A stretch of 64,000 nt of DNA from Nitrospirota bacterium (lineage in GTDB: Bacteria; Nitrospirota; Thermodesulfovibrionia; Thermodesulfovibrionales; Dissulfurispiraceae). Location: positions 47,926-111,925 of the forward strand of contig JBFMCP010000005.1 in the NCBI GenBank assembly GCA_040754455.1, read 5' to 3'. Below are positions 1-64,000 of this stretch, piece after piece. The position numbers were made by a program, and so were the translations under genes. How positions within the stretch are numbered: position 1 is the first letter of the stretch; each line of letters starts with the position of its first letter. The notes below the pieces were generated by a model. That model was not told the DNA's origin, searched no databases, and was given only the letters and a program-made list of their open reading frames with translations.

Positions 1-924
1 GCCCCTTACCCCCATATCGATAACAGTGATCTTGGTCCTCTTCGGGTCTTTGTGCCAGAGCGTATCGCCGTCAGGCCTGGTGAGCGCATCGATGAGACCG
101 TCTCGCACGATCCTCGGCTTTGCTGCATGCGGATCGTGGCAGGTGTAGCAGTTGAGGCCATGCTGTACCGACTTGGCTACTTCGACGACATTCGATGTCC
201 TCGAAAATTTTGCACCCTGCACCGGATCGCCCATATATGCCCAATCAAGGATCTGGTCCTGGGTCTTGCACTGCAGGCAGACCGGGTTGGCCGCTGCCGC
301 GCTTTGGGTGATATACGCTTTATGCTCTTTGCTATCCGGATACTTGTCCATCAGGATGTCCCAGGCCTTGCCGGTCTCGAAGATATACTGCCAGCCGTTC
401 TTGCCCTGAAACCTGCCGCCGTACGCCCTGTCAACAACCAGGTGATCCACCAGCATCGAGACATGGCTCCTGGTCAGCGCATGCTCTTTGGTGAAGCCGT
501 GACCTGCCATGAGCTTGTCCCAGAACGGATTGGGCGCCCTGTTGGTGAGCTGTGATTTCTCATCCCTTGCAGGGCGGTGATAGGCCTGCTTCATAAAGGA
601 CTCCATCTGCTCTTTATGGCACTGGCCGCAGGCTTGCCAGGACATATCGGTAACCGGTCTCGTGTCAGGTCCGGGAGCCTTGAGATGCTTGTCGAGCCCG
701 CTGTGGCAGTTTACACAGTTGATCTTTGCATGCTTGCCCATCTTGTGCAGGTCCTTCACCTGTGCATGGCACATATAGCATGCATCCACCTTAACCGGTT
801 TTTCCGCTGCTGCCTTCCTTGCATCGGGATTCTTATACTGCGCGTCGGCATTGCTGTAAAAACCAAATCCCGCAAGCGCCATGATAAAAATTGTTGCTAC
901 TACGAAATACCCTCTCCTATTCAT
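1..924 (-). CDS. Octaheme cytochrome c nitrite reductase (ONR/TvNiR-like), 5' part; runs off the left edge
   Basis: Not in the ORF track; translated by hand from ATG 924 (SD GAGGAGG): MNRRGYFVVATIFIMALAGFGFYSNADAQ signal peptide, then CYMCH, CVNCH, CGQCH, GHGFTKEH..RSH, DRAYGGRFQ, catalytic CLQCK, CYTCHDPH; 308 codons open to position 1. Confidence 0.9.
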   Translation of the reverse strand, partial: MNRRGYFVVATIFIMALAGFGFYSNADAQYKNPDARKAAAEKPVKVDACYMCHAQVKDLHKMGKHAKINCVNCHSGLDKHLKAPGPDTRPVTDMSWQACGQCHKEQMESFMKQAYHRPARDEKSQLTNRAPNPFWDKLMAGHGFTKEHALTRSHVSMLVDHLVVDRAYGGRFQGKNGWQYIFETGKAWDILMDKYPDSKEHKAYITQSAAAANPVCLQCKTQDQILDWAYMGDPVQGAKFSRTSNVVEVAKSVQHGLNCYTCHDPHAAKPRIVRDGLIDALTRPDGDTLWHKDPKRTKITVIDMGVRG

Positions 925-1183
925 TGCTTCCCTCCTCATCCTGTGTTTTAAAAAGTGCCTTTCCCCTCGAAATGAGTGGTCCATACCGACTCCCCGTACA
1001 TTTAAAATTTTCAACAACCTGACTACATGGTACTTACAAATCAGGTAAATTTCACATTAATCCGCGTAAATTTTTTGTAAATTTTGAGGGGAAGGAGAAC
1101 GTGCAGAAAGCATAGGCAGCAGGAGCAAAAAGAACTGCACTATTCATAGTAAAAACCCAGCGGGACCGAACTCTTCGGTGTCT

Positions 1184-1672
1184 CTAGAAAGAGGCCTCTT
1201 TCTGCTCGAGCTGAAAGCCGATCTTTCTCAACTCAGCAGCGATCATTTCGACGAACTTGCCGATGTTATTCTGAATTTCCTCTGACATTGCGAGGCCGGT
1301 ATCCATGCATTTCGGTTCGATGCCGAGAAGCACAATGTGCTTCGGCATCTTCTCGGTAAGCTGTGCTGCGGCGAGGAGGTCGGAGAGGCCGAGCTGGTGG
1401 GGAGAAATTTTACTATAGAAAAAAGCGGGGACTTCATCGCCCTCCATGCGCACGATGGTGCCGGGAGGGTTTCCGTTCTTTACGACATCAATGACAAAGA
1501 CGTAATCTCTACCCTCAATGTAATGGAGAAGCTCTATTCCCATAGTGCCGCCGTCGATAACTTCGACGCCTTCGGGGATACGGTATTTCCTCTGGAACTC
1601 CTCCACCACCCGCACCCCTGCTCCCTCATCCATCAGGAGCAAATTTCCTATTCCCATTACTAAAACATTCAT
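1184..1672 (-). CDS. hybD: [NiFe]-hydrogenase maturation protease (HyaD/HybD family)
   Basis: GIGNLLLMDEGAGV, DGGT, SPHQ motifs; directly after the large subunit. Confidence 0.9.
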   Translation of the reverse strand: MNVLVMGIGNLLLMDEGAGVRVVEEFQRKYRIPEGVEVIDGGTMGIELLHYIEGRDYVFVIDVVKNGNPPGTIVRMEGDEVPAFFYSKISPHQLGLSDLLAAAQLTEKMPKHIVLLGIEPKCMDTGLAMSEEIQNNIGKFVEMIAAELRKIGFQLEQKEASF

Positions 1673-1725
1673 AAATGATCACCCTTTTATAATTTAACAT
1701 ACGTAGGAATGACACACCCTTAAAA

Positions 1726-1773
1726 AGGGGGCAGGGCAAAGTACTGAGAAAAATTCCAAGTACCATGCCCCTC
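1726..1773 (-). terminator. Hairpin between hybC and hybD (terminator or mRNA stabiliser)
   Basis: Minus strand GGGCATGGTACT...AGTACTTTGCCC, with a T run shortly after. Confidence 0.4.
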
Positions 1774-1791
1774 TCAAATAATTTATACCCC

Positions 1792-3492
1792 CTAAAACGC
1801 TTTGACTTTTACGACCTCCCTCTTCTTCGCATCCACCACATGGATTGCGCACGCAAGACACGGATCGAAAGAGTGGACGGTCCTCAACACCTCGAGCGGC
1901 TTTTCGGGATCAGCGACAGGATTGCCGATAAGAGATGCCTCATAGGGGCCGAGCGCATCCCCATCGTTTCTCGGGCCGGCATTCCAGGTCGAAGGCACCA
2001 CTGCCTGATAGTTTTTAATCTTCCCCTTATCGATCACCACCCAATGGGAGAGTACGCCCCTCGGCGCTTCGTGGAATCCGAAACCTTTGATCTCCCCCTT
2101 CGGAAATTCGGGACGATTGAAGGTTGTCATATCGCCTTTTGCAATGTTATTAACCAATGCCTCCCACTGACTCTTGAGGGTCTCATACATCACCGCGCAA
2201 CGCACTGCTCTCGCTGCATGGCGGCCGATGGTCGAGTGGAGCGCCGTTACCGGCACCTTAGCGCCGGCGAGGCTGCTCACTGTAGCAAGCGCTTTATCCG
2301 TATATTTCTTGGTGGGTGCATGTCCTGCGGCATACATACACAAAACATTTGCAAGCGGACCGACCTGAGCCGGCTTTCCATTAAAGCTGGGTGCCTTCAC
2401 CCAGGAATACTTGCCGTTGTCCTGGAAATTGGTATAGTGCGGGATCGTCTCCTCCTCCCACGGATGGCGCGTCCAGTTGCCTTCGTACCACGAATGTTTA
2501 ATGCTTTCTTTGACGCCTTTCTTGAAGGTCTCGTCCTGGAAGCTCGTGATCGGCTTGAAGCGGCCGATATCGCCGCCCTCGATGTAGCCGCCGGGATGCG
2601 CAAACACGGTTCCTCTGGAATCCATCGGGAAGTCGGGAACAGAAAGATAATTCGTTACTCCTGCGCCGTACTTGGTCCAGTCGGCATAGAAGGCGCCTAC
2701 TGCACAGACATCAACAAAATAGACATTGTGTACGAAGTCGCCGATCTCATCGATGATCGATTTGATGTAGTACAGCCGCTCCATCGTCAGTGTCGAGGGG
2801 CTGTCGGGGTTGATCGGATTGGCGACGCCGCCTACTGCCAAATTCTGGATATGCGGGGTTTTGCCGCCGAGGATCGAGACGATCATGTTTGCCTTGCGCT
2901 GGTACTCGAGCGCCTGGAGGTAGTGCGCTGCAGCGAGCAGGTTGACCTCGGGCGAGAGCTTCATGGCAGGATGACCCCAGTAGCCATTGGTAAAGATGCC
3001 GAGCTGGCCGGTGCCGACAAAGGCCTTGAGTCGGTCCTGCACCTCTTTGAAGTGCTGCGAGCTGTTCATCTTCCATGAGGAGACGCTCTGGGCGATCTGC
3101 GCTGTCTTCCTGGGATCAGCTTTCAACGCCGAAACGATATCCACCCAGTCAAGAGCGGAGAGATGATAGAAGTGAACAATGTGATCATGGATTGCATGAG
3201 CAGCGATAATGAGATTTCTTATATACTGTGCATTGACCGGCACCTCGAGGTTCAATGCGTTCTCGACGGCTCTTACTGACGCAATCGCATGCACCGTGGT
3301 GCAGACACCGCAGATTCTCTGGGTAAAGAGCCATGCCTCGCGCGGGTCTCTCCCCTTGAGGATGAGCTCGATGCCGCGCCACATCTGGCCCGACGACCAG
3401 GCGTTCTTCACCACCCCGCCGTCGATCTCGCAGTCTATCCTCAAATGACCTTCTATTCTTGTTACCGGATCGATGGTTATTCTTTTTGACAT
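1792..3492 (-). CDS. hybC: Group 1 (Hyb-type) [NiFe]-hydrogenase large subunit
   Basis: RICGVC and DPCLACAIH motifs plus cleavable C-terminal extension. Confidence 0.95.
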   Translation of the reverse strand: MSKRITIDPVTRIEGHLRIDCEIDGGVVKNAWSSGQMWRGIELILKGRDPREAWLFTQRICGVCTTVHAIASVRAVENALNLEVPVNAQYIRNLIIAAHAIHDHIVHFYHLSALDWVDIVSALKADPRKTAQIAQSVSSWKMNSSQHFKEVQDRLKAFVGTGQLGIFTNGYWGHPAMKLSPEVNLLAAAHYLQALEYQRKANMIVSILGGKTPHIQNLAVGGVANPINPDSPSTLTMERLYYIKSIIDEIGDFVHNVYFVDVCAVGAFYADWTKYGAGVTNYLSVPDFPMDSRGTVFAHPGGYIEGGDIGRFKPITSFQDETFKKGVKESIKHSWYEGNWTRHPWEEETIPHYTNFQDNGKYSWVKAPSFNGKPAQVGPLANVLCMYAAGHAPTKKYTDKALATVSSLAGAKVPVTALHSTIGRHAARAVRCAVMYETLKSQWEALVNNIAKGDMTTFNRPEFPKGEIKGFGFHEAPRGVLSHWVVIDKGKIKNYQAVVPSTWNAGPRNDGDALGPYEASLIGNPVADPEKPLEVLRTVHSFDPCLACAIHVVDAKKREVVKVKAF

Positions 3493-3513
3493 GGAATATT
3501 CCTCCTATAAAAA

Positions 3514-4650
3514 TTATGCGTGCTTCACATCTGGCAGCACCGGAAGGGTTTTGACAACTACCAGATACAACAGCACCTCCAGCGCTATGATGCCCAAGGT
3601 TATCATTGTCTCGGAAAAGGACGGGAAATAGTGCCACCCCGGACCGGGATCGAATCCTATTAAAAACGCGTTAAAACGGTAGACCGCTCCTGCAAGCAGC
3701 ATGAGCACCGCACCGATGAAGAGCATGCGCGGCCGTTCCCTGTTGACAGGCCTGAAGAGTATTACCATAGGTGCGATATACAATATATTTTCGATGATGA
3801 ACATGAAGCTTTTTATATCCAGCCTGAGAATTGCGCCGAGCTGTCCTCTCCAGAGGAGATCGCCGAATCTGAACACCAGATAGAGCAGGATAAGCTTGGG
3901 AATAATTGCCGAGAGCTTTGACAGCAGCGGGGTCTCCATCGGCCTCCTGAACCCGAGGGAGGAGATAATCGACTCGAACACCACAATCGCGTATCCCATC
4001 GTAATCGAAGAGATCAGGAAGAGCAGCGGGATGAAGTCGGTCTGCCACAGGGGTGAAACCTTCTGCCCCGCGATATAGATCAGCAATCCCAGTGATGACT
4101 GGTGCATGGTCGGCAGGAGCACGCCGATGGCGATAAATGCAAAGAGGACTTTTTTCAATACCTTGAGTACCTTCTCCTTGTTCCAACGCTCAAGGAATGC
4201 GGGGGTGAATTCTATCCAGAGCACCATGATGTAGGTCGTGACGCAGAGAGCCACCTCGAACATGACCGAGTTGAGCTGTGCGTACCACGGCAGGATGAGA
4301 TTATAGGCCTGCCAGTAGCGCCCTACGTCGAAAAAAATTGATACTCCCGCGAGCGTGTATCCGAACATGCTCGCAAGGATTGCAGCGCGTATGAGCGGAT
4401 AATAGGTCTTCTTGTTGAACACATAGATCAGCAGTGCCATCGCATACCCGCCGCAGGCAAAGGCGGTACCCACCACAACGTCATAGGCGATCCAGATACC
4501 CCACGGATAGCCGTCGCTCATATTGGATACCGCACCGATACCAAAGATGAATCTCTTGATGATCAGAATACCCGCAAAGAGCGCAAAAGCAGCCAGGACC
4601 AGAAAAGGCTTGGTGATGATTTTTCCTCCCAATGGCTTAAACCCTCCCAT
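3514..4650 (-). CDS. hybB: Hydrogenase-2 membrane subunit (NrfD family)
   Basis: Polytopic; PWGIWIAYD, LPTMHQSS motifs; operon context. Confidence 0.92.
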   Translation of the reverse strand: MGGFKPLGGKIITKPFLVLAAFALFAGILIIKRFIFGIGAVSNMSDGYPWGIWIAYDVVVGTAFACGGYAMALLIYVFNKKTYYPLIRAAILASMFGYTLAGVSIFFDVGRYWQAYNLILPWYAQLNSVMFEVALCVTTYIMVLWIEFTPAFLERWNKEKVLKVLKKVLFAFIAIGVLLPTMHQSSLGLLIYIAGQKVSPLWQTDFIPLLFLISSITMGYAIVVFESIISSLGFRRPMETPLLSKLSAIIPKLILLYLVFRFGDLLWRGQLGAILRLDIKSFMFIIENILYIAPMVILFRPVNRERPRMLFIGAVLMLLAGAVYRFNAFLIGFDPGPGWHYFPSFSETMITLGIIALEVLLYLVVVKTLPVLPDVKHA

Positions 4651-4667
4651 ATCTCTCTCCTTTATCG

Positions 4668-5621
4668 CTACTCATCTTTTTTTGTATTTCGATACACTGC
4701 ATACAGAAGGCCGCCCAGAAGGGCAACGGGTGCGATCATTCCCTTGTAGATCGTATGCTGGAGCCCTTCCGACCGTGCTGCATCAGACACCTCCGAGAGC
4801 TTCGGCATGCCGAGCTTGTCGAAGGGCACTCCCGCGAGCATAAGGATCTGCGTGCCGCCGCCGTCCTTTTCCCCGTAAAGGTAGGGATAATACTGTTCGA
4901 CAGCGCGTAACGATTTCTGGTCCGAGTTGATATGGGCCACAGGGAATTCGTACTCGTCTCCGGGTCTCAACGTCAATCGGCGGCGTGCCTCCGCCTGCAG
5001 ATCGGTGACCTTTCCGTACAGCGAGGCGCCGGTGGGACAGAACTCGCAGCATGCCGCATATTTGCCCTCTTTGAGACGGTGCGAACAGAGCTGGCACTTC
5101 CTGATCTGCGGGAACGGTTCGTCCCATTCGAACTTCGGGATGTTGTAGGGACAGGCGACCTGGCAATATCTACATCCGATACAGGCATCCTTGTTATAAC
5201 TCACAATGCCGGTCTTCGGGTCTTTGGTCAGTGCCGAGACCGGACAGGCCGAAACGCAGGAAGGATCGATGCAATGCATACACTGCCTTTTGACATAGGA
5301 GAAACCGTTCTCTTTATCTTTTTCAACTCCCGCGCCGTGCGTGTAGAGCTTGATGATGTTGAGCGTCTTTCCGGAAAGATCGAGGGGATTGTCATAAATG
5401 TTGTCCGTCGTCGAATGCTCGGGGGGCATGTTGTTGTACTGCTTGCATGCCGCAACGCAGGCCTTGCATCCGATGCAGAGGGTTGCATCATATAAAAAAC
5501 CGACAGCTTCGGGAGGCAGGGCTTTGGGAGCCCTCGCTGCCAGTGCAGAAGGGACATCCGCCGCGAGCAGCAGTCCGCCATAGGCTACTCCTTTCAAGAA
5601 GTCTCGTCTCTTCATATCCAT
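4668..5621 (-). CDS. hybA: Hydrogenase-2 4Fe-4S subunit
   Basis: Tat signal KRRDFLK; CIGCKACVAAC, CMHC..C...C, CIGCRYCQVAC; C-terminal TM. Confidence 0.92.
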   Translation of the reverse strand: MDMKRRDFLKGVAYGGLLLAADVPSALAARAPKALPPEAVGFLYDATLCIGCKACVAACKQYNNMPPEHSTTDNIYDNPLDLSGKTLNIIKLYTHGAGVEKDKENGFSYVKRQCMHCIDPSCVSACPVSALTKDPKTGIVSYNKDACIGCRYCQVACPYNIPKFEWDEPFPQIRKCQLCSHRLKEGKYAACCEFCPTGASLYGKVTDLQAEARRRLTLRPGDEYEFPVAHINSDQKSLRAVEQYYPYLYGEKDGGGTQILMLAGVPFDKLGMPKLSEVSDAARSEGLQHTIYKGMIAPVALLGGLLYAVYRNTKKDE

Positions 5622-5624
5622 GGC

Positions 5625-6797
5625 CTACTTCTCCTTCTTCCTGGGGTGCTCTTCCTTCTTCTCCGCATCCCTCTCATGCTCGCCGAGCCTCTTTGCCAGG
5701 GTAGCACCCGCTCCGATCGCAGCACCCGCAACCCCTGCCACCACAGCAGCGCCGAGCACGGTGGCGCCGCCGCCCTTCTCCTCATGAATACGGGGATAGG
5801 TCGAGGGGGGAGTAACGGTATGCAGCCTGGCGAGGGTGTGGAGCGGTGTACTGAATCCAACGCCCTTTTCAGAGCAGCCGAAGCAGGGATGGCCCGCACC
5901 GACAGGCCATGTGCCTGCACCCGTGTCGCCGAATTGCAGGGTCGAGCAGTTGTTGAAGGTCTCTGGTCCCTTGCACCCTAGTTTGTAGAGGCAATAGCCT
6001 TTTCTATGGTTTTCATCACCGTACTGGATGGCAAATCTTCCTGCGTCGAAGTGGGGCCGCCGCTCGCAGTTCTCGTGGATAACACGGCTATAGGCGAACG
6101 TGGGCCTGCCTTTTTCATCGAGCTCGGGGAGTTTTTTGAGAGTCAGGAAGTGGATAACGGTTGAGAGTAAATTATAGGGGTTCGGAGGGCATCCGGGAAT
6201 CGTGACAACAGGTTTGCCTTTCACAAGCTCTGTTATTCCTTTTGCGCCGGTGGGGTTCGGTCCGGCAGCGGGTATGCCACCCCAAGATGAGCAGGAGCCC
6301 ATGGCGATCACCGCTGCTGCGTGCGGATAGGTTTCATTCAGAATTTCAAGGGCGGTCTTACCACCGATCTTGCAGTAGATACCTCCCTCTTTTGTTGGCA
6401 CCGAGCCGTCGACCACGAGGATGAATTTGCCTTTGTTTTCCTGGATCGATTTCTGCTTCGCTGCCTCGACCTGATGGCCTGCGGCAACGCTGAGCGTTTC
6501 GGAGTAATCGAGCGAGATGAGATCGAGAAGGAGATGCTCCAGTGTAGGATGAGTGGAGCGCAGGAGAGATTCGACACATCCGGTGCACTCCTGGAAAGAG
6601 AGCCAGATCACCGGCGGACGTTTGGGGTTGGTAATTGCTTCTGCGATCTTCGCCCCCATGCCGAGGGGCAATCCCATACCGGCAGCCATGACCGTACAAT
6701 ACCTCAGGAAATCCCTTCGCGATATGCCGCCGAGCTTCTTTCTGACTTCAGCCTCATGCTCTTTCATAGTCTCCTCCGTCCTCTTTTCTTTGTTCAT
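5625..6797 (-). CDS. hybO: Hydrogenase-2 small subunit
   Basis: Tat SRRDFL; QECTGC, GCPP, HENC, CLYKLGCKGP, HPCFGC; C-terminal anchor. Confidence 0.95.
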   Translation of the reverse strand: MNKEKRTEETMKEHEAEVRKKLGGISRRDFLRYCTVMAAGMGLPLGMGAKIAEAITNPKRPPVIWLSFQECTGCVESLLRSTHPTLEHLLLDLISLDYSETLSVAAGHQVEAAKQKSIQENKGKFILVVDGSVPTKEGGIYCKIGGKTALEILNETYPHAAAVIAMGSCSSWGGIPAAGPNPTGAKGITELVKGKPVVTIPGCPPNPYNLLSTVIHFLTLKKLPELDEKGRPTFAYSRVIHENCERRPHFDAGRFAIQYGDENHRKGYCLYKLGCKGPETFNNCSTLQFGDTGAGTWPVGAGHPCFGCSEKGVGFSTPLHTLARLHTVTPPSTYPRIHEEKGGGATVLGAAVVAGVAGAAIGAGATLAKRLGEHERDAEKKEEHPRKKEK

Positions 6798-6850
6798 TTG
6801 CCTATGAATTCCATAATTTCAATGATTTTCTTCTTTTTCGTGTTATTAAC

Positions 6851-6878
6851 ATTATACTGTCAATAAATTTGTTGTCAA
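6851..6878 (-). promoter_or_regulatory. sigma70 promoter of the hyb operon
   Basis: TTGACA-16 nt-TATAAT on the minus strand, ~55 nt upstream of hybO. Confidence 0.7.
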
Positions 6879-7077
6879 GCATTCTTTAATGATAATGAAT
6901 ATTTCTTATTTTATTATTTTTTTATCTGAAAGTACGGCTCAAACAGGAAAGAATCATTCACAATGAATGCTTTTTATGCAGACGGGGCGGGATTATCGCT
7001 ACAGCACATTAAGGTCCTTCTGTCTGGTTGGTGCAGACAGTTAAAGAGTTGCTTGCAGCGAAAAGGGTGTGGGAGGA

Positions 7078-7191
7078 TTATCTCCCGACAAAGTACATCT
7101 TCCAATAGATGAGGAAGATACTGTAGATGAGCAGCAGTGCGATGATACCCAGCGCAATCTTTGCAAACCATTTCGATCCCTTTTCCTTCAT
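7078..7191 (-). CDS. Small single-pass membrane protein, 37 aa
   Basis: MKEKGSKWFAKIALGIIALLLIYSIFLIYWKMYFVGR*; SD-like AGGGGG upstream; basic N-terminus plus ~20-aa hydrophobic helix; below the ORF-track cutoff. Confidence 0.7.
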   Translation of the reverse strand: MKEKGSKWFAKIALGIIALLLIYSIFLIYWKMYFVGR

Positions 7192-7323
7192 CTTGTCCCC
7201 CTGCGAATACAACAAAAGGTTACTACAATTGCACCATGCGCGTTAAGCGCCCCTCTTATCTTATATTCAGGATATATCCGGGGAAGAATGTCAAGTTAAT
7301 TCTTCTGTCAAAAAAAGAAACGA

Positions 7324-7803
7324 TTACGGGTGAGAGAGCATCGGCTCCAAAGCAGTGACAAGCAAAGATACTACGCGAGGCATGGCTGCAGCCACCGCAT
7401 CTGTCATTGCATCACCGAAGTGCACTACATCTTCCGCCTCTACGGCCCAGATGGCGATGTCCTCCGGAAGGTCGAATCCCATGCGCTTTCCGGCTTCGAA
7501 GGCGCAGGCGAGTGTCGTATCGTGCATCGACGAACTATGGAGGGTTGCCGGGACGTTGCGGAGGCTCAGCCGGTATACAGTACCGGCCGGCGCATTCCCG
7601 GTGCAGATCGCATCGATGAGGAACACCCTGTCATAGCCGATCATCTCTTCCATGAGTCTCAGTCCGCCTACGGATAATTCCTTTATATCGATCCCCTCAT
7701 GTTCCCGAACATGCTTCCTCAATTCCCGCGCAACGGCGATGCCGATGCCGTCATCACGAAGAATCGGGTTACCGAGGCCGATGATTAAGGTTTTTTTTAT
7801 CAT
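7324..7803 (-). CDS. Hydrogenase maturation protease for MvhA
   Basis: GLGNPILRDDGIG, SSMHD motifs; follows mvhA. Confidence 0.9.
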   Translation of the reverse strand: MIKKTLIIGLGNPILRDDGIGIAVARELRKHVREHEGIDIKELSVGGLRLMEEMIGYDRVFLIDAICTGNAPAGTVYRLSLRNVPATLHSSSMHDTTLACAFEAGKRMGFDLPEDIAIWAVEAEDVVHFGDAMTDAVAAAMPRVVSLLVTALEPMLSHP

Positions 7804-7817
7804 AGTAATAGAATCAT

Positions 7818-7898
7818 AGAATTCAGGAGCCAGGAGTCAGAAGCCAGAATAAAAGCTTTCCTTCCCCTTCTAGCTCCTGACTTCTGGATTCTGGCTCT
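7818..7898. repeat. Heptamer-periodic inverted repeat (AGGAGYC type)
   Basis: AGAATTC AGGAGCC AGGAGTC AGAAGCC ... TTCTAGC TCCTGAC TTCTGGA TTCTGGC. Confidence 0.8.
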
Positions 7899-7903
7899 AT
7901 GCT

Positions 7904-9388
7904 TTAATATTGCGACAGCTCCCTGATTACCTCTCCTGCTTGATTACGTATTCTGACCCTGAGCGGCATCTGTCCCGGCAGCGCATGGGTTGCGCAGGAG
8001 AAGCAGGGATCGTAGAGTCTGAACGCCATCTCTATCCTGTTCAGCAGCCCCTGTTCGATGATGGTGCCCTTGCTGATAAGGGTCTGGGCCGCCTTCTTAA
8101 CGGACATCGCAATCGGCGCGTAGTTGTTGGTAGTACCGACAACGAGATTGACTTTTTGCAGGATTCCTCGCTCATCGGTCCGGTAATGGTGCGTGAGCGT
8201 ACCGCGGGGCGCCTCCACAGCGCCGACTCCTTCAACGGGTGTTTCGGTAGGAATGACACGCACATGGGGATCGGTGATTTCAGGATCGACGATCAGCTCA
8301 TGCATGCGCTCCGCAGCATAGAGGAGCTCGATCAGCCGCGCCCAGTGTGTTGCGAGGCGGTAATGCACCGGCCCGTAACTGCCGTCGTCCCTTTTCGTGC
8401 CGAGCGTTGCATAGAACTGTTCGAAGGCCTCCTGTGCGCGGGGTGTGGCCATGCCCTTTGCAACATTGAGACGCGCCAGCGGCGTTGCACAATACACGCC
8501 GCTCTGAGCTCCATCGACAAAGCCCTTCCAGCCGACCGCCTTCAGATAAGGGAATTTAAGGTACGTCCAGGATTCGACACGCTCGGTAATGTGATCCCGG
8601 TAATCGCGGGGATGATAGTTCACCAATTCGTTCCCGTCGGGGTCAACAACGCGCACCCGGCCATCGTAAAAGTTGATATAACCTCTTTCATCAACAGTGC
8701 CCATGTAATAGGTACGGTGGGTATAGGCATCGGACACCATGAGGTCATGGTACTCGGGGTTCTGCAAAACGACCGAACGGAACAGATCGAGGCTCCGGAG
8801 CGCAAAAGCGATATTCTTTTCCGCTATGAGCTGAATCTCTCTCTGCTCCTCTCCGGTGAGCGCCTTGCTCCATCCGCCCGGAAGCCCGGCGCAGGGATGG
8901 ATCACTCTTCCGCCGACCAGCTGAATGGCGTGGTGGTTCCTTTTTCTGCACTCGATCACCTCTCTGCCGATATCGATGCCGATCTTCTGCAATACGCCGA
9001 AGATATTTCGCTCGGCAGGCGGCGCATCGGGCCCCACAATGAAATCAGGTCCTCCAAGGGCATAGAAGTGGGTCGTGTGGTCGGCAACGAAGAAGGCAGA
9101 GTAGAACATCTCCCGCAGCTTCTTTGCCGCAGGAGGAGGATCGACCCTGTACAAATCATCGAGCGCCTTGGTTGATGCTATGTGATGGGCTTCGGGACAG
9201 ATGCCGCAGATGCGGCTGGTGATATTCGGCATATCCTCTGCGAGGCGTCCGACACAGAACTGCTCGAACCCCCTCAACTCGGGGACAATGAAATAGGCAT
9301 TCGCTACCTCACCTTCGTCGTTGAGGAATATCTCAATCCTGCCGTGGCCTTCCAGCCTCGTCACCGGGTCAATGCTGATCTTCTTCAT
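7904..9388 (-). CDS. mvhA: Group 3c [NiFe]-hydrogenase large subunit
   Basis: RICGICP and DPCFSCATH; hdr/mvh context. Confidence 0.92.
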
Positions 9389-9394
9389 AATCGA

Positions 9395-9470
9395 TAAAGA
9401 TAAAAAATCAAAAAGAAAAAAGCAAAATTAATAAATTCATTACTTTTAATCTTTTCTTTTTGCATTTTAA
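9395..9470. repeat. Heptamer-periodic A-rich/T-rich inverted repeat
   Basis: AAAGATA AAAAATC AAAAAGA AAAAAGC AAAATT ... TTTTAAT CTTTTCT TTTTGCA TTTTAAT. Confidence 0.7.
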
Positions 9471-10468
9471 TCTCCCCTGAAGGGGTGCCGCGCCCTCTGT
9501 AGCAGCGAATGCGCCAGACTGAATTTATAAAAAGTCCCTGCCGGATCAAGAAGGGAATTGAGCGCATCTTCGATCTGCCTGCTTATCGCATCATCACCGT
9601 TCCCTTCGATATCGACCTCTACGATTGACGCCAGTGCAGAGAGCATCGCCGCGCCCTGATCGATGACGCCTTCGGCCGGCCCATAGCATCCGATGCAGGG
9701 CATGCCTGCCTTCGGACAGAGGGCTGTACAGCCGCTCCTGGTGGCTGGGCCCATGCAGACCATGCCCTGGTCGATAAGGCAGTTCTCTTTATCCGGGATG
9801 ATTTCGTGGAGGCGATAAAGCTTTCTGACCCGCTTTTCTCTTCGTAGGCGGGGACACTCTTCACAAAGGGCCTTTGCGCCTGCACCGATCACTGAACCTT
9901 TCGGAGGAAGATCACCGCCTTTCATCACCATATCTATGACCGTCTGAATCTGATGCGGTTCAGGAGGGCAGCCGGGAACCGAGTAATCCACATCAACGGT
10001 CTGCCGCAGACTTTTTACAGTGTCATGAAACGAGGGCAGATGGAGCTCCCCCTCATCGACTGTAGTAGTTACCCTGGGTGTTATCGAATAAGGATTATCG
10101 GTACTCGGATTTTCGAGATAGATGGAAGCAGCATGATCACGTGCACTCGACAGGTTCGACAATCCGGGGATACACCCCTCATACGCGCATGAGCCGAAGG
10201 CGACGAGCAGCCTCGATTTTGCTCTGAGCAGACGGGCCATTGCCACGTCATCATCATTACGGATAGCGCCGTTGAAAAAGGTGAGCGCTATAGCACCATC
10301 GGAAAGCGCTTCCACATCGCTTCGCTTGCCGTCCATGACACAGGGCCAGAAGACCGGCTCGAAGACAGTAGCAAAATCGAGTAGCTCCTCATGTATGCCG
10401 AGGAGCGCGATCTCGCACCCGCCGCAGGCAGAGGCCCAGTACATAGCGAATTTCGAACGTTCCTGCAT
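9467..10468 (-). CDS. mvhG: Group 3c hydrogenase small subunit
   Basis: ACGGC, GSCA, PGCPP, LCEECP, CMGPATRSGC, CIGCYGP; start moved to ATG 10468 (SD GAGGAGG, TGATG overlap with mvhD). Confidence 0.92.
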   Translation of the reverse strand: MQERSKFAMYWASACGGCEIALLGIHEELLDFATVFEPVFWPCVMDGKRSDVEALSDGAIALTFFNGAIRNDDDVAMARLLRAKSRLLVAFGSCAYEGCIPGLSNLSSARDHAASIYLENPSTDNPYSITPRVTTTVDEGELHLPSFHDTVKSLRQTVDVDYSVPGCPPEPHQIQTVIDMVMKGGDLPPKGSVIGAGAKALCEECPRLRREKRVRKLYRLHEIIPDKENCLIDQGMVCMGPATRSGCTALCPKAGMPCIGCYGPAEGVIDQGAAMLSALASIVEVDIEGNGDDAISRQIEDALNSLLDPAGTFYKFSLAHSLLQRARHPFRGD

Positions 10469-10902
10469 CACTGCCTCCTCCCGCTGATCACCTGAGGCCA
10501 CTGCAGCGGTCCCAGTGCCCGCAATGCCGCAGTCATCCTGTTTATCTTTTCTGAAAGAGCAGCTCCCTCTGAAGCAGAGACCCAGGCAAGCTGTATGCGC
10601 TCGCGCTCGATGCCGAACTGTCCGGCAAGATTTCGTACGAGATGAAAGCGTCCGAGGGTTCTTATATTGCCTGCCTCATAGTGGCATTCGCCGGGATGGC
10701 ATCCGGCAATGAGAACGCCGTCCGCTCCCTCCCGCAGTGCCTTGAGCACCAGCTGCGGCTCGACTCTTCCGCTGCACATGACCCTGATGATGCGGAGGTT
10801 CGGAGCAGAATGGAGACGCAGCGTGCCGGCGCGGTCCGCTGCGCGGTAGGCGCACCAGTTGCAGAAGAAACCGACAATAACAGGCTCGAAAGAATTAATC
10901 AT
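10468..10902 (-). CDS. mvhD: Hydrogenase iron-sulfur (2Fe-2S) subunit
   Basis: FCNWCAY, RVMCSGR, GCHPGECHY, WVSASEG. Confidence 0.95.
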   Translation of the reverse strand: MINSFEPVIVGFFCNWCAYRAADRAGTLRLHSAPNLRIIRVMCSGRVEPQLVLKALREGADGVLIAGCHPGECHYEAGNIRTLGRFHLVRNLAGQFGIERERIQLAWVSASEGAALSEKINRMTAALRALGPLQWPQVISGRRQ

Positions 10903-10967
10903 AAGCCTCTACTCTATTGAGAGCGTTTTCGCATTAAGCAGTGAAGACCTGAACCCCTTGTGGCAGA

Positions 10968-11052
10968 TTAAAAATTAAAAAGAAAAATGAAAAATTGAGG
11001 ATTCCTTATTTTTGAATTTTTCTTTTTTATTTTTAATTTTACCTTTTTATTC
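10968..11052. repeat. Heptamer-periodic A-rich/T-rich inverted repeat
   Basis: TTAAAAA TTAAAAA GAAAAAT GAAAAAT TGAGGATTCC ... T-rich mirror arm; core shared with the copy at 59252. Confidence 0.75.
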
Positions 11053-11086
11053 TGTACAACCGATGAGCGCATCCGTCAGGTTTGTA

Positions 11087-13069
11087 TCATATCTTCCTGT
11101 CTCGATCATATAATATGCCTTCGATCTCCGCCATCATCTGTTCGTCGGTAAAGTGATCACTGGTGATCGCCCTGGCAGGGCACGCAGCCACACAGGCGCC
11201 GCACCCCTGGCAGAGGGCAGCATCGATGTCCGCCTGATTGCTCTTCTCATTCATAGAAAGAGCACTATAGGGACAAAGATCAAGGCACATCCGGCATCCG
11301 CTGCACCGCTCCTTGTCGATGCTCGCCCGTATCGGCTCGAGCTCGATAGTCCCTTTATTAATAAGAGAAAGGATCTTTGCTGCAGCAGCGCCTGCCTGTG
11401 CAATGGTCTCGGTTATATCCTTCGGTCCCTGGCAGGCTCCTGCTACGAATATCCCCTCGCGCAGGGTAACGACCGGATCGAGCTTGGGATGCTTCTCTGC
11501 AAAGAATCCCTCGCTGTCGCATTCAACACCGAGCAGCCGGGCAACAGAGCGTGCATCGGCCCTCGCTTCCATGGCGGTGCTCAATACCACCATGTCCACG
11601 GGGATACGCCGCTGGATGCCGAGCAGTGTATCCTCAGCCTGGATGACGAGCTTGCCTTCTTCTTCAGGATAATATGCCGAGTCCATAACAGTCGCCACCC
11701 GTCCCCTGACGAAATGGATCTTTTCACCCAGGAGCTTCTGGTAGAACTCCTCATAGGTCTTCCCCCCTGCCCTCATGTCGATGTAAAAATTGTAGACAGA
11801 AGCCCCGGTCTTCTCCTTTATAAGGTGGGCGAACTTCAGCGAGTACATACAGCAGACCTTTGAACAATAATCGTGGTAGTTCTTATCGCGGCTCCCGACG
11901 CAATGGATAATCGCAACACTTTCAGGCTCGGCGACCCGGTCTCTGAGCATGACCTTTCCGCCGGTAGGCCCGGCAGCGCTCAGCATACGTTCAAGCTCGA
12001 TACCAGTAAACACATTGGGGTATCTGCCGTACCCGTACTGCGGGATCCGCAGGGGATCAAAAAGATCAAAGCCCGTCGCAATAACGATATTCCCCACCGT
12101 AAGGGTAAGCGTTGTATCGCTCTGGTCGAACCGGACCGCCTGGGCAGGACACTCTTTCTCGCAGATCCTGCACTGGCCCAATTCGAAAAAGGAGCAGATG
12201 TTCCGGTCGATTACCGGATAACGGGGGACCGCGCCGGCAAAGGGAATGGCGCATGCCTTCCGCAAACCGAGTCCTGCCTCGAAATCGTTATCGTGCACCT
12301 CCTGCGGGCACTTCTGCTGGCAGATGCCGCATCCTATGCAACGGTCCTCGTCGATAAAGCGTGCCTTCTTTCTCACTTTTATAGTGAAGCTGCCTGCCCT
12401 CCCCTTCGCTTCCTCAACCTCGCTATACGTCAGGAGCGTTATATGCGGGTGCCGGCGTACTGCTGCCATGCGCGGATCGAGCATGCAGTCGGCGCAATCG
12501 AGGGTAGGAAAAGTCTTATCGAGCTGTGCCATGCGGCCACCGATACTCGGTGCCCTCTCCACCAGATAGACCTGCCTGCCCGCATCGGCTATCTCGAGTG
12601 CCGCCGTGATGCCGGCGATGCCTCCTCCGATGACAAGCGTATCAGGATTGACCGGCACCGATATCTTCGACAGAGGTTTGTGATGCAGGACCCGATGGAC
12701 AGCAGCCGAGACCAGTGCCTTGGCCTTCTCGGTCGCAGCCGCCGTGTCGCCGGCAGTCCATGCATCATGCTCCCGCACATTGACGATCTCGCAAAAGTAG
12801 GGGTTCAATCCCGCCCGTGCACAGGCCTTCCTGAAGGTTGGTTCGTGCAGATGCGGCGAGCAGGCGACGATGACAATACGGGAGAGACTGTTCTCCTTGA
12901 TATCACGCTCGATCAACCCCTGCCCGTCGCCTGAACACATGAAACGGTCATCTCGGACAACAACGACATTGCCCAGCGTCGATGCAAAAGATGCGAGGGC
13001 TTTGATATCGAGACCCTCGGCGATATTCGTCCCGCAATGGCAGAGATAGACGCCTATCCTCTCACTCAT
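11087..13069 (-). CDS. hdrA: Heterodisulfide reductase subunit A (FAD, Fe-S)
   Basis: CHCGTNI, GGGIAG, DKTFPTLDC, CVGSRD, CSKVCC, ferredoxin motifs. Confidence 0.95.
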   Translation of the reverse strand: MSERIGVYLCHCGTNIAEGLDIKALASFASTLGNVVVVRDDRFMCSGDGQGLIERDIKENSLSRIVIVACSPHLHEPTFRKACARAGLNPYFCEIVNVREHDAWTAGDTAAATEKAKALVSAAVHRVLHHKPLSKISVPVNPDTLVIGGGIAGITAALEIADAGRQVYLVERAPSIGGRMAQLDKTFPTLDCADCMLDPRMAAVRRHPHITLLTYSEVEEAKGRAGSFTIKVRKKARFIDEDRCIGCGICQQKCPQEVHDNDFEAGLGLRKACAIPFAGAVPRYPVIDRNICSFFELGQCRICEKECPAQAVRFDQSDTTLTLTVGNIVIATGFDLFDPLRIPQYGYGRYPNVFTGIELERMLSAAGPTGGKVMLRDRVAEPESVAIIHCVGSRDKNYHDYCSKVCCMYSLKFAHLIKEKTGASVYNFYIDMRAGGKTYEEFYQKLLGEKIHFVRGRVATVMDSAYYPEEEGKLVIQAEDTLLGIQRRIPVDMVVLSTAMEARADARSVARLLGVECDSEGFFAEKHPKLDPVVTLREGIFVAGACQGPKDITETIAQAGAAAAKILSLINKGTIELEPIRASIDKERCSGCRMCLDLCPYSALSMNEKSNQADIDAALCQGCGACVAACPARAITSDHFTDEQMMAEIEGILYDRDRKI

Positions 13070-13985
13070 TCTTTGTCCTCATCCGTTTTTTCGGCTCTTT
13101 TGTTTCAGGGCGCCCTACTTTCATTTTCGTGAGCACCGGTTCAGCGGAAACAATCTCTTTTCCGATGCCGAGGACAAGCGGGTCAAGCCCGAAGGCCAGT
13201 CCCATGAGCTGGGTAAAGAAGAGGACAGGGATGTTGAAATGAGTATTAAAATGCTTATTCACATCATCCTGGTAGGCGTCGAGATTGATCTGGCATACCG
13301 GACAGAGGACCGCAATGGCGTCCGCTCCGCTCTTCTGAGCGCTCTTCAGTATCCTGCGCAGGAGCTCGTAGGCGGTGATCGCTTTTATATGGGGCATATG
13401 TCCGCCGCAGCAGTTCGATTTCATCGAGAATTCGGCCACTGTTGCGCCGAGTGCAGTGAGGATTCTATCCATAGAGGTCGGATGCTCGGGATGGTCGAAC
13501 CCGTCACCCGGCCTCGTCAGCATACATCCGTAGAACGGGGCGATGCGCAGATTGCTGAGAGAGGTAGTCACTTTGGTGAAGAGTGCATCCACTCCCACAT
13601 CGTTGAGAAAGATGTCGAGGAAATGGCGAATCCTGAGCACGCCAGGATTGTAGTGAAGTCCGCCTTCAGCAAGGGCGTCATTGACCGCCTCATTGATGTC
13701 AGGATGCTCATGCATCACCTTATCGGTCCTCCGCAGATTCGAAAAACAGAGGCTACAGGAGGTAATCACCTGGCTATGCCCCTGAGGGACCAGAGCCAGG
13801 TTGCGCGCCGAGAGCGCGTAGTGGGCAAGACGGTTGATCGAGAGATACTCCGTAGCACCGCAGCAGTTCCAGTCGGGGATGTCGGTCAGCTCGATATTGA
13901 ACAGCTCCATCACCGCTCTGGCCGACTGCGTGTAGGCTGCAGCCATGTGCTCTGAGGAGCAGCAGGGGAAAAGGGCGTATCTCAC
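13062..13985 (-). CDS. hdrB: Heterodisulfide reductase subunit B (CCG domains)
   Basis: WNCCG, CSLC, YGC, CCGG, CPVCQ. Confidence 0.93.
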   Translation of the reverse strand: MRYALFPCCSSEHMAAAYTQSARAVMELFNIELTDIPDWNCCGATEYLSINRLAHYALSARNLALVPQGHSQVITSCSLCFSNLRRTDKVMHEHPDINEAVNDALAEGGLHYNPGVLRIRHFLDIFLNDVGVDALFTKVTTSLSNLRIAPFYGCMLTRPGDGFDHPEHPTSMDRILTALGATVAEFSMKSNCCGGHMPHIKAITAYELLRRILKSAQKSGADAIAVLCPVCQINLDAYQDDVNKHFNTHFNIPVLFFTQLMGLAFGLDPLVLGIGKEIVSAEPVLTKMKVGRPETKEPKKRMRTKNE

Positions 13986-14911
13986 GGTTTTCTTTCTCTC
14001 TCTTTAGCCTTGTTCACAATACGTCGCAGTTGCTCAATACCCTCGATCTTCGAGGGACCCAGGACGATCCGCTCCTTTTTGTAGAGTTTCAGTGCCAGCG
14101 AACCCCAGGAATGCCGGTCGGCGGGATTATGGTCCAGACGGTAGCGCATGGCGAGACCGAAATCGAAGCTGCGGCCGTACTTCTCGATGAGATTGATAAA
14201 TGTCTTCGAGAAGTCATAGGCATCGGTGATCTTGACAATCCCCTCGCGCACTGCCATTTGCTTGAGGGTGTACATGATATCGGTGATTGGGATCTGCTGG
14301 GGACATCGCACGGTGCAGTAATAGCAGGAGACGCAGAACCATGGAGTATTGCTCAAAAGGACCTCCTGCTTCAGCCCGGCCAGCAGCATGGCAAAGAGGT
14401 GGCGCGGCGTGTAATCCATGTCTTCGGCAGAAGGGCACGAGCCGCCGCATGTTCCACATTGCAGGCACCTCGTGAGCGTGCTCCCCTCCGGCGTTTCAGC
14501 CATAACCGCCTCCAGAAAGCTGCGGCCCTCTGTGGTTTCCCTATCCATCGCAATCCGCAGCCGTTCGCTTTTTTTCCTGAAGGGATTGTCGATCTGGTCA
14601 GCCCCGCTGACGAGCCGCTCTTTCTCGGCAGACACATCTTCCTGGTACATCTGAAAGGTCTCTTTTATTTCAACGAGATTGAACCCCTTGCTCTTGAGCG
14701 CGAAGATCCACTTTATTGTCTCGATAACGCTCTGGGGATAGAAGAATTTGACGCCGCCCGTACCCTGCCCTTTTCTGATCCCCTTGGGAAGCAGGCCCGA
14801 CTGCACATAAAATTGGAAAGTCCTCTTGGTGAGCTTGTACCCCTCATCAGAGAGCAGTCTGATAATCTCGTCGAGCGTATAAAAAGGGATGGCATCCAAA
14901 GATGTTTCCAT
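13982..14911 (-). CDS. hdrC: MerR-like HTH domain fused to heterodisulfide reductase subunit C
   Basis: N-terminus YTLDEI..LTKRTFQFYVQSGLLPK..KFFY..IKWIFALKSKGFNLVEIKE; C-terminus CLQCGTCGGSCP and CVSCYYCTVRCP; start at ATG 14911 because the track's TTG 14947 coincides with the -35 box. Confidence 0.85.
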   Translation of the reverse strand: METSLDAIPFYTLDEIIRLLSDEGYKLTKRTFQFYVQSGLLPKGIRKGQGTGGVKFFYPQSVIETIKWIFALKSKGFNLVEIKETFQMYQEDVSAEKERLVSGADQIDNPFRKKSERLRIAMDRETTEGRSFLEAVMAETPEGSTLTRCLQCGTCGGSCPSAEDMDYTPRHLFAMLLAGLKQEVLLSNTPWFCVSCYYCTVRCPQQIPITDIMYTLKQMAVREGIVKITDAYDFSKTFINLIEKYGRSFDFGLAMRYRLDHNPADRHSWGSLALKLYKKERIVLGPSKIEGIEQLRRIVNKAKERERKP

Positions 14912-14918
14912 CACTATA

Positions 14919-14947
14919 TATATACTGTTAGTAACAGCATCTGTCAA
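14919..14947 (-). promoter_or_regulatory. hdr operon promoter with a palindrome in the -35/-10 spacer
   Basis: TTGACA gatgCTGTTAcTAACAG TATATA tatagtg ATG. Confidence 0.65.
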
Positions 14948-15012
14948 GGAAAAAACACCATGGCGTGTAAAAAAGTAATATGACTTGCTGATTCAACATA
15001 TTTTTTCGATAG

Positions 15013-15041
15013 TTGACAATATCATAGGGTATGCGTAAACT
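15013..15041 (+). promoter_or_regulatory. argS promoter (very short or no leader)
   Basis: TTGACA-17-TAAACT, 8 nt before ATG, no SD. Confidence 0.6.
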
Positions 15042-15049
15042 TAAAAGTT

Positions 15050-16669
15050 ATGGAAAAAACTTTAAGAGAAATTCTCACGAAGATCGGGTATGCCGAGGTC
15101 GAAATCGAGGTACCGAAAGAGGAATCCTTCGGCGACCTGTCGACGCCCCTGCCGATGAGCCTCACCAAAGTCCTCAAAAAAGCGCCGCGAAAAATCGCCG
15201 AAGAGCTCGTTGCCAAAATCGAAGGCAGTGATATATTCGAAAGGGTCGAAATTGCCGGCCCGGGGTTTATCAACTTCACGTTCAAGAGATCATTTATTTT
15301 TAACGAGCTGAGAAGGCTCATTGCCGAACAGGAGGCCTTCTTGAAAGAGGATGTCGGCAGGGGCAGACGGATACAGATCGAATTCGTGAGCGCCAATCCC
15401 ACCGGCCCTATGCATCTGGGCCATGGAAGGGGCGCAGCACTCGGAGCAGCGCTTTCCAACCTCCTTCAGGAGGCCGGCTTCAGTGTTGAGAAGGAATTCT
15501 ATATCAACGATGCAGGACGCCAGGTCAGGCTGCTGGGACTTTCGGTCTTTGCAAAATACAAACATCTTTACGGCATGAACTATTACGCCTTTCCCGAGGA
15601 CGGCTACCGTGGAGCATACGTGGAAGACCTCGCACGGGAACTGCATGAAGCGTACGGCTCAAGCTTTGCGGACAAGGAGTTTGAGGAAGTAGCACCGACA
15701 GTGATCGATTTCGCCTATCAGAAGATGCTCGCAGTGATAAAAAAAGACCTCGAAGACTTCGGCGTCATCTTCGATACGTGGCAGAGCGAGAGAGAGCTTT
15801 ATGCCAACGACGAGGTCAACAAGGCAATCGCCGATCTCAGAGAGCGCGGTTACATTTACGAAGAAGAAGGCGCCACATGGTTCAGATCAACCGCCTTCGG
15901 CGATGACAAAGACAGAGTCATCATAAAGAAAGACGGCGAATACACCTATTTTGCGCCTGACATCGCTTACCATAGAAAGAAAATCCAAAAAGGTTTTGAC
16001 GAGCTCATCGATATCTGGGGGGCCGACCACCACGGCTACATCCCGCGCATGCAGGCGGTCATACAGGCATTGGGCTACCCGAAAGAGAGCCTGCGCATAA
16101 TCCTCGTACAAATGGTCGCGCTCCTGAAAGGCGGTCAGCCGGTGCAGATGTCGAAGCGCGCCGGTGAATTCATCACCTTGCGAGAGGTCATCGATGATAT
16201 CGGAGCGGATACGACCAAGTTCCTCTTCCTGACGCGGAGATCGGACAGCCACCTCGAAGTGGATATCGAAGTCGCAAAGGCACAGTCGTCGGAGAACCCG
16301 GTCTACTATGTCCAGTACGCCCACGCACGTATCAACAGCATTTATGAGAAGGCGAAACAGGAATCAGTAGCACTCGATTTCACCGATTTCAATGGCGAGG
16401 TCTTCAATGATGAGGAAGTGCGCATCATTAAAAAGCTGCTGCTCTATCCGCTGATGTTCAGAAGCGCCGCGCTGGCGCATGAGCCGCACCGTATCACCTT
16501 TTACTTACAGGAACTGGCAGGCATGTTCCATCCCTATTACCACAAATACAAAGTCGTTTCCGAAGATGCGGAACTCACCAGGGCGCGCCTCGCCCTCTGC
16601 GAAGCAGTTCGGATCGTCCTGAAACACGGCCTGAAAATCCTCGGCGTCAAAGCGCCAGAGAAGATGTAA
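15050..16669 (+). CDS. argS: Arginine--tRNA ligase
   Basis: EFVSANPTGPMHLGHGR, MSKRAG, YVQYAHAR. Confidence 0.98.
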   Translation: MEKTLREILTKIGYAEVEIEVPKEESFGDLSTPLPMSLTKVLKKAPRKIAEELVAKIEGSDIFERVEIAGPGFINFTFKRSFIFNELRRLIAEQEAFLKEDVGRGRRIQIEFVSANPTGPMHLGHGRGAALGAALSNLLQEAGFSVEKEFYINDAGRQVRLLGLSVFAKYKHLYGMNYYAFPEDGYRGAYVEDLARELHEAYGSSFADKEFEEVAPTVIDFAYQKMLAVIKKDLEDFGVIFDTWQSERELYANDEVNKAIADLRERGYIYEEEGATWFRSTAFGDDKDRVIIKKDGEYTYFAPDIAYHRKKIQKGFDELIDIWGADHHGYIPRMQAVIQALGYPKESLRIILVQMVALLKGGQPVQMSKRAGEFITLREVIDDIGADTTKFLFLTRRSDSHLEVDIEVAKAQSSENPVYYVQYAHARINSIYEKAKQESVALDFTDFNGEVFNDEEVRIIKKLLLYPLMFRSAALAHEPHRITFYLQELAGMFHPYYHKYKVVSEDAELTRARLALCEAVRIVLKHGLKILGVKAPEKM

Positions 16670-16698
16670 GTCGGTCGTTAATAAGGGACGGAAAAAAG

Positions 16699-16863
16699 CT
16701 ACCCGACAGCCACACGATCTCTGCCTTCTGCTTTTGCACGCGTGAGGACTTCATCAGCAGTGAGCAGCGGCGTTTTGCTGGTTTCTCCGTGTTTCGGGAA
16801 CACCGCGATCCCCATCGTGACGGAGATCGGATCAAGGATCTCGCCGCGGTACCGAACGGGCAT
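16699..16863 (-). pseudogene. C-terminal fragment of a GGDEF (diguanylate cyclase) domain, 54 codons
   Basis: MPVRYRGEILDPISVTMGIAVFPKHGETSKTPLLTADEVLTRAKAEGRDRVAVG*; a shifted frame just upstream reads AFRRAKQLKRGVK; no GGDEF motif. Confidence 0.7.
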
Positions 16864-16903
16864 CTCTTTACCCCCCTTTTGAGCTGTTTGGCCCGCCGGA
16901 ATG

Positions 16904-17746
16904 CTAAAATATCCCCCGTTTCACGGCATCGGCAACTTTTGCCACTCTCACCATCTCCTTCACATCATGGACCCTGACAATGTGCGCGCCGTTGAAGATG
17001 GAGATCGCCACAGCTGCGGCGGTGCCTTCGAGCCGCTCGGTGGCGGGGACATCGCCGAGGATCTTGCCAATAAAGGCCTTCCGCGAGACACCCATGACGA
17101 TCGGCTTGCCGAGCTGCGTGAATTCCCTAAGATTGCAGATGATCTCCAGATTGTGTTGAAAGGTCTTGCCGAAACCGATGCCGGGATCGATGAGAATCTT
17201 GTCCTCAGCGATGTTGTGCTCGCGGGCGATCTGGATGCTGCCCCGCAGGTAATCCATGACTTCGGGAATGAGCGCTTCATAAACAGGGTTCTGCTGCATG
17301 CTCTTCGGTGTGCCCTTGATGTGCATGACCACCACTGGTACGCCGTATGCGGCAGCGACCTTGGGCATCTCGGGATCGAATCGCAGTCCGCTGATATCGT
17401 TCACCATCGAAGCGCCTGCATCGAGGGCACGCCGTGCAACCTCTGCCTTGTAGGTATCGATGGAGATAGGAACATTTATCTCTTTTGCAATGGCCTGTAT
17501 GACGGGAATGGTGCGATTGATCTCTTCTTCCAGGGGCACGGGGTCGGACCCCGGCCTTGTCGATTCACCCCCGATATCGAGGATATCGGCGCCGTCCTGG
17601 ATGAGCTTATAGGCATGTTCGACCGCCTTTTCCCTGTCGAAAAAGAGCCCGCCATCGGAAAAGGAATCGGGGGTGATGTTGAGCACCCCCATGATGTAGG
17701 TTCGGTTGCTGAAATCCAGCGCAAACTTCGACCACGCGATCTTCAT
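16904..17746 (-). CDS. folP: Dihydropteroate synthase
   Basis: MGVLNITPDSFSDGG, GGESTRPG, DPGIGFGK, SRK, RVHDV. Confidence 0.97.
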   Translation of the reverse strand: MKIAWSKFALDFSNRTYIMGVLNITPDSFSDGGLFFDREKAVEHAYKLIQDGADILDIGGESTRPGSDPVPLEEEINRTIPVIQAIAKEINVPISIDTYKAEVARRALDAGASMVNDISGLRFDPEMPKVAAAYGVPVVVMHIKGTPKSMQQNPVYEALIPEVMDYLRGSIQIAREHNIAEDKILIDPGIGFGKTFQHNLEIICNLREFTQLGKPIVMGVSRKAFIGKILGDVPATERLEGTAAAVAISIFNGAHIVRVHDVKEMVRVAKVADAVKRGIF

Positions 17747-17806
17747 AGCTCAAAAATAAAGGCCGAGACCTTATCGATCTCAGCCTTATCCTTAATCCTA
17801 AGGTTT

Positions 17807-19639
<1,833 letters not shown>

Positions 19640-19687
19640 AGTACCACCTGCTATTTTTTCAAAACATTTTTCTTTATTCTACCACAT

Positions 19688-20401
19688 TTATTTCAAACTA
19701 TCCCGCTGGAGTTCGACCAGCTCTGCTATACCCTTTTCCGCAAGGGAGAGCATGGAATCCAGCAACGACCTCGAAAAAGCCTCTGATTCGGCAGTTCCTT
19801 GAATTTCAACAATTTTGCCGCTTCCGGTCATTACCACATTCATATCGACCTCTGCGGAAGAATCTTCAATATAACAGAGATCAAGGCGCGGCTCTCCGCT
19901 CACCATGCCGACGCTCACCGCTGCAAGATAATCTTTAATAGGGTTCTTCTCGATCACCTTGCTTCTCATCGCCCTTTCTATTGCATCACTAAAGGCGATG
20001 AATGCGCCGGTTATGGAAGCAGTCCGCGTACCGCCGTCCGCCTGGATAACGTCGCAATCGAGCCAGACGGTCCGTTCGCCGAGGAGCTCGAGGTCGACAA
20101 TTGCCCGCAGGGACCTTCCGATCAGGCGCTGGATCTCCTGGGTCCTCCCTCCCACCCGCCCGGTAGAAGCCTCTCTGGTCATCCTGTTCTGGGTGGAGCG
20201 GGGAAGCATACCGTATTCCGCGGTCACCCACCCCCGTTTTTGATCCCTGAGGAAAGGAGGCACTCTATCCTCAATGGATGCGGTGCAGATAACCCTCGTA
20301 TTGCCGAAGGTGATAAGCACCGACCCTTCGGCCGATGAAATAAAGTTCCTCACCACCGTCACTTTTCTCAATTCATCATTTTTTCTTCCATCCGGCCTCA
20401 T
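19688..20401 (-). CDS. rph: Ribonuclease PH
   Basis: [25 protein letters not shown]; start at ATG 20401 after SD GGAGG. Confidence 0.96.
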
Positions 20402-20420
20402 CCATTCCTCCATTTAAGGG

Positions 20421-20541
20421 CAAATTCTAAATCCTAAACACGAAACTCTAAACAAATCCAAAATTCTAAACAGAAATACCTATATTTTGGGTTTTGAGCA
20501 TTCAAATTTATTTAGAATTTCGAAATTCGAATTTAGGATTT
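20421..20541. repeat. Heptamer-periodic inverted repeat (AAATYCT type)
   Basis: AAATTCT AAATCCT AAACACG AAACTCT AAACAAATCC ... TTTAGAA TTTCGAA ATTCGAA TTTAGGA TTT. Confidence 0.8.
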
Positions 20542-21343
20542 ACAGTTGTATCCTTTCTATATCCTCAATCTTTTTCTGCAGGAACCGCTCGCCGACGGCA
20601 ATGAATTTTTCAGGAGTGTCGGTGACAAAAAACTTTTTACGTTCCGGCTGTCCATTCCCGCTCATCAGGCCCATCTCCGCGAGCATCTGCTGCACCACCA
20701 GGGCCGTCTCGACCGCCGAATCGATAAGACTGACATCGCCCATCGCCTCCTGAATGACGCCCTTCAGGAGCGGATAGTGGGTACAGCCGAGGACAAGGGT
20801 ATCAACGCCCTTCTCTCTCATATCCTTTAAATACCGCTCCACCACCATTTGTGCGATGGCCCCCTCTGTCCACCCCTCCTCGACCAGCGGTACGAGGAGG
20901 GGACAGGCCAGACCGAACACTTCGATGGCAGGGTCCAGCGCCTTGATCGCTTTAACATAAGCGCTGCTCCTGATGGTCGTCTCTGTCCCGATGATTCCTA
21001 TCTTCCCGCTCTTTGTTGCCCGTACCGCAGCGCGTGCACCGGGCTCGATAACGCCGACAACCGGGATCGCTACCCGCTCCCGTATCTTCACAAGGCTGAT
21101 GGCAGAGACCGTGTTACAGGCCACCACCAGAAACTTTATATGCTGCTTCAGCAGAAACTCTGTACATTCAAAGGAATAGCGCGTCACTGTTTCGGGCGAC
21201 CGTATGCCGTAGGGGACTCTCGCCGTATCACCGAGGTAAAAAATGCTTTCGCCCGGCAATATCCTGGTCACCTCCTTGAGAACGGTCAGTCCTCCGATTC
21301 CTGAATCAAAAATACCTATAGGGTTTCCGTTGTTATTGTTCAT
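20540..21343 (-). CDS. murI: Glutamate racemase
   Basis: FDSGIGGLTV, ACNT, LGCTHY. Confidence 0.97.
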   Translation of the reverse strand: MNNNNGNPIGIFDSGIGGLTVLKEVTRILPGESIFYLGDTARVPYGIRSPETVTRYSFECTEFLLKQHIKFLVVACNTVSAISLVKIRERVAIPVVGVIEPGARAAVRATKSGKIGIIGTETTIRSSAYVKAIKALDPAIEVFGLACPLLVPLVEEGWTEGAIAQMVVERYLKDMREKGVDTLVLGCTHYPLLKGVIQEAMGDVSLIDSAVETALVVQQMLAEMGLMSGNGQPERKKFFVTDTPEKFIAVGERFLQKKIEDIERIQL

Positions 21344-21370
21344 TAACCTTGTGCAAGGATGCGCGCGCTG

Positions 21371-21967
21371 TCAGTTCAGCTGAACGGTATCGACTGTCGA
21401 GGGCTGATGCTCTTCCTTGATGACGTCGCGGAGCGGATAGAGCAGGGTAAAGTGCCCGCCCAGACTCTCCACTTCTTTCCCCTCTATGAGCACTTTAACA
21501 TCCTCTACGCCGACGATATTCGTCATTACCGTTTCGTAAAGAGAGCTGAGGAGTGCGTACTCCTGTCGTACATCGCCTGAAAAGCCTTTCCTGAATTCAT
21601 CCGACAGGTCTATATAAAGGATATTCCTTTTGTCCCTGTAAACGCCGAGCAGTTTTGTGTCTTTGATATCCTGCTCCAGTCCCTTCAAGTACTCAATTAT
21701 AACATGCTCGGTCATTTTCACCAGCACCGGACTGTTGGGAACCTTTCGCTCCACCCCTCCCTCCGAGGGATAGAATATCTTCACCGCTACCGTATCCTCG
21801 CTGTTACCGAACATTTCGGGGTTCTTCGGCAGTTCTCCCTTCAGCTCGATCAGCGGCTGCATGAGAGGATCGTCCTGAAAGAGATACACACGTGTCGCCC
21901 ACCAGCCGGCTGCTCCGGCGAGGATGAGAACGGCAATCGCTATCGCTATGGACTTCTTTTCGATCAT
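21371..21967 (-). CDS. GerMN-domain membrane-anchored protein
   Basis: N-terminal TM; LYIDLS..F, VKVLIEG..ESLGGH..L..PL pattern. Confidence 0.8.
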   Translation of the reverse strand: MIEKKSIAIAIAVLILAGAAGWWATRVYLFQDDPLMQPLIELKGELPKNPEMFGNSEDTVAVKIFYPSEGGVERKVPNSPVLVKMTEHVIIEYLKGLEQDIKDTKLLGVYRDKRNILYIDLSDEFRKGFSGDVRQEYALLSSLYETVMTNIVGVEDVKVLIEGKEVESLGGHFTLLYPLRDVIKEEHQPSTVDTVQLN

Positions 21968-21976
21968 TCGGCGGGC

Positions 21977-23176
21977 CTACATTTTATAATCAGATTCGCC
22001 TGCAGAAGATGCTATCCCCCTCAGCAGCGCCTGTATCAATCTTTCTTTGTTCTTTCCTTCATAGCTGAACTTTTCAGGGCTCGGCAGCTCTATCAGAAGG
22101 GCAGGGCCCCCGATCTGGGTAAGAACGCGTATCGGCAGCCTTTCGTACCGCGCTTCTGTCTTGAATTCATTTCTCACCTGGCGGGCAATAGCACTGGCAA
22201 ACACAGCGTTCATGTCCTTTGCTTCTGTTCCCGCTCCCTCATTCGGAGCACTCGCAGCGGGACGCACCGCCTTTTTCGTAGCACTGTAAATGATAAAGGC
22301 ATTTTGAGAAGAGAGATGGAAGCTCAGAAAAATATCGGGTGACTTCTGGTTGGCAATCCTGGCCCTCTCCTTTAATGACAGGGCCTGGTCGGCCTTCCTG
22401 GTAAGGAATACCCTCTTCCCTTTTTTGCTCAATACGGTCGCCACATCTTTGGCAAAAGAGAGAGCGATATCCTTTTCCGTCACCTTGCCGTATTGTATTC
22501 CGGTGTCAGAGCCACCGTGACCGGCATCGAGCACAAAGGATGAAAAAGGGATATCAACCGGCTCGGGTGGAGGCTGGACCGCACCACTCTCCTTTGAGGA
22601 GGAGTGCTCTTGGGGCGGCGCGCTCCCCTGCTGTTCCTTGGCAGGGGGGGCAGAAACAGCAATAAGAGAGGCATCGATGACAAGCCGTGGGGGTGCCGTG
22701 AGCTTTGAAACATTGATGTCATCAAGATTATTGACGGTAATCAGGCATTTGCTTTCGTTTACCGCAATGGTCACGCCCTTCTCGACCTCATAAGACTTTC
22801 CTTTCCCCGCGGCCTTTTCAAACGTGAGAGCACCCTTCGAGGGACCCTTGAGCGCAACCTTGAAGATGAGCGGCGACGGGAAATCGACTTTTATCGTAGC
22901 GCCCCCGACGATCATTACTGAGGCCTTTTGCACAAGACTCTCCGGTGCTTCGAGAACAATCCTCACAAAAGCCGGATGTTTACCGACCCGAATCGTGGCG
23001 GCAGGTACCTGTCCGTTTTTTGCAGGTCTCTTCAGATCGACTGCAGAAGACTGAGGCACGATCGTGAGCAGGGTGAGAATAAGGCCGCTGAGCAGCAGGA
23101 GCGAGGCCGACCGTCTGCTCTTTCTTATGAAAGCAGTGTCACTAGTAATCACAATAAAAAAGAATACTCGATACAA
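21977..23176 (-). CDS. N-acetylmuramoyl-L-alanine amidase (Amidase_3, AMIN-like N-terminus); start uncertain
   Basis: LDAGHGG, EKDIAL, LTR, FLSFH, LLIE. Confidence 0.85.
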   Translation of the reverse strand: MYRVFFFIVITSDTAFIRKSRRSASLLLLSGLILTLLTIVPQSSAVDLKRPAKNGQVPAATIRVGKHPAFVRIVLEAPESLVQKASVMIVGGATIKVDFPSPLIFKVALKGPSKGALTFEKAAGKGKSYEVEKGVTIAVNESKCLITVNNLDDINVSKLTAPPRLVIDASLIAVSAPPAKEQQGSAPPQEHSSSKESGAVQPPPEPVDIPFSSFVLDAGHGGSDTGIQYGKVTEKDIALSFAKDVATVLSKKGKRVFLTRKADQALSLKERARIANQKSPDIFLSFHLSSQNAFIIYSATKKAVRPAASAPNEGAGTEAKDMNAVFASAIARQVRNEFKTEARYERLPIRVLTQIGGPALLIELPSPEKFSYEGKNKERLIQALLRGIASSAGESDYKM

Positions 23177-23235
23177 TAAGGAAGATTCAAGTCATGCATC
23201 CCGGACACTAATTCCCGGCTACTCCACATTTCATT

Positions 23236-23300
23236 GAGATTGCCACGCTTCGCTTCTTAATGAGCGAGACAGTCTGTCATTGCAAACGGAGTGAAGAAAC
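23236..23300. repeat. Degenerate REP-like palindromic element
   Basis: GAGATTGCCACGCTTCGCT...GTCATTGC resembles GTCATTGCGAG..GCAATCTC palindromic repeats (from recall). Confidence 0.35.
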
Positions 23301-23355
23301 CCGACTTTTTCCATCGGGAGTTGCTGCCCCATCCGGACCGTGCTTTTGTTGCTGC

Positions 23356-23410
23356 TTGAAAAACCTGCCGTGCGTACCGTACAATTTATTGTTATTGAGA
23401 TCAAATTGCA
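23356..23410 (+). promoter_or_regulatory. feoB-fur promoter with Fur-type 15-bp box
   Basis: TTGAAA-18-TACAAT, then TGAGATCAAATTGCA (23396-23410). Confidence 0.55.
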
Positions 23411-23433
23411 GTTAAAATAAAAAGGAGCATCCT

Positions 23434-25407
23434 GTGAGTGCAGCAACAGCAGCAAAAAAACAGTCCACCCTTCTCGAAAAAATTGCTCTCCTCGGCAATC
23501 CGAATGTAGGGAAGAGTGTGATATTCGGTTTACTTACTGGCAAATACGTCACCGTCTCCAACTACCCCGGCACCACGGTGGAAATAACCCAGGGGAACAT
23601 CTCGCTCAACGGCAAACGGCTGGTGCTCATAGACACGCCCGGCGTAAACAGCCTCATCCCCATGAGCGAGGATGAAAAAGTGACCCGGGACATCCTTCTG
23701 CACCAGTCGCCCTCTGCCGTCGTGCAGGTCGGTGATGCAAAAAACCTGAAAAGAACCCTGCTCATCACGCTCCAGCTTGCCGAAATGGACATCCCCGTGC
23801 TCCTCGATCTGAATATGATTGATGAGGCCATGGACAGGGGAATCACGATCGACACCGAAAAACTCAAGCACCTCCTCGGCATCGATGTCGTCACGACCAT
23901 AGCTCCCCAGCGGAAAGGAATAAAGGAGCTCAAGGAGGCCATGCTCTCTCCCAAACGACCTTCGATCCGGATACGCTATGCCCCGATTGTCGAGGAGTAC
24001 ATCGAAAAAATTGCCGCCCTCCTCCCTGTAGTCCCTATTTCAAAGCGCTCTCTCGCGCTCATGATCCTCGCGGAAGATGAGAGCCTCAGAGATTGGCTCA
24101 AGGCGAATCTCAAGGAAAATGTCCTCCTCGAGATCGAACAGCTGCGTGATGAATGCAAACTGCACATGAGGGAGTCGATCGGCTATCTCATCAATAAAAC
24201 ACGTTTCGAGGCAGCTGAAGAAATCGCCGCTGCCTGTATGATGAAAGCAGGCGCACAGGGAGGAAAACTCCTCAACGTCATCGGCAAATACAGCATGCAT
24301 CCTGTCTATGGCATCCCGATCCTGCTTGCAGTGCTCTATGCGATCTATCAGTTCGTCGGCGTCTTCGGTGCGGGGACTTTGGTCGATTTCGTTGAAGAGA
24401 CTATTTTCAACGGCTATATCAATCCCATGCTCACCAAGGTTGTCCATCTCCTTATCCCTGTTCCGATTATACAGGAGCTGCTCGTCGGCGAATACGGTCT
24501 CATCACGGTGGCGCTCACCTATGCTATTGCGATCATTCTTCCTATTACGGCAACGTTCTTCATCGCTTTTTCGATTCTTGAGGACAGCGGCTATCTCCCG
24601 CGGCTGGCGATCATGAGCAACAGGGTATTCAATATCATGGGACTGAACGGCAAGGCCGTCCTGCCGATGATTTTGGGACTCGGCTGCGGCACCATGGCGG
24701 TGATGACCTCGCGAATACTCGAAACCACGAGAGACAGAGTCATTACTACATTCCTCCTTGCCCTCGCCATTCCCTGCTCTGCACAACTGGGAGTGATCCT
24801 CGGCATACTCGGCGCACTGTCGCTCAAGGCCGCTGTCATATGGACTGCGAGCATCATTATCATTCTTCTGATCTCCGGATTCCTCGCTTCAAAAATCGTG
24901 AAGGGGGAGAGGACGGAGTTTTTTCTCGAGATACCCCCTATCAGAATGCCTAACGTAACCAATATCCTGGTCAAGACCGTCGGAAGAATCGAATGGTATC
25001 TGAAAGAGGCGGTCCCCCTCTTTATTTTGGGGACGCTCATCCTCTTTTTGCTGCATAAGTTGAATCTCCTCGCTGTTCTCGAGAGGATCACCTCGCCGGC
25101 CGTCGTCGGTCTCCTCGATCTGCCTCCAAAAACTGCCGAATCTTTCATCCTCGGATTTCTCCGGAGGGACTACGGTGCAGCTGGCCTCTTCAAGATGGCG
25201 CAGGAAGGAGAACTGACTGCAGTACAGTCGATCGTGAGTCTCGTAACGATAACGCTCTTTATTCCCTGCCTCGCCAACTTCTTCATGATCATCAAAGAGC
25301 GTGGGCTGAAGACAACGCTCTGGGTTGTAGGAATCGTCTTTCCCACGGCGTTTCTGTTCGGCGGACTGCTGAACTGGGCGCTCCGGTACTTTAATGTTGC
25401 GCTTTAA
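23434..25407 (+). CDS. feoB: Ferrous iron transporter B (copy 1)
   Basis: GNPNVGKS, NYPGTT, DTPG, NMID, EDSGY, GLGC. Confidence 0.95.
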   Translation: MSAATAAKKQSTLLEKIALLGNPNVGKSVIFGLLTGKYVTVSNYPGTTVEITQGNISLNGKRLVLIDTPGVNSLIPMSEDEKVTRDILLHQSPSAVVQVGDAKNLKRTLLITLQLAEMDIPVLLDLNMIDEAMDRGITIDTEKLKHLLGIDVVTTIAPQRKGIKELKEAMLSPKRPSIRIRYAPIVEEYIEKIAALLPVVPISKRSLALMILAEDESLRDWLKANLKENVLLEIEQLRDECKLHMRESIGYLINKTRFEAAEEIAAACMMKAGAQGGKLLNVIGKYSMHPVYGIPILLAVLYAIYQFVGVFGAGTLVDFVEETIFNGYINPMLTKVVHLLIPVPIIQELLVGEYGLITVALTYAIAIILPITATFFIAFSILEDSGYLPRLAIMSNRVFNIMGLNGKAVLPMILGLGCGTMAVMTSRILETTRDRVITTFLLALAIPCSAQLGVILGILGALSLKAAVIWTASIIIILLISGFLASKIVKGERTEFFLEIPPIRMPNVTNILVKTVGRIEWYLKEAVPLFILGTLILFLLHKLNLLAVLERITSPAVVGLLDLPPKTAESFILGFLRRDYGAAGLFKMAQEGELTAVQSIVSLVTITLFIPCLANFFMIIKERGLKTTLWVVGIVFPTAFLFGGLLNWALRYFNVAL

Positions 25408-25426
25408 CGCGATGAGGTGATCCACC

Positions 25427-25849
25427 ATGGCAAAAGAAAAGTTCAAAGAGTTCCTCTGCACAAAAGGGCTCAAATCAACGAAAGAGCGTGATGAAATCAT
25501 CAATGAAATAATGGGCATGAAAGGGCATTTTGATCCCGATGAACTCTTCACCAAATTGAAGACAAAGGGATCAAAAGTCTCCCGGGCTTCCGTATATCGG
25601 ACCATCCCACTGCTCGTCGAATGCGGGCTTATAGAACAAGTGGAAAGAACCGATAAGCACGCCCATTATGAAATCGTCTCGGGCAAATCGCATCACGACC
25701 ATATGATCTGCCTCAAATGCGGTAAAGTCATAGAATTCTATTCCCCTACTCTCGAGATGCTGCAGGACGAGCTGTGTCACAAGGAGAAATTCAAAAAGGT
25801 GCGGCATAACCTCGAGATCTTTGGCTACTGCAGCAAGTGCGGCGGGTAA
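25427..25849 (+). CDS. fur: Ferric uptake regulator family protein
   Basis: SRASVYR, HHDHMICLKCG, CSKC. Confidence 0.92.
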   Translation: MAKEKFKEFLCTKGLKSTKERDEIINEIMGMKGHFDPDELFTKLKTKGSKVSRASVYRTIPLLVECGLIEQVERTDKHAHYEIVSGKSHHDHMICLKCGKVIEFYSPTLEMLQDELCHKEKFKKVRHNLEIFGYCSKCGG

Positions 25850-25896
25850 TCATAACTCGCGATGAAAGGCCTCACAAATCATAACATCTGTCATCC

Positions 25897-26028
25897 TCAA
25901 TCCTTTTTGTGGCACATCCCAGAATCACATCCCTGACAATACCCTTTTTTCTTCCATACCGCGCGGTAGAGGAGATACACCGCGCCGCTCAAAATCACTA
26001 CCATCCATATGATATCCGCAAAACTCAT
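25897..26028 (-). CDS. FeoB-associated Cys-rich membrane protein, 43 aa
   Basis: MSFADIIWMVV..KKKGYCQGCDSGMC; SD AAGGAGG; after feoB. Confidence 0.8.
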   Translation of the reverse strand: MSFADIIWMVVILSGAVYLLYRAVWKKKGYCQGCDSGMCHKKD

Positions 26029-26136
26029 GATGACCTCCTTTAGACTTAAATTGTGAAGCGCCAGAGCAAGGCATTTTGGGGGAAGGTAGCCTTTACCCCG
26101 GATCTTCACACTCGATAACGCACTTGGCTTGTAACG

Positions 26137-28395
26137 CTATCCGAGTCCTATAAACTTTCCGCCTTGATAAATTGCAAACGCCACCACCCATGCAAGCACC
26201 ATCTGGTAGGCAAAGGCGATGCCGAACCACTTCCAGGTGCCGAATTCATGCCGCATGGCGACGGCCACCACAACGCACGGCATGTAGAGGAGGACGTAAA
26301 CAATAAACGCGTATGCCGAGAGAGGGGTAAACTGATTCTTGATAGCGTTCCTCAGCGATGCACGCTCCTCTGTTTCCTCCGTTGATTCCTCGGCAGACAT
26401 GCTCGAAACGCCGAACGCCGAAAAGACATTATTGAACGAGTCCGTTACCGCGCTGCCAAAGGAAGTCCCGATCTCTTTCAGGTCTTCCGTGAGTGTGGGA
26501 GCCGGTCCCTTCTCTTCCTCTGCACCCTTGGGAGCATATATCTCGCCCATAGTTCCCACGACAATCTCTTTCGCGATCAGGCCCGAAATCAGTGATGATG
26601 ACGCTTCCCAGTTTCCGAAGCCGAGCGGCTCAAAGATCGGAGCGATCACCTGGCCTGCCTTGCCGAGGTAGGAGTCCTTCTTATGCTCAACGCCCCAGGG
26701 CAGATTGAGGAGGAACCATACCATGATGGAGACTGCAAGGATATACGTTCCGGCCTTGATGAGAAAGTGCTTTCCCTTCTCCCATGTGTGTATCATGAGA
26801 CTCTTGAAAGATGGCATCCGGTACGGCGGAAGCTCCATAATAAACATCGGCGATTCGCCCTTAAAAAGAGTTCTCTTGAAGGCAATGCCCATTACTACTG
26901 CCAGCACGATACCCATCACATACAACGACCAGAGGACCGTTCCCGCATTCGAGGTAAAAAATGCTCCGATGAAGACGACGTATACCGGCAGACGCGCACC
27001 GCAGGACATCAGGGGTATCAATAATGCGGTGAGCGCCTTATCCCTGGGGTTTTCGAGTGTTCTCGTTGCGTAGATAGCAGGCACATTGCAGCCGAAGCCG
27101 AGCAGCATCGGGATGAATGATTTGCCGTGGAGCCCTATGGTGTGCATTGCCCTATCCATCACGAAAGCGGCTCGTGCCATATACCCGCTTCCCTCGAGAA
27201 AGGTAATAAAAAACATCATGGCGAAAATCACCGGGACAAAAACGAGCACCGAGCCGACACCGGCAATAATTCCCTCGGTCACGAGTGAGGCCACCCATGC
27301 AGGCGCATTGATAAATCCGATGGCTGCTGCTATCCACCGTTTGAAAGGCCCCGATGTCATACTATCGAGCCAGTCGGCAAAGGGTGATGACATATCAAAG
27401 GTAAGCTTGAACACCAGCCACATTGCGACGAGAAAAATGGGAATGCCCAGAAACCGGTTGAGCACTATTTTATCGATCTGCTCGGTGAGCTCCATTTTTC
27501 TGATATCAGGCTTTTTCATGACCTCATGGGTCAGGCCCGATGCTCTCGCATAACGCTCATCGGCCATCAGGGATTCGATATCTTCTCCATGCGCCTCTTT
27601 CAAATGCGCCAATGCTTCAGCAAGGAAACCGTTGCTCAGGACTCCGGTCTCCTGCAGTACATGGCTGTCCCCCTCCATAAACTTGAAGGCAAGCCATCTG
27701 TTCGGATACTTTGTTGTAAGATGAGGATACATCTGCTGCAATATATCCTCCACGCGCTCTGCAGCGGATTCGATGTCGCTGCCGTAGCTGAGCTGTTTCG
27801 GCTGGTGAGAGGATGGTCGTTCGGCACAGGCAATTGCTGCCGTTATCAGCTCTTTCAAGCCGACCTTTCTCGTCGCGACCGTCGGAATGATCGTGGCACC
27901 GAGCATCTGCTCCATAGCATTCACATCGATCTTGTACCCCTTTTTTTCGGCCTCGTCATAGATATTCAATGCCAAAACAATCGGTATGCCGAGCTCCATG
28001 AGTTGCACCGTGAGGTAGAGATTTCTCTCGAGGTTGGTGGCATCGACCACATTGATAATGACATCAGGCCTCTCACGGACGAGATAATCTCTTGCAACAA
28101 CCTCTTCTTGGGTATACGGGCTTAGGCTGTAGGTGCCGGGCAAGTCGACCAGTTTGATCTTTGTGCCCTCGTGGTCGAAAAGCGCCTTTTTCTTTTCTAC
28201 AGTAACGCCCGGCCAGTTGCCCACCTGAAGGCGCGTGCCAGCGATGGCATTGATAAGCGTAGATTTGCCGGAATTGGGATTACCCGCGACAGCAATGGTA
28301 ATAAATCCGCGCCGGGTGTCGCGCGTCGTGTGCCCGGCGATTGACGCCCGACGCTCAGCGGATCCAAAATCCTGGCTCCTGACTCCTGTGCTCAT
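26137..28395 (-). CDS. feoB: Ferrous iron transporter B (copy 2) with repeat-derived N-terminal extension
   Basis: GNPNSGKS, NWPGVT, DLPG, GFGCNVP, MSCGAR. Confidence 0.95.
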   Translation of the reverse strand: MSTGVRSQDFGSAERRASIAGHTTRDTRRGFITIAVAGNPNSGKSTLINAIAGTRLQVGNWPGVTVEKKKALFDHEGTKIKLVDLPGTYSLSPYTQEEVVARDYLVRERPDVIINVVDATNLERNLYLTVQLMELGIPIVLALNIYDEAEKKGYKIDVNAMEQMLGATIIPTVATRKVGLKELITAAIACAERPSSHQPKQLSYGSDIESAAERVEDILQQMYPHLTTKYPNRWLAFKFMEGDSHVLQETGVLSNGFLAEALAHLKEAHGEDIESLMADERYARASGLTHEVMKKPDIRKMELTEQIDKIVLNRFLGIPIFLVAMWLVFKLTFDMSSPFADWLDSMTSGPFKRWIAAAIGFINAPAWVASLVTEGIIAGVGSVLVFVPVIFAMMFFITFLEGSGYMARAAFVMDRAMHTIGLHGKSFIPMLLGFGCNVPAIYATRTLENPRDKALTALLIPLMSCGARLPVYVVFIGAFFTSNAGTVLWSLYVMGIVLAVVMGIAFKRTLFKGESPMFIMELPPYRMPSFKSLMIHTWEKGKHFLIKAGTYILAVSIMVWFLLNLPWGVEHKKDSYLGKAGQVIAPIFEPLGFGNWEASSSLISGLIAKEIVVGTMGEIYAPKGAEEEKGPAPTLTEDLKEIGTSFGSAVTDSFNNVFSAFGVSSMSAEESTEETEERASLRNAIKNQFTPLSAYAFIVYVLLYMPCVVVAVAMRHEFGTWKWFGIAFAYQMVLAWVVAFAIYQGGKFIGLG

Positions 28396-28619
28396 CCCGT
28401 CACCTCCACCGCTATTCCTTCCGCCTCTTTTTTCCTGAGAGAGAGCTTATAGTTTTTGATAGTCACTTCGATGGGGTCGCCGAGCGGCGCCACTTTTTCC
28501 ACCTTTACAGCCTCGCCGACCAGCACCCCCATGTCCATCAGCCGCCTCTTTAATGGACCGGTTACTCCTATATTGGTGATTTTCCCGCTCTCTCCTGGTT
28601 TCAGTTTTGCGAGGTTCAT
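28392..28619 (-). CDS. feoA: FeoA
   Basis: RRLMDMG, APLGDPI, LSLRK. Confidence 0.95.
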   Translation of the reverse strand: MNLAKLKPGESGKITNIGVTGPLKRRLMDMGVLVGEAVKVEKVAPLGDPIEVTIKNYKLSLRKKEAEGIAVEVTG

Positions 28620-28891
28620 TATTGTTGTCTCCTTACCATGACCTTCATCGCCATTCCTCGGCCTATCGCGATTCTTGTCTCATCGATTTTTACCAACAGC
28701 GCGCCTCTGCCTTCGTTGCTCAGCATTTCGACAATTTTGCCGGCGCGCAGCCCCATATCCTCTACCCTGCAGGTCGAGCCGCATGCCCCTGTTGCGCCTT
28801 TCGTAGCGCAGCATTGATGAATCTGGGTTGCTCCGCGGATTTCCATCACCTCAGCCATTTCACCTGTACTTAAAAGTCCCAACGGCATCAT
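28619..28891 (-). CDS. feoA: FeoA family protein with a Cys-rich loop
   Basis: RVEDMGLRAG, RIAIGRGMA; HQCC..CGSTC insert; start at 28891 after SD AGGAGG. Confidence 0.85.
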   Translation of the reverse strand: MMPLGLLSTGEMAEVMEIRGATQIHQCCATKGATGACGSTCRVEDMGLRAGKIVEMLSNEGRGALLVKIDETRIAIGRGMAMKVMVRRQQ

Positions 28892-28905
28892 AGTGTCTCC
28901 TCCTT

Positions 28906-29676
28906 TTAGAACCGCCATGCCATGCCTGCAAGAAACGTGTAGTCGGTTTCGGGCTTGTTAAGAGCTCCCTTAATGCCAACATCGATGTCAAGGTTTTCAT
29001 TTATCGAATAAATAACGCCACCCAGAACAAAGGCGGGATGATCATTCGATGCTTTGTCTCCGTTCCGCTCGATCCCGATATTGGCAACGGCCCTGAGATT
29101 CTTAATGACCTCGACCTCCGATGCAATGGATGCGTGCCATAAATCCTTCCGCTCATCGGCCTTATTTTCATTTCGAATATAGCCCAGATTGAGATGGAAT
29201 GCCCAGGGCTCAAGCTCTTTTGTAGAAATAAAGAACAGGCTGGAGGTAGCTCTTCCCGTTCCCAACCCATCTTCATCATCTCCTGTCGGCAGGGTAGTGC
29301 CGGGCTTCAGCGCAAAGCCTAATCCGTCTTTTTCGTAAAATCTCCACTTTACTTCGAGGGATATATCCGAAATACCGTCAACCGATGTCGTCACACCGTC
29401 CTCTTTCGTCCGTATCCACTGATAAGGAACTACGAGCACGACATCAACATTGTCCACAATGCCGTAAGAAAGTATGGTCGACAGTTCGCTCATTCTCTCT
29501 TTTGTTGTGATACCGTCTTCTTTTTCTTTGTCGTAGCTGAACTCACTGTTCACCTCAACCTGGAATTTCCCTTTGCCCATTGTGCCCGTGTCATCGGTGA
29601 TCAGCGGGTGTGCGGCATAGGTCAGCGTTGTTGTTGAAAACACCATTGCCAAAGCCACTACCATCTTTTTAAGCAC
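28906..29676 (-). CDS. Predicted outer-membrane beta-barrel ('transporter', MetA-pathway-like family)
   Basis: Signal peptide, AHPLITDDTGT, amphipathic beta strands, C-terminal WRF. Confidence 0.7.
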   Translation of the reverse strand: MLKKMVVALAMVFSTTTLTYAAHPLITDDTGTMGKGKFQVEVNSEFSYDKEKEDGITTKERMSELSTILSYGIVDNVDVVLVVPYQWIRTKEDGVTTSVDGISDISLEVKWRFYEKDGLGFALKPGTTLPTGDDEDGLGTGRATSSLFFISTKELEPWAFHLNLGYIRNENKADERKDLWHASIASEVEVIKNLRAVANIGIERNGDKASNDHPAFVLGGVIYSINENLDIDVGIKGALNKPETDYTFLAGMAWRF

Positions 29677-29974
29677 CTCTTACTCCTCCTTTTTGTTTTT
29701 CAATACAACTTAAGCAAGCCCTCAGCGTGCATACGCCGCAGGAGTGGTACATTAAGACAGGAATATTTCGAGCGTTCGCAACATCCATTGCTTCTTTTTT
29801 AATCTGGTGGGATGTTTTATTGGTAAAAATTACTACGGCATCGACATTCCTGATCCTCGAAGCCATATCAGCAGCCGACTTTGTGAAGACCCTGAGATCG
29901 ATACCTCTTTTTTCCGCCTCTTCTTTATAGTGCCGTTCAAGCCTGTCCATCCCGCCGATAACCGCTACACACAT
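29669..29974 (-). CDS. DUF2325-like protein
   Basis: VIGGMDRL..DAVVIFTNKTSH..HSCG; start 29974 after SD GAGGAGG. Confidence 0.75.
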   Translation of the reverse strand: MCVAVIGGMDRLERHYKEEAEKRGIDLRVFTKSAADMASRIRNVDAVVIFTNKTSHQIKKEAMDVANARNIPVLMYHSCGVCTLRACLSCIEKQKGGVRGA

Positions 29975-29994
29975 GGCAACCTCCTCACGTTTCT

Positions 29995-30009
29995 TGCGAC
30001 ACTGTCTCA
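29995..30009. promoter_or_regulatory. Second palindromic operator of the feo-2 operon
   Basis: TGCGACACTGTCTCA, ~10 nt upstream of the SD. Confidence 0.55.
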
Positions 30010-30153
30010 TTATCGCGTTTTAAAAAAGCTGAACTTGCATTCAGCATGATGTCCTCGTTTAGCCTCAGCCTCTTGCCCTACGCATTGGTGAGAAACATCG
30101 TTCCATCCGGTTCACCTTTGTCAATTTCCTTTTACTGCCGTTGCAAGAGCCTT

Positions 30154-30199
30154 ACTGAGACAGCGTCTCAGTTTAAACGAACATGCCTTTTCTTGTCAA
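30154..30199 (-). promoter_or_regulatory. feo-2 promoter overlapped by a perfect 8-3-8 palindrome
   Basis: TTGACA-18-TAAACT; ACTGAGAC-AGC-GTCTCAGT at 30154-30172. Confidence 0.75.
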
Positions 30200-30306
30200 G
30201 GGATTTTTTCAATGTAATAAGTGCCTGTTTTATTTTAGTTATCGAGGAAGCTATTAAGTCCGACACATTGAACTAATCAGAAGGATTCAACTATAATTCA
30301 ACTATT

Positions 30307-30561
30307 ATGTCGAATATAGTAGTAATAACACTGTTTTCTTTTATTCTTAACATCCCATTCGGTTACTTCAGAAAACGTTCAAGAAAGTATTCCCTGAAAT
30401 GGTTCCTCTATATACACTTGCCTGTTCCGCTCGTCATTCTTGTCCGACTTGTTTCACATGCTGAATATAAATATATTCCTCTCTTTATTGCAGCAGCGGT
30501 GGCCGGGCAATTCTGCGGGGGGAGATTAGATTTCAACAATGATTGCAAGCTATCTGATTAG
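30307..30561 (+). CDS. Small membrane protein of unknown function
   Basis: LNIPFGYFR..SLKWFLYIHLPVP, ~3 hydrophobic segments; overlaps the next start. Confidence 0.7.
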   Translation: MSNIVVITLFSFILNIPFGYFRKRSRKYSLKWFLYIHLPVPLVILVRLVSHAEYKYIPLFIAAAVAGQFCGGRLDFNNDCKLSD

Positions 30562-31552
30562 GCCCGGCGCTATCGAAATGCGAGAAGGCGCCACCCCCGT
30601 CCCCTCAAGAGGAGAAGTACTGGTAAGGATCAAAGCCGCCCTCACCTGCGGCACCGATCTGAAGGCATTCCTGAGAGGCCATCCCATGATTCCCATGCCC
30701 GGCGTCTTCGGCCATGAATTTTCCGGGATTGTCGAGGCGGTCGGCAAAGGTGTTACCAAATTCAATCCAGGCGATGCAATTATGTCAGTCCACAGCGCGC
30801 CCTGCCTCTCCTGCCGATACTGCAAGAAGAAGCTCTTTAACCTCTGCGAGCATATCATGCAGACAAAAGCCATGGGCGCCTTTGCTGATTACATTCTTCT
30901 GCCCGCACATATCGTTAAGCAGAACATCTTCCATAAACCCGCTCATATCAGCTTTGAGGAGGCTGCTTTTCTCGAACCCCTGGCATGTGTCGTCCACGGC
31001 ATGCAGGGGCTGAAAATTGGAAAAGGCACGACGGCATTAGTTATAGGGACCGGTCCGATCGGCCTGCTCCACCTCCTGCTGTTGAAACGCAAGGGAGCAA
31101 GCGTCATCATAACCGGACTGGAACAGGAGCGGCTCAATGTGGCACAGCAGCTCGGCGCTGATATGATTGTAGCTCCATCGGAGCTCACCAGCGCTGTTCC
31201 CGAATATACCAATGGTATCGGTGTCGATATGGCATTCGAGTGTACGGGACAGATCGACGTTTGGGAGACATCGGTCAATTATGTACGGCGGGGGGGAACC
31301 GTTGTCCTCTTTGGGGGCGTGAAACAGGGCACGGTCGTCAGTTATGACACTTACCGGCTCCATTACGATGAGCTGACGTTAAAAGGTGTCTTCCATTTCA
31401 CGCCCCACGATGTGAGAGCTGCCTATGACCTTCTGAAAACAACGCTGAACGTTGCGCCGCTTATTACCGGCGCTCATCCGCTCAGGGATCTTCCCCTCGC
31501 TCTTGAAAAGCTTTCGAAAGGCGAAGGGATCAAATATGCCATAATCCCCTAG
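30539..31552 (+). CDS. Zn-dependent medium-chain (polyol-type) dehydrogenase 1
   Basis: CGTD, GHE, CLSCRYC..C, GTGPIG. Confidence 0.9.
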   Translation: MIASYLIRPGAIEMREGATPVPSRGEVLVRIKAALTCGTDLKAFLRGHPMIPMPGVFGHEFSGIVEAVGKGVTKFNPGDAIMSVHSAPCLSCRYCKKKLFNLCEHIMQTKAMGAFADYILLPAHIVKQNIFHKPAHISFEEAAFLEPLACVVHGMQGLKIGKGTTALVIGTGPIGLLHLLLLKRKGASVIITGLEQERLNVAQQLGADMIVAPSELTSAVPEYTNGIGVDMAFECTGQIDVWETSVNYVRRGGTVVLFGGVKQGTVVSYDTYRLHYDELTLKGVFHFTPHDVRAAYDLLKTTLNVAPLITGAHPLRDLPLALEKLSKGEGIKYAIIP

Positions 31553-31873
31553 ATTCGGCCAACGCCTGAGGTCACAGGGAGGTGGGGCAGTTCCCCGCCG
31601 GTCCTATGAAGTGAAATGTTATGTGCTTCGGATATCGCCGCAGATTATCAATAGCCATCCATCAGGACTGCAAAGAAGAAACCGCGAATTGTCATATTTT
31701 CTTAAAATTGCCTAAAAGCACATTCGAAGAATTTTTAAACAGAAATTGTTGTAAAATCAATCGCATAACATTTTCATATTTTGTGTTTTGTGATATTATG
31801 GATACAAAATGAGATAGTGTAACATGGCAAACACGCCCCGGAGTCCACTGGATGCACTTTATGGAGAGAGCAA

Positions 31874-32932
31874 ATGAAAGCCGCTAAACTCTACAGCTTC
31901 ACCGATATACGTATCGAGGAGATACCCATCCCAGAAGTCGGCCCGCGCGATGTATTGATCAAAACAAAGGCCTGCGGCATCTGCTCCGGCGATGTGATGC
32001 CCTGGTATATCGAAAAAAAGGCGCCTCTCGTCCTCGGCCATGAACCGGCTGGCGAGATCGTCGAGCTCGGCAAGGAACTTCTTCAGCCGCCAGCCGCCAG
32101 CCGTCAGCCATCAGCCTTTAACATAGGCGATCGGGTCTTCGTGCACCACCACGCGCCGTGTATGGCCTGTCTCTGCTGCGAGCGGGGCGACCATGTGCAG
32201 TGCGAGACCTGGCGCACCACAAAGATCGTTCCCGGCGGCATTGCCGACTATATCCTCATTCCTGAGATGAATCTGAAGCATGACACCTTAAAGCTTCCGG
32301 ATGGCATGAGCTATGAAGACGGCACGCTCGTCGAGCCCACTGCCTGCGTCGTCAAATCACTGCGGCGTGCGGCTGTCAAAAGAGGAGATACGATGCTCGT
32401 CATCGGACTGGGCGTCATGGGACAGATGCATGTGCTCCTTGCAAAGGAATTCGGAGCAAAGACGGTCATCGGCGCCGATATGATTCCTTTCAGGCTGAAC
32501 AAGGCGCTGGAGTTCGGTGCGGATCATGTCATTGATGTAGCGAAAGCAGACCTCCTCGATGAGGTCAAACAGCTCACGTCGGGGAGAATGGCGGATATCG
32601 TCATCGTCGGTCCGAACAGCGCAGCAGCAATGCAACAGGGTATCTACGCGGCTGCGGCGGGAGGAACGGTCGTGTTTTTCACCCCTGCAAAACCGGACGA
32701 GACGCTGACGCTCGATCCCAACTATCTCTACTTCAAGGACATCAGCATTGTCACGAGCTATTCCTGCGGCCCTGATGATACCAAGGAGGCACTACGACTT
32801 ATCAACAAGGGACTTGTTACGGCAGAAAAACTCGTGACGCACCGGTTCGGCATCAATGAAACAGCACAGGCCTACAAAATAACCGCCGAAGCGCGGGACT
32901 CCCTGAAATGCCTCGTCACCTTCGGCGGCTAA
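31874..32932 (+). CDS. Zn-dependent medium-chain (polyol-type) dehydrogenase 2
   Basis: CSGD, GHE, CMACLCC..C, GLGVMG. Confidence 0.9.
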   Translation: MKAAKLYSFTDIRIEEIPIPEVGPRDVLIKTKACGICSGDVMPWYIEKKAPLVLGHEPAGEIVELGKELLQPPAASRQPSAFNIGDRVFVHHHAPCMACLCCERGDHVQCETWRTTKIVPGGIADYILIPEMNLKHDTLKLPDGMSYEDGTLVEPTACVVKSLRRAAVKRGDTMLVIGLGVMGQMHVLLAKEFGAKTVIGADMIPFRLNKALEFGADHVIDVAKADLLDEVKQLTSGRMADIVIVGPNSAAAMQQGIYAAAAGGTVVFFTPAKPDETLTLDPNYLYFKDISIVTSYSCGPDDTKEALRLINKGLVTAEKLVTHRFGINETAQAYKITAEARDSLKCLVTFGG

Positions 32933-32960
32933 CGATCCCGTTGATCCTTTTACGGAGCGC

Positions 32961-33932
32961 TTACACCGGCTTGATGCAACGCGCCGTTTCCTGCAAGAGC
33001 TTCGTAACGTCGAATTTCACCAGGTAGCCCTCGGCGCCGACGCTCTTCGCCTTCTCCTTGTTTTCCTCGCCGCTGAGTGAGGTGTTGATGATGATCGGTA
33101 TTGTCTGCAGCTTGGGATTGTTCTTTACATTCTTGGTAAAGGTGAGCCCGTCCATCTCGGGCATCTCCACATCGGAGATGATCAGCTGCACAAAGCTGGT
33201 AATGGGCTGGTCGCCGATCTTCGGGAGGAAATCATTGAGGATATCCAATGCCTGCTTACCGTCCTGCGCCTCGATGACATGGAGCCCTGCGTTTTCGAGG
33301 GTATCTTTGAGAATTCTTCTGGCGACGCCGGAATCATCGGCGATCAGTACGGTGCCCTTCAGCCTCTTCTTCTCGACCTTCTCTATTTCTTCGAGCGCTA
33401 TTTCGTGCTTCGGTACAAAGCCGCCCATCTCCGAAATAATGCTTTCGAGGTCGAGAATAAGCAGCAGCGATTCGGAATCCTCGTCGAGCTTTGTTACGCC
33501 GGTAATCCTGCCGCTGTGCTTTGCCTGGAGCATGGAGGGCGGGGGCTTTATCTGATCCCACTTGACGCGCCGTATCCGCTCCACGTCATGGACGATCATG
33601 CCGACCGTATTGCCGAACATTTCAAGGACGATCACCTTGAGCCGTATATCCATAGAGGAAGGAGGGTTTATCTGCATCCATTTGCCGAGGTCAACAACCG
33701 GGATCACCTCGCCGCGCACCTCGGCAAGGGCCTCGGCATAGGCGGGCATATCAGGCACTTTGGTAAGGGTTGGCATAGGGATGATCTCCCTTACTTTTGC
33801 CACGTTCACTCCATAATCAAGGACTTCCTGGGTGCCGTCAGGATGGGTACCGTACATCCTGAAGACTACGAGCTCCATTTCATTGGTCCCGACTTTCAAG
33901 ACTTCCGGCAAAGCACCTGCGTTCTGAGCCAT
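32961..33932 (-). CDS. cheV: Chemotaxis protein CheV (CheW + receiver)
   Basis: YGVNVAKVREI, ADDS, SDVEMPEMDG, TSLSG, VKF; start 33932 after SD GGAGG. Confidence 0.92.
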   Translation of the reverse strand: MAQNAGALPEVLKVGTNEMELVVFRMYGTHPDGTQEVLDYGVNVAKVREIIPMPTLTKVPDMPAYAEALAEVRGEVIPVVDLGKWMQINPPSSMDIRLKVIVLEMFGNTVGMIVHDVERIRRVKWDQIKPPPSMLQAKHSGRITGVTKLDEDSESLLLILDLESIISEMGGFVPKHEIALEEIEKVEKKRLKGTVLIADDSGVARRILKDTLENAGLHVIEAQDGKQALDILNDFLPKIGDQPITSFVQLIISDVEMPEMDGLTFTKNVKNNPKLQTIPIIINTSLSGEENKEKAKSVGAEGYLVKFDVTKLLQETARCIKPV

Positions 33933-34042
33933 GTTGCCTCCATTATGCTTACTTTTCAAAAGATTTTGACCGGCTGCCCGTATATGTATATATGTATAAT
34001 CGGGTTTTTGCATGAAAATCTTGAATTGATTTATAATGTGCT

Positions 34043-34543
34043 ATGGCAAAAATGAAAAACAGAGCAACTACTCAGGAAAACACCGCCCCGTCCTGCGACT
34101 GGAGACGTCCGACAAAAAGAGCGGTAGACGGTAACAAGAACCGCCTTTGCAAGCACAAAGGGGCATTCACCTGGAGCGGCGTCAAAACCGATCGTTACAA
34201 GCAGAAAGAGGGGGGGTGGTCATCAATCGTAAGAAATGTGCTTATCGGCGAAAACGGAGAGACCGCCCGATTCCATCTGCGCTATTTCGAGATTGCGCCA
34301 GGCGGCTTCAGCAGCCTTGAACAGCACCGCCACGAGCACGTCGTGGTATGCATACGCGGCAAGGGAAAAATCAGAATGGGGCGAAAGGTACATACCATCA
34401 ATTACCTCGACACCGCCTATGTAGCGCCCGACACGGTCCACCAGTTAACAAATCCCTACGACGAGCCGTTCGGCTTTTTCTGCATCGTGAATGCAAAACG
34501 GGACAGGCCGAAGCTGGTTAAAGCCGCATCAAAAAGAAAATAG
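34043..34543 (+). CDS. Cupin resembling 1-methylthio-D-xylulose-5-phosphate methylsulfurylase
   Basis: FTWSGV..YK, LRYFEIAPGGFSSLEQHRHEH, HQ, PFGFFCIVNAKRDRP; the cupin fold is secure, the specific family is from recall. Confidence 0.7.
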   Translation: MAKMKNRATTQENTAPSCDWRRPTKRAVDGNKNRLCKHKGAFTWSGVKTDRYKQKEGGWSSIVRNVLIGENGETARFHLRYFEIAPGGFSSLEQHRHEHVVVCIRGKGKIRMGRKVHTINYLDTAYVAPDTVHQLTNPYDEPFGFFCIVNAKRDRPKLVKAASKRK

Positions 34544-34588
34544 CCCATCGCACCCATATCGCAGCACCATACGCATAAACAATCCTTA

Positions 34589-35893
34589 TCACTTTACCAG
34601 GTTCGACAATACCAGCACCGTCCAGTACGGCGAGATCATGAGGATGGCAATAGCAATAAGATACGAAGGAATATAATAGAAGCCTCCCTTGAAGACCGTG
34701 GCAAGAGGAATGTCCGCCATGCCGGCGACGACATAGCAACATATGCCGATCGGCGGCATGATCGAGCCCATGGTCGTCACAATCGTGATCACTTGGCCGA
34801 ACCAGACCGGATCGTATCCCATCTGTATCACCAGGGGATAGAAAATCGGCAGCGAGATGAGCAGAAACGCAAGGGCATCCATAACGCACCCGCCGATAAT
34901 ATAAAAGAACAGGATGACCCAGAGCACCACCCATTTCGGCAGGGCGAGGGCACCGATCCACGCCGCTGCCTCGAAGGGCAGTCTCGTCAGCGTGAGAAAA
35001 CGACCGAAGATGACCGCGCCGGCAACGATCATAAAGACCATACAGGAAATTCGTAGGGTATCGACAATCGAGGACTTAAACCCTTTCCACGAGAGCTTGC
35101 CCCGTGCAACACAGATGATGAGGGCAAGGGTGCAGCTCGCTGCTGCTGCCTCGGTCGCTGTCACCACGCCGGTAAAAAGCGCGATCATGATAATGGCGAA
35201 CAAAACAAGAATATCCAGAGCTTCAGGGAGCGCCTGCAACCGCTCTTTCCATGAGCTCCTCGGTCCCTTGGGCCCCCAATCAGGATGACGATAGCAAACG
35301 AAGAATACTGTCGCAGCAATTAAGACGGTAAGAATCGCACTGGGAATAACATTTCCGTAAAAGAGCTTGCCTATGGACTGTCCGGTATAGAGGCCGTACA
35401 CCACAAGCACAATGCTCGGGGGAATAAGAACACCAAGCGTTGCTCCGGCGGCGACAGCCCCGGCATTGAGGGTGGGATGATAGTTGTACTTTTTCATTGC
35501 TGGGATCGCCACGGCACTCATGGTTGCGGCAGTCGCCGTATTGGAGCCGCTGATGGCGGAAAAGGCAGCGGACGCCATGATCGTCGTAATGGCGAGGCCG
35601 CCGCGATAGTGGCCGAACCACCGGTAGGTTGCATAGTACAAACTGTTGTTGTACCCTGCGTAATGAACAAACTCACCGACGAGAATAAAAAGCGGAATAA
35701 CAGTGAGGCCGTAATTGGAAAAAATATTCCAGAGTTCCGAGCCGATCAGGCCGAAGGCGGCTTGCCATGAGGTAACGTACGCAATTCCGGCGAAGCCTAC
35801 CAGCGCCATGGTAAAGGCCGCCGGTATCCTGAGCAGGAACAGGACGGCAAACATGATGACAATGCCCCAGATGCCGACGAGAGGACCGCTCAC
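34589..35893 (-). CDS. dctM: TRAP transporter large permease
   Basis: IPLFIL, ISGS, LIPPS, TATEA, PPIG. Confidence 0.93.
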   Translation of the reverse strand: MSGPLVGIWGIVIMFAVLFLLRIPAAFTMALVGFAGIAYVTSWQAAFGLIGSELWNIFSNYGLTVIPLFILVGEFVHYAGYNNSLYYATYRWFGHYRGGLAITTIMASAAFSAISGSNTATAATMSAVAIPAMKKYNYHPTLNAGAVAAGATLGVLIPPSIVLVVYGLYTGQSIGKLFYGNVIPSAILTVLIAATVFFVCYRHPDWGPKGPRSSWKERLQALPEALDILVLFAIIMIALFTGVVTATEAAAASCTLALIICVARGKLSWKGFKSSIVDTLRISCMVFMIVAGAVIFGRFLTLTRLPFEAAAWIGALALPKWVVLWVILFFYIIGGCVMDALAFLLISLPIFYPLVIQMGYDPVWFGQVITIVTTMGSIMPPIGICCYVVAGMADIPLATVFKGGFYYIPSYLIAIAILMISPYWTVLVLSNLVK

Positions 35894-36384
35894 TGGTGCT
35901 CTCCCTCGTTCCTCTGGAAGGTCTTCAGGAAATCGACGACAAGCGTAAAGGTCTGCACGGCAAACCCGAGGGCAACGCAGAAGATAAAGGGATAGAAGAC
36001 AATCTGCAGCGTCTCGGAGAGCTCGCCTGCTTCCCTGATCTTCTGCCCCCAGCGGTATACCTGCCAGGTGATGACAGCGAAGAGGACTGCGGTAATGAAA
36101 TAGTTGAAGCGGTCGAGGGCCTTCTTCACCGGCGGGGGAAACTTATCCGTCAGGATATCGACGACAATATGGTCCTTCTTTTCCTGGGTAAACCCGAGCG
36201 CAAAAGCGGTAACGAGCGCGCCGAGAAAGGCGACGACTTCATACGTCCCTCTGAAAGGTGCATGGAAAATCCTGGAGAGCACGTTTCCCGTAGCAAGAAA
36301 GGTGAGGCACAACAGCGCTGCCCCGCCCAGAACTATCAGGAGTCTGTTGAGATATTTGCTTATTTTTTCGAGGAGTAAAAGCAT
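35890..36384 (-). CDS. dctQ: TRAP transporter small permease
   Basis: 4 TM, HIVVD motif. Confidence 0.9.
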   Translation of the reverse strand: MLLLLEKISKYLNRLLIVLGGAALLCLTFLATGNVLSRIFHAPFRGTYEVVAFLGALVTAFALGFTQEKKDHIVVDILTDKFPPPVKKALDRFNYFITAVLFAVITWQVYRWGQKIREAGELSETLQIVFYPFIFCVALGFAVQTFTLVVDFLKTFQRNEGEHQ

Positions 36385-36427
36385 TCTTTGTAAATTTGCA
36401 CCATTCTTATTGACAATCGAGGGAATA

Positions 36428-36491
36428 GAAAAGCCAGCAGTCGAAATGAATAATATCTTTTATTCTGACTTCCGGCTCCTGAATTCTGACT
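36428..36491. repeat. Heptamer-periodic repeat (AGGAGYC type)
   Basis: TTCTGAC TTCCGGC TCCTGAA TTCTGAC with a degenerate left arm. Confidence 0.65.
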
Positions 36492-36493
36492 TT

Positions 36494-37528
36494 TTATTTG
36501 TGCTGCTTCTCGTATTTCTTCTTCAGCAGATTCACGTCTTTGACGATCTGATCTCCGGGCAACCCGAGGGCGTTCACCTTCTTGATGTATTCACCGACCA
36601 TCGGGTGCAGCAGCTTCTGAATCTCGGCCCTGTCTTTTGCCGGCAGCTGGATCACCTGGTGCTTGTATTCCTTCCTTGACCACTCGAGCGCCTCTTTTAC
36701 ATGTTTGTCGACATAATCGCCGGTCCAGAGCGCCTGCTCTTTCCTCAGGTCATCGATGACTTTTTTGACATCAGCGGGGAGGCTGTTCCACTTCTCCTTG
36801 TTCATTACGACTGCAAAAGAGACGACAGGAAGCTCTGCAATAGTTGCATACGGGGTATAGGCCGCAAATTTGAAGTCCTGCAGTATTTCGAGCGATGAGA
36901 GCATGCCTTTCACGACACCTTTCTGCAGCGCTTCGGGCACCTCTGATTGCGGCATGGCCACCGGGATGCCGCCGAGGCGTTTCACTACCTCTGCTCCCGT
37001 AGCCGCTGCACGCACCTCCATTCCCTTCAAATCAGCCAGTGATTTCACCGGCGTTTTGGTCATGAGATTGGTCGGCGGGCAGGTAAACAGCGTAATGATT
37101 TTAACCTTCTCGAATTCCTTCGGATTATATTTCTCGATGAGATCATAAAGCACAAGGCTCGCAACCTTTGCACTCTTGAAGCCGACCGGAAGATCGACCG
37201 CCTCGGATACGGGGAAGCGGCCCGGCTGATAGCTCATCGCAAAGTTACCGATATCGGCTGCCCCGGAAATGACGCCGTCGAAAATGTTCTTTGCCGGGAG
37301 CAGCGTGCCGCCGGGGAATGTCTGGACCTTCACTTTCCCCTTTGTCCGCTTCTCCACCTCTTTGGCCCAGCGTTCCATCTGCACGCTCGGAAAGGTCGAT
37401 GCAGGAGGGAAATTGGCATACGTAAGGGTTATGACCTGCTCCGCCGATGATGTCACCGGCGCCATAAGGAGAGCACCCAGAAGAGACATCAGTGCCGTAG
37501 CAACCACTGCAGCTTTCTTGATATCCAT
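36494..37528 (-). CDS. dctP: TRAP transporter solute-binding protein
   Basis: Signal peptide, FPGGTL, DLKGMEVR, EALQKGVV. Confidence 0.92.
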   Translation of the reverse strand: MDIKKAAVVATALMSLLGALLMAPVTSSAEQVITLTYANFPPASTFPSVQMERWAKEVEKRTKGKVKVQTFPGGTLLPAKNIFDGVISGAADIGNFAMSYQPGRFPVSEAVDLPVGFKSAKVASLVLYDLIEKYNPKEFEKVKIITLFTCPPTNLMTKTPVKSLADLKGMEVRAAATGAEVVKRLGGIPVAMPQSEVPEALQKGVVKGMLSSLEILQDFKFAAYTPYATIAELPVVSFAVVMNKEKWNSLPADVKKVIDDLRKEQALWTGDYVDKHVKEALEWSRKEYKHQVIQLPAKDRAEIQKLLHPMVGEYIKKVNALGLPGDQIVKDVNLLKKKYEKQHK

Positions 37529-37672
37529 ACACTACCTCCCTGTTTGTTTACTGGTAAGTTTTTTTTGCAAAAGCAGCGCGTTATCATATCATGTTTGCAT
37601 GCCTTTTGCCCACCTCACAGGCGCTGAAGTGATGATTTCATCAGCCTGCGCTCCCACATTGAAGGTGTTTGC

Positions 37673-37740
37673 TTGACAAGCTTTCTTAAAGGAACGTAGT
37701 ATAAAAGCTCATCCCATGTACTGCATTTTGCGTGGCAAAA
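37673..37740 (+). promoter_or_regulatory. ior promoter and downstream palindrome
   Basis: TTGACA-18-TAGTAT; TTTTGC-GTG-GCAAAA at 37726-37740. Confidence 0.5.
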
Positions 37741-37774
37741 ACGTAAACTATCCTTATTTCGGAGCGTTTCTGGA

Positions 37775-39592
37775 GTGAATAACCGCATTCTGATGATGGG
37801 CAACGAGGCGATTGCGCGGGGACTCGTCGAGGAAGGCTGCTCCCTTGCAACATCCTATCCGGGCACACCTGCCTCCGAGATACTCCCCGGTATCGCAAAA
37901 TGGAAAAGCGAGCTCTCCCTCCCGCTCCATGTCCAGTGGGCGGTCAATGAAAAGATCGCCTTCGAAATCGCCTATGCAGGGAGCATCGCCGGGCTCCGCA
38001 CCGCCGTAAGCATGAAGCAGGTCGGGCTCAGTGTCGCATCGGACCCGCTCATGAGCGCTGCCTACATGGGCGTAAAAGGCGGATTCATCATTATTAGCGC
38101 CGATGACCCGGGGCCCCACTCATCGCAGACGGAGCAGGACAGCCGTCTGATGGCGATGTTTGCCAAAGTCCCGGTGCTCGATCCCTCAACTCCCCGGGAG
38201 GCAAAAGAATGCATCGCGCTCGCCTATGAGCTCTCCGAAGCGTTCGAGATACCGGTTCTGCTGCGCCCTACCACACGGGTCTGCCATGCATCGCAGGATA
38301 TAGCCCTGGGAGAAATTCATACCATCAATCGGGAGCGCGGCTTTCAAAAGGAACCTGCCCGCTGGGCGGCAACACCGAAATTCCGCTACCTGCTGCATCG
38401 CGCCCTGAATGACAAGCTCGCCGCCATAGCCGGCTGGCAGAAGACCGCCCCGAGACTGCTCAACCCGGACGTAACATCGACAAAAGCAATCGTCACCAGC
38501 GGTGTCGCAGCAGCGCATACCAGGGATATCATGGGTGACCTCGAGCTCTGGGAAAAGGTTGCCGTATACCAGGTCATTCAGCCCTATCCGCTCCATACCG
38601 GATTCATCAGCATGCTCCTCAAAACGTATAATGAAATTCTCGTACTGGAGGAAACAACAGGCGTCATCGAAATGCAACTCGCACGCCGTGACAAAATCCG
38701 CGGCAAGATGGCCAGTGCGGTGCCTGAGGCAGGAGAACTGCTGCCGGAGGTTATCGAACAGCTCATCGCTGATTTTGCGCAGGTCACACGCCGACCGCTC
38801 CCGGCACCGCCGGCCGTTCCCGGGAGAAGACCGAGCCTCTGTCCGGGATGTCCCCACCGGGCGAGCTTTTTCGCCATTAAAAAGGCGATACCGCACAGCA
38901 CGAGCATTTATGCAAGCGATATCGGGTGCTATACGCTCGGGCTGAACCTCGGCGCTATCGATACCTTCCTCTGCATGGGGGCATCGATCAGCGAGGCTGC
39001 AGGCTTCTACCACGCCTATCGTCAGATGAACAAGGAAACCAATATCGTCGCGACCATTGGAGATTCGACTTTTTTCCATGCAGGCATTCCGGCACTGGTC
39101 GATGCGGTTGTGCAGGATGCCCGTTTTGTCCTTGTCATTCTCGACAATTCGACCACTGCCATGACCGGGAACCAGCCGACTCCCGCAACAGGGGTTGGTG
39201 CATGCGGCGATGCAACGAGCAAGGTTGCGATCGAAGATATCGTCAAGAGTTGCGGAGTGACGTTCTGCGAGATAGGCAATCCTTATCTCCTGCCTGAGTT
39301 CACCGACCTTCTCAAGAAGGCGAACAAGCACAGCACAACAGAAGGGCTTGCGGTGGTCATTGCGCGTTATCCCTGCCTGGTCGATAAACGGAGCAAAGGC
39401 AGCCGATTACCCGGCGCTCCCATAACCATTTCCGAAGAGTGTGACGGCTGCAGGTACTGCGTCAAGGAATTCGAGTGCCCTGCCCTTGAATTTGATGAGC
39501 AGACGAAGAAGACCCATGTTAATACATTGCTGTGCACCGGGTGCGGCATCTGCATCCATGTCTGTCCCAAAAAAGCAATCGGGAAAGGATAA
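37775..39592 (+). CDS. iorA: Indolepyruvate:ferredoxin oxidoreductase alpha subunit
   Basis: GNEAIARG, YPGTP, SSQTEQD, CPGCPH, GDSTF, AMTG, C-terminal ferredoxin. Confidence 0.95.
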   Translation: MNNRILMMGNEAIARGLVEEGCSLATSYPGTPASEILPGIAKWKSELSLPLHVQWAVNEKIAFEIAYAGSIAGLRTAVSMKQVGLSVASDPLMSAAYMGVKGGFIIISADDPGPHSSQTEQDSRLMAMFAKVPVLDPSTPREAKECIALAYELSEAFEIPVLLRPTTRVCHASQDIALGEIHTINRERGFQKEPARWAATPKFRYLLHRALNDKLAAIAGWQKTAPRLLNPDVTSTKAIVTSGVAAAHTRDIMGDLELWEKVAVYQVIQPYPLHTGFISMLLKTYNEILVLEETTGVIEMQLARRDKIRGKMASAVPEAGELLPEVIEQLIADFAQVTRRPLPAPPAVPGRRPSLCPGCPHRASFFAIKKAIPHSTSIYASDIGCYTLGLNLGAIDTFLCMGASISEAAGFYHAYRQMNKETNIVATIGDSTFFHAGIPALVDAVVQDARFVLVILDNSTTAMTGNQPTPATGVGACGDATSKVAIEDIVKSCGVTFCEIGNPYLLPEFTDLLKKANKHSTTEGLAVVIARYPCLVDKRSKGSRLPGAPITISEECDGCRYCVKEFECPALEFDEQTKKTHVNTLLCTGCGICIHVCPKKAIGKG

Positions 39593-39594
39593 CA

Positions 39595-39668
39595 ACAGTG
39601 CCAATGCCAGTTGACAACAGAACAGAGCAATATCCCCTTTTAAACTGACACTAACCACTGACACTGAT
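39595..39668. repeat. Short-period inverted repeat between iorA and iorB
   Basis: CAGTGC CAATGC CAGTTGA ... CTGACA CTAACCA CTGACA CTG. Confidence 0.5.
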
Positions 39669-39676
39669 ACTAAAAG

Positions 39677-40225
39677 ATGAGACAACAAATATTATTGAGC
39701 GGCGTCGGGGGACAGGGAATCCTCTTCATTACCCGCCTGCTCGCAGAGGCAGCCATCTACAAAGGTTTTCCTGTGTTGACTTCTGAAACGCACGGTATGG
39801 CCCAGCGCGGCGGCACCGTGCTGTCCCATTTGAAGGTGGGACCTTTCACCAGTCCTTTGATCCGCCCCGGCCAGGCTGACGGCCTGATCCTCTTGAAGGC
39901 GGAAAACCTCGCCCGGCACCGGTTCTTTCTGAAGCCGGGAGGATGGATTGTGGTAAATGCACCGTCCCGCCCCGAAGGCGCTGAAGATATTTACTGGATC
40001 GATGCCGATACACTTGCGGAACAGACCGGCAATCATCAATCGGTCAATCTGATTGTGCTTGGATGCGCTCTTTCCCGCGTCGAGCAACAGTCGAAGGGAC
40101 AGCACTCTTTGTTTTATTCTCTCAACGATGTCACTGCTGTCCTGCGTCAGCGCCTGGCGCAACGAGAAAGGCTCCTCAACAACGCCCTCCATGCCCTCAC
40201 GCTGGGGGCCGAAGAGGGGAAATAA
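39677..40225 (+). CDS. iorB: Indolepyruvate oxidoreductase beta subunit
   Basis: GVGGQG, ETHGMAQRGG. Confidence 0.93.
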   Translation: MRQQILLSGVGGQGILFITRLLAEAAIYKGFPVLTSETHGMAQRGGTVLSHLKVGPFTSPLIRPGQADGLILLKAENLARHRFFLKPGGWIVVNAPSRPEGAEDIYWIDADTLAEQTGNHQSVNLIVLGCALSRVEQQSKGQHSLFYSLNDVTAVLRQRLAQRERLLNNALHALTLGAEEGK

Positions 40226-40252
40226 TTTGACCATACACGGAGGAGAAGGCAC

Positions 40253-41545
40253 GTGTTAAAGAGGTTTCCGGCGAAATTCAAAACACCTGACGAATTACGG
40301 GAACACCAGACCAGGGGATTGCGGTGGACCGTAACGCATGCGTATGCACGTTCTACCTTCTACCGGAAGAGAATGGAAGCGGCGGGTATAACACCTGATG
40401 ACATCAGGACATTGGATGACCTCGAGAAGCTGCCCTTCACCACTGCCGACGACCTGAGAAACGACTATCCTTTTCCTTTGCGGGCTGTCGAGTACCATAA
40501 TATTGTAAGAATCCACTCCTCTTCCGGCACCACGGGAAAGCGAAAAATCCTCTGCTATACGCAGAAGGATATCGAAGATTGGGCCTACATGTTCGGCAGG
40601 TGCTACGAGCTGGCCGGCGTCACGAGAGAAGATAGGGTCCAGATATGCGTCGGCTATGGTCTGTGGACCGCAGGGGTCGGGTTCCAGCTGGGATGCGAGC
40701 GGTTCGGCGCCATGGCAATCCCCATCGGTCCGGGCAATATGGATATGCAGTGCACCTTTCTCCTCGACCTGCAGCCCACGGTCGTCTGCTCGACGGCGTC
40801 CATGGCGCTCCTCCTCGCTGAGGAAGTTCACAGGCGAGGAATACAGGATCGGCTCAAGTTGAAAAAGGTCATCTGCGGCGCAGAACGGACGAGCAGTGCA
40901 ATGGTCAAAAAGATAAAAGAGCTCCTGGGCATTGAGGAGCTCTACGATATCTCCGGCCTCACCGAGCTCTACGGTCCCGGGACCGGCCTCAGCTGCAGAC
41001 ATGAGAACGGCATCCACTATTGGGCCGACTTCTATATTCTCGAGGTGCTCGATCAGGAGACCCTGAAGCCGGTGAAACCCGGCGAAACAGGAGAGATGGT
41101 CTTTACAACGCTGACCAAAGAGGGCGCCCCGCTCATCAGGTACCGCTCACGTGACCTCACAAAAGTGATCGAAGGCGACTGCCCTTGCGGCTGCATCCTT
41201 CCCCGCCACGACAGGATCCTCGGCCGGTCAGACGACATGTTCATCATCAGGGGGGTAAATGTCTACCCCGGCCAGATCGACGCCGTGCTCTCGGAGGTGC
41301 AGGGAATAGGAAGCGAATACCAGGTCATCCTCGAGCACGGCAGCGACGGAAAGGACTATATGACCCTGAAAGTAGAACGGGCAGAGGGCGTCCATGGGAG
41401 TGCCGATAAAAACCTCTGCGACCTCGTTGCCCGGGAAATAAAGCATGATCTCATGGTCTCGTGCAAAGTCGAAGTCGTGGAGTACGGCAGCCTCCCGAGG
41501 ACCGAACGAAAAACAAAACGGGTGTTCGACAACAGGATCTTCTAA
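40253..41545 (+). CDS. paaK: Phenylacetate--CoA ligase family protein
   Basis: HSSSGTTGK, GLTELYGPG, RYRSRD, GRSDDM. Confidence 0.9.
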   Translation: MLKRFPAKFKTPDELREHQTRGLRWTVTHAYARSTFYRKRMEAAGITPDDIRTLDDLEKLPFTTADDLRNDYPFPLRAVEYHNIVRIHSSSGTTGKRKILCYTQKDIEDWAYMFGRCYELAGVTREDRVQICVGYGLWTAGVGFQLGCERFGAMAIPIGPGNMDMQCTFLLDLQPTVVCSTASMALLLAEEVHRRGIQDRLKLKKVICGAERTSSAMVKKIKELLGIEELYDISGLTELYGPGTGLSCRHENGIHYWADFYILEVLDQETLKPVKPGETGEMVFTTLTKEGAPLIRYRSRDLTKVIEGDCPCGCILPRHDRILGRSDDMFIIRGVNVYPGQIDAVLSEVQGIGSEYQVILEHGSDGKDYMTLKVERAEGVHGSADKNLCDLVAREIKHDLMVSCKVEVVEYGSLPRTERKTKRVFDNRIF

Positions 41546-41557
41546 CCCGGCCACACA

Positions 41558-42292
41558 CTAATCTTCGATCTTCAGTATCTTTTCGGAAGGAAGACCGTCG
41601 ACCAGTTGCCGAAAGGCGGATTCCAGCTGCGCCTCATTGTACGACTCCATGGTGATCATCACTGAATAGTCCTTTCTGTCGACCACAGGATAGGAGCCTA
41701 TCTTCACCTCCTGATGGCACTTGACGATTTCATTGAGGAGCGGTGCGATTTTCGTCTCGTATTCCGCCACATAAATCCTCTTGAAGAGCGGCGGCTTTTC
41801 GCTGAACAGCAGTTTCGAAATAACGGAGAATTTTCCTTCGAGATATGTTGGGATGCCGGGGAGAATGTAAATATTCCTGAACCGTATAAGCGGAAGTCCG
41901 ATGGATTCGTCCTTTATGACGCTCGCTCCTTCCGGTATTTCCGCCATTCGCAGCTGAGCAGGAGTAAGATCGCTGCCGTAATGCTTTTCGAGGAACGCCC
42001 GCAGATCCCTGTCGATGACAACCGGCACCCCGAATGCCCGGGCAATCCCCTCTATCGTGACATCATCATGCGTCGGACCGATGCCGCCGGAGGTAAAGAC
42101 ATAATCAAACTTATCTGAAAACGCCTTTGCTTCCTGAGCAATCTCATCGACCTCATCTCTGATCACCGAGATACGGCGGACCTCGATTCCCATCTGCCGC
42201 AGCGCGCGCACCATAAAGAGTGAATTGGTGTCCTGCACCATTCCCGACAGGATCTCATCGCCGATAATGATAATACCCGCTGTCTGCCTCAT
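41558..42292 (-). CDS. CinA N-terminal / molybdopterin-binding domain protein
   Basis: IGDEILSG..DTNS, SGGIGPTHDDVT, LPGIP, IGSYP. Confidence 0.85.
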   Translation of the reverse strand: MRQTAGIIIIGDEILSGMVQDTNSLFMVRALRQMGIEVRRISVIRDEVDEIAQEAKAFSDKFDYVFTSGGIGPTHDDVTIEGIARAFGVPVVIDRDLRAFLEKHYGSDLTPAQLRMAEIPEGASVIKDESIGLPLIRFRNIYILPGIPTYLEGKFSVISKLLFSEKPPLFKRIYVAEYETKIAPLLNEIVKCHQEVKIGSYPVVDRKDYSVMITMESYNEAQLESAFRQLVDGLPSEKILKIED

Positions 42293-42428
42293 AGATCATC
42301 TCCCTATCCGGGAGATTTTATCATACAGAAGGGAGTAATTGGTGGTATGGAGAATAAAAAAGCGAGACCATCACCGGACAGTCCCGCTCGGAAACAAAAT
42401 AAAAACTATCAAGACGCGTACGTCCAAA

Positions 42429-45110
42429 CTATGTCGCCCCGCAGCATTTCTTGTGCTTCTTGCCGCTGCCGCAGGGGCAGGGATCATTCCTCCCTACCTT
42501 TTTGTCCTTGTGCACCGGGTGCGGCGTTCCCCCGCCGTCACCCCGGTTGTAGACAAGCGGCTGCCGGGACAGCTCTCTCTCCCTGACCTCGGCCTCACTC
42601 TCATGCTTCACCTGTATCCTGAAGAGCCGCATGAGGACCTCGGAATTGATCCTCTGGGACATCTCGGCAAAGAGATCGAATGCCTCCTTTTTGTACTCGA
42701 CGAGAGGGTCTTTCTGTGCATAGCCTCTCAGACCGATACCTTCTTTAAGATGATCGATGCCGAGGAGATGGTCTTTCCATTGTGCGTCGATTACCTGGAG
42801 AAAAACCACCTTTTCCATGTAGCGCATGACTTCGGCGCCGGCCTCCTGCTCCTTGCGCTCATACAGTTCTTTGGCGCGTGCGATGATGGCGTCTTCCAAT
42901 TCGCTGCTGCTCTTCCCGTCAGCAGAAGGCAAGGTGACGGAGAATGTTCCATATACCGCATCCCTGAGCCCGTTCATATCCCACTCATCAGAGCTGCTGT
43001 TCTCGGGGCAGTAGACAGAGACCAGCATATTCGCTTCATCTTCGATCATTTCGAAAACCCTGTCTTTCAGGGACTCACCTTCGAGCACCTCGCGCCTGAA
43101 GGAGTAGATTTCTTTCCGCTGCTTGTTCATGACATCATCATACTCGAGCAGATGCTTTCGTATATCGAAGTTGTGCGCCTCCACCCGCTTCTGGGAGTTC
43201 TCGATCGCCTTCGAGACCATCTTGTTCTCGATGGGGATATCCTCATCCATCTTCAGAAGGTTCATCAGGCCCGTAATCCTGTCCGATCCGAAGATCCGCA
43301 TCAGGTCATCTTCGAGAGAGAGATAGAACCGCGACGAGCCCGGGTCGCCCTGACGCCCTGAACGGCCGCGCAGCTGGTTGTCGATGCGTCGCGCTTCGTG
43401 GCGCTCGGTACCGATGATATGGAGCCCACCAGCGGCAATGACTTGCTCTCTTTCTTTTGCGCATATTGCCTTTGCCTGTTCGTAGGCTGCCTTGAAGTCT
43501 TCTTCAGTATATTCGGGCTTATCCTTCAGGAGTTCCCGCGCCAGTCCGTCCGGATTGCCGCCGAGGACTATGTCCGTTCCCCTTCCCGCCATGTTCGTTG
43601 CAATGGTGACCGCCCCTACCCTTCCGGTCTGCGCCACGATCTCGGCTTCCTTTTCATGGTACTTGGCGTTGAGCACCGAGTGCTTTACCCCCTGCTTTTT
43701 GAGGAGATGGCTGAGGACTTCGGATTTCTCGATAGAGGTAGTACCGACAAGCACCGGCTGCCCCCGCTTGTGGGATTCCACAATCTCGTTGATGACCGCA
43801 TTGAACTTTGCCTTTTCGGTCTTATAAATCATATCAGCGTAATCAACCCTGATCATCGGTTTGTTGGTCGGAATAACCACCACATCGAGATTGTAGATCT
43901 TCGCAAACTCCTCGGCTTCGGTGTCGGCAGTACCGGTCATACCGGCAAGCTTGTTGTACATCCTGAAGTAGTTCTGGAAGGTGATCGTGGCAAGGGTCTG
44001 ATTCTCGCTCGCGATCTTCACGCCCTCCTTCGCCTCGATCGCCTGGTGGAGCCCGTCGCTCCACCGTCTGCCCGGCATGAGCCTTCCGGTAAACTCATCG
44101 ACAATGATGACCTCGCCGTCCTTCACAACATAATCAACATCCCGCTTGAAGAGGTGGTGGGCGCGCAGCGCCTGGAGCGCATGATGCACCAGCTCGATGT
44201 TCGAGGGATCGTAGAGATTGCTCAGGCCGAGAGATTTCTCGACCTTTGCACTCCCCGATTCGGTAAGGACAACATTCTTGAGCTTTTCATCGATTTTGAA
44301 ATCCTCGTCGATCTTCAGAGAGGGAACGATTTTGTTGATCTTAAAATATTTATCGGTCGACTCCTCCGAAGGCCCCGAGATAATCAGCGGCGTCCTTGCC
44401 TCATCGATGAGGATGCTGTCGACCTCGTCCACAATGGCATAGTTCAATTCCCTCTGGGAATAGTCGTCGAGATCATACTTCATGTTATCCCTGAGGTAAT
44501 CGAAGCCGAACTCGTTGTTCGTACCATAGGTGATATCCGCACGGTATGCTTCTTTTCTTGAGCACGGCCTGAGATGATTGTACCGTTTATCGAGGACAAT
44601 ATACGTCGGATCGTAAAGAAACGAGCTGTCGTGCTGTATAACGCCAACGGAAAGTCCAAGGGCATAGTAGAGCGTACCCATCCATTGGGCGTCTCTCTTG
44701 GCGAGGTAATCGTTGACAGTCACGACATGAACACCCCGTCCGTCGAGGGCATTGAGATAGACCGGCAGTGTCGCAACAAGCGTCTTACCCTCACCGGTCT
44801 TCATCTCGGCGATCTTGCCCTCGTGGAGCACCATGCCGCCGATGAGCTGGACATCGAAGTGCCGCATGCCGAGCACCCGTTTCGACATCTCTCTGGCTAC
44901 GGCAAAGGCTTCGGGAAGGATCGTGTCCAGGGTCGTCCCCGAGGCCAGTCGGTTCCTGAATTCGTCCGTCTTTGCCCTGAGCTGATCGTTGCTCAAGGCC
45001 TCCATTGAACTCTCCAGCCTGGTGATCTCATCTATTTTATGAAAGAGCCGCTTCAGCTCCCGTTCGTTCTTCGTACCGAAGAGTTTCTTTAACACATTGA
45101 CCATATACAA
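42429..45110 (-). CDS. secA: Preprotein translocase ATPase
   Basis: [31 protein letters not shown]. Confidence 0.99.
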
Positions 45111-45354
45111 TATTTCTCCTTATATGCTAACTTTTATACTAACAGCGAGGCACAATTTATGCAAGCAACACGCCGTCTTAATAGTATAACATCTCAATAA
45201 GACAGAGCTATATAGAATTCCGTGGTAAACTTTTTATCCCTTCAGCCGAAAACCCATAGTAGCGGGTTGCACAAACCGCTTTCCTTGACAAAAAATCAGG
45301 GGGTTTGCTATACCACCCTCACACGCTTAACATCATCGTACCAGGAGTGGCGCA

Positions 45355-46428
45355 ATGGCAAAGATCGATGCGTTTTTCCAGCTGATGCACGAACAGGGAG
45401 CCTCGGACCTGCACATGGTTTCCGGCTCGCAGCCGATTCTCCGTATCCGGGGAGAGATGGAGCGGGTCGAGTACAAACCTCTCGATAACGATGAATTGAA
45501 GGCGATGCTCTACGAGATCGCTCCCGAAGACAAGGTGAAAGTCTTTGAAGAGACCGGTGATGTCGATTTCGGCTACGAGATTCCCGGCCTTGCGAGGTAT
45601 CGTGCCAACTTCTTCATGCAAAAGTATGGAATAGGAGCGGTCTTCAGAGAGATACCGAGCGATATACTCACCATAGAGCAGCTCGGACTCCCTCCGGTGT
45701 GCAAGAAATTCGCCATGCTTCAAAAGGGGCTCGTGCTCGTCACCGGCCCTACCGGAAGCGGTAAATCCACGACCCTCGCCGCCATCATCGATTATGCCAA
45801 TAAGATGCGCAAGGATCATATCATCACGGTTGAGGACCCGATAGAGTTCGTTCACAAAAGCCAGGGCTGCATCGTCAACCACCGTGAGATCGGGACCCAT
45901 ACCAGATCATTTTCCGCTGCCCTCAGGGGCGCCCTCCGCGAAGACCCTGATATCATCTTGGTCGGTGAGATGAGGGATCTGGAGACCATCCAGCTCGCCC
46001 TTGAGGCCGCCTCAACGGGGCATCTCGTCTTCGGCACCCTGCATACGACCAGTGCGCCGAAGACCGTGGACAGAGTGGTCGACGTCTTCCCGGCAAACCA
46101 GCAGGCCCAGATCAGGACTACCCTGGCGGAGTCCCTCAAAGGCGTCATTGCCCAGAATCTCTTCAAGAGGATCGATAAAAAAGGCCGCTGCGCGGCTCTC
46201 GAGATACTGGTGGTCACGTATGCAGTCTCAAACCTGATTCGGGAATCGAAAACGCACCAACTCCCCTCGGCAATGCAGACAGGAAAGAAATACGGTATGC
46301 AGACCCTCGACGATGCCATCATGGAGCTGCTCATGAAAAAGTGGATAAGCCCCGAGGATGCGTACGACAAGGCGATCGATAAACAGAAGTTCGTGCAGTT
46401 CCTGAAGGAGCCGCCGCCGGAGTTTTAA
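45355..46428 (+). CDS. pilT: Type IV pilus retraction ATPase
   Basis: GPTGSGKS, EDP, LREDPD, TGH..TLH, AVSNLIRE. Confidence 0.93.
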   Translation: MAKIDAFFQLMHEQGASDLHMVSGSQPILRIRGEMERVEYKPLDNDELKAMLYEIAPEDKVKVFEETGDVDFGYEIPGLARYRANFFMQKYGIGAVFREIPSDILTIEQLGLPPVCKKFAMLQKGLVLVTGPTGSGKSTTLAAIIDYANKMRKDHIITVEDPIEFVHKSQGCIVNHREIGTHTRSFSAALRGALREDPDIILVGEMRDLETIQLALEAASTGHLVFGTLHTTSAPKTVDRVVDVFPANQQAQIRTTLAESLKGVIAQNLFKRIDKKGRCAALEILVVTYAVSNLIRESKTHQLPSAMQTGKKYGMQTLDDAIMELLMKKWISPEDAYDKAIDKQKFVQFLKEPPPEF

Positions 46429-46430
46429 AT

Positions 46431-46490
46431 AAGCACTCAGCGCTCAGCAATCAGCTATCAGCATGGAGGGGAAACTGAATGCTGACGGCT
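46431..46490. repeat. Heptamer-periodic inverted repeat (TCAGCNN type)
   Basis: TCAGCGC TCAGCAA TCAGCTA TCAGC ... CTGAATG CTGACGG CT. Confidence 0.75.
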
Positions 46491-46509
46491 TTAATAAAGG
46501 AGATCGATT

Positions 46510-47688
46510 ATGCGCAGAGCGGAATTGGATTACCTGTTAGTCACCATGCTCGACAGCCACGACAATGTTTCAGACCTCAATCTCACGGTCGGCAAGCCGC
46601 CGCAGGTCGAGTCGGCAGGGCATCTGACACCGGTAACCTTTGCCGAGGTGCCGCTGGAAACCCTTACTCCCTTCCAGACCGAAATCCTGGCAATGAACCT
46701 CATTAATTCCGACCGCCGCCTTACCGAGACCCTGATCAGGGAGGGGTCCTGCGACCTTTCCTATTCGCTCCCTGAAAAGGCCCGGTTCAGAGTGAACGTC
46801 TTCTCACAGCGGGGCTCCTACTCCATTGTATTAAGAAAGCTATCAACGGTCATTCCTACTCTCGCCGACCTACGAGTGCCTGAAGTACTGGGCCAGATTG
46901 CAGAGGAAAAGAACGGCCTGGTGCTCGTAACCGGAGCAACGGGAAGCGGTAAGTCATCCACACTCGCAGCCGTCCTCAGGCTTATCAACGAGAACAAGGC
47001 AGTTCATGTCATTACACTCGAAGATCCCGTTGAGTTCGCCCATCCCCATCAGAAGGCAACTTTCAACCAGCGGGAAATGGGCATCGACTTCGATACTTTT
47101 GCCAACGGCCTTCGGGCAGCCCTCCGTCAGGCACCGAAGGTGATTCTCGTCGGCGAGATGAGAGACCGCGAAACCGTCGAGATAGGCTTGTCCGCTGCAG
47201 AGACAGGACACCTCGTCCTTTCAACGCTCCATACGATCGATGCAGGGCAGACGATCAGCAGGATCGTCGGCATGTTCGAGCAGGAGGAGGAGAAGCAGAT
47301 CAGGAGCCGGCTCGCCGATACCATCCGATGGGTCGTAAGCCAGCGGTTGCTGCCGAAGGTCGGCGGCGGGAGAATCGCCGTTGTCGAGATCATGAAAACC
47401 AACCTCAGAGTGAAAGAGTCCATTCTCAACGGTGAAACGGAAGGAAAAACGTTCTATGAGATCATCGAGGCGGGAGAGGCCTTCGGCATGCAGACCTTTG
47501 ATAAGGCAATCATCAAGCTCTATCAGGAGGGCCTGATCACCGAGGAGACCGCACTGGCCTATGCCTCCAAAAAGCCCATCGTCGGCAGGGGCATCGATAT
47601 GTTCAAGAGCGCCAAAGGTGAAAAGACCACGACGATAGAAGGTTTGAGGATGGACAAAACCTACGATACGAAACTAAAGATGAAGTAG
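46510..47688 (+). CDS. PilT/PilU family ATPase
   Basis: GATGSGKS, LRQAPK, TGH..TLH, GMQTFD. Confidence 0.9.
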   Translation: MRRAELDYLLVTMLDSHDNVSDLNLTVGKPPQVESAGHLTPVTFAEVPLETLTPFQTEILAMNLINSDRRLTETLIREGSCDLSYSLPEKARFRVNVFSQRGSYSIVLRKLSTVIPTLADLRVPEVLGQIAEEKNGLVLVTGATGSGKSSTLAAVLRLINENKAVHVITLEDPVEFAHPHQKATFNQREMGIDFDTFANGLRAALRQAPKVILVGEMRDRETVEIGLSAAETGHLVLSTLHTIDAGQTISRIVGMFEQEEEKQIRSRLADTIRWVVSQRLLPKVGGGRIAVVEIMKTNLRVKESILNGETEGKTFYEIIEAGEAFGMQTFDKAIIKLYQEGLITEETALAYASKKPIVGRGIDMFKSAKGEKTTTIEGLRMDKTYDTKLKMK

Positions 47689-47702
47689 CGGGGAGGACAC
47701 TC

Positions 47703-48170
47703 ATGGATATGCATATTGCACATACAGAAGAGTACGAAGAGGAATTGAAAAGTGCGCTCATCTGCGAAGAGAGCGCCGAAAACAGAAATACCATTACCGC
47801 TGCCCTGGAGAGCATGGGCTACAGGACTGAAAGCGCAACGAACGCTGATGAGACCCTCGAAAAACTGAAATTCAATCAATACAGTGTCATTATCCTGAAT
47901 GAGAGCTTCGGCGGCGCCCCTGAGAGCAATACGGTGTACAAGCATCTGCAGTTCATGCCCATGGGCATCCGACGTCATCTCTTTCTTGCTCTGGTGGGCC
48001 AGGACCTTAAGACCCAGGACCACATGACCGCGTTCGCCAAAAGTGCCAATCTGGTAATCAATGAAAGGGATCTGCCGAACATCAAGGCCATTCTGAAAAA
48101 GGCTATTGCCGAGAACGACCAGTTCTACAGGGTCTTCAAGGAGAGTCTGGTCAAACTGGGGAAACAGTAA
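47703..48170 (+). CDS. Hypothetical protein with a degenerate receiver-like fold
   Basis: ALICEE..LESMGY..SVIILNE pattern; SD GGAGG. Confidence 0.6.
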   Translation: MDMHIAHTEEYEEELKSALICEESAENRNTITAALESMGYRTESATNADETLEKLKFNQYSVIILNESFGGAPESNTVYKHLQFMPMGIRRHLFLALVGQDLKTQDHMTAFAKSANLVINERDLPNIKAILKKAIAENDQFYRVFKESLVKLGKQ

Positions 48171-48233
48171 GATACAGAAATGAAGATTCCAAATCCGAAT
48201 TTCGAATTTGTTCTCTCCGCTATACCTTGCCTT

Positions 48234-50432
48234 TCAGCGGGGTTTGAATATCAACGCCGAGAGCGGCGGCAGGATAAGGCGCAGCGAATAGGGGAATTGC
48301 TGATGTGATACTATCGGCTCAGCCGTTACCCCCCCGCTGTTCCCCATATCCGATCCCCAATAGAAGGTCGAATCGCTGTTCAGCAGTTCCTGGTAGAACC
48401 CGCCCCTCGGGACGCCGATACGGTAGCCGATTCTCGGCACCGGGGTAAGATTAAAGACAAAGACGAGAAAATCGTCAGGATTCTTTGCCTTCCTGATAAA
48501 CGATAAAACACAGTTATCCGCATCGTGGAAGTCGATCCATTCGAAGCCCCGCCAGTCATGACAGACCTCGTGCATCGCAGGTTCCGTACGGTACAGGTGA
48601 TTCAGAAAGCGGACATACTCCATAAGTTTCTGATGCGGCTCGTACTGGAGCAGGTGCCAGTCAAGGCTCTTGTCGAAATTCCACTCGTCCCATTGGCCGA
48701 ATTCCGAGCCCATAACGAGGAGCTTCTTGCCGGGATGACCGTACATATAACCGTAGAGCGCCCGCAGATTGGCGAACTTCTGCCACATGTCCCCCGGCAT
48801 CTTGTTCAGCATCGATCGCTTCCCATAGACGACCTCATCATGAGAGAAGGGGAGGACAAAGTTCTCTGTAAAAGCATAAATCATACTGAAGGTGAGATTA
48901 TTGGTATGATACTTCCGGTGGATAGGATCTTTAGAAAAATATTCGAGGGTATCGTGCATCCAGCCCATGTTCCACTTCATGCTGAACCCCAGACCGCCCA
49001 GATAGGTCGGCTTTGAGACGCCGCCCCATGCGGTAGATTCCTCGGCGATGGTCAGAACGCCGGGATGATACTTATGTACCACCTCATTAAAGGTCTTCAG
49101 GAAGTCGATTGCTTCAAGGTTCTCATTACCGCCGTAGATGTTGGGGATCCATTCTCCCGGCTGCCGGGAATAGTCGAGGTAGAGCATGGAGGCGACTGCA
49201 TCAACGCGGAGTCCGTCGATGTGGTACTTGTCGAGCCAGAAAAGGGCATTGGAGATGAGGTAATTCCTCACCTCGTTTCTCCCGTAATTGAAAATCAGGG
49301 TTCCCCAGTCCTTGTGCTCACCTTTCTGGGGATCTTCGTGCTCATAGAGACAGGTGCCGTCAAAAAAAGCGAGGCCATGGGCGTCTTTGGGAAAATGCGC
49401 AGGGACCCAGTCCACAATAACACCAATGCCGTTCTGATGGCACTGGTCAACGAAATACATGAAATCGTCTGGTTTGCCGAACCTACTCGTCGGCGCATAG
49501 TACCCTATGGTCTGATATCCCCATGAAGCATCGAGGGGATGCTCTGCAATCGGCAGCAGCTCGATGTGCGTATAGCCGAGCCCTTTGACATAGGGGATCA
49601 ATTTAGCGGCCAGATCGCGATAGGAGAGAAAACCGTTGTTCTCGGGGACCCTCATCCACGAGCCGAGGTGGACCTCGTATATGGCAACCGGAGACTCAAA
49701 CCAGTTCTTCCTCTCCCTCATAGAAATCCACTCGTCATCCTGCCAGGTGTATTTGTTCTCGATATCGTAGACAATGGCAGCGCTCTTGGGCCGCACCTCG
49801 AAAAAGAAGGCAAAGGGATCCGCCTTTTGTTCCTTATACTGGTGGTACTTTGAGAGGACTTCGAATTTGTAGACTTCTCCTTCACAGAGGCCGGGAACGA
49901 ACAGCTCCCAGATGCCCGCGCTGCCGCGCAGGCGCATGGGGTGCCTCCTGCTGTCCCAGCGGTTGAAGTCACCGATGACGCTGACCCGCTGTGCATTGGG
50001 CGCCCAGACGGCAAAGTGAACACCCTTTATGCCGTTGTACTCTCTGGGGTGGGCGCCGAGTTTCTCATAGTTCTTGTAATGCGTCCCCTCACCGAAGAGA
50101 TGGAGATCAAAATCGGTCAGGAGCGGCGGGAAGGCATAGGGGTCGTAAAATTCCCTAATTTCGTCCCAATGAGTAATAATTTTCAGCTTGTAGCCCGCCG
50201 GTGCTGCCGAATCTTCCGAGGCAGCCTCGAAGAATCCGTCCTCATGCACCTTCCTCATCGGAACCGCACGTTCCTCCTTTGTTCCTGCATGCAGCACCAC
50301 CCAGGCGTCCCGTGCCTCGGGGAGAAACGCACGCACCCACGTTGTGCCGTCATGCTGATGCGGCCCGAGGAACGCAAAAGGCTCACTGTTCTCGCCTCTT
50401 ATCAGCAACTGTATGTTCCTATCGATTTTCAT
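48234..50432 (-). CDS. glgB: 1,4-alpha-glucan branching enzyme
   Basis: [35 protein letters not shown]. Confidence 0.97.
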
Positions 50433-50619
50433 GTATAACTATCCTGTTACGAATATTTTTTATAAAGCTTTCTGCACAAAAGGCGCAACGACAATGGTGA
50501 GGATATGTAACCCTTCAAAATTATAGCACATTAAGAGCATACCCATACCATGTGCCATTGAATAGTTAAGCCACCTCCCGTTATTGACGATGGAAACATG
50601 TTCAGGGTATCTTACAAGT

Positions 50620-51837
50620 ATGGACAAACTGAGGTTCTTCACTGCAGGCGAATCGCACGGCCGCGGATTGGTCGGCGTCCTCGAAGGCATACCCGCCGGT
50701 CTTTCCCTTTCCTCCGATGATATCGACAGGGAACTGAAAAGAAGACAATTAGGACACGGCCGCGGCGGTCGGATGAAGATCGAACAGGACCACGCCCAGA
50801 TACTCTCGGGAGTACGGTGGGGGACCACCATCGGCTCCCCCTTGTCCCTCCTGATCGAGAACAGGGATTGGGAAAACTGGCAGGAAGGCATGTCATCTGA
50901 TGAAGCGCATAAAGATTCGATCCCTGCGGTAACAAGGCCGAGACCGGGGCATGCAGACCTTCCCGGTGCGCTCAAATATAACCAGAAGGACGTGCGGAAC
51001 ATCCTCGAACGCTCAAGCGCTAGAGAGACGGCGATGAAAGTTGCCCTCGGGGCAATAGCGAAACGGTTCCTTGCTGAATTCGGGGTACGCCTCAGTAGCT
51101 ATGTCATCAGGATAGGCGGCATCGCCCTGCCCGGTCCATTCCTGGAGGAATTCAGAAAGCGATTCTCTTCCGAAGATATGGTTGATCGTATCGATCTCTC
51201 TCCAGTGAGATGTCCCGAGGAGGGGACTTCTCAGGACATGATCGGACTGATTGACGAAGCATCGAGGAACGGTGATACGCTGGGCGGCGTATTCGAAGTG
51301 ATCGCCACAGGGGTCCCTGTGGGCCTCGGAAGCCATATCCAGTGGGATACGCGGCTCGACGGTCGTCTTGCACAGGCGCTCATGGGCATCCAGGCGATCA
51401 AGGGAGTCGAGATCGGCGACGGATTCGAGATGGCGCAAAAGTCCGGCTCAGCGGTTATGGATGAGATATTTTTCAGAAGCCGGAAGTCAGAAGATGAGAC
51501 ACAGATTCATCAGAGCGGATTTTACCGGAATACCAACCATGCGGGCGGCATTGAAGGCGGCATCACGAACGGTATGCCGGTGATAGTCAGAGCAGCAATG
51601 AAGCCTATCCCGACGCTCAAGAAACCGCTCCGCTCGGTCGATATTGTAACCAAAGAGCCTTTCGAAGCGGCCTATGAGCGCTCCGATACCTGCGCCGTTC
51701 CCGCAGCCGCTGTGGTTGCCGAGGCAATGGTCGCACTGGTGCTTGCGGATGCAATGCTCAACAAGTTCGGAGGCGACAGCATGGATGAAACGAGGAGAAA
51801 CGCCCTTACCTATGGAGAGTATCTTAAAAGATTTTAA
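50620..51837 (+). CDS. aroC: Chorismate synthase
   Basis: TAGESHG, RPGHAD, ERSSARET, MKPIPT, ERSD; start moved to ATG 50620. Confidence 0.97.
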   Translation: MDKLRFFTAGESHGRGLVGVLEGIPAGLSLSSDDIDRELKRRQLGHGRGGRMKIEQDHAQILSGVRWGTTIGSPLSLLIENRDWENWQEGMSSDEAHKDSIPAVTRPRPGHADLPGALKYNQKDVRNILERSSARETAMKVALGAIAKRFLAEFGVRLSSYVIRIGGIALPGPFLEEFRKRFSSEDMVDRIDLSPVRCPEEGTSQDMIGLIDEASRNGDTLGGVFEVIATGVPVGLGSHIQWDTRLDGRLAQALMGIQAIKGVEIGDGFEMAQKSGSAVMDEIFFRSRKSEDETQIHQSGFYRNTNHAGGIEGGITNGMPVIVRAAMKPIPTLKKPLRSVDIVTKEPFEAAYERSDTCAVPAAAVVAEAMVALVLADAMLNKFGGDSMDETRRNALTYGEYLKRF

Positions 51838-51867
51838 TGGCTGTCCCGCAGTCCAGGGTATCGTACG

Positions 51868-53817
51868 ATGCAGAAGAAACGCTCATTGATTTCTCTTTTT
51901 CTTATTCTGGCCGTCCTTTCTTCAGCGCTGATCACCTCGGCAGGTCCGCCGAAAAACAGCACTGTCCTAAAAACTCCTGAAGTAGAAAGCGCCAATCCCC
52001 TCGTTAAGGGAAAACAGAGCCTCGAGAGCGGAGATTTCGACAGTGCCGTGACCTACCTCAGCACTGCGTATGAGCAGTTCCCGCTTCTCGGCGATTATGC
52101 ACTCCTCTGGAGAGCACAGGCCTATGAAAAGAAAGGCGATCCCGATAAAGCGTTGAGCGATATGCGGCTTATTAAGGAAAAGTACAAGGAATCGCCGCTC
52201 ATCAAAAACCTGAAGCTCAAAGAGCTGGAGCTGCTGGTGGCAAAAAAGGACCCCTCCCTTGCCTTGGCTTATGAGAGCTTCATTAAAGATAATCCCTCCA
52301 ACATGGAGGTCAAATTCTCTTATGCCACCTACCTCAAGGAGCGCAAGGAGAAGCAGAAGGCCCGGGACCTCTTCAAGGAGGTATACCTTACCGTATGCCC
52401 TTTGTCGGCGCGCGCTCATGATGAGCTGTCACCCGCGGACATCACCATAGAAGACCTCATCAAGAGAGGCAAGAACCTCAACAATGCAAGTCTCTTTGAA
52501 GAGTCTGAGAAGGTCTTCTGGGAAGCGCTGAAAAAGAGCTCGGGCCCGATCAGAGACGAAGCCACCGAAGGGCTCGCCTATTCTCTGTTCAGGCAGAAGC
52601 GGTACAAAGAGGCTGCCGAGCTCTACAAGCAGGTAAAGAACGGCTATTGGAGAGCGCGATCGATCTACCGTGCGGGGGACATGGAGACGCTCGAGACGGA
52701 ACTGCCCGAACTGTTAAAGACTGGTGATAAGCGGGTTGCCTCACTCCTCATCGCGTACGGGACAAAAAAGAGGAGAGAGGGAAAGATCGATGAGGCGCTG
52801 ACGATCTTCAATAACGCCGCAGCCCGTTATCCCTCGGCCAGGGAGGAGGCGCTCTGGACCATAGGGTGGACGCACTATCTTTCGAGAGATTACCGGCGTG
52901 CCCTGAGCGTGCTCTCAGAGCTTTACACGACCTATGGCGACCCCAAATACCTCTACTGGAGCAATAAGTGCAAGACCCTGCTGGGCGAGACAGAGCTGCT
53001 CGCGCCGTCATTGAATAAACGGCAGGACTTTTACACCTTTCTCTCTCACCTGAAAAACAATCAGGCGCTGCCACCCCTTGAAAAGGCCTCATTGAATCTC
53101 TCTCTGAAATCGTTCCATACCGAGCGAGCCGAGATGCTCGAAAAGCTGGGATTCATTCAGGAGGCGACTGCGGAGCTGCTGCAGATGTCGAAGAAGAACC
53201 CGGCACCGAATGATCTCGTTTATATAAGCGCTGCGCTCAAGCGGCTGGGGAATTACAAGATGGCGATGAATATCATTTCCAGAGTCCCCTACAGTGAGGA
53301 GCTCCACGAGCTCTATTATCCGTTTGTCTACTGGCAGGAGGTTGAGGAATCATCGCGGGGAAAGGGCATCGATCCCTACCTTGTCTTATCGGTCATGCGT
53401 GAGGAATCGCGCTTCGCCCCCGATGCACGGTCAATTGCCGGCGCGCTGGGACTGATGCAGATGATGCCGCAAACCGCGCAACGGCTCAATAAAAGCGTGA
53501 AAGTGGCGCTCAGGCACTCGAGCGACCTTTACGACCCAAAGACCAATATCCTTTTGGGCTCGCACTATCTGAGCAATCTGATCACCAAGTTCGGCTCGTT
53601 GCCGCTCGCCATCGCCGCCTACAACGGAGGCGAGGATGCCGTCAATGAGTGGCTGCAAAAAGGCAGCTACAGGACCATCGACGAGTTTATCGAGGACATT
53701 CCCTATGACGAGACGAGGAACTACGTAAAAAAGGTACTCACCTCGTATTTCGAATACCTGCGGACGCGCAACGATAACGATCTGACCCTCACCCGGAAAT
53801 ATCTCGGCGACCTCTAA
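51868..53817 (+). CDS. Soluble lytic transglycosylase with TPR repeats (Slt70-like)
   Basis: REESRF, GLMQ, AAYNGG, ETRNYV. Confidence 0.9.
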   Translation: MQKKRSLISLFLILAVLSSALITSAGPPKNSTVLKTPEVESANPLVKGKQSLESGDFDSAVTYLSTAYEQFPLLGDYALLWRAQAYEKKGDPDKALSDMRLIKEKYKESPLIKNLKLKELELLVAKKDPSLALAYESFIKDNPSNMEVKFSYATYLKERKEKQKARDLFKEVYLTVCPLSARAHDELSPADITIEDLIKRGKNLNNASLFEESEKVFWEALKKSSGPIRDEATEGLAYSLFRQKRYKEAAELYKQVKNGYWRARSIYRAGDMETLETELPELLKTGDKRVASLLIAYGTKKRREGKIDEALTIFNNAAARYPSAREEALWTIGWTHYLSRDYRRALSVLSELYTTYGDPKYLYWSNKCKTLLGETELLAPSLNKRQDFYTFLSHLKNNQALPPLEKASLNLSLKSFHTERAEMLEKLGFIQEATAELLQMSKKNPAPNDLVYISAALKRLGNYKMAMNIISRVPYSEELHELYYPFVYWQEVEESSRGKGIDPYLVLSVMREESRFAPDARSIAGALGLMQMMPQTAQRLNKSVKVALRHSSDLYDPKTNILLGSHYLSNLITKFGSLPLAIAAYNGGEDAVNEWLQKGSYRTIDEFIEDIPYDETRNYVKKVLTSYFEYLRTRNDNDLTLTRKYLGDL

Positions 53818-53898
53818 GCCGTGCAGCCCGCTCTGATTTCCTCCGCCCGCTTTATTTTTCACAAGCTGATTGTGTATCATGTAAGTCATTATTGAGGA

Positions 53899-53988
53899 GC
53901 ATACCGTGCAGTAGCTCAGCGTGTCTGACCATGCTGCGAGGGTCGCGTGGAGGGGATAAGCTCCTCTCCCGCAACAAGCGCCGGATGC
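53899..53988 (+). ncRNA. Candidate structured leader RNA upstream of zapB
   Basis: Closing stem plus two internal hairpins, folded by eye; family not recognised. Confidence 0.35.
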
Positions 53989-54024
53989 GAATACGATGAG
54001 GTAGAAAAGGAGGCACCGTTTAAG

Positions 54025-54240
54025 ATGTTGAAGACGTTTGAAGAAAAAATAACCTATGCGATAGAAAAAGTAAAACAGTTGAAAGAGGAAAAGTTCGCTC
54101 TCGAGAAAAAGATCGAGGAGCTCGAGGATGTGATCAGCGTCAAGGATCAGGAGATCGAGAAGCTGACACTTGAGAAAGCAGCGGTTAAAGCGCAGATTGA
54201 AGATCTCTTCAATGAGCTCGAATCAATAGAACTGAAATAA
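54025..54240 (+). CDS. zapB: ZapB-like coiled-coil cell division protein
   Basis: FEEKITYAIEKVKQLKEE heptads; SD AAGGAGG; precedes zapA. Confidence 0.7.
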   Translation: MLKTFEEKITYAIEKVKQLKEEKFALEKKIEELEDVISVKDQEIEKLTLEKAAVKAQIEDLFNELESIELK

Positions 54241-54248
54241 AACCGTCC

Positions 54249-54515
54249 ATGGGAAATGTTGAGGTCACCATCCTCGGACAAAAGTATGTAGTGAAAGGCA
54301 GCGAGCCGCCGGAATACATACGCCAGCTTGCGGCGCTGGTCGACGAAAAGCTCAGGGAGGTATATGCGCAGGCACCGCATGTGACTCCGCTCAAAGCCGC
54401 GATCCTCGCATCCCTCACCATTGCCGATGAGTACTACAAGATACGAAACGAATACGACGGCATCGCGCAGAATATAGAGAGCAAGGCGGACTCGATCATC
54501 AGACTCTTCGATTAG
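54249..54515 (+). CDS. zapA: Cell division protein ZapA
   Basis: VEVTILGQKY, LAALVDEK, AILASLTIADE. Confidence 0.9.
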   Translation: MGNVEVTILGQKYVVKGSEPPEYIRQLAALVDEKLREVYAQAPHVTPLKAAILASLTIADEYYKIRNEYDGIAQNIESKADSIIRLFD

Positions 54516-55434
54516 CCCCGGGGCGGCGTTTGTCGATTCTCCAGCAGCTGCCCCCGATCGTCTTTGCATACTTTTTCATTTCCGAAGCGATCTCTGCGAT
54601 CTCCCCATAATGGTTGAAGGTCCTGAATTTGTTATGGGCGATACCGATGGAAAGGCCGATCAGGGGAAAGGCCTTTTGCTTTCCTTCACGGTCAACTGAT
54701 TCAATGTATCCCCTGGCCCTGTCTTCGGCATCATAGAATGTTGGGATAATTTTATCGAAGTATGCGGTAATCTTTTCCGAGGCCTCTTCGATACTGTCAA
54801 TGCCCATGATAATGACGAAGTCGTCACCGCCGATGTGCCCGACAAAACTGCCGTGGGGCTGTATTTCTTTCACGGTGTTGAGGATGAGCCTGCCGAGCAT
54901 CTTCAGTACTTCGTCGCCGCGGCTGAAACCGTACCGGTCATTATAGGGTTTGAAGAAGTCGAGATCCGCATAGGCGAGGGCAAAGCGCTCTTTCGCATCA
55001 AGCCGCTTCTGGATTTGCCTGATGATGCCGATATTGCCGGGGAGCCTCGTCAAGGGGTTCACCTCGACCATCCGCTCCGCGCGCTGTATGCAGAGCTCCA
55101 CTCTTGACAGTAGTTCCGCTTCAACAATAAATCTTCTCATATAGTCATCGACAGGAAACACATCCCAGCCCGGGATGACCGCCGTATCGTCAAACAGGGC
55201 TATGACCGAAAGCGGGCCGAGGATGGGGTCGCCTTTTAATTCGCTCAGGATCGTCATGCTCGCCCGGTCATTGGAATGCACCTCGATGACTACCACGTCA
55301 GGAATGGTGTTGTAGATATAATCGAGAGAGGATCCGAGATTGGTAAAGGTGACCGTATGGTACGTATCCTTGAGCAGCCGCTCGAGGATAGTGGTCAGAA
55401 CCGGATCTCTGGTGACGAGGACGACGGTCTTCAC
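54499..55434 (-). CDS. Receiver-like + GGDEF domain diguanylate cyclase
   Basis: NPLTRLPGN, DLDFFKPYND, GHIGGDDF. Confidence 0.88.
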   Translation of the reverse strand: MKTVVLVTRDPVLTTILERLLKDTYHTVTFTNLGSSLDYIYNTIPDVVVIEVHSNDRASMTILSELKGDPILGPLSVIALFDDTAVIPGWDVFPVDDYMRRFIVEAELLSRVELCIQRAERMVEVNPLTRLPGNIGIIRQIQKRLDAKERFALAYADLDFFKPYNDRYGFSRGDEVLKMLGRLILNTVKEIQPHGSFVGHIGGDDFVIIMGIDSIEEASEKITAYFDKIIPTFYDAEDRARGYIESVDREGKQKAFPLIGLSIGIAHNKFRTFNHYGEIAEIASEMKKYAKTIGGSCWRIDKRRPGANRRV

Positions 55435-56280
55435 TTAGTCACCGGAGAGAAGGAAATCCTCTGCCTGCCCCAGCGTTTCCTCCATTTCGGCCAGGATGTC
55501 CTTCGTAGCGCCCTCGGAGAGCTTCAGCGTCTCCCATGCCGCGGGGTTCACAGCAGGTACAAAGTGGTCGCCGGCGAAACCGAATCCCTTTGCCCGTGTA
55601 AGAATATCCGCCACATGTACGATAGCGGTTTCGAGGGGAAAGGCCTTGGAGAGGTGCGGCTTGTGGTGATACTCGATAATTTCGACGAGACTTTTCGGAA
55701 AGTTCCATTTCTGCGCAACCCATGCTCCTGCATCGGCATGGTTGATCTTGAAGTAGTCCCTTTCCGCTTCAAAGATGAAGACCTCTGATTTCTCGGCTGT
55801 CTCCATCACCTGTTTGTATTCATCGGGGAACTTGAGCCCGAGCACCACCTTGCCGATGTCATGGAGCAACCCGGCGACTGAGAGCTCCTCGGGCTCCTTC
55901 AGCCCCTTCTTTTTCGCAATGATGCGGGAGGTAATGGCACAGCCGAGCGAATGCTCCCAGAGACCGACCATGGTCTTCTGCATCGCCTCGAAGACCGAAA
56001 CGCCGAGGAGCATCCCCCGGACGACGTTCAATCCGAGCAGGATCAATGCCTGGTTGACCGAGGCGATCCTGCCGGGAAAGCCGTAGATCGGCGAATTGAC
56101 GATCTTGAGTACGCGAGAGGTAAGGACGGGATCGTTCGCTATGAAGACGCCGATATCATTGATCGATATCCTGGGCTTATCAATGATCGCCAGCAGTTTT
56201 CTTAATACGGTCGGAATGGTGGGAAGGGCATCGATCTTCTCGATCTGGCTGCGTAAGGCCTGCACATCCATACTAGGCAT
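55435..56280 (-). CDS. HDOD domain protein
   Basis: LPTIP, DPVLTSRVLKIVNS, LWEHS, GLLHDIGK, WNFP. Confidence 0.92.
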   Translation of the reverse strand: MPSMDVQALRSQIEKIDALPTIPTVLRKLLAIIDKPRISINDIGVFIANDPVLTSRVLKIVNSPIYGFPGRIASVNQALILLGLNVVRGMLLGVSVFEAMQKTMVGLWEHSLGCAITSRIIAKKKGLKEPEELSVAGLLHDIGKVVLGLKFPDEYKQVMETAEKSEVFIFEAERDYFKINHADAGAWVAQKWNFPKSLVEIIEYHHKPHLSKAFPLETAIVHVADILTRAKGFGFAGDHFVPAVNPAAWETLKLSEGATKDILAEMEETLGQAEDFLLSGD

Positions 56281-56569
56281 TCATCTCCTCTATATGCTCC
56301 AGAAAGAGCCGTTTCAGTACTCCCATATGAGGCTCATGCTCTGTCTTTGAAAAGCGCTGCGCGATATCGGCCAGCATCTCTTCCTTCGTCTTTTGAGGCT
56401 TTGCCGCTCCTTCGATATCAACACTTTGTATGTTCATGGCATTGAGCCGGTCGATGCGGGCCTCGGTCAATTCCGTGCCCTCCCCCAGCAGGATCATGCC
56501 GCTCTCGTTAACAACCGGTTTTGCGAGCTTCATTCCTGGTTTCAGTTTTTCGACAGCGATCTTCGGCAA
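56273..56569 (-). CDS. Hypothetical protein (resembles the N-terminal module of HD-GYP proteins)
   Basis: LKPGMKLAKPV..G.ILL..GTELT; TTG start after GGAGG. Confidence 0.7.
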   Translation of the reverse strand: MPKIAVEKLKPGMKLAKPVVNESGMILLGEGTELTEARIDRLNAMNIQSVDIEGAAKPQKTKEEMLADIAQRFSKTEHEPHMGVLKRLFLEHIEEMNA

Positions 56570-56710
56570 GAACTACCTCCCTCACAGGACCATTAGGAAA
56601 GGCACTCCTCTCCTTAGCTTTATTTCGGCGTTTTTTCTCCCGCCTTTAATCCCGTACAATGCCGACTCTCTCAGCATTGTGCAGACTGTTTTCCGAGGGT
56701 ATAATTAAAA

Positions 56711-57625
56711 ATGCAGTTTACCGCCGCTTATTTGAAGCTTTCCCGCGCCGAGTTGTGGCAGCGGGTGAACTCCGCAGAAGGCCTCCTGAAAAGATGCACG
56801 CTCTGCCCCAGAGCGTGCGGCATTGATAGGACCTCGGGAGAGGTCGGCTTCTGCAGGACAGGAGACAGGCCGCTCGTTGCAAGCTGGGGGGCACATTTCG
56901 GAGAGGAGCGCCCCATTGTCGGAAGATTCGGCTCCGGCACCATTTTTTTCAGCAACTGCAACTTAGGGTGTATCTTCTGCCAGAACTGGGATATAAGTCA
57001 GTCCTGCGAGGGCAGCGAGATGCCCTTTGAACGTCTCGCCGGTATTATGATCGAGCTGCAAAAGGCAGGCTGTCATAATATCAATCTGGTGACGCCGACC
57101 CACCAGATGCCGTTGATCCTGCGCTCCCTCGCCATCGCCGTCGACACAGGGCTCACCGTGCCGGTGGTCTACAATTGCGGCGGCTATGAACCTCTCGAAT
57201 CATTGAGCATCCTGGACGGCATCATCGACATCTATATGCCGGACTTCAAGTATGCCGATCCTGCAGCAGCACTCAAATATTCAAAAGCAAAGGATTATCC
57301 ACAAGTTGCAAAAGCCGCGATCAAGGAAATGCACCGTCAGGTCGGCGATCTCGTGATCGATGAGCGAGGAATCGCCCTCAGGGGGCTCCTCGTCCGCCAT
57401 CTCGTTCTTCCCGACGGCATCGCAGGGACCAAGGAAGTGGTTCGGTTCATTGCCGAAGAGATTTCAAAAAACACCTACATCAACATCATGGATCAGTACT
57501 TCCCCTACTACAAAGCGCGTGATTATCCCCCCCTGGACAGGAGAATTACAAAAAAGGAGTATGATGAAGCGATACAGATGGCCCTTGATGCGGGATTGAC
57601 GAGGATCGACGGAGTAACTATATAA
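56711..57625 (+). CDS. Radical SAM protein (PflX-like)
   Basis: CTLCPRAC, HFGEE, CNLGCIFCQN, YMPDFKY, RHLVLP. Confidence 0.88.
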   Translation: MQFTAAYLKLSRAELWQRVNSAEGLLKRCTLCPRACGIDRTSGEVGFCRTGDRPLVASWGAHFGEERPIVGRFGSGTIFFSNCNLGCIFCQNWDISQSCEGSEMPFERLAGIMIELQKAGCHNINLVTPTHQMPLILRSLAIAVDTGLTVPVVYNCGGYEPLESLSILDGIIDIYMPDFKYADPAAALKYSKAKDYPQVAKAAIKEMHRQVGDLVIDERGIALRGLLVRHLVLPDGIAGTKEVVRFIAEEISKNTYINIMDQYFPYYKARDYPPLDRRITKKEYDEAIQMALDAGLTRIDGVTI

Positions 57626-57700
57626 GTATAAGTAGAAAGTGAAAGCTAAACAAAAGATTAAATTTAACTCTTTCTTTTATTTCTTACTTCCCAGTTCCTA
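57624..57700. repeat. Degenerate heptamer-periodic inverted repeat between convergent genes
   Basis: AAGTATAAGTAGAAAGTGAAAG ... CTTTCTTTTATTTCTTACTTCCCAGTTCC. Confidence 0.45.
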
Positions 57701-58180
57701 CTTAATGTTTATTATCTCCCCTTCCATGCGATCGAGATCAACGATCGCGACCGTCGGCTTTCCATAGAGCCATCCGCAGACTTCACCGGGATTTACGACG
57801 AGGGTAGTTTTGACTTTCTTCATCACCGGCTCATGGGTATGTCCATAGACAACAAGATCGAAATGGCCGCTGTCGGCAAGGGCGTCGACTACCTCAGGCT
57901 CATGCACGACCACAATCTTTCGGTTATCGAGCGCAAAGATATACGGCTGCGTATAGATCCTGCCTTCATAAAGCTTGCTTAAAAGTACACGCTCTCCGTC
58001 GTTATTGCCGAAGATGCCGGTAAATCCTCCGGGAAAGTGCTTCAACACGCGCCTGGTAAAGGGAGAAGTGAAATCTCCGGCATGAATGATGTGCTCGACA
58101 TTCCGTGCCTTGAAAATCTCCAGGACCTTTCTGAGATTATCAAGATGGTCATGGGTATCAGAAATGATGCCGATGATCAT
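57698..58180 (-). CDS. Metallophosphoesterase (YfcE family)
   Basis: SDTHD, HAGD, GNND, GHTH, NPG. Confidence 0.9.
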   Translation of the reverse strand: MIIGIISDTHDHLDNLRKVLEIFKARNVEHIIHAGDFTSPFTRRVLKHFPGGFTGIFGNNDGERVLLSKLYEGRIYTQPYIFALDNRKIVVVHEPEVVDALADSGHFDLVVYGHTHEPVMKKVKTTLVVNPGEVCGWLYGKPTVAIVDLDRMEGEIINIK

Positions 58181-58246
58181 AAATGCTCCATAGAATAAGA
58201 GTAAGTAGGGTATAAAAACAATTGCTTCACGTTAAATGCTTAACGC

Positions 58247-59248
58247 CTAAAGCGGCAAATACGCCTTTGGATTCAGATCCAGTCCGGCAATGTCGCCTTT
58301 AATGAAATGGTGATATCCTGCGGCAGCAATCATTGCAGCATTATCAGTACAAAGAGAGAGCGAGGGAAGAAACAATTCCACCCCTCTTTCTTCTGCCATT
58401 TCCTGCATGCGCCTCCTCAGGGCGCTGTTGGCAGAAACGCCTCCTGAAAGCGTTATCCTCCTGATACCTTTTTTGACGATCGCCCATTCCACCTTTCGGA
58501 CCAGCACATCAATAACTGCCGATTGGAAAGCGGCAGCGACATCAACTAAAAAGGAACGATCGGCAGCACGCGAAGGGTCTTTTTCAAATTCGAGCTTCAC
58601 CGCTGTTTTAAGGCCGCTGAAGCTGAAATCGAAGGATTCGGGGACATAGGCACGGGGGAAATCGTAGGCTTTAGAATATCCCTCTTTTGCCAACTTGTCG
58701 ATGATCGGCCCTCCGGGATAGCCGAGCCCCAACAGCTTCGCCACCTTGTCAAACGCCTCTCCCGCAGCATCGTCCCTCGTCCGTCCAAGCTCAATGTACT
58801 GTCCGAACCCCTCTACGATATAGAGACTCGTATGACCGCCCGAGGCGATGAGGGAGAGAAAGGGGAATTCCGGCCTCTGCTCTTCGAGAAAGACCGAAAA
58901 GATGTGGCCCTCGAGATGGTTGACCGCAACCAGCGGAATGCCCTTGGCATACCCCACCGCTTTTGCGAAGCCGCCTCCCACCAGCAGAGAGCCGATCAGC
59001 CCGGGGCCGTAGCATACGGCAATGGCGTTCATGGCATCGAGAGGCAGTCCCGCACTCTTTAGGGCCTCATCGGTAACCGGCCATATCATCTCAATGTGCC
59101 GACGCGATGCCAGTTCAGGCACGATGCCGCCGTACTTCTTATGGATCTCCGTCTGTGAAGAGACGACATTGGAAAGGATCTTCTGCCCATCGACCACAAC
59201 GGATGCAGAGGTATCGTCACAGGAAGTATCGATGCCGAGAATATACAT
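58247..59248 (-). CDS. tsaD: tRNA threonylcarbamoyltransferase
   Basis: MYILGIDTSCDD, HLEGH, SGGH, DDAAGEAFDK, DNAAMIA; start moved to 59248. Confidence 0.97.
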   Translation of the reverse strand: MYILGIDTSCDDTSASVVVDGQKILSNVVSSQTEIHKKYGGIVPELASRRHIEMIWPVTDEALKSAGLPLDAMNAIAVCYGPGLIGSLLVGGGFAKAVGYAKGIPLVAVNHLEGHIFSVFLEEQRPEFPFLSLIASGGHTSLYIVEGFGQYIELGRTRDDAAGEAFDKVAKLLGLGYPGGPIIDKLAKEGYSKAYDFPRAYVPESFDFSFSGLKTAVKLEFEKDPSRAADRSFLVDVAAAFQSAVIDVLVRKVEWAIVKKGIRRITLSGGVSANSALRRRMQEMAEERGVELFLPSLSLCTDNAAMIAAAGYHHFIKGDIAGLDLNPKAYLPL

Positions 59249-59251
59249 AGA

Positions 59252-59332
59252 AGAGCAAAAATCAAAAAGCAAAATGCAAAATTGAGGAATTCCGCAACTT
59301 TACATTGTGCTCTCTGAATTTTAAATTTTTAT
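59252..59332. repeat. Heptamer-periodic A-rich/T-rich inverted repeat
   Basis: GCAAAAA TCAAAAA GCAAAAT GCAAAAT TGAGGAATTCC ... TGAATTT TAAATTT TTATT. Confidence 0.75.
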
Positions 59333-60411
59333 TGTCCTCCGTAGGAATGCAAGCCACTCAGCAGGAGGTTGACGCCGAGATAGGTAAATACCGTGCTGAC
59401 GAACCCGATAACAGCGACGATCGCTATCTTGTTCCCTCTCCAGCCCCGCATGAAACGGGCATGAACATAGAATGCATAAACGAACCAGGTGATCAACGAC
59501 CATGTCTCTTTAGGGTCCCAGCTCCAGTACTTGCCCCAGGCCTGGTCGGCCCAGATTGCGCCGAAGATGAGGCCGCCGAGGGTGAAAATAGGGAAACCGA
59601 TGGCGATGTTCTTGTAGGTGAGATCGTCGAGCATATCCGGAGAGATTGAAAACGAGGAGATGATCTTCTTAACGACATGGCCGAATTTCCAGATCAGAAA
59701 TATAAACGCAGCCGCCGCAATATAGCTGACAACTGCAACAGCGCCCGAAGCATTCCTGAAGGTCGCCTTGAAAAGATTGCTCTTGATAAATGCCTCGGGG
59801 TTCCCTGCGACTCTGAAGACAAGGAAGTCGATGCCCATCGCGATAAGAACAGACAGAAATACTCCCAGGGTAACGGTCCAGAAGAGGTATGCCCCGCTCT
59901 TTTTGTTGTCCGTAGTCACCGCCAGATACATTATTGCCGTAGCAAAGGAAAGGGCAAAGGTCGCATACGAGATAAAGCTCATGGTCACATGGGCCAGCAG
60001 CCAGTTGCTCTGGAGCGCCGGGATAAGGGGATGAATGCTCTTATCCATTCCAGAAATGTCGATAAAGGCAAGTGCCATTCCCGCAATAGGGGTAATGAAG
60101 GCGCCGAAGGAGCGGTTCTTGTATTTCCATTCGATGATAAGATAGCCAAGGATCAGACACCAGACAAAGAATATCAGCGATTCGTACAGGTTGGTGAGCG
60201 GAATCGCCCTCATAAGGCCCATCTGGCCGACATTGAGGAATTCACCCGTCCTCAGAACAAACGCTATGGTGTGAGAGACCAGGCCTGCGACCGTGATCGT
60301 TGTGGCGATCACTCCTATCGTCGAATTCCTGAAGGCAAGATATGCTATATAGGCAACCATTGCGAGGATGTAAGCAATGCTCGCTATGCCGAAAAATTGG
60401 GAACTATCCAT
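59329..60411 (-). CDS. resC: Cytochrome c biogenesis system II heme-handling protein (ResC/CcsA)
   Basis: PLTNLYE, LQSNWLLAH, WGKYWSWDPKETW, GLHSY. Confidence 0.95.
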   Translation of the reverse strand: MDSSQFFGIASIAYILAMVAYIAYLAFRNSTIGVIATTITVAGLVSHTIAFVLRTGEFLNVGQMGLMRAIPLTNLYESLIFFVWCLILGYLIIEWKYKNRSFGAFITPIAGMALAFIDISGMDKSIHPLIPALQSNWLLAHVTMSFISYATFALSFATAIMYLAVTTDNKKSGAYLFWTVTLGVFLSVLIAMGIDFLVFRVAGNPEAFIKSNLFKATFRNASGAVAVVSYIAAAAFIFLIWKFGHVVKKIISSFSISPDMLDDLTYKNIAIGFPIFTLGGLIFGAIWADQAWGKYWSWDPKETWSLITWFVYAFYVHARFMRGWRGNKIAIVAVIGFVSTVFTYLGVNLLLSGLHSYGGQ

Positions 60412-60431
60412 GTAAACCCTCCTTAAAAGGA

Positions 60432-61838
60432 CTAGAGACTCTTGATTGCTTTATCGATCTTCTGCTCGAATGCCAGCTTGTTCTTATTTACCGATGCGGC
60501 AAAGGAGACCTTTGTAGCGCCTTTATCCTCTTTCAGCCTGACCCATATGCGGGCATGGCTCATAAAAAACGCGGCGTAGAGACCGATGGCCATAATAAGG
60601 CAGCCGAGATACACAATCCAGACACCGGGGTCTTTCCGCACCTGCAATCCCGTGTACTGGGAACCCCAGAGGTCCTTGAATTCGATAACACCGTCAGGCA
60701 CTTTCCAGGTCTGCGCGTATCTCGACAATATCCATTGATTGTATTTGACCTTTCCATTTTCGGAGAATTCTACAAAAACCGCCGGATTGTTCATCATCTC
60801 CGCATAGGTAAACAGCCTTCCGGAAGGGTCCTGCCCGAGGGCGGGACTGAAATCGACGACCCTCCCCGTTACATTGGTTCCGGGGATAGTGAACGACTCG
60901 CCGAATCTCAATCTGACATCCTCCCTCGTGCCTGCGTTGGAGACGAGTGAGAAGACAAAGAGATTATCCCTGCTCGGCGAGAATCCATAGCTCGATTGGT
61001 AGAAGGTAATCCCTTTATACCGCAGAGGATTATTGACGTCGATCTGTTTCCTCATCACTTCTCTTCCGTTCTCGATGATCGTGAGCCAGCTGTTGAAAGC
61101 CTTCGGCGTATCGGAGTTCTCGTAGAAAGATACATTGAAATCATCGCAGCGGACCTCAAAACCAAGTGGCACTGTTTTATCAGGGGCTCCTTTATAAACA
61201 ACGGAAGACGAGGTGCCTTCCAGCAGGTTGAGCGTTGCATTGAAGCCGAAGAAGATACCTATAACAGCTCCCGCCAGGATAAAGAGGATACTCAGGTGCG
61301 TCACGTAGACGCCGAGCCTGCTGTACCTGCCCTTTTCCGCGTAGAGCTGTGTGCCGCCCTCATCCTGAGCCACCCCCGGCTTGAATCCCATCTTTTTCAA
61401 AGCAGCCTCTACAGAGGCCCTTGCCGCATCGGGTTTTCCCTTGACTGTCGTCTCCTTCTTTATCGGCATAACGCCGAACTGGTCGGGGGTAAGGGGCTTG
61501 ACAGGCTCTTTGACGAGCTTCAGGATCTTGGGCAACCGGTCCAGCGAGCATATAATGAGGTTGGCGGTGAAAATAAAAAGCAGGGTAATGAACCACCATG
61601 AGTGGAACATATCGGTGAAGTTGAGCGTCTCGAGAATTCTATATACCGTAGGAGCAGCGTCCCCGAAGAACTTCGTCAGGAGTTTTATGTTGCGCTCGGG
61701 GGGGGCCTGCTGCTCGATGATAGTACCGACGATCGAGGTCAGAGAGATAATGGTGAATACGACAACGGCAAGAGTTATGGAGGAAAAGAGATTCCATATC
61801 CTGTCAACGATAGACGGTGATTTTTGCTCATTACTCAC
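60432..61838 (-). CDS. resB: Cytochrome c biogenesis protein ResB
   Basis: GTIIEQ, FHSWWF, THLS, VNNPL..YQSS, GLQVRKDPG. Confidence 0.93.
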   Translation of the reverse strand: MSNEQKSPSIVDRIWNLFSSITLAVVVFTIISLTSIVGTIIEQQAPPERNIKLLTKFFGDAAPTVYRILETLNFTDMFHSWWFITLLFIFTANLIICSLDRLPKILKLVKEPVKPLTPDQFGVMPIKKETTVKGKPDAARASVEAALKKMGFKPGVAQDEGGTQLYAEKGRYSRLGVYVTHLSILFILAGAVIGIFFGFNATLNLLEGTSSSVVYKGAPDKTVPLGFEVRCDDFNVSFYENSDTPKAFNSWLTIIENGREVMRKQIDVNNPLRYKGITFYQSSYGFSPSRDNLFVFSLVSNAGTREDVRLRFGESFTIPGTNVTGRVVDFSPALGQDPSGRLFTYAEMMNNPAVFVEFSENGKVKYNQWILSRYAQTWKVPDGVIEFKDLWGSQYTGLQVRKDPGVWIVYLGCLIMAIGLYAAFFMSHARIWVRLKEDKGATKVSFAASVNKNKLAFEQKIDKAIKSL

Positions 61839-61974
61839 GATCCGTTCCCCCTTTGTTCTTTACCCCTAGCATATATGAGGATTGATGAATTTTTTATGAA
61901 GGACGTAGTTCTAAGCCAAGTTAACATATTACCAAAAACCACCATATTCTTCAACCAAAAGGGATCGCGAGATG

Positions 61975-63789
61975 CTAATAGACCCTCGTCTTGGTCGGAA
62001 TAGTAACGGTAAACACCGATCCTTTGCCGGCCTCGCTTTCGGCAGTAATGGTACCTCCAAGGATATCAACGAGTTTCTTTGCAATCGCCAGACGCAGCGA
62101 CAGGGAGAGTGAAGAGATGTCCTCGAACAGCCTCTCAAGACGCTCCTCCTCTATTCCCGCACCGGTATCGGCAACAGAAATTTCAATGGATTCAATGCCG
62201 TCCTTCACGGATTCTGTTGAGAGCAGCGTAATAGTCCCAATGTGTGTTGTCTTCAGTGCATTACCCACAAGGCTCTCCAGTATCTGCTTCAGCCGTTGCC
62301 GGTCGGCATAGACCGGCCTGGCTGCGAAGCCATCGCTGCAATCGAAAAGCAGCGTTATTTCTTTTGTACCGAGCCTCTTCCTTCCATACTCTTCGACCTC
62401 TTTGAGTAAATCGCAGAGATTGAACTCCATCGGTGTTGCCACACGCTCGCCGCTCTCCAGCTTCGATATATCGAACACGCTCTCCATGAGCAGCTGGAGG
62501 TCTTGTGCCGACTCCAAAATGTTCTGCAACACTCTCCGGGACACTTCGGTGCCGTTCGGCTCGCCCCTGAGCATCGCCTCGGCACAAGCACTTATATGGT
62601 TCAGCGTCGCCGTCACTTCATGGGAGACCCCGGCATAAAGCCCTGCATCCATCCCTGCACGTCCATACGACCCGATCCTCCTCCCTGACCTCTGTTCCCC
62701 GAGGGCTTCGATCATAGCTTCAAAAGCCTTCTTGAGCTCGAGTAATTCCCCCGTAAACCCCCTTCCGAGGTCGATATCACTGCTGCCCGCAGCAACGGAC
62801 CTCGCGGCACTGACGAGCTTTCCCACAGGCCTTGTAATACGCCGGGGGGCGATATAGGCGCCCAGCACGATCATGCTCACCAGAACCACGCCCGCGACTG
62901 CCGCACAGATGATGAGTAAAGTGGTAATCGGCTGCATGACCTCATCCCTCACGACCGTGCTGATGAGCCGGAAGGGTGCATGCTCAAGGCTGGTGACATA
63001 ATAGAAAAACCGATCTTTTGCCCGCACCTGCTGCTCGTGGCTGGTTTCTCTTGACAGGTTGTAACGCAACCGTTTATCGGGGATCCCGTGTGCGGTGAGA
63101 ATAAGCGTGCCCTCGCTGTCGATCAGCTCGGTTTTTTCGGTCTTGTAAAGTTTGTGCTCGCTCTGTAAGAGCCCGCTCAGCTTATCCAGGCCCGAAACGG
63201 CGTAGAGCAGTGCCACGGTCCTTCCTTTCTCATCGTTGACCGGTGCGAGAAAGACGAGGCCGCCGTCGGGATTTCCATAGCTATGAAAGCCAGCGACCGC
63301 CGGGGACTTCAGCTCGGCGGTCACTCGGTGTTCAAAAAAGTCGCGGTCCGACCAGTCCCCCCCCAGCAGCTCCTGCTGGCTGCTCGCCATGACTTTGCCG
63401 CTCATCGAAAGGAGGGCAAACATTCTGAAATTTGAGGACGGCACCATCTCCTCGAGTATGCGGGAGGTCTTGACGGAAATATTCTTCTTCATATGATCGG
63501 GAACATTTCTTCCCTGCACGGCGCCGGTCATGATCGCTGCACCGGCCCTGAGATCAGTACTGCGCGAAAGGTAATCGATCTGCCGCTTGCTCTGCTCGAA
63601 CCACATATCAATCGTCTGTTTTTTCCCTGCTGCGGCACTGATGAGGTACAGACGGTGCGCATCTCTGAAAAGGTAGTGGGGAGCGAGATAGTAAAACCCG
63701 GCACCGCAGGCGATGAGGAGAAGAAAAATAATCAGAAGCGGGATAATGGACAGACGTGTCGCGAGCTTCTGGGAAAATGGTATTTTCAT
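61975..63789 (-). CDS. Membrane sensor histidine kinase (Cache-like, HAMP, HisKA, HATPase)
   Basis: 2 TM; SHEV H-box, LVGNALK, DTGAGI, GKGSVF. Confidence 0.88.
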   Translation of the reverse strand: MKIPFSQKLATRLSIIPLLIIFLLLIACGAGFYYLAPHYLFRDAHRLYLISAAAGKKQTIDMWFEQSKRQIDYLSRSTDLRAGAAIMTGAVQGRNVPDHMKKNISVKTSRILEEMVPSSNFRMFALLSMSGKVMASSQQELLGGDWSDRDFFEHRVTAELKSPAVAGFHSYGNPDGGLVFLAPVNDEKGRTVALLYAVSGLDKLSGLLQSEHKLYKTEKTELIDSEGTLILTAHGIPDKRLRYNLSRETSHEQQVRAKDRFFYYVTSLEHAPFRLISTVVRDEVMQPITTLLIICAAVAGVVLVSMIVLGAYIAPRRITRPVGKLVSAARSVAAGSSDIDLGRGFTGELLELKKAFEAMIEALGEQRSGRRIGSYGRAGMDAGLYAGVSHEVTATLNHISACAEAMLRGEPNGTEVSRRVLQNILESAQDLQLLMESVFDISKLESGERVATPMEFNLCDLLKEVEEYGRKRLGTKEITLLFDCSDGFAARPVYADRQRLKQILESLVGNALKTTHIGTITLLSTESVKDGIESIEISVADTGAGIEEERLERLFEDISSLSLSLRLAIAKKLVDILGGTITAESEAGKGSVFTVTIPTKTRVY

Positions 63790-63876
63790 CGTAGTTTTTG
63801 CACCGGCAATCTCAGCACACCGTTCCGGTTAACATACACTATTCACTACCGATGATGCAATACGCCTCAACCTTTC

Positions 63877-64000
63877 TGTCAAGCCAATTTAGAAATGTCC
63901 TGTTTTTACCAAAATAGAAATGTCCGGTTTATGCCGCCGCCGTCTGCGGGGCTTTTCGCTTGTCGCGGTTGATGTTGAACTTCCGCCAAGGATGATCCTT
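63877..64000 (-). mobile_element. Right end of an IS1202/ISNCY-type insertion sequence (partial)
   Basis: Terminal TGT; tandem TAGAAATGTCC at 63890 and 63915; minus-strand transposase tail KDHPWRKFNINRDKRKAPQTAAA* (63929-64000). Confidence 0.8.

Follow-up and report, generated by a model that had tools for sequence, protein, structure and literature searches.

The window analysed here, a 64-kb stretch of a Nitrospirota contig, encodes a protein best read as an HdrC-like subunit that transfers electrons in a bacterial HdrABC-MvhADG complex and that has acquired an N-terminal MerR-type winged helix-turn-helix (HTH). The short palindrome TGTTA-N-TAACA is present at the promoter of its gene, merR-hdrC, and at that of the neighbouring [NiFe] hydrogenase operon, a finding that is new in this analysis. 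On balance, the N-terminal domain (N-domain) of the fusion probably binds this palindrome and represses both its own operon and the adjacent hydrogenase operon.

The MerR-HdrC Fusion and Its Operon

The first-pass annotation had described merR-hdrC (P0001) as one uninterrupted ORF, which is indeed the case (Table 1), and the strings quoted from its translation (YTLDEI, TKRTFQFYVQSGLLPK, FFY and ALKSKGFNLVEIKE) are each found there. The assignment of its N-terminus to the MerR-type winged HTHs is confirmed by Pfam, by an AF2 model and by Foldseek: residues 26-87 match MerR_1 (PF13411) with 26.4 bits (E 7.5e-6), above the curated cut-off of 21.6, and residues 27-96 give weak NCBIfam matches to CueR and MerR. 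The enzyme part contains a Fer4_8 domain (Pfam, residues 146-207) and the two CxxCxxCxxxCP motifs claimed for it (C149/152/155/159-P160 and C193/196/199/203-P204), which show no variation across 31 aligned sequences, and matches the HdrC chains of 5ODH, 5ODC and 8RVU with a Foldseek probability of 1.00. Because its NCBIfam scores lie below the equivalog cut-offs for HdrC (90.2 versus 160 bits for TIGR03290 and 73 versus 350 bits for NF041779), this part is best called HdrC-like.

The same-strand genes downstream of merR-hdrC, identified by Pfam/NCBIfam scores, agree with its proposed place as the first gene of hdrCBA-mvhDGA. The 4-nt overlap with hdrB is also real, as the hdrC stop codon TGA (13984-13982) and the hdrB start codon GTG (13985-13983) together read GTGA. 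Four related loci (L001-L004) were collected as matches of one peptide pattern in genome contigs; mvhD, mvhG and mvhA were located there by Pfam scan, and hdrB and hdrA were deduced from ORF sizes and order. The fusion gene adjoins hdrB and hdrA, with mvhD, in the window and in all four related loci, while mvhGA is found upstream of it in L001 and L002 but downstream of it in the other three loci (window, L003, L004). In none of the five loci was another transcription-factor gene found within a distance of about 6 kb.

Table 1. Coordinates of the genes, domains, promoters and palindromes in the window.
Feature	Positions	Strand	Basis or remark
merR-hdrC fusion ORF (P0001)	13982-14911	minus	single ORF, 309 aa + stop
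MerR-type winged HTH, N-terminal	14651-14881	minus	residues 11-87; MerR_1, AF2, Foldseek, conservation
Variable linker	14522-14650	minus	residues 88-130; low conservation, low pLDDT
HdrC-like 2x[4Fe-4S] domain	13985-14521	minus	residues 131-309; both CxxCxxCxxxCP motifs
Operon remainder after merR-hdrC	7324-13985	minus	hdrB through maturation protease
hdrB	13062-13985	minus	Pfam/NCBIfam
hdrA	11087-13069	minus	Pfam/NCBIfam
mvhD	10468-10902	minus	Pfam/NCBIfam
mvhG	9467-10501	minus	Pfam/NCBIfam
mvhA	7904-9388	minus	Pfam/NCBIfam
Hydrogenase maturation protease	7324-7803	minus	Pfam/NCBIfam
Adjacent periplasmic-type [NiFe] hydrogenase operon	1184-6797	minus	putative second regulon member
[NiFe] hydrogenase small subunit	5625-6797	minus	
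Hydrogenase operon Fe-S subunit	4668-5621	minus	
Hydrogenase operon cytochrome b	3514-4650	minus	
[NiFe] hydrogenase large subunit	1792-3492	minus	
HyaD/HybD-type protease	1184-1672	minus	
Putative merR-hdrC promoter	14919-14947	minus	TTGACA (14947-14942), 17 nt, TATATA (14924-14919); by eye and by L001/L002 homology
[NiFe] hydrogenase operon promoter	6851-6878	minus	TTGACA-16-TATAAT; 12/12 matches, best-scoring site in 1000-16000
Operator-like perfect palindrome CTGTTA-N-TAACAG	14925-14937		inside merR-hdrC promoter spacer; core TGTTANTAACA at 14926-14936
Second exact TGTTA-N-TAACA	6841-6851		overlaps -10 end and start-site region of hydrogenase operon promoter

Structure of the N-Domain

The AF2 model of the N-domain consists of a strand (residues 10-12), helices 13-22 and 29-37, wing strands 45-48 and 54-59, and helices 60-74 and from 79 onwards, which corresponds to the helix-turn-helix, two-strand wing and two more helices of the MerR-type fold. 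The pLDDT is 83-95 across residues 11-90 and below 50 in linker residues 97-118; residues 1-95 modelled alone give a mean pLDDT of 85.5 and a pTM of 0.73. The Foldseek PDB matches listed with a probability of at least about 0.9 are MerR-family chains, most of them solved on DNA. NmlR, GlnR, CvkR, TnrA, MtaN and CueR are matched with query-based TM scores of 0.57-0.69 and a probability of 1.00, and SoxR with a probability of 0.97-0.99 (2zhh, TM 0.67, rmsd 1.5). CbpM, a MerR-fold protein solved with a J-domain (3ucs, TM 0.61), is also among the fold matches. A profile search of PDB sequences gave weak matches, 11 at E<=1, with MerR (4ua1, E 6.4e-4) as the best and TnrA/GlnR not listed at that threshold, and the ESM Atlas returned small MerR-family clusters only (best score 0.93).

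The fusion has no long C-terminal antiparallel coiled coil of the MerR family, as the segment after helix 4 is unconserved and of low pLDDT. Likewise, the additional N-terminal helix known from TnrA/GlnR is not predicted; residues 1-9 are unstructured and unconserved, and only strand 10-12 precedes helix 1. Neither the AF2 models nor the conservation profile revealed a dimerisation element in the fusion, and no conserved cysteine occurs in the N-domain and linker (residues 1-130) in the 31-sequence alignment.

Conservation and Origin of the Fusion

Full-length fusions account for 27 of the 120 listed homologues, at 49-99% identity; 24 of the 27 carry a precomputed PF13411 assignment. The fusion is therefore kept across a clade, which rules out the one-genome stop-loss or assembly error that had been considered. 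Across the 27 fused sequences, the frequency of the commonest residue is 0.70 in the HTH, 0.76 in the enzyme part and 0.24 in the linker, which varies in length between 17 and 47 aa. The HTH aligns with zero gaps. Of the 22 residues invariant in the N-domain alignment, 16 fall within the predicted recognition helix and wing (residues 30-56), among them R30, K43 and R46.

A tree built from the HdrC parts places the 27 fused and three short rows on a single branch with support 100, apart from 90 unfused rows. The best explanation suggested by this tree is that the MerR-type HTH was joined to an HdrC-like subunit once. The short proteins are P0026, P0030 and P0031, which nest within the fused clade; the source of P0026 is a 996-nt contig. 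A literature search found no description of a merR-hdrC fusion, in line with the earlier statement that no such case was known.

A word-indexed search for stand-alone relatives of the N-domain among proteins of 30-168 aa found none. An exhaustive search with residues 1-95 yielded 136 matches at E<=1e-3, seven of them at E<=1e-10. A Pfam scan of 49 of the 136 detected MerR_1 in 37 and no family in 10, and in one of these 37 (P0124) MerR_1 stands beside Fer4 domains. Many of the MerR_1 matches are proteins of 250-320 aa whose C-terminal part is unannotated, and this HTH subtype is therefore also joined to other partners. The short near matches are ambiguous: P0122 is a frameshifted relative of the fusion, and P0123 and P0125 have unrelated tail ends. 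Two of the 49 scanned matches, Ig-repeat autotransporters, were discarded as spurious, glycine-rich hits.

A Palindrome at Two Hydrogen-Metabolism Promoters

The exact 11-bp core TGTTANTAACA occurs twice in the 64-kb window, compared with 0.02 expected copies, and a count of two was reached in 0 of 100 shuffles. Both copies are located at promoters, those of merR-hdrC and of the [NiFe] hydrogenase operon. Each of the four related loci contains one exact copy in about 12 kb (0.002-0.013 expected from a first-order Markov model), which is always intergenic and upstream of the fusion gene. Among 9216 inverted-repeat patterns with 5-nt arms and spacers of 0-8, TGTTA-N-TAACA alone is common to all five upstream regions. 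L001 has copies with one mismatch before the ATG and in the promoter spacer of its hydrogenase operon, and L003 has one beside its exact copy. The 13-bp pattern with up to two mismatches occurs four times in the window versus 0.84 expected, a number reached by 2 of 100 shuffles; it is not informative alone, while the exact 11-bp core is. The palindrome is compact (11-13 bp), with its two G/C positions 8 bp apart. An RNA hairpin was rejected as an explanation, since a 1-nt loop cannot form one.

The fusion promoters of L001 and L002 read TTGACA-17-TATACT and TTGCAT-18-TATACT. The putative merR-hdrC promoter of the window has its ATG 7 nt past the -10 and was not listed by the consensus scan, because the last base of its -10 is A and not T. 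All spacers are 16-18 nt long rather than the over-long 19-20 bp of the MerR type, and a TATATATATA run in the window permits an alternative 19-nt reading. The palindrome lies between -35 and -10 in three promoters, over -10/+1 in the window hydrogenase promoter, and downstream of the promoter in L004 and at the second site of L001. The L003 site is separated from the downstream fusion gene by about 470 nt and may serve only the divergent hydrogenase operon. In several promoters the right arm plus G directly adjoins the -10, and L001 and L002 have degenerate versions at additional promoters; promoter architecture could therefore account for part of the conservation.

Possible Modes of Regulation

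The proposed link between motif and domain is a co-occurrence in the five loci compared. The HTH would most likely bind TGTTA-N-TAACA, presumably as a dimer. The promoters concerned are near-consensus, optimally spaced and of the sigma-70 type, and the palindrome is placed within their spacer, across -10/+1 or a short way downstream of them. Binding at these positions would repress the hdrCBA-mvh operon, to which the fusion gene itself belongs, and likewise the neighbouring periplasmic-type [NiFe] hydrogenase operon. The original proposal of a structural subunit doubling as a transcription factor holds in one part, as the promoter palindrome fits self-regulation, but its suggestion that cluster redox state is read gains no support; the other signal that it offered, assembly of the subunit into HdrABC, may be the one that is read. 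The analogy with SoxR fails on the absence of an N-domain cysteine, the variable linker and the 16-18-bp spacers, and a linker of such variable length and low conservation (17-47 aa, 0.24) also argues against allosteric coupling. With neither a MerR coiled coil nor N-domain cysteines, and with a flexible and variable tether to HdrC, the fusion more probably signals how much of the subunit is present, or whether it is free or part of the complex, than the redox state of its clusters.

A more specific version of this reading is doubtful and would make the fusion a checkpoint for assembly or Fe-S status of a flavin-based electron-bifurcating Hdr/Mvh complex. Free protein, lacking clusters or partners, would sit on the operators and shut both operons, and incorporation into the complex would remove it from the DNA. 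The shut-off would extend to the periplasmic hydrogenase as well as to the iron-costly cytoplasmic Hdr-Mvh complex, and the enzyme's state of assembly would itself tune hydrogen metabolism, with no need for a separate sensor.

The palindrome might instead be bound by another regulator of hydrogen metabolism, encoded elsewhere, with the MerR-like domain doing something else, for instance making a protein-protein contact in or around Hdr/Mvh. This is possible, though rather unlikely. The domain-motif tie is a co-occurrence in five loci, the N-domain lacks a recognised dimerisation element, MerR-family sites are usually longer than this palindrome, and CbpM, a MerR-fold protein that contacts CbpA, is among the fold matches (3ucs, TM 0.61). 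However, the invariant residues, conserved basic ones included, cluster in the recognition helix and wing, the top fold matches are DNA-bound regulators, the surroundings of the motif contain no other conserved regulator gene, and the motif follows the promoter of the fusion gene despite the differing gene order between loci.

It is improbable that the fusion acts as a canonical activator of the MerR/SoxR type, which would remodel spacer DNA upon a redox change of the HdrC clusters and thereby switch the operon on. The classical MerR position of the palindrome between -35 and -10 in three promoters, the 19-nt spacer that the TATATATATA run allows in the window, and the SoxR fold match (2zhh, TM 0.67, rmsd 1.5) are compatible with such a role, but the spacers of 16-18 nt between near-consensus hexamers make an activator unnecessary, and other copies occupy repressor positions (-10/+1 in the window hydrogenase promoter, downstream of the promoter in L004 and at the second L001 site). 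The absence of a coiled coil and of an N-domain cysteine motif, together with the unconserved linker of 17-47 aa, points in the same direction. Hardly credible is a decaying relic or annotation artefact, with functional HdrC made from an internal start. The ATG at residue 137, which in the window only is preceded by GGAGG at a distance of 5 nt, would suit such a start, and the short P0026, P0030 and P0031 inside the fused clade and the frameshifted P0122 could be taken as signs of decay. Yet conservation of the HTH matches that of the enzyme part across 49-99% identity and without a gap, the five DNA loci share no internal start, the internal Met (MDRETT) considered in the first-pass annotation is not conserved, and P0026 comes from a 996-nt contig.

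Little is known about the control of Hdr/Mvh-type electron-bifurcating complexes and their hydrogenases in non-model bacteria. An Hdr/Mvh subunit with its own predicted DNA-binding domain and a candidate operator at two hydrogen-metabolism operons represents a small, directly testable circuit, in which the protein part takes up about 95 aa and the site 13 bp. If self-repression is confirmed, a multi-subunit Fe-S enzyme would join the short list of trigger enzymes, a third architecture of MerR-type regulators would be added to canonical MerR and TnrA/GlnR, and the palindrome could be used for predicting hydrogen regulons in Nitrospirota metagenome-assembled genomes.

Comparison with Known Systems

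The textbook trigger enzyme is PutA, a proline dehydrogenase whose N-terminal DNA-binding domain represses the operon that encodes it. As in PutA, a redox enzyme is here covalently joined to an N-terminal domain that is, by homology, of a DNA-binding type. PutA is a single-polypeptide enzyme with a ribbon-helix-helix domain and a flavin-redox/membrane switch, whereas here a MerR-type winged HTH is attached to a single subunit of an Fe-S/flavin complex made up of several. With methanogen HdrC of the HdrABC-MvhAGD complex (5ODC, 5ODH), the fusion shares the two CxxCxxCxxxCP motifs, the neighbours hdrB, hdrA and mvhDGA, and the fold (probability 1.00, 33-34% identity). It differs in scoring below the NCBIfam equivalog cut-offs (90 versus 160 bits), in its bacterial (Nitrospirota) origin and in its extra N-terminal domain.

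SoxR, CueR and MerR have the N-terminal winged HTH fold in common with the fusion, and the putative operator lies between -35 and -10 in three of the promoters studied here. SoxR-type regulators possess their own cysteine cluster motif adjoining the dimerisation helix. The fusion lacks this motif, the antiparallel coiled coil and an effector pocket, its promoter spacers are 16-18 nt instead of 19-20, and its site spans 11-13 bp instead of more than 22 bp.

TnrA and GlnR are MerR-like winged HTHs without a coiled coil that act at optimally spaced promoters, and GlnR autoregulates its own operon (PMC4335299). The fusion also lacks the coiled coil, its promoters are optimally spaced, as in that subfamily, and chains of GlnR and TnrA are among its best fold matches. 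Their TGTNA half-site is read by Arg and Tyr at positions i and i+4 of the recognition helix (PMC4335299). The short palindrome found here has the same kind of half-site, starting with TGT, and the fusion has an invariant R30 and Y/F34 with identical i/i+4 spacing in the predicted helix 29-37; judging from the register of the MerR alignment, R30/Y34 would correspond to this Arg/Tyr pair. Sites are reported there to exceed 22 bp for MerR and to comprise 17 bp for TnrA/GlnR (TGTNA-N7-TNACA), and dimerisation of TnrA/GlnR to need an extra N-terminal helix of 11-20 residues (PMC4335299). The half-sites of the fusion are separated by N1 instead of N7, which makes its site shorter than 17 bp, and no such helix is predicted. 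Finally, TnrA/GlnR are controlled by a metabolic enzyme, glutamine synthetase in Bacillus, that acts C-terminal to the HTH (PMC4335299). There, enzyme and regulator are separate proteins, the enzyme binding to a short tail, whereas the enzyme subunit of merR-hdrC is covalently fused to its putative DNA-binding domain.

The merR-hdrC fusion and its operon

The fusion protein of the window (P0001) carries a MerR-type winged helix-turn-helix (wHTH; residues 11-87, the N-domain), a linker (residues 88-130) and an HdrC-like part (residues 131-309). In Pfam, residues 26-87 match PF13411 (MerR_1) with 26.4 bits (curated cut-off 21.6), and residues 146-207 match 4Fe-4S dicluster models; NCBIfam adds weak CueR and MerR matches over residues 27-96. 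The top NCBIfam model is HdrC TIGR03290, but its 90.2 bits do not reach the equivalog cut-off of 160, and the protein is therefore safest called 'HdrC-like'. It has both CxxCxxCxxxCP motifs, which show no variation across 31 aligned sequences. Downstream genes in the same orientation score in Pfam and NCBIfam as hdrB, hdrA, mvhD, mvhG, mvhA and a hydrogenase maturation protease, and the hdrC stop overlaps the GTG start of hdrB in GTGA. Every element read by the first-pass annotation is confirmed: the uninterrupted ORF, the N-terminal HTH, which scores against a MerR model, the HdrC with both cysteine motifs, the operon and the hdrB overlap.

Elsewhere in the window, a 439-aa ORF without family match (16901-18220, +) lies antisense to folP (16904-17746) and ftsH (17807-19639) and is probably not a gene.

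Conservation and origin of the fusion

A search of a clustered protein collection returned 3747 hits at E<=1e-3 among 5172 candidates. Among the best 120, 27 span at least 94% of the query (279-340 aa, 49-99% identity), and 24 of these carry a precomputed PF13411; the rest consist of HdrC alone and measure about 176-201 aa. Named sources of the fused proteins are Nitrospirota, Dissulfurispiraceae and, once, 'Proteobacteria bacterium', and one JGI entry is already named 'heterodisulfide reductase subunit C/DNA-binding transcriptional MerR regulator'. A single scan of GTDB species genomes with the N-domain alignment added four DNA loci, L001-L004 (56-78% identity over the domain), from three Nitrospirota MAGs and one 'Proteobacteria' MAG. 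The architecture search suggested earlier finds the fusion beyond one genome. All four loci continue from the fusion gene into ORFs of hdrB and hdrA size and mvhD; mvhG and mvhA precede the fusion gene in L001 and L002 and come after it in L003, L004 and the window.

In the 27 fused sequences, the commonest residue has a mean frequency of 0.70 in the wHTH, with zero gaps, 0.76 in the HdrC part and 0.24 in the linker, which varies from 17 to 47 aa. In a FastTree phylogeny built from the HdrC portions of 120 proteins (P0001 with all listed matches but P0002; root not inferred), a single branch with a support of 100 unites the 27 fused and three short sequences, apart from 90 unfused ones. Because the fused proteins group in this way, their sequences fit a fusion that arose once and was then maintained. 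The short members, P0026 (from a 996-nt contig), P0030 and P0031, may be fragments, miscalled starts or losses.

Production of HdrC from an internal methionine, M122 (MDRETT), had been named as an alternative, but M122 is not conserved, and no in-frame internal start with a ribosome-binding site common to all five DNA loci was found. In the window alone, an in-frame ATG at residue 137, 12 residues ahead of the first cluster motif, has GGAGG 5 nt upstream (14501-14513, -); the Shine-Dalgarno word is missing at the corresponding ATG of L001 and L002, and no start is listed there for L003 or L004.

Structure of the N-domain

The full-length AF2 model has pLDDT values of 82-96 over residues 11-90 and below 50 over linker residues 97-118, which are disordered; its pTM is 0.45, so the N-domain and HdrC are not confidently docked on each other. 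Residues 1-95 modelled alone (14-sequence alignment) reach a mean pLDDT of 85.5 and a pTM of 0.73, with a strand (10-12), helices at 13-22 and 29-37, wing strands (45-48, 54-59) and helices at 60-74 and 79-94. The PDB chains listed by Foldseek for this model at a probability of ~0.9 or more belong to the MerR family, most of them solved on DNA: NmlR, GlnR, CvkR, TnrA, MtaN and CueR at 1.00 and SoxR at 0.97-0.99, their E-values reach only 0.01-0.4, which is to be expected of so small a domain. For the full-length model, the leading matches are HdrC chains (5ODH, 5ODC and 8RVU), and GlnR (4r4e) covers the N-domain most completely (TM 0.78 on target, rmsd 2.3). Sixteen of the 22 invariant N-domain positions, including R30, K43 and R46, fall between residues 30 and 56, where the recognition helix and wing are predicted. 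Compared with canonical MerR proteins, two traits are absent: a conserved cysteine in residues 1-130 and, after the N-domain, a conserved long helix for a coiled coil, since linkers in the 27 fused sequences go down to 17 aa.

The same HTH subtype also heads many proteins of 250-320 aa (P0127, P0129-P0133 and others), whose C-terminal ~200 aa lack a Pfam match; they form an uncharacterised MerR-like family in which the HTH is joined to another partner domain.

An operator-like palindrome at the promoters

The exact core TGTTA-N-TAACA occurs twice in the window, against 0.02 copies expected, and none of 100 shuffles reaches two. In each of L001-L004, exact TGTTANTAACA occurs once in ~12 kb (0.002-0.013 expected per locus, first-order Markov), always intergenic and upstream of the fusion gene. 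Inverted repeats with 5-nt arms and a 0-8-nt spacer make up 9216 patterns, all of which were enumerated; TGTTA-N-TAACA is the sole one present in all five upstream regions, and the only other pattern common to at least two is this site shifted in register.

Fusion gene and palindrome sites in the window and in related loci
Feature	Locus	Position	Strand	Context
merR-hdrC fusion ORF	window	13982-14911	minus	uninterrupted, 309 aa
Perfect palindrome CTGTTA-C-TAACAG	window	14937-14925		in spacer of putative merR-hdrC promoter
Second exact core copy	window	6841-6851		overlaps end of -10 of perfect TTGACA-16-TATAAT promoter
Exact site	L001			in spacer of TTGACA-17-TATACT
One-mismatch copy	L001			between promoter and fusion ATG
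Exact site	L002			in spacer of TTGCAT-18-TATACT
Exact site	L003	470 nt upstream		region shared with divergent [NiFe] hydrogenase operon; one-mismatch copy beside
Exact site	L004	ends 13 nt before ATG		beside GAGAGGG ribosome-binding site

In the window, the minus strand before the fusion ATG reads TTGACA, 17 nt, TATATA, 7 nt, ATG; the last base of this -10 is A, and the consensus scan did not list it. The ATG follows the putative -10 by 7 nt in the window (14909-14924, -) and by 6 nt in L002 (5962-5979) without a Shine-Dalgarno sequence, and both mRNAs may be leaderless. L001 has a ~40-nt leader with a second operator copy and AAGG. In L004, which comes from the 'Proteobacteria' MAG, divergent hypF, hypB and hypD hydrogenase maturation genes adjoin the fusion operon (2055-5113).

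The promoter at the second window copy is the best match of the consensus scan in window 1000-16000 and fronts a periplasmic-type [NiFe] hydrogenase operon (small subunit, Fe-S subunit, cytochrome b, large subunit, protease). Ahead of the corresponding operon in L001, a one-mismatch palindrome lies in the spacer of TTGACT-16-TATAAT.

Two tandem promoters precede this operon in L001 (10440-10600) and L002 (10290-10450), built alike (TTGAC-, ~4 nt, 11-nt element, G, TATAAT), with a near-palindrome in the first and a degenerate version in the second (TTTAGTAATAG / TTTGTTAATAG). A one-mismatch copy inside the hydrogenase large-subunit gene (window 2145-2155; TGTTATTAACC) may be due to chance. A 37-aa ORF (7078-7191, -), located between the hydrogenase promoter and the gene for the maturation protease, has a G-rich ribosome-binding site and a hydrophobic core (MKEKGSKWFAKIALGII...), and its product may be a small membrane protein.

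In all five loci, the ~6 kb on either side of the fusion gene contain no further transcription-factor gene; in the window, the closest gene for a regulator is of the Fur family (25427-25849) and adjoins feoB. It is flanked by two feoB genes (657 and 752 aa) in an iron-uptake cluster (23434-28395) ~10 kb from the hydrogenase genes.

Proposed regulation

The promoters with the palindrome are near-consensus and optimally spaced at 16-18 nt, and the palindrome occupies the spacer, covers the -10/+1 region or follows the promoter. These are repressor positions rather than the geometry of MerR activators, which act on 19-20-nt spacers. Together with the analogy to TnrA and GlnR, this leads us to propose that the N-domain would bind the palindrome, repress its own hdrCBA-mvh operon and also repress the periplasmic hydrogenase operon. 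The idea of self-regulation in the first-pass annotation gains strength from this conserved operator-like site at the fusion gene's promoter.

Part of the conservation may instead reflect promoter architecture, since the right arm abuts the -10 in several promoters and degenerate versions recur in the second promoters of L001 and L002; against this, the second L001 site and the L003 and L004 copies do not stand beside a -10. The comparison of motif and domain rests on five loci, all with fused HdrC. The palindrome is unusually compact for the MerR family, and AF2 models and alignment reveal no dimerisation element in the N-domain or linker.

The signal would be the concentration or assembly state of the HdrC-like subunit, a read-out that seems more plausible than redox sensing. 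In the methanogen complex (5ODC), the two HdrC subunits are reportedly far apart. Allosteric transmission of the cluster redox state to the N-domain seems unlikely, because the tether is conserved neither in length nor in sequence; no conserved cysteine occurs in residues 1-130 of the aligned sequences, and the SoxR-like sensor suggested at first is weakened.

Comparison with known systems

The wHTH fold is common to the fusion, canonical MerR proteins, TnrA/GlnR and SoxR-type sensors, but the protein falls outside all three of these groups. The fusion differs from canonical MerR in lacking a coiled coil and a long promoter spacer, and from SoxR-type sensors in having no cluster motif in its regulator part. 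Its closest described analogues are TnrA and GlnR, which, according to PMC4335299, are MerR-like wHTHs without a coiled coil that act at optimally spaced promoters as weak dimers on 17-bp TGTNA-N7-TNACA, read T-G-T by Arg28/26 and Tyr32/30 of the recognition helix, and are switched by glutamine synthetase (GS) via their C-terminal tails. The fusion likewise has in helix 29-37 an invariant R30 and Y/F34, spaced i, i+4 as in those proteins, and its half-site starts with TGT. An HMMER alignment to MerR 4ua1 supports the register of these residues; their residue-to-residue equivalence to TnrA is inferred. The fusion lacks the extra N-terminal helix of that subfamily as delimited in PMC4335299, and its half-site spacing differs. 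In function, it resembles the GlnR-GS pair.

Full-text literature searches (subscription journals being outside the scope) turned up no account of an HdrC-MerR fusion, in line with the earlier statement that no described case was known. PutA-type trigger enzymes offer a further functional resemblance. We propose that the fusion is an enzyme-linked MerR-type regulator or trigger enzyme, a known kind, of which the fusion to HdrC would represent a new form.

Follow-up and report, generated by a model that had tools for sequence, protein, structure and literature searches.

A candidate MTA-isoprenoid shunt variant from Nitrospirota, with two zinc-dependent dehydrogenases in the place of a RuBisCO-like protein

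Two medium-chain zinc dehydrogenases (MDR1 and MDR2) and a cupin encoded in a Nitrospirota genome are expected to work together as a single functional module, an MTA-isoprenoid shunt variant in which no RuBisCO-like protein (RLP) is required. We put the probability of this reading, which is drawn from comparative sequence analysis, at roughly 0.6. It is about equally probable, that is, somewhat better than even, that the MDR pair shifts the carbonyl of its putative substrates, MTRu-1-P or 5-deoxyribulose-1-P, and thereby replaces the RLP. Literature searches found no description of a dehydrogenase-pair route, and the MDR pair with the cupin, in bacteria lacking the RuBisCO-like isomerase, is probably an undescribed route from S-adenosylmethionine waste to the isoprenoid precursor DXP.

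The genes lie in a window of 64,000 nucleotides (contig JBFMCP010000005.1, positions 47,926 to 111,925). The features concerned, numbered from the first letter of the window, are as follows.

30307..30561, plus strand: open reading frame for a predicted membrane protein of 84 aa, in no Pfam or NCBIfam family
30539..31552, plus strand: MDR1, medium-chain zinc dehydrogenase, polyol-dehydrogenase type, 337 aa (ADH_N and ADH_zinc_N domains)
31874..32932, plus strand: MDR2, second zinc MDR of the polyol-dehydrogenase type, 352 aa (ADH_N and ADH_zinc_N domains)
32961..34013, minus strand: cheV (CheV architecture, with a CheW and a Response_reg domain)
34043..34543, plus strand: cupin, 166 aa, homologue of Rru_A2000 (Cupin_2 domain)

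MDR1, MDR2, cheV and the cupin were all found at the positions given in the first-pass annotation. Its description of two dissimilar Zn-MDR genes in tandem agreed with the domains and with the identity of 30% between MDR1 and MDR2. It had also cautioned that the genes appear to have separate promoters; indeed, they do not make up a single operon in this window: the minus-strand cheV stands between MDR2 and the cupin, and the gap between MDR1 and MDR2 is 321 bp. A promoter-like TTGAAC-18-TATAAT was observed at 30268-30297, where the frequency of such sites is not above chance. The end of the 84-aa open reading frame overlaps the start of MDR1 by 23 nt, and the nearest Atlas clusters of its product are unnamed hypothetical proteins.

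The MDRs had been expected to be syntenic with the cupin, and this was borne out in a set of 80 cupin loci, 65 of which were evaluable. MDR2 was found in 55 of the 65 and was directly upstream of the cupin on the same strand in 30, with 3-370 bp and nothing else between the two genes. MDR1 was directly upstream of MDR2 in 15 loci, and the three genes formed a tight trio in 11. Ten of the 65 loci had no MDR within the flanks; where this could be checked, the MDRs of such genomes were elsewhere in the genome (e.g. G008 and G018). cheV is regarded as having been inserted between MDR2 and the cupin and is probably not a member of the pathway; 17 of the 55 MDR2-holding loci had the same insertion, which leaves about 1.1-1.3 kb between MDR2 and the cupin. 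Using tblastn, the 84-aa open reading frame was detected in 20 of the 80 loci, just 5' of MDR1, and MDR1 in 26.

The distribution of the three genes was examined in 251 Nitrospirota genomes. The cupin was present in 74, and an ortholog of MDR2 and of MDR1 in 60 each; 56 genomes had all three genes and 175 had none. As predicted, both MDRs co-occurred with the cupin, which accompanied MDR2 in 59 of its 60 carriers, MDR1 in 58 of 60, and either MDR in 61 of 63. All 13 cupin carriers without either MDR had a PF00016 protein, which was fused to the cupin in 5, adjacent to it in 3, and encoded elsewhere together with a divergent cupin in 5. The predicted anti-correlation with the RLP was also observed: the 8 genomes of this sample with a fused or adjacent RLP, and G006 from the sample of relatives, contained neither MDR ortholog. 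In G006, which belongs to the window's own family, and in G028, an RLP stands beside a divergent cupin and neither MDR ortholog is present, while their relatives carry the trio. Another PF00016 protein was found in 10 of the 59 genomes with the cupin and MDR2; the two that were classified were nearest to true RuBisCOs (G096) and to Photo-type RLPs (G042). The DeepYkr-type RLP was absent from the module genomes checked. Among six cupin-negative relatives, five lacked both MDRs, and the sixth had MDRs at contig ends.

A similar pattern was obtained in 121 genomes of a second order, labelled Desulfuromonadales. A close cupin (51-59% identical) was present in 10 of them, every time with MDR2 directly beside it and with no PF00016, whereas the 6 that had an RLP-cupin fusion (539-587 aa) were all without MDR2. 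MDR1, MDR2 and the cupin were contiguous in all 6 loci read; in one of them (L138), successive genes of the trio overlap by 4 nt. The three genes thus co-occur strictly and syntenically in two phyla and are mutually exclusive with the RLP-cupin.

The first-pass annotation had tied the idea to a genome that contains mtnA and is free of an RLP. In the genome under study, which is 100% complete, no match to the RuBisCO family (PF00016) was found, and mtnA and mtnP were both present. They are encoded outside the window, as had been noted in advance: MtnA (418 bits, above its cut-off) on contig C3, and two copies of mtnP (MTAP), both above the cut-off, on contigs C1 and C35, one of them adjoining adenine phosphoribosyltransferase. 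Dxs and Dxr are also encoded. DXP therefore has a sink; equally, the presence of Dxs means that the proposed route is not required for DXP synthesis. MtnA was detected in all 41 relatives and, in the second order, in all 5 genomes tested that bear the module; of 5 genomes without the module, 4 had it above the cut-off. In the co-occurrence profile, mtnA was present in all genomes tested regardless of the module, so that MtnA would be necessary for the route yet uninformative as a discriminator. Neither mtnA nor mtnP occurred in the 80 cupin loci including 10-kb flanks. Separately, mtnA is syntenic with a polyprenyl synthase gene lineage-wide, whether the module is present or absent.

The first-pass annotation had likened motifs of the cupin to those of the R. 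rubrum MTXu-5P methylsulfurylase, and the resemblance proved to be real homology. Residues 38-161 matched residues 15-137 of Rru_A2000 (PDB 3jzv, listed as 'uncharacterized protein Rru_A2000') with an E-value of 7.2e-25, far beyond chance; this was the second-best solved-structure match, and PDB 3ibm gave 3.1e-25. Rru_A2000 is described as the methylsulfurylase and Rru_A1998 as the RLP isomerase in PMC4334135. Of the long relatives of the cupin, 25 of 34 were RuBisCO_large-Cupin_2 fusions. In the cupin tree, the cupin of the window fell into a clade (SH-aLRT 97) that took in every one of the 51 MDR-linked cupins but no member of the RLP-linked set of 29, and an altered substrate is possible for this separate clade. 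Even so, conservation reached 90% or more in each of the two groups at 23 residues, including H95, H97, H99, H133, E93, K53, R64, R80, R153 and C147; this shared core, with its His cluster, suggests that the two groups catalyze the same chemistry.

The database sources label both MDRs just 'sorbitol dehydrogenase' or 'L-iditol 2-dehydrogenase'. MDR1 is outside every curated NCBIfam equivalog, its best match being threonine dehydrogenase, at 170 bits where the cut-off is 380, and MDR2 is likewise below all cut-offs. The substrates are not readable from sequence, both MDRs being far below every equivalog cut-off (142-170 bits against 380-458 for threonine dehydrogenases). The solved structures closest to MDR1 were sorbitol dehydrogenase (1pl6) and the NADP(H)-dependent ketose reductase (1e3j). 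Gly193 of MDR1 aligns with Ala of 1e3j, at the position where NAD-dependent sorbitol dehydrogenase has Asp, and G193 and R198 are conserved in at least 80% of 26 orthologs. Asp203 of MDR2 aligns with that Asp and is conserved in at least 97% of 57 orthologs. Accordingly, the cofactor site looks NADP(H)-type in MDR1 and NAD-type in MDR2. Each ortholog group has conserved motifs of its own, such as CGTDLKAFxRGH in MDR1 and WYIEKKAP and HHHAPC in MDR2. Conserved basic residues beside the catalytic Cys (K42, R46 and H48 in MDR1; K49 and the HHH91-93 run in MDR2) would fit an anionic substrate.

We infer the substrates, the step of each MDR, the step order, the cofactor use and the stereochemistry as follows. 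MtnP and MtnA would convert 5'-methylthioadenosine to 5-methylthioribulose-1-P and probably, in the same manner, 5'-deoxyadenosine to 5-deoxyribulose-1-P. The first dehydrogenase, most likely MDR1 with its seemingly NADP(H)-type cofactor site, would reduce the ketone at C2, giving the D-arabinitol-1-P analogue. The second, most likely MDR2 with its NAD-type Asp, would then oxidize the C4 hydroxyl of the pentitol phosphate to give 1-methylthio-D-xylulose-5-P; with the 5-deoxy substrate, it would give DXP directly. Finally, the cupin with a thiol would remove the methylthio group from 1-methylthio-xylulose-5-P, and the resulting DXP would enter the MEP pathway. By Fischer-projection reasoning, the two-step redox route should yield exactly the product of the RLP in the right configuration. 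Taken together, comparative genomics favours the initial hypothesis that two MDRs replace the RLP, all the checks it named that were run matched what it predicts, and no outcome named as refuting it was seen.

It is unlikely, but to be weighed seriously, that the module acts on a different substrate, with the cupin clade catalyzing a changed reaction on another thioether or sugar phosphate, and the MDRs acting on a polyol phosphate unrelated to SAM by-products. The separation of the MDR-linked cupins from all 29 RLP-linked ones would be explained in this way, and the mtnA- and mtnP-free cupin neighbourhoods, the non-discriminating MtnA and the position of the MDRs outside any characterized equivalog would all be compatible with it. 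However, both cupin groups retain the 23 core residues, which include the His cluster, C147 and four basic residues, and the module and the RLP-cupin exclude each other both inside single families and across two phyla, as would be expected of alternatives for one task. The redox route, moreover, would give the very product and configuration of the RLP.

A much smaller probability is given to MDRs that do not substitute for the RLP but act alongside the cupin or at a later step, either reducing carbonyls such as methylthioacetaldehyde while another enzyme makes the cupin substrate, or working in the order C4 oxidation, cupin, C2 reduction. The DHAP shunts, as described in PMC5893883, require an unidentified alcohol dehydrogenase, and a class II aldolase-domain protein of this genome adjoins an aldehyde:ferredoxin oxidoreductase fragment. 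This aldolase-domain protein, however, was found in 5 of 5 module-lacking relatives and so does not track the MDRs, and a simple aldehyde reductase role leaves unexplained both why two dissimilar MDRs of the polyol type are needed and why the RLP-cupin excludes them; a 2,4-diketone phosphate, as an intermediate, would be labile chemically. Least probable of all is that the linkage is inherited gene order without common function, with MDRs that are just common dehydrogenases for polyols or threonine. Other neighbours of the cupin, such as secA and genes for cytochrome c biogenesis, are likewise conserved in this lineage (22-28 of 80 loci), and the mtnA-polyprenyl synthase synteny persists irrespective of the module; against this, the contiguous trio recurs in a second phylum with 4-nt overlaps, the cupin and both MDRs tend to be lost jointly, and nearly every carrier of either MDR ortholog in the phylum sample has the cupin.

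The proposed RLP-independent module is closest to the MTA-isoprenoid shunt of R. rubrum and Rhodopseudomonas palustris, which comprises MtnP, MtnA, a DeepYkr RLP (Rru_A1998/RPA2169) and a cupin MTXu-5-P methylsulfurylase (Rru_A2000/RPA2170); the pathway is described in PMC5893883. This genome likewise has MtnP, MtnA, a homologous cupin sharing its core residues with the RLP-linked members, and the MEP pathway for DXP, and identical end products would be expected, namely DXP plus a methylthio group that leaves with a thiol. In place of the RLP, both genomically and phyletically, are two NAD(P)-dependent zinc dehydrogenases. The R. rubrum RLP shifts the carbonyl by proton transfers, and glutathione is the thiol co-substrate there (PMC5893883), whereas the shift proposed here would pass through a pentitol phosphate, in a reduction followed by an oxidation. 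If this is true, C3 would be untouched, and the 1-methylthio-ribulose-5-P by-product of R. rubrum (a 3:1 mixture in PMC5893883) would be avoided. The DHAP shunt (MtnP or MtnK, MtnA and the aldolase Ald2) starts, in the accounts of PMC10441430 and PMC5893883, from the same MtnP/MtnA products and takes methylthio and 5-deoxy substrates; it splits the sugar into DHAP and an aldehyde, whereas the proposed route would retain all five of its carbons as DXP.

As for the dehydrogenases, both share the domain pair, the Cys/His-Glu zinc motif (CGxD, GHE, EPL/T), the structural Cys4 lobe and the Rossmann GxGxxG with polyol-dehydrogenase MDRs such as human and sheep sorbitol dehydrogenase (1pl6 and 3qe3), the whitefly enzyme (1e3j) and L-threonine 3-dehydrogenase, but the E-values to solved structures are just about 1e-35 to 1e-38 and each ortholog group has its own motifs. 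D-Arabitol-phosphate dehydrogenase (APDH; Enterococcus avium APDH and AtlD of Bacillus methanolicus) is a medium-chain zinc dehydrogenase. Its reaction, the interconversion of arabitol-1-P and xylulose-5-P as given in PMC6685057, is that of the proposed second step with the unsubstituted sugar. APDH works in arabitol catabolism after PTS uptake, whereas the module described here would serve in the salvage of SAM by-products.

The stretch from 30307 to 34543 of the window contains five ORFs:

30307-30561, forward strand: small ORF of 84 aa, predicted membrane protein, overlapping the start of MDR1 by 23 nt
30539-31552, forward strand: MDR1, zinc medium-chain dehydrogenase of 337 aa with ADH_N and ADH_zinc_N domains
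31874-32932, forward strand: MDR2, zinc medium-chain dehydrogenase of 352 aa with ADH_N and ADH_zinc_N domains
32961-34013, reverse strand: cheV, with CheW and receiver domains
34043-34543, forward strand: cupin of 166 aa with a Cupin_2 domain

The identity between MDR1 and MDR2 was 30%. The best solved-structure matches of the cupin were 3ibm (E 3e-25) and 3jzv (E 7.2e-25); the latter, titled 'uncharacterized protein Rru_A2000', was aligned with cupin residues 38-161 (124 residues) over the cupin barrel. The ORFs, their domains, and the 3jzv match confirmed what the first-pass annotation had noticed, namely two dissimilar MDR genes and, past cheV, a methylsulfurylase-like cupin. In one study, Rru_A2000 is described as the 1-methylthio-xylulose-5-P (MTXu-5-P) methylsulfurylase and Rru_A1998 as the RuBisCO-like protein (RLP) supplying its substrate (PMC4334135). 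Another gives the R. rubrum pathway as MtnP, MtnA, and a DeepYkr RLP, which forms MTXu-5-P and MTRu-5-P at 3:1, followed by the cupin with glutathione (PMC5893883).

A search of a 50%-cluster library gave 299 relatives of the cupin at E <= 1e-10. Many stand-alone cupins of the family are labelled 'ribulose-bisphosphate carboxylase large chain' by JGI, a label that was probably transferred from fusions of RLP and cupin and can mislead RuBisCO counts based on genomes. When 34 long relatives were scanned, 25 were RuBisCO_large-Cupin_2 fusions, none was an MDR-cupin fusion, and the remaining 9 had other or no extra domains. The homology to Rru_A2000 and the RLP-cupin fusions thus tie the cupin family to the RLP step.

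Subsequently, the distribution of the three genes and of proteins matching PF00016, the RuBisCO-family profile, was examined in a module survey of 372 genomes in all. The sample of relatives comprised 41 genomes including that of the window. The cupin was found in 35 of these and a PF00016 protein in 4. The latter were exactly the relatives in which the PF00016 protein is fused to the cupin (in frames of 533 aa in G027 and 540 aa in G039) or lies next to it (G006 and G028), and no MDR ortholog was found in these four genomes, whose best matches were at most 35% identical to MDR1 and at most 43% to MDR2, or were lacking. Their RLPs were nearest PDB 3qfw (264 and 249 bits), well above MtnW enolases and Photo-type RLPs; we take 3qfw to be a DeepYkr-type RLP. 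Among the other 31 cupin-carrying relatives, an MDR2 ortholog (at least 52% identity) was found in 30 and an MDR1 ortholog (at least 51%) in 30; an MDR was missing from G005, in which the cupin ends the contig, and from G014, which is 66% complete. Five of the six cupin-negative relatives were without both MDRs, and the other one, G038, has both at contig ends.

The same pattern was observed in the Nitrospirota sample (n = 251), which contained 74 genomes with the cupin, 60 with an MDR2 ortholog, and 60 with an MDR1 ortholog. The cupin occurred with MDR2 in 59 genomes and with MDR1 in 58; all three were present in 56 and none of the three in 175. All 13 cupin carriers with neither MDR had a PF00016 protein, which was fused to the cupin in five (G027, G039, G163, G235, and G261), adjacent to it in three (G028, G102, and G242), and located elsewhere in five, the cupin of the last being 31-34% identical. 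A PF00016 protein was also found in 10 of the 59 genomes having both cupin and MDR2, where it was higher-scoring, full-length, and not beside the cupin. Two of these ten were classified: that of G096 was nearest true RuBisCOs (8u66, 430 bits), and that of G042 was nearest the 'Photo' type of Chlorobium and R. palustris RLP2 (1tel, 328 bits). For R. palustris RLP2, PMC5893883 reports no activity on 5-methylthioribulose-1-P (MTRu-1-P).

Two further observations concern proteins related to those surveyed. In two members of a single genus, a full-length RuBisCO was found whose nearest matches are 8u66, 6hun, and 2cwx (G096:C1:609427-610299 and G134:C1:900257-901129); it lies about 15 kb from the cupin and MDR2, and the other 8 of the 10 sampled genomes of the genus are without it. 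Thirteen of the 41 relatives (G006, G013, G014, G018, G019, G026, G028, G029, G034, G035, G037, G038, and G040), RLP-cupin genomes among them, have an MDR of a third group, with 39-43% identity to MDR2; this group does not track the module. MtnA was considered as a discriminating marker and rejected as uninformative, since it was found in all 41 relatives, in 5 of 5 genomes of a second order with the module, and above the cut-off in 4 of 5 without it.

This second order was represented by 121 genomes around one of three cupin loci labelled Desulfuromonadales, and the cupin was present in 17 of them. In all ten genomes with a cupin 51-59% identical, an MDR2 ortholog (51-55%) was located directly beside the cupin and no PF00016 protein was found. 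Six cupins were contained in frames of 539-587 aa that also gave a PF00016 match, that is, RLP-cupin fusions, and none of these six genomes had MDR2. G384 has a weak cupin and neither MDR2 nor PF00016, and in G330 a partial MDR2 is located where a contig begins. In all six loci read, the MDR1, MDR2, and cupin genes were contiguous on one strand; at one of them (L138), each gene of the trio overlaps the next by 4 nt. A fusion of MDR1 with MDR2, considered for G295 and G317 from MDR2 matches within long open frames (722 and 695 aa), was rejected on the basis of the 708-aa ORF of locus L136. This ORF contains one ADH_N/ADH_zinc_N pair only, with MDR2 beginning at residue 366, and its N-terminus is an out-of-frame overlap with MDR1 in GC-rich DNA.

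Gene order was then compared among 80 cupin loci of species genomes, the cupins being 50-73% identical and 65 loci having enough upstream sequence. An MDR2 ortholog was found in 55 of the 65 evaluable loci; in 30 of these it immediately precedes the cupin on the same strand, at a distance of 3-370 bp. MDR1 was found in 26 loci and was directly upstream of MDR2 in 15; 11 loci were tight trios. Ten evaluable loci had no MDR, and where the whole genome could be checked, the MDR pair was located elsewhere (e.g. G008 and G018). No mtnA or mtnP was found in the 80 neighbourhoods. Other recurrent neighbours, such as secA and genes for cytochrome c biogenesis, seem to reflect synteny within the lineage. 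The opposite-strand cheV between MDR2 and the cupin was shared by 17 of the 55 MDR2-holding loci, indicating that in one sub-lineage the operon was interrupted long ago and has stayed so. The listed start of cheV is probably 26 codons too early, the orthologs aligning from an internal 'MAQN...'. The small ORF, a predicted membrane peptide adjoining a soluble dehydrogenase pair, was present just upstream of MDR1 in 20 of the 80 loci; it matched no Pfam or NCBIfam family, and the Atlas clusters closest to it were unnamed. On the 3' side of the cupin (34589-39592), the window has a DctPQM-type TRAP transporter on the reverse strand and the alpha subunit of indolepyruvate:ferredoxin oxidoreductase (649.6 bits vs a cut-off of 650.9), and the other cupin loci gave no sign of a link between either of them and the module. 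Searches for riboswitches and other RNA elements in 28000-38000 gave two matches, both far below the gathering scores and neither usable, and a scan for promoters and terminators in 29600-34800 gave counts no higher than in shuffles.

A tree of 200 cupin domains was constructed. The alignment was short and most deep forks were unresolved, so that only the branch of the MDR clade is trustworthy. All 51 MDR-linked cupins fell into this clade (SH-aLRT 97), together with 9 cupins whose flanking regions contain no MDR and 19 whose context is unknown, and none of the 29 RLP-linked cupins was inside it. Nevertheless, 23 positions were at least 90% conserved both in 60 MDR-clade cupins and in the 29 RLP-linked ones: W44, Y52, K53, R64, L67, G69, F77, R80, Y81, F82, G88, E93, H95, H97, H99, G106, D123, H133, G144, F145, C147, V149, and R153. 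The family motifs RYFE, HxHxH, HQ, and GFxCxV..RD of the window cupin are common to the RLP-linked members and visible in the 3jzv alignment. The retention in both groups of the metal-binding histidines, the invariant cysteine, and four basic residues argues that the MDR-linked cupins keep the reaction and the phosphorylated substrate of the RLP-linked cupins. An S-C-D/E-W motif was observed in the N-terminal arm (window 34091-34102, residues 17-20). Its Cys was present in 52 of the 60 MDR-clade cupins and 13 of the 29 RLP-linked ones, and the motif is duplicated in two second-order cupins (L136 3589-4149 and L137 3027-3584). As a speculation, this Cys and the near-invariant C147 might supply the thiol chemistry done by glutathione in R. 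rubrum.

The genome of the window (3.27 Mb, 2% contamination) is 100% complete, and a PF00016 profile search of it gave no match, the control genomes being positive as expected. MtnA was found at 418 bits (cut-off 279) and MTAP (MtnP) in two copies scoring 318 and 300 bits against a cut-off of 275, one of them beside adenine phosphoribosyltransferase. Dxr (511 bits) and Dxs (849 bits) were both above their cut-offs, and the MEP pathway is able to accept DXP. The presence of Dxs led us to reject the idea that the route substitutes for a missing Dxs. In this genome, mtnA is followed by a same-strand polyprenyl-diphosphate-synthase-like gene, identified by its DDxxD motif (L001 437-2580, reverse strand, contig C3); the next gene in most genomes (L140-L159) is presumably AMMECR1-like. 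Of 20 genomes from the order, 17 have this pair, and among them are genomes with the MDR module, with an RLP-cupin, and with neither; the pair joins MTA salvage to isoprenoid genes and may be plain synteny.

Both dehydrogenases belong to the polyol-dehydrogenase branch of the zinc-dependent MDRs. They fell below every NCBIfam equivalog cut-off. Their best model was threonine dehydrogenase, and the L-threonine 3-dehydrogenase equivalog gave 170 bits vs 380 for MDR1 and 151.5 vs 458 for MDR2; galactitol-1-phosphate 5-dehydrogenase, a sugar-phosphate MDR, gave 120 and 88 bits vs a cut-off of 550. Proteins of the MDR2 group carry generic labels in public annotations ('sorbitol dehydrogenase', 'L-iditol 2-dehydrogenase', and 'zinc-binding dehydrogenase'). 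The CGTD/CSGD (CGxD Cys), GHE, and EPL/EPT motifs, which we take to be the zinc ligands, align with those of sorbitol dehydrogenase and are conserved in the orthologs; the Cys4 structural-zinc lobe is kept in both proteins and the Rossmann GxGxxG is present. The residue that closes the second Rossmann strand is Asp in NAD-dependent sorbitol dehydrogenase and Ala in 1e3j, an NADP(H)-dependent ketose reductase. It is Gly193 in MDR1, where R198 follows five positions later (both at least 80% conserved in 26 orthologs), and Asp203 in MDR2 (at least 97% conserved in 57 orthologs). By the usual rule of the fold, a preference for NADP(H) is predicted for MDR1 and for NAD(H) in the case of MDR2, which fits one reductase and one oxidase. 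Conserved basic residues beside the catalytic Cys (K42, R46, and H48 in MDR1; K49 and HHH91-93 in MDR2) would suit a phosphate ester.

The ketone is expected to lie at C2 in MTRu-1-P and at the old C4 in MTXu-5-P. Reduction at C2 to the D-arabino configuration followed by oxidation at C4 would therefore give MTXu-5-P with C3 untouched. A precedent for the second step is arabitol-phosphate dehydrogenase, which links arabitol-1-P and xylulose-5-P (PMC6685057). By the same two steps, 5-deoxyribulose-1-P would give DXP itself with no need of the cupin. The gene order MDR1-MDR2-cupin is that of the proposed steps; oxidation at C4 before reduction at C2 is a possible alternative. Another fate for MTRu-1-P or 5-deoxyribulose-1-P, resembling the DHAP shunt, may be provided by a 404-aa protein whose C-terminal half is the only class II aldolase domain of the genome (L004 1450-2664, reverse strand, contig C51). 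This domain scored 70 bits on Pfam, the best NCBIfam model was 'aldolase' PRK08660 (143 bits vs a cut-off of 203), and a fragment of an aldehyde:ferredoxin oxidoreductase adjoins the gene. An Aldolase_II domain was also found in all five relatives without the cupin module that were checked, and in three of them the open frame containing it was about as long (393-426 aa).

Taken together, MDR1, MDR2, and the cupin almost certainly form a module. The first-pass annotation had proposed that they constitute an RLP-independent shunt from MTA or 5'-deoxyadenosine to DXP, and this proposal passed its own comparative tests: the MDRs co-occur with the cupin and are absent from genomes with an RLP-cupin, a pattern seen in both phyla and also inside individual families, and the window genome neither has an RLP nor lacks mtnA. 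Judging from gene content and conserved residues, we consider that the module is probably an RLP-independent branch of the route from MTA, and perhaps 5'-deoxyadenosine, to DXP (probability about 0.6). The allocation of the individual steps, and of the cofactors, between MDR1 and MDR2 is tentative, the odds being somewhat against it. A stronger version is less likely than not, in which the pair would be a self-contained two-enzyme carbonyl transposase, with C2 reduced by MDR1 using NADPH, C4 oxidized by MDR2 using NAD+, and the isomerisation driven by the NADPH/NAD+ poise. 5-Deoxyribulose-1-P from 5'-deoxyadenosine, a by-product of every radical-SAM enzyme, would then be converted directly to DXP with no carbon lost, and the cupin would serve only the methylthio analogue. 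If true, strict anaerobes would possess a new salvage route that supplies precursors of isoprenoids and thiamin, and a RuBisCO-superfamily enzyme would have been replaced by non-homologous proteins.

Returning to the RLP-independent branch, the pathway is known and the dehydrogenase variant of it would be new; in the open-access literature searched, no description was found of dehydrogenases that convert MTRu-1-P or 5-deoxyribulose-1-P into MTXu-5-P or DXP. A genome survey of the MEP pathway mentions genomes with 'only the MTXu-5P methylsulfurase' among the Dxs-less candidates and leaves them unexplained (PMC10663253); a conserved MDR pair occupies the place of the RLP in at least two phyla, which offers an explanation for such methylsulfurase-only genomes. 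If the biochemistry holds, two large gene groups now annotated as 'sorbitol dehydrogenase' would gain a function, and a carbon-conserving fate of 5'-deoxyadenosine would be suggested for anaerobes rich in radical-SAM enzymes. The pair would also represent a second and mechanistically different solution, by redox rather than proton transfer, to a reaction hitherto attributed to members of the RuBisCO superfamily. The R. rubrum RLP is reported to form a 3:1 mixture of epimers (PMC5893883), whereas only the xylulo epimer is expected from the MDR route because C3 would remain untouched, and a stereochemically cleaner route is thus predicted.
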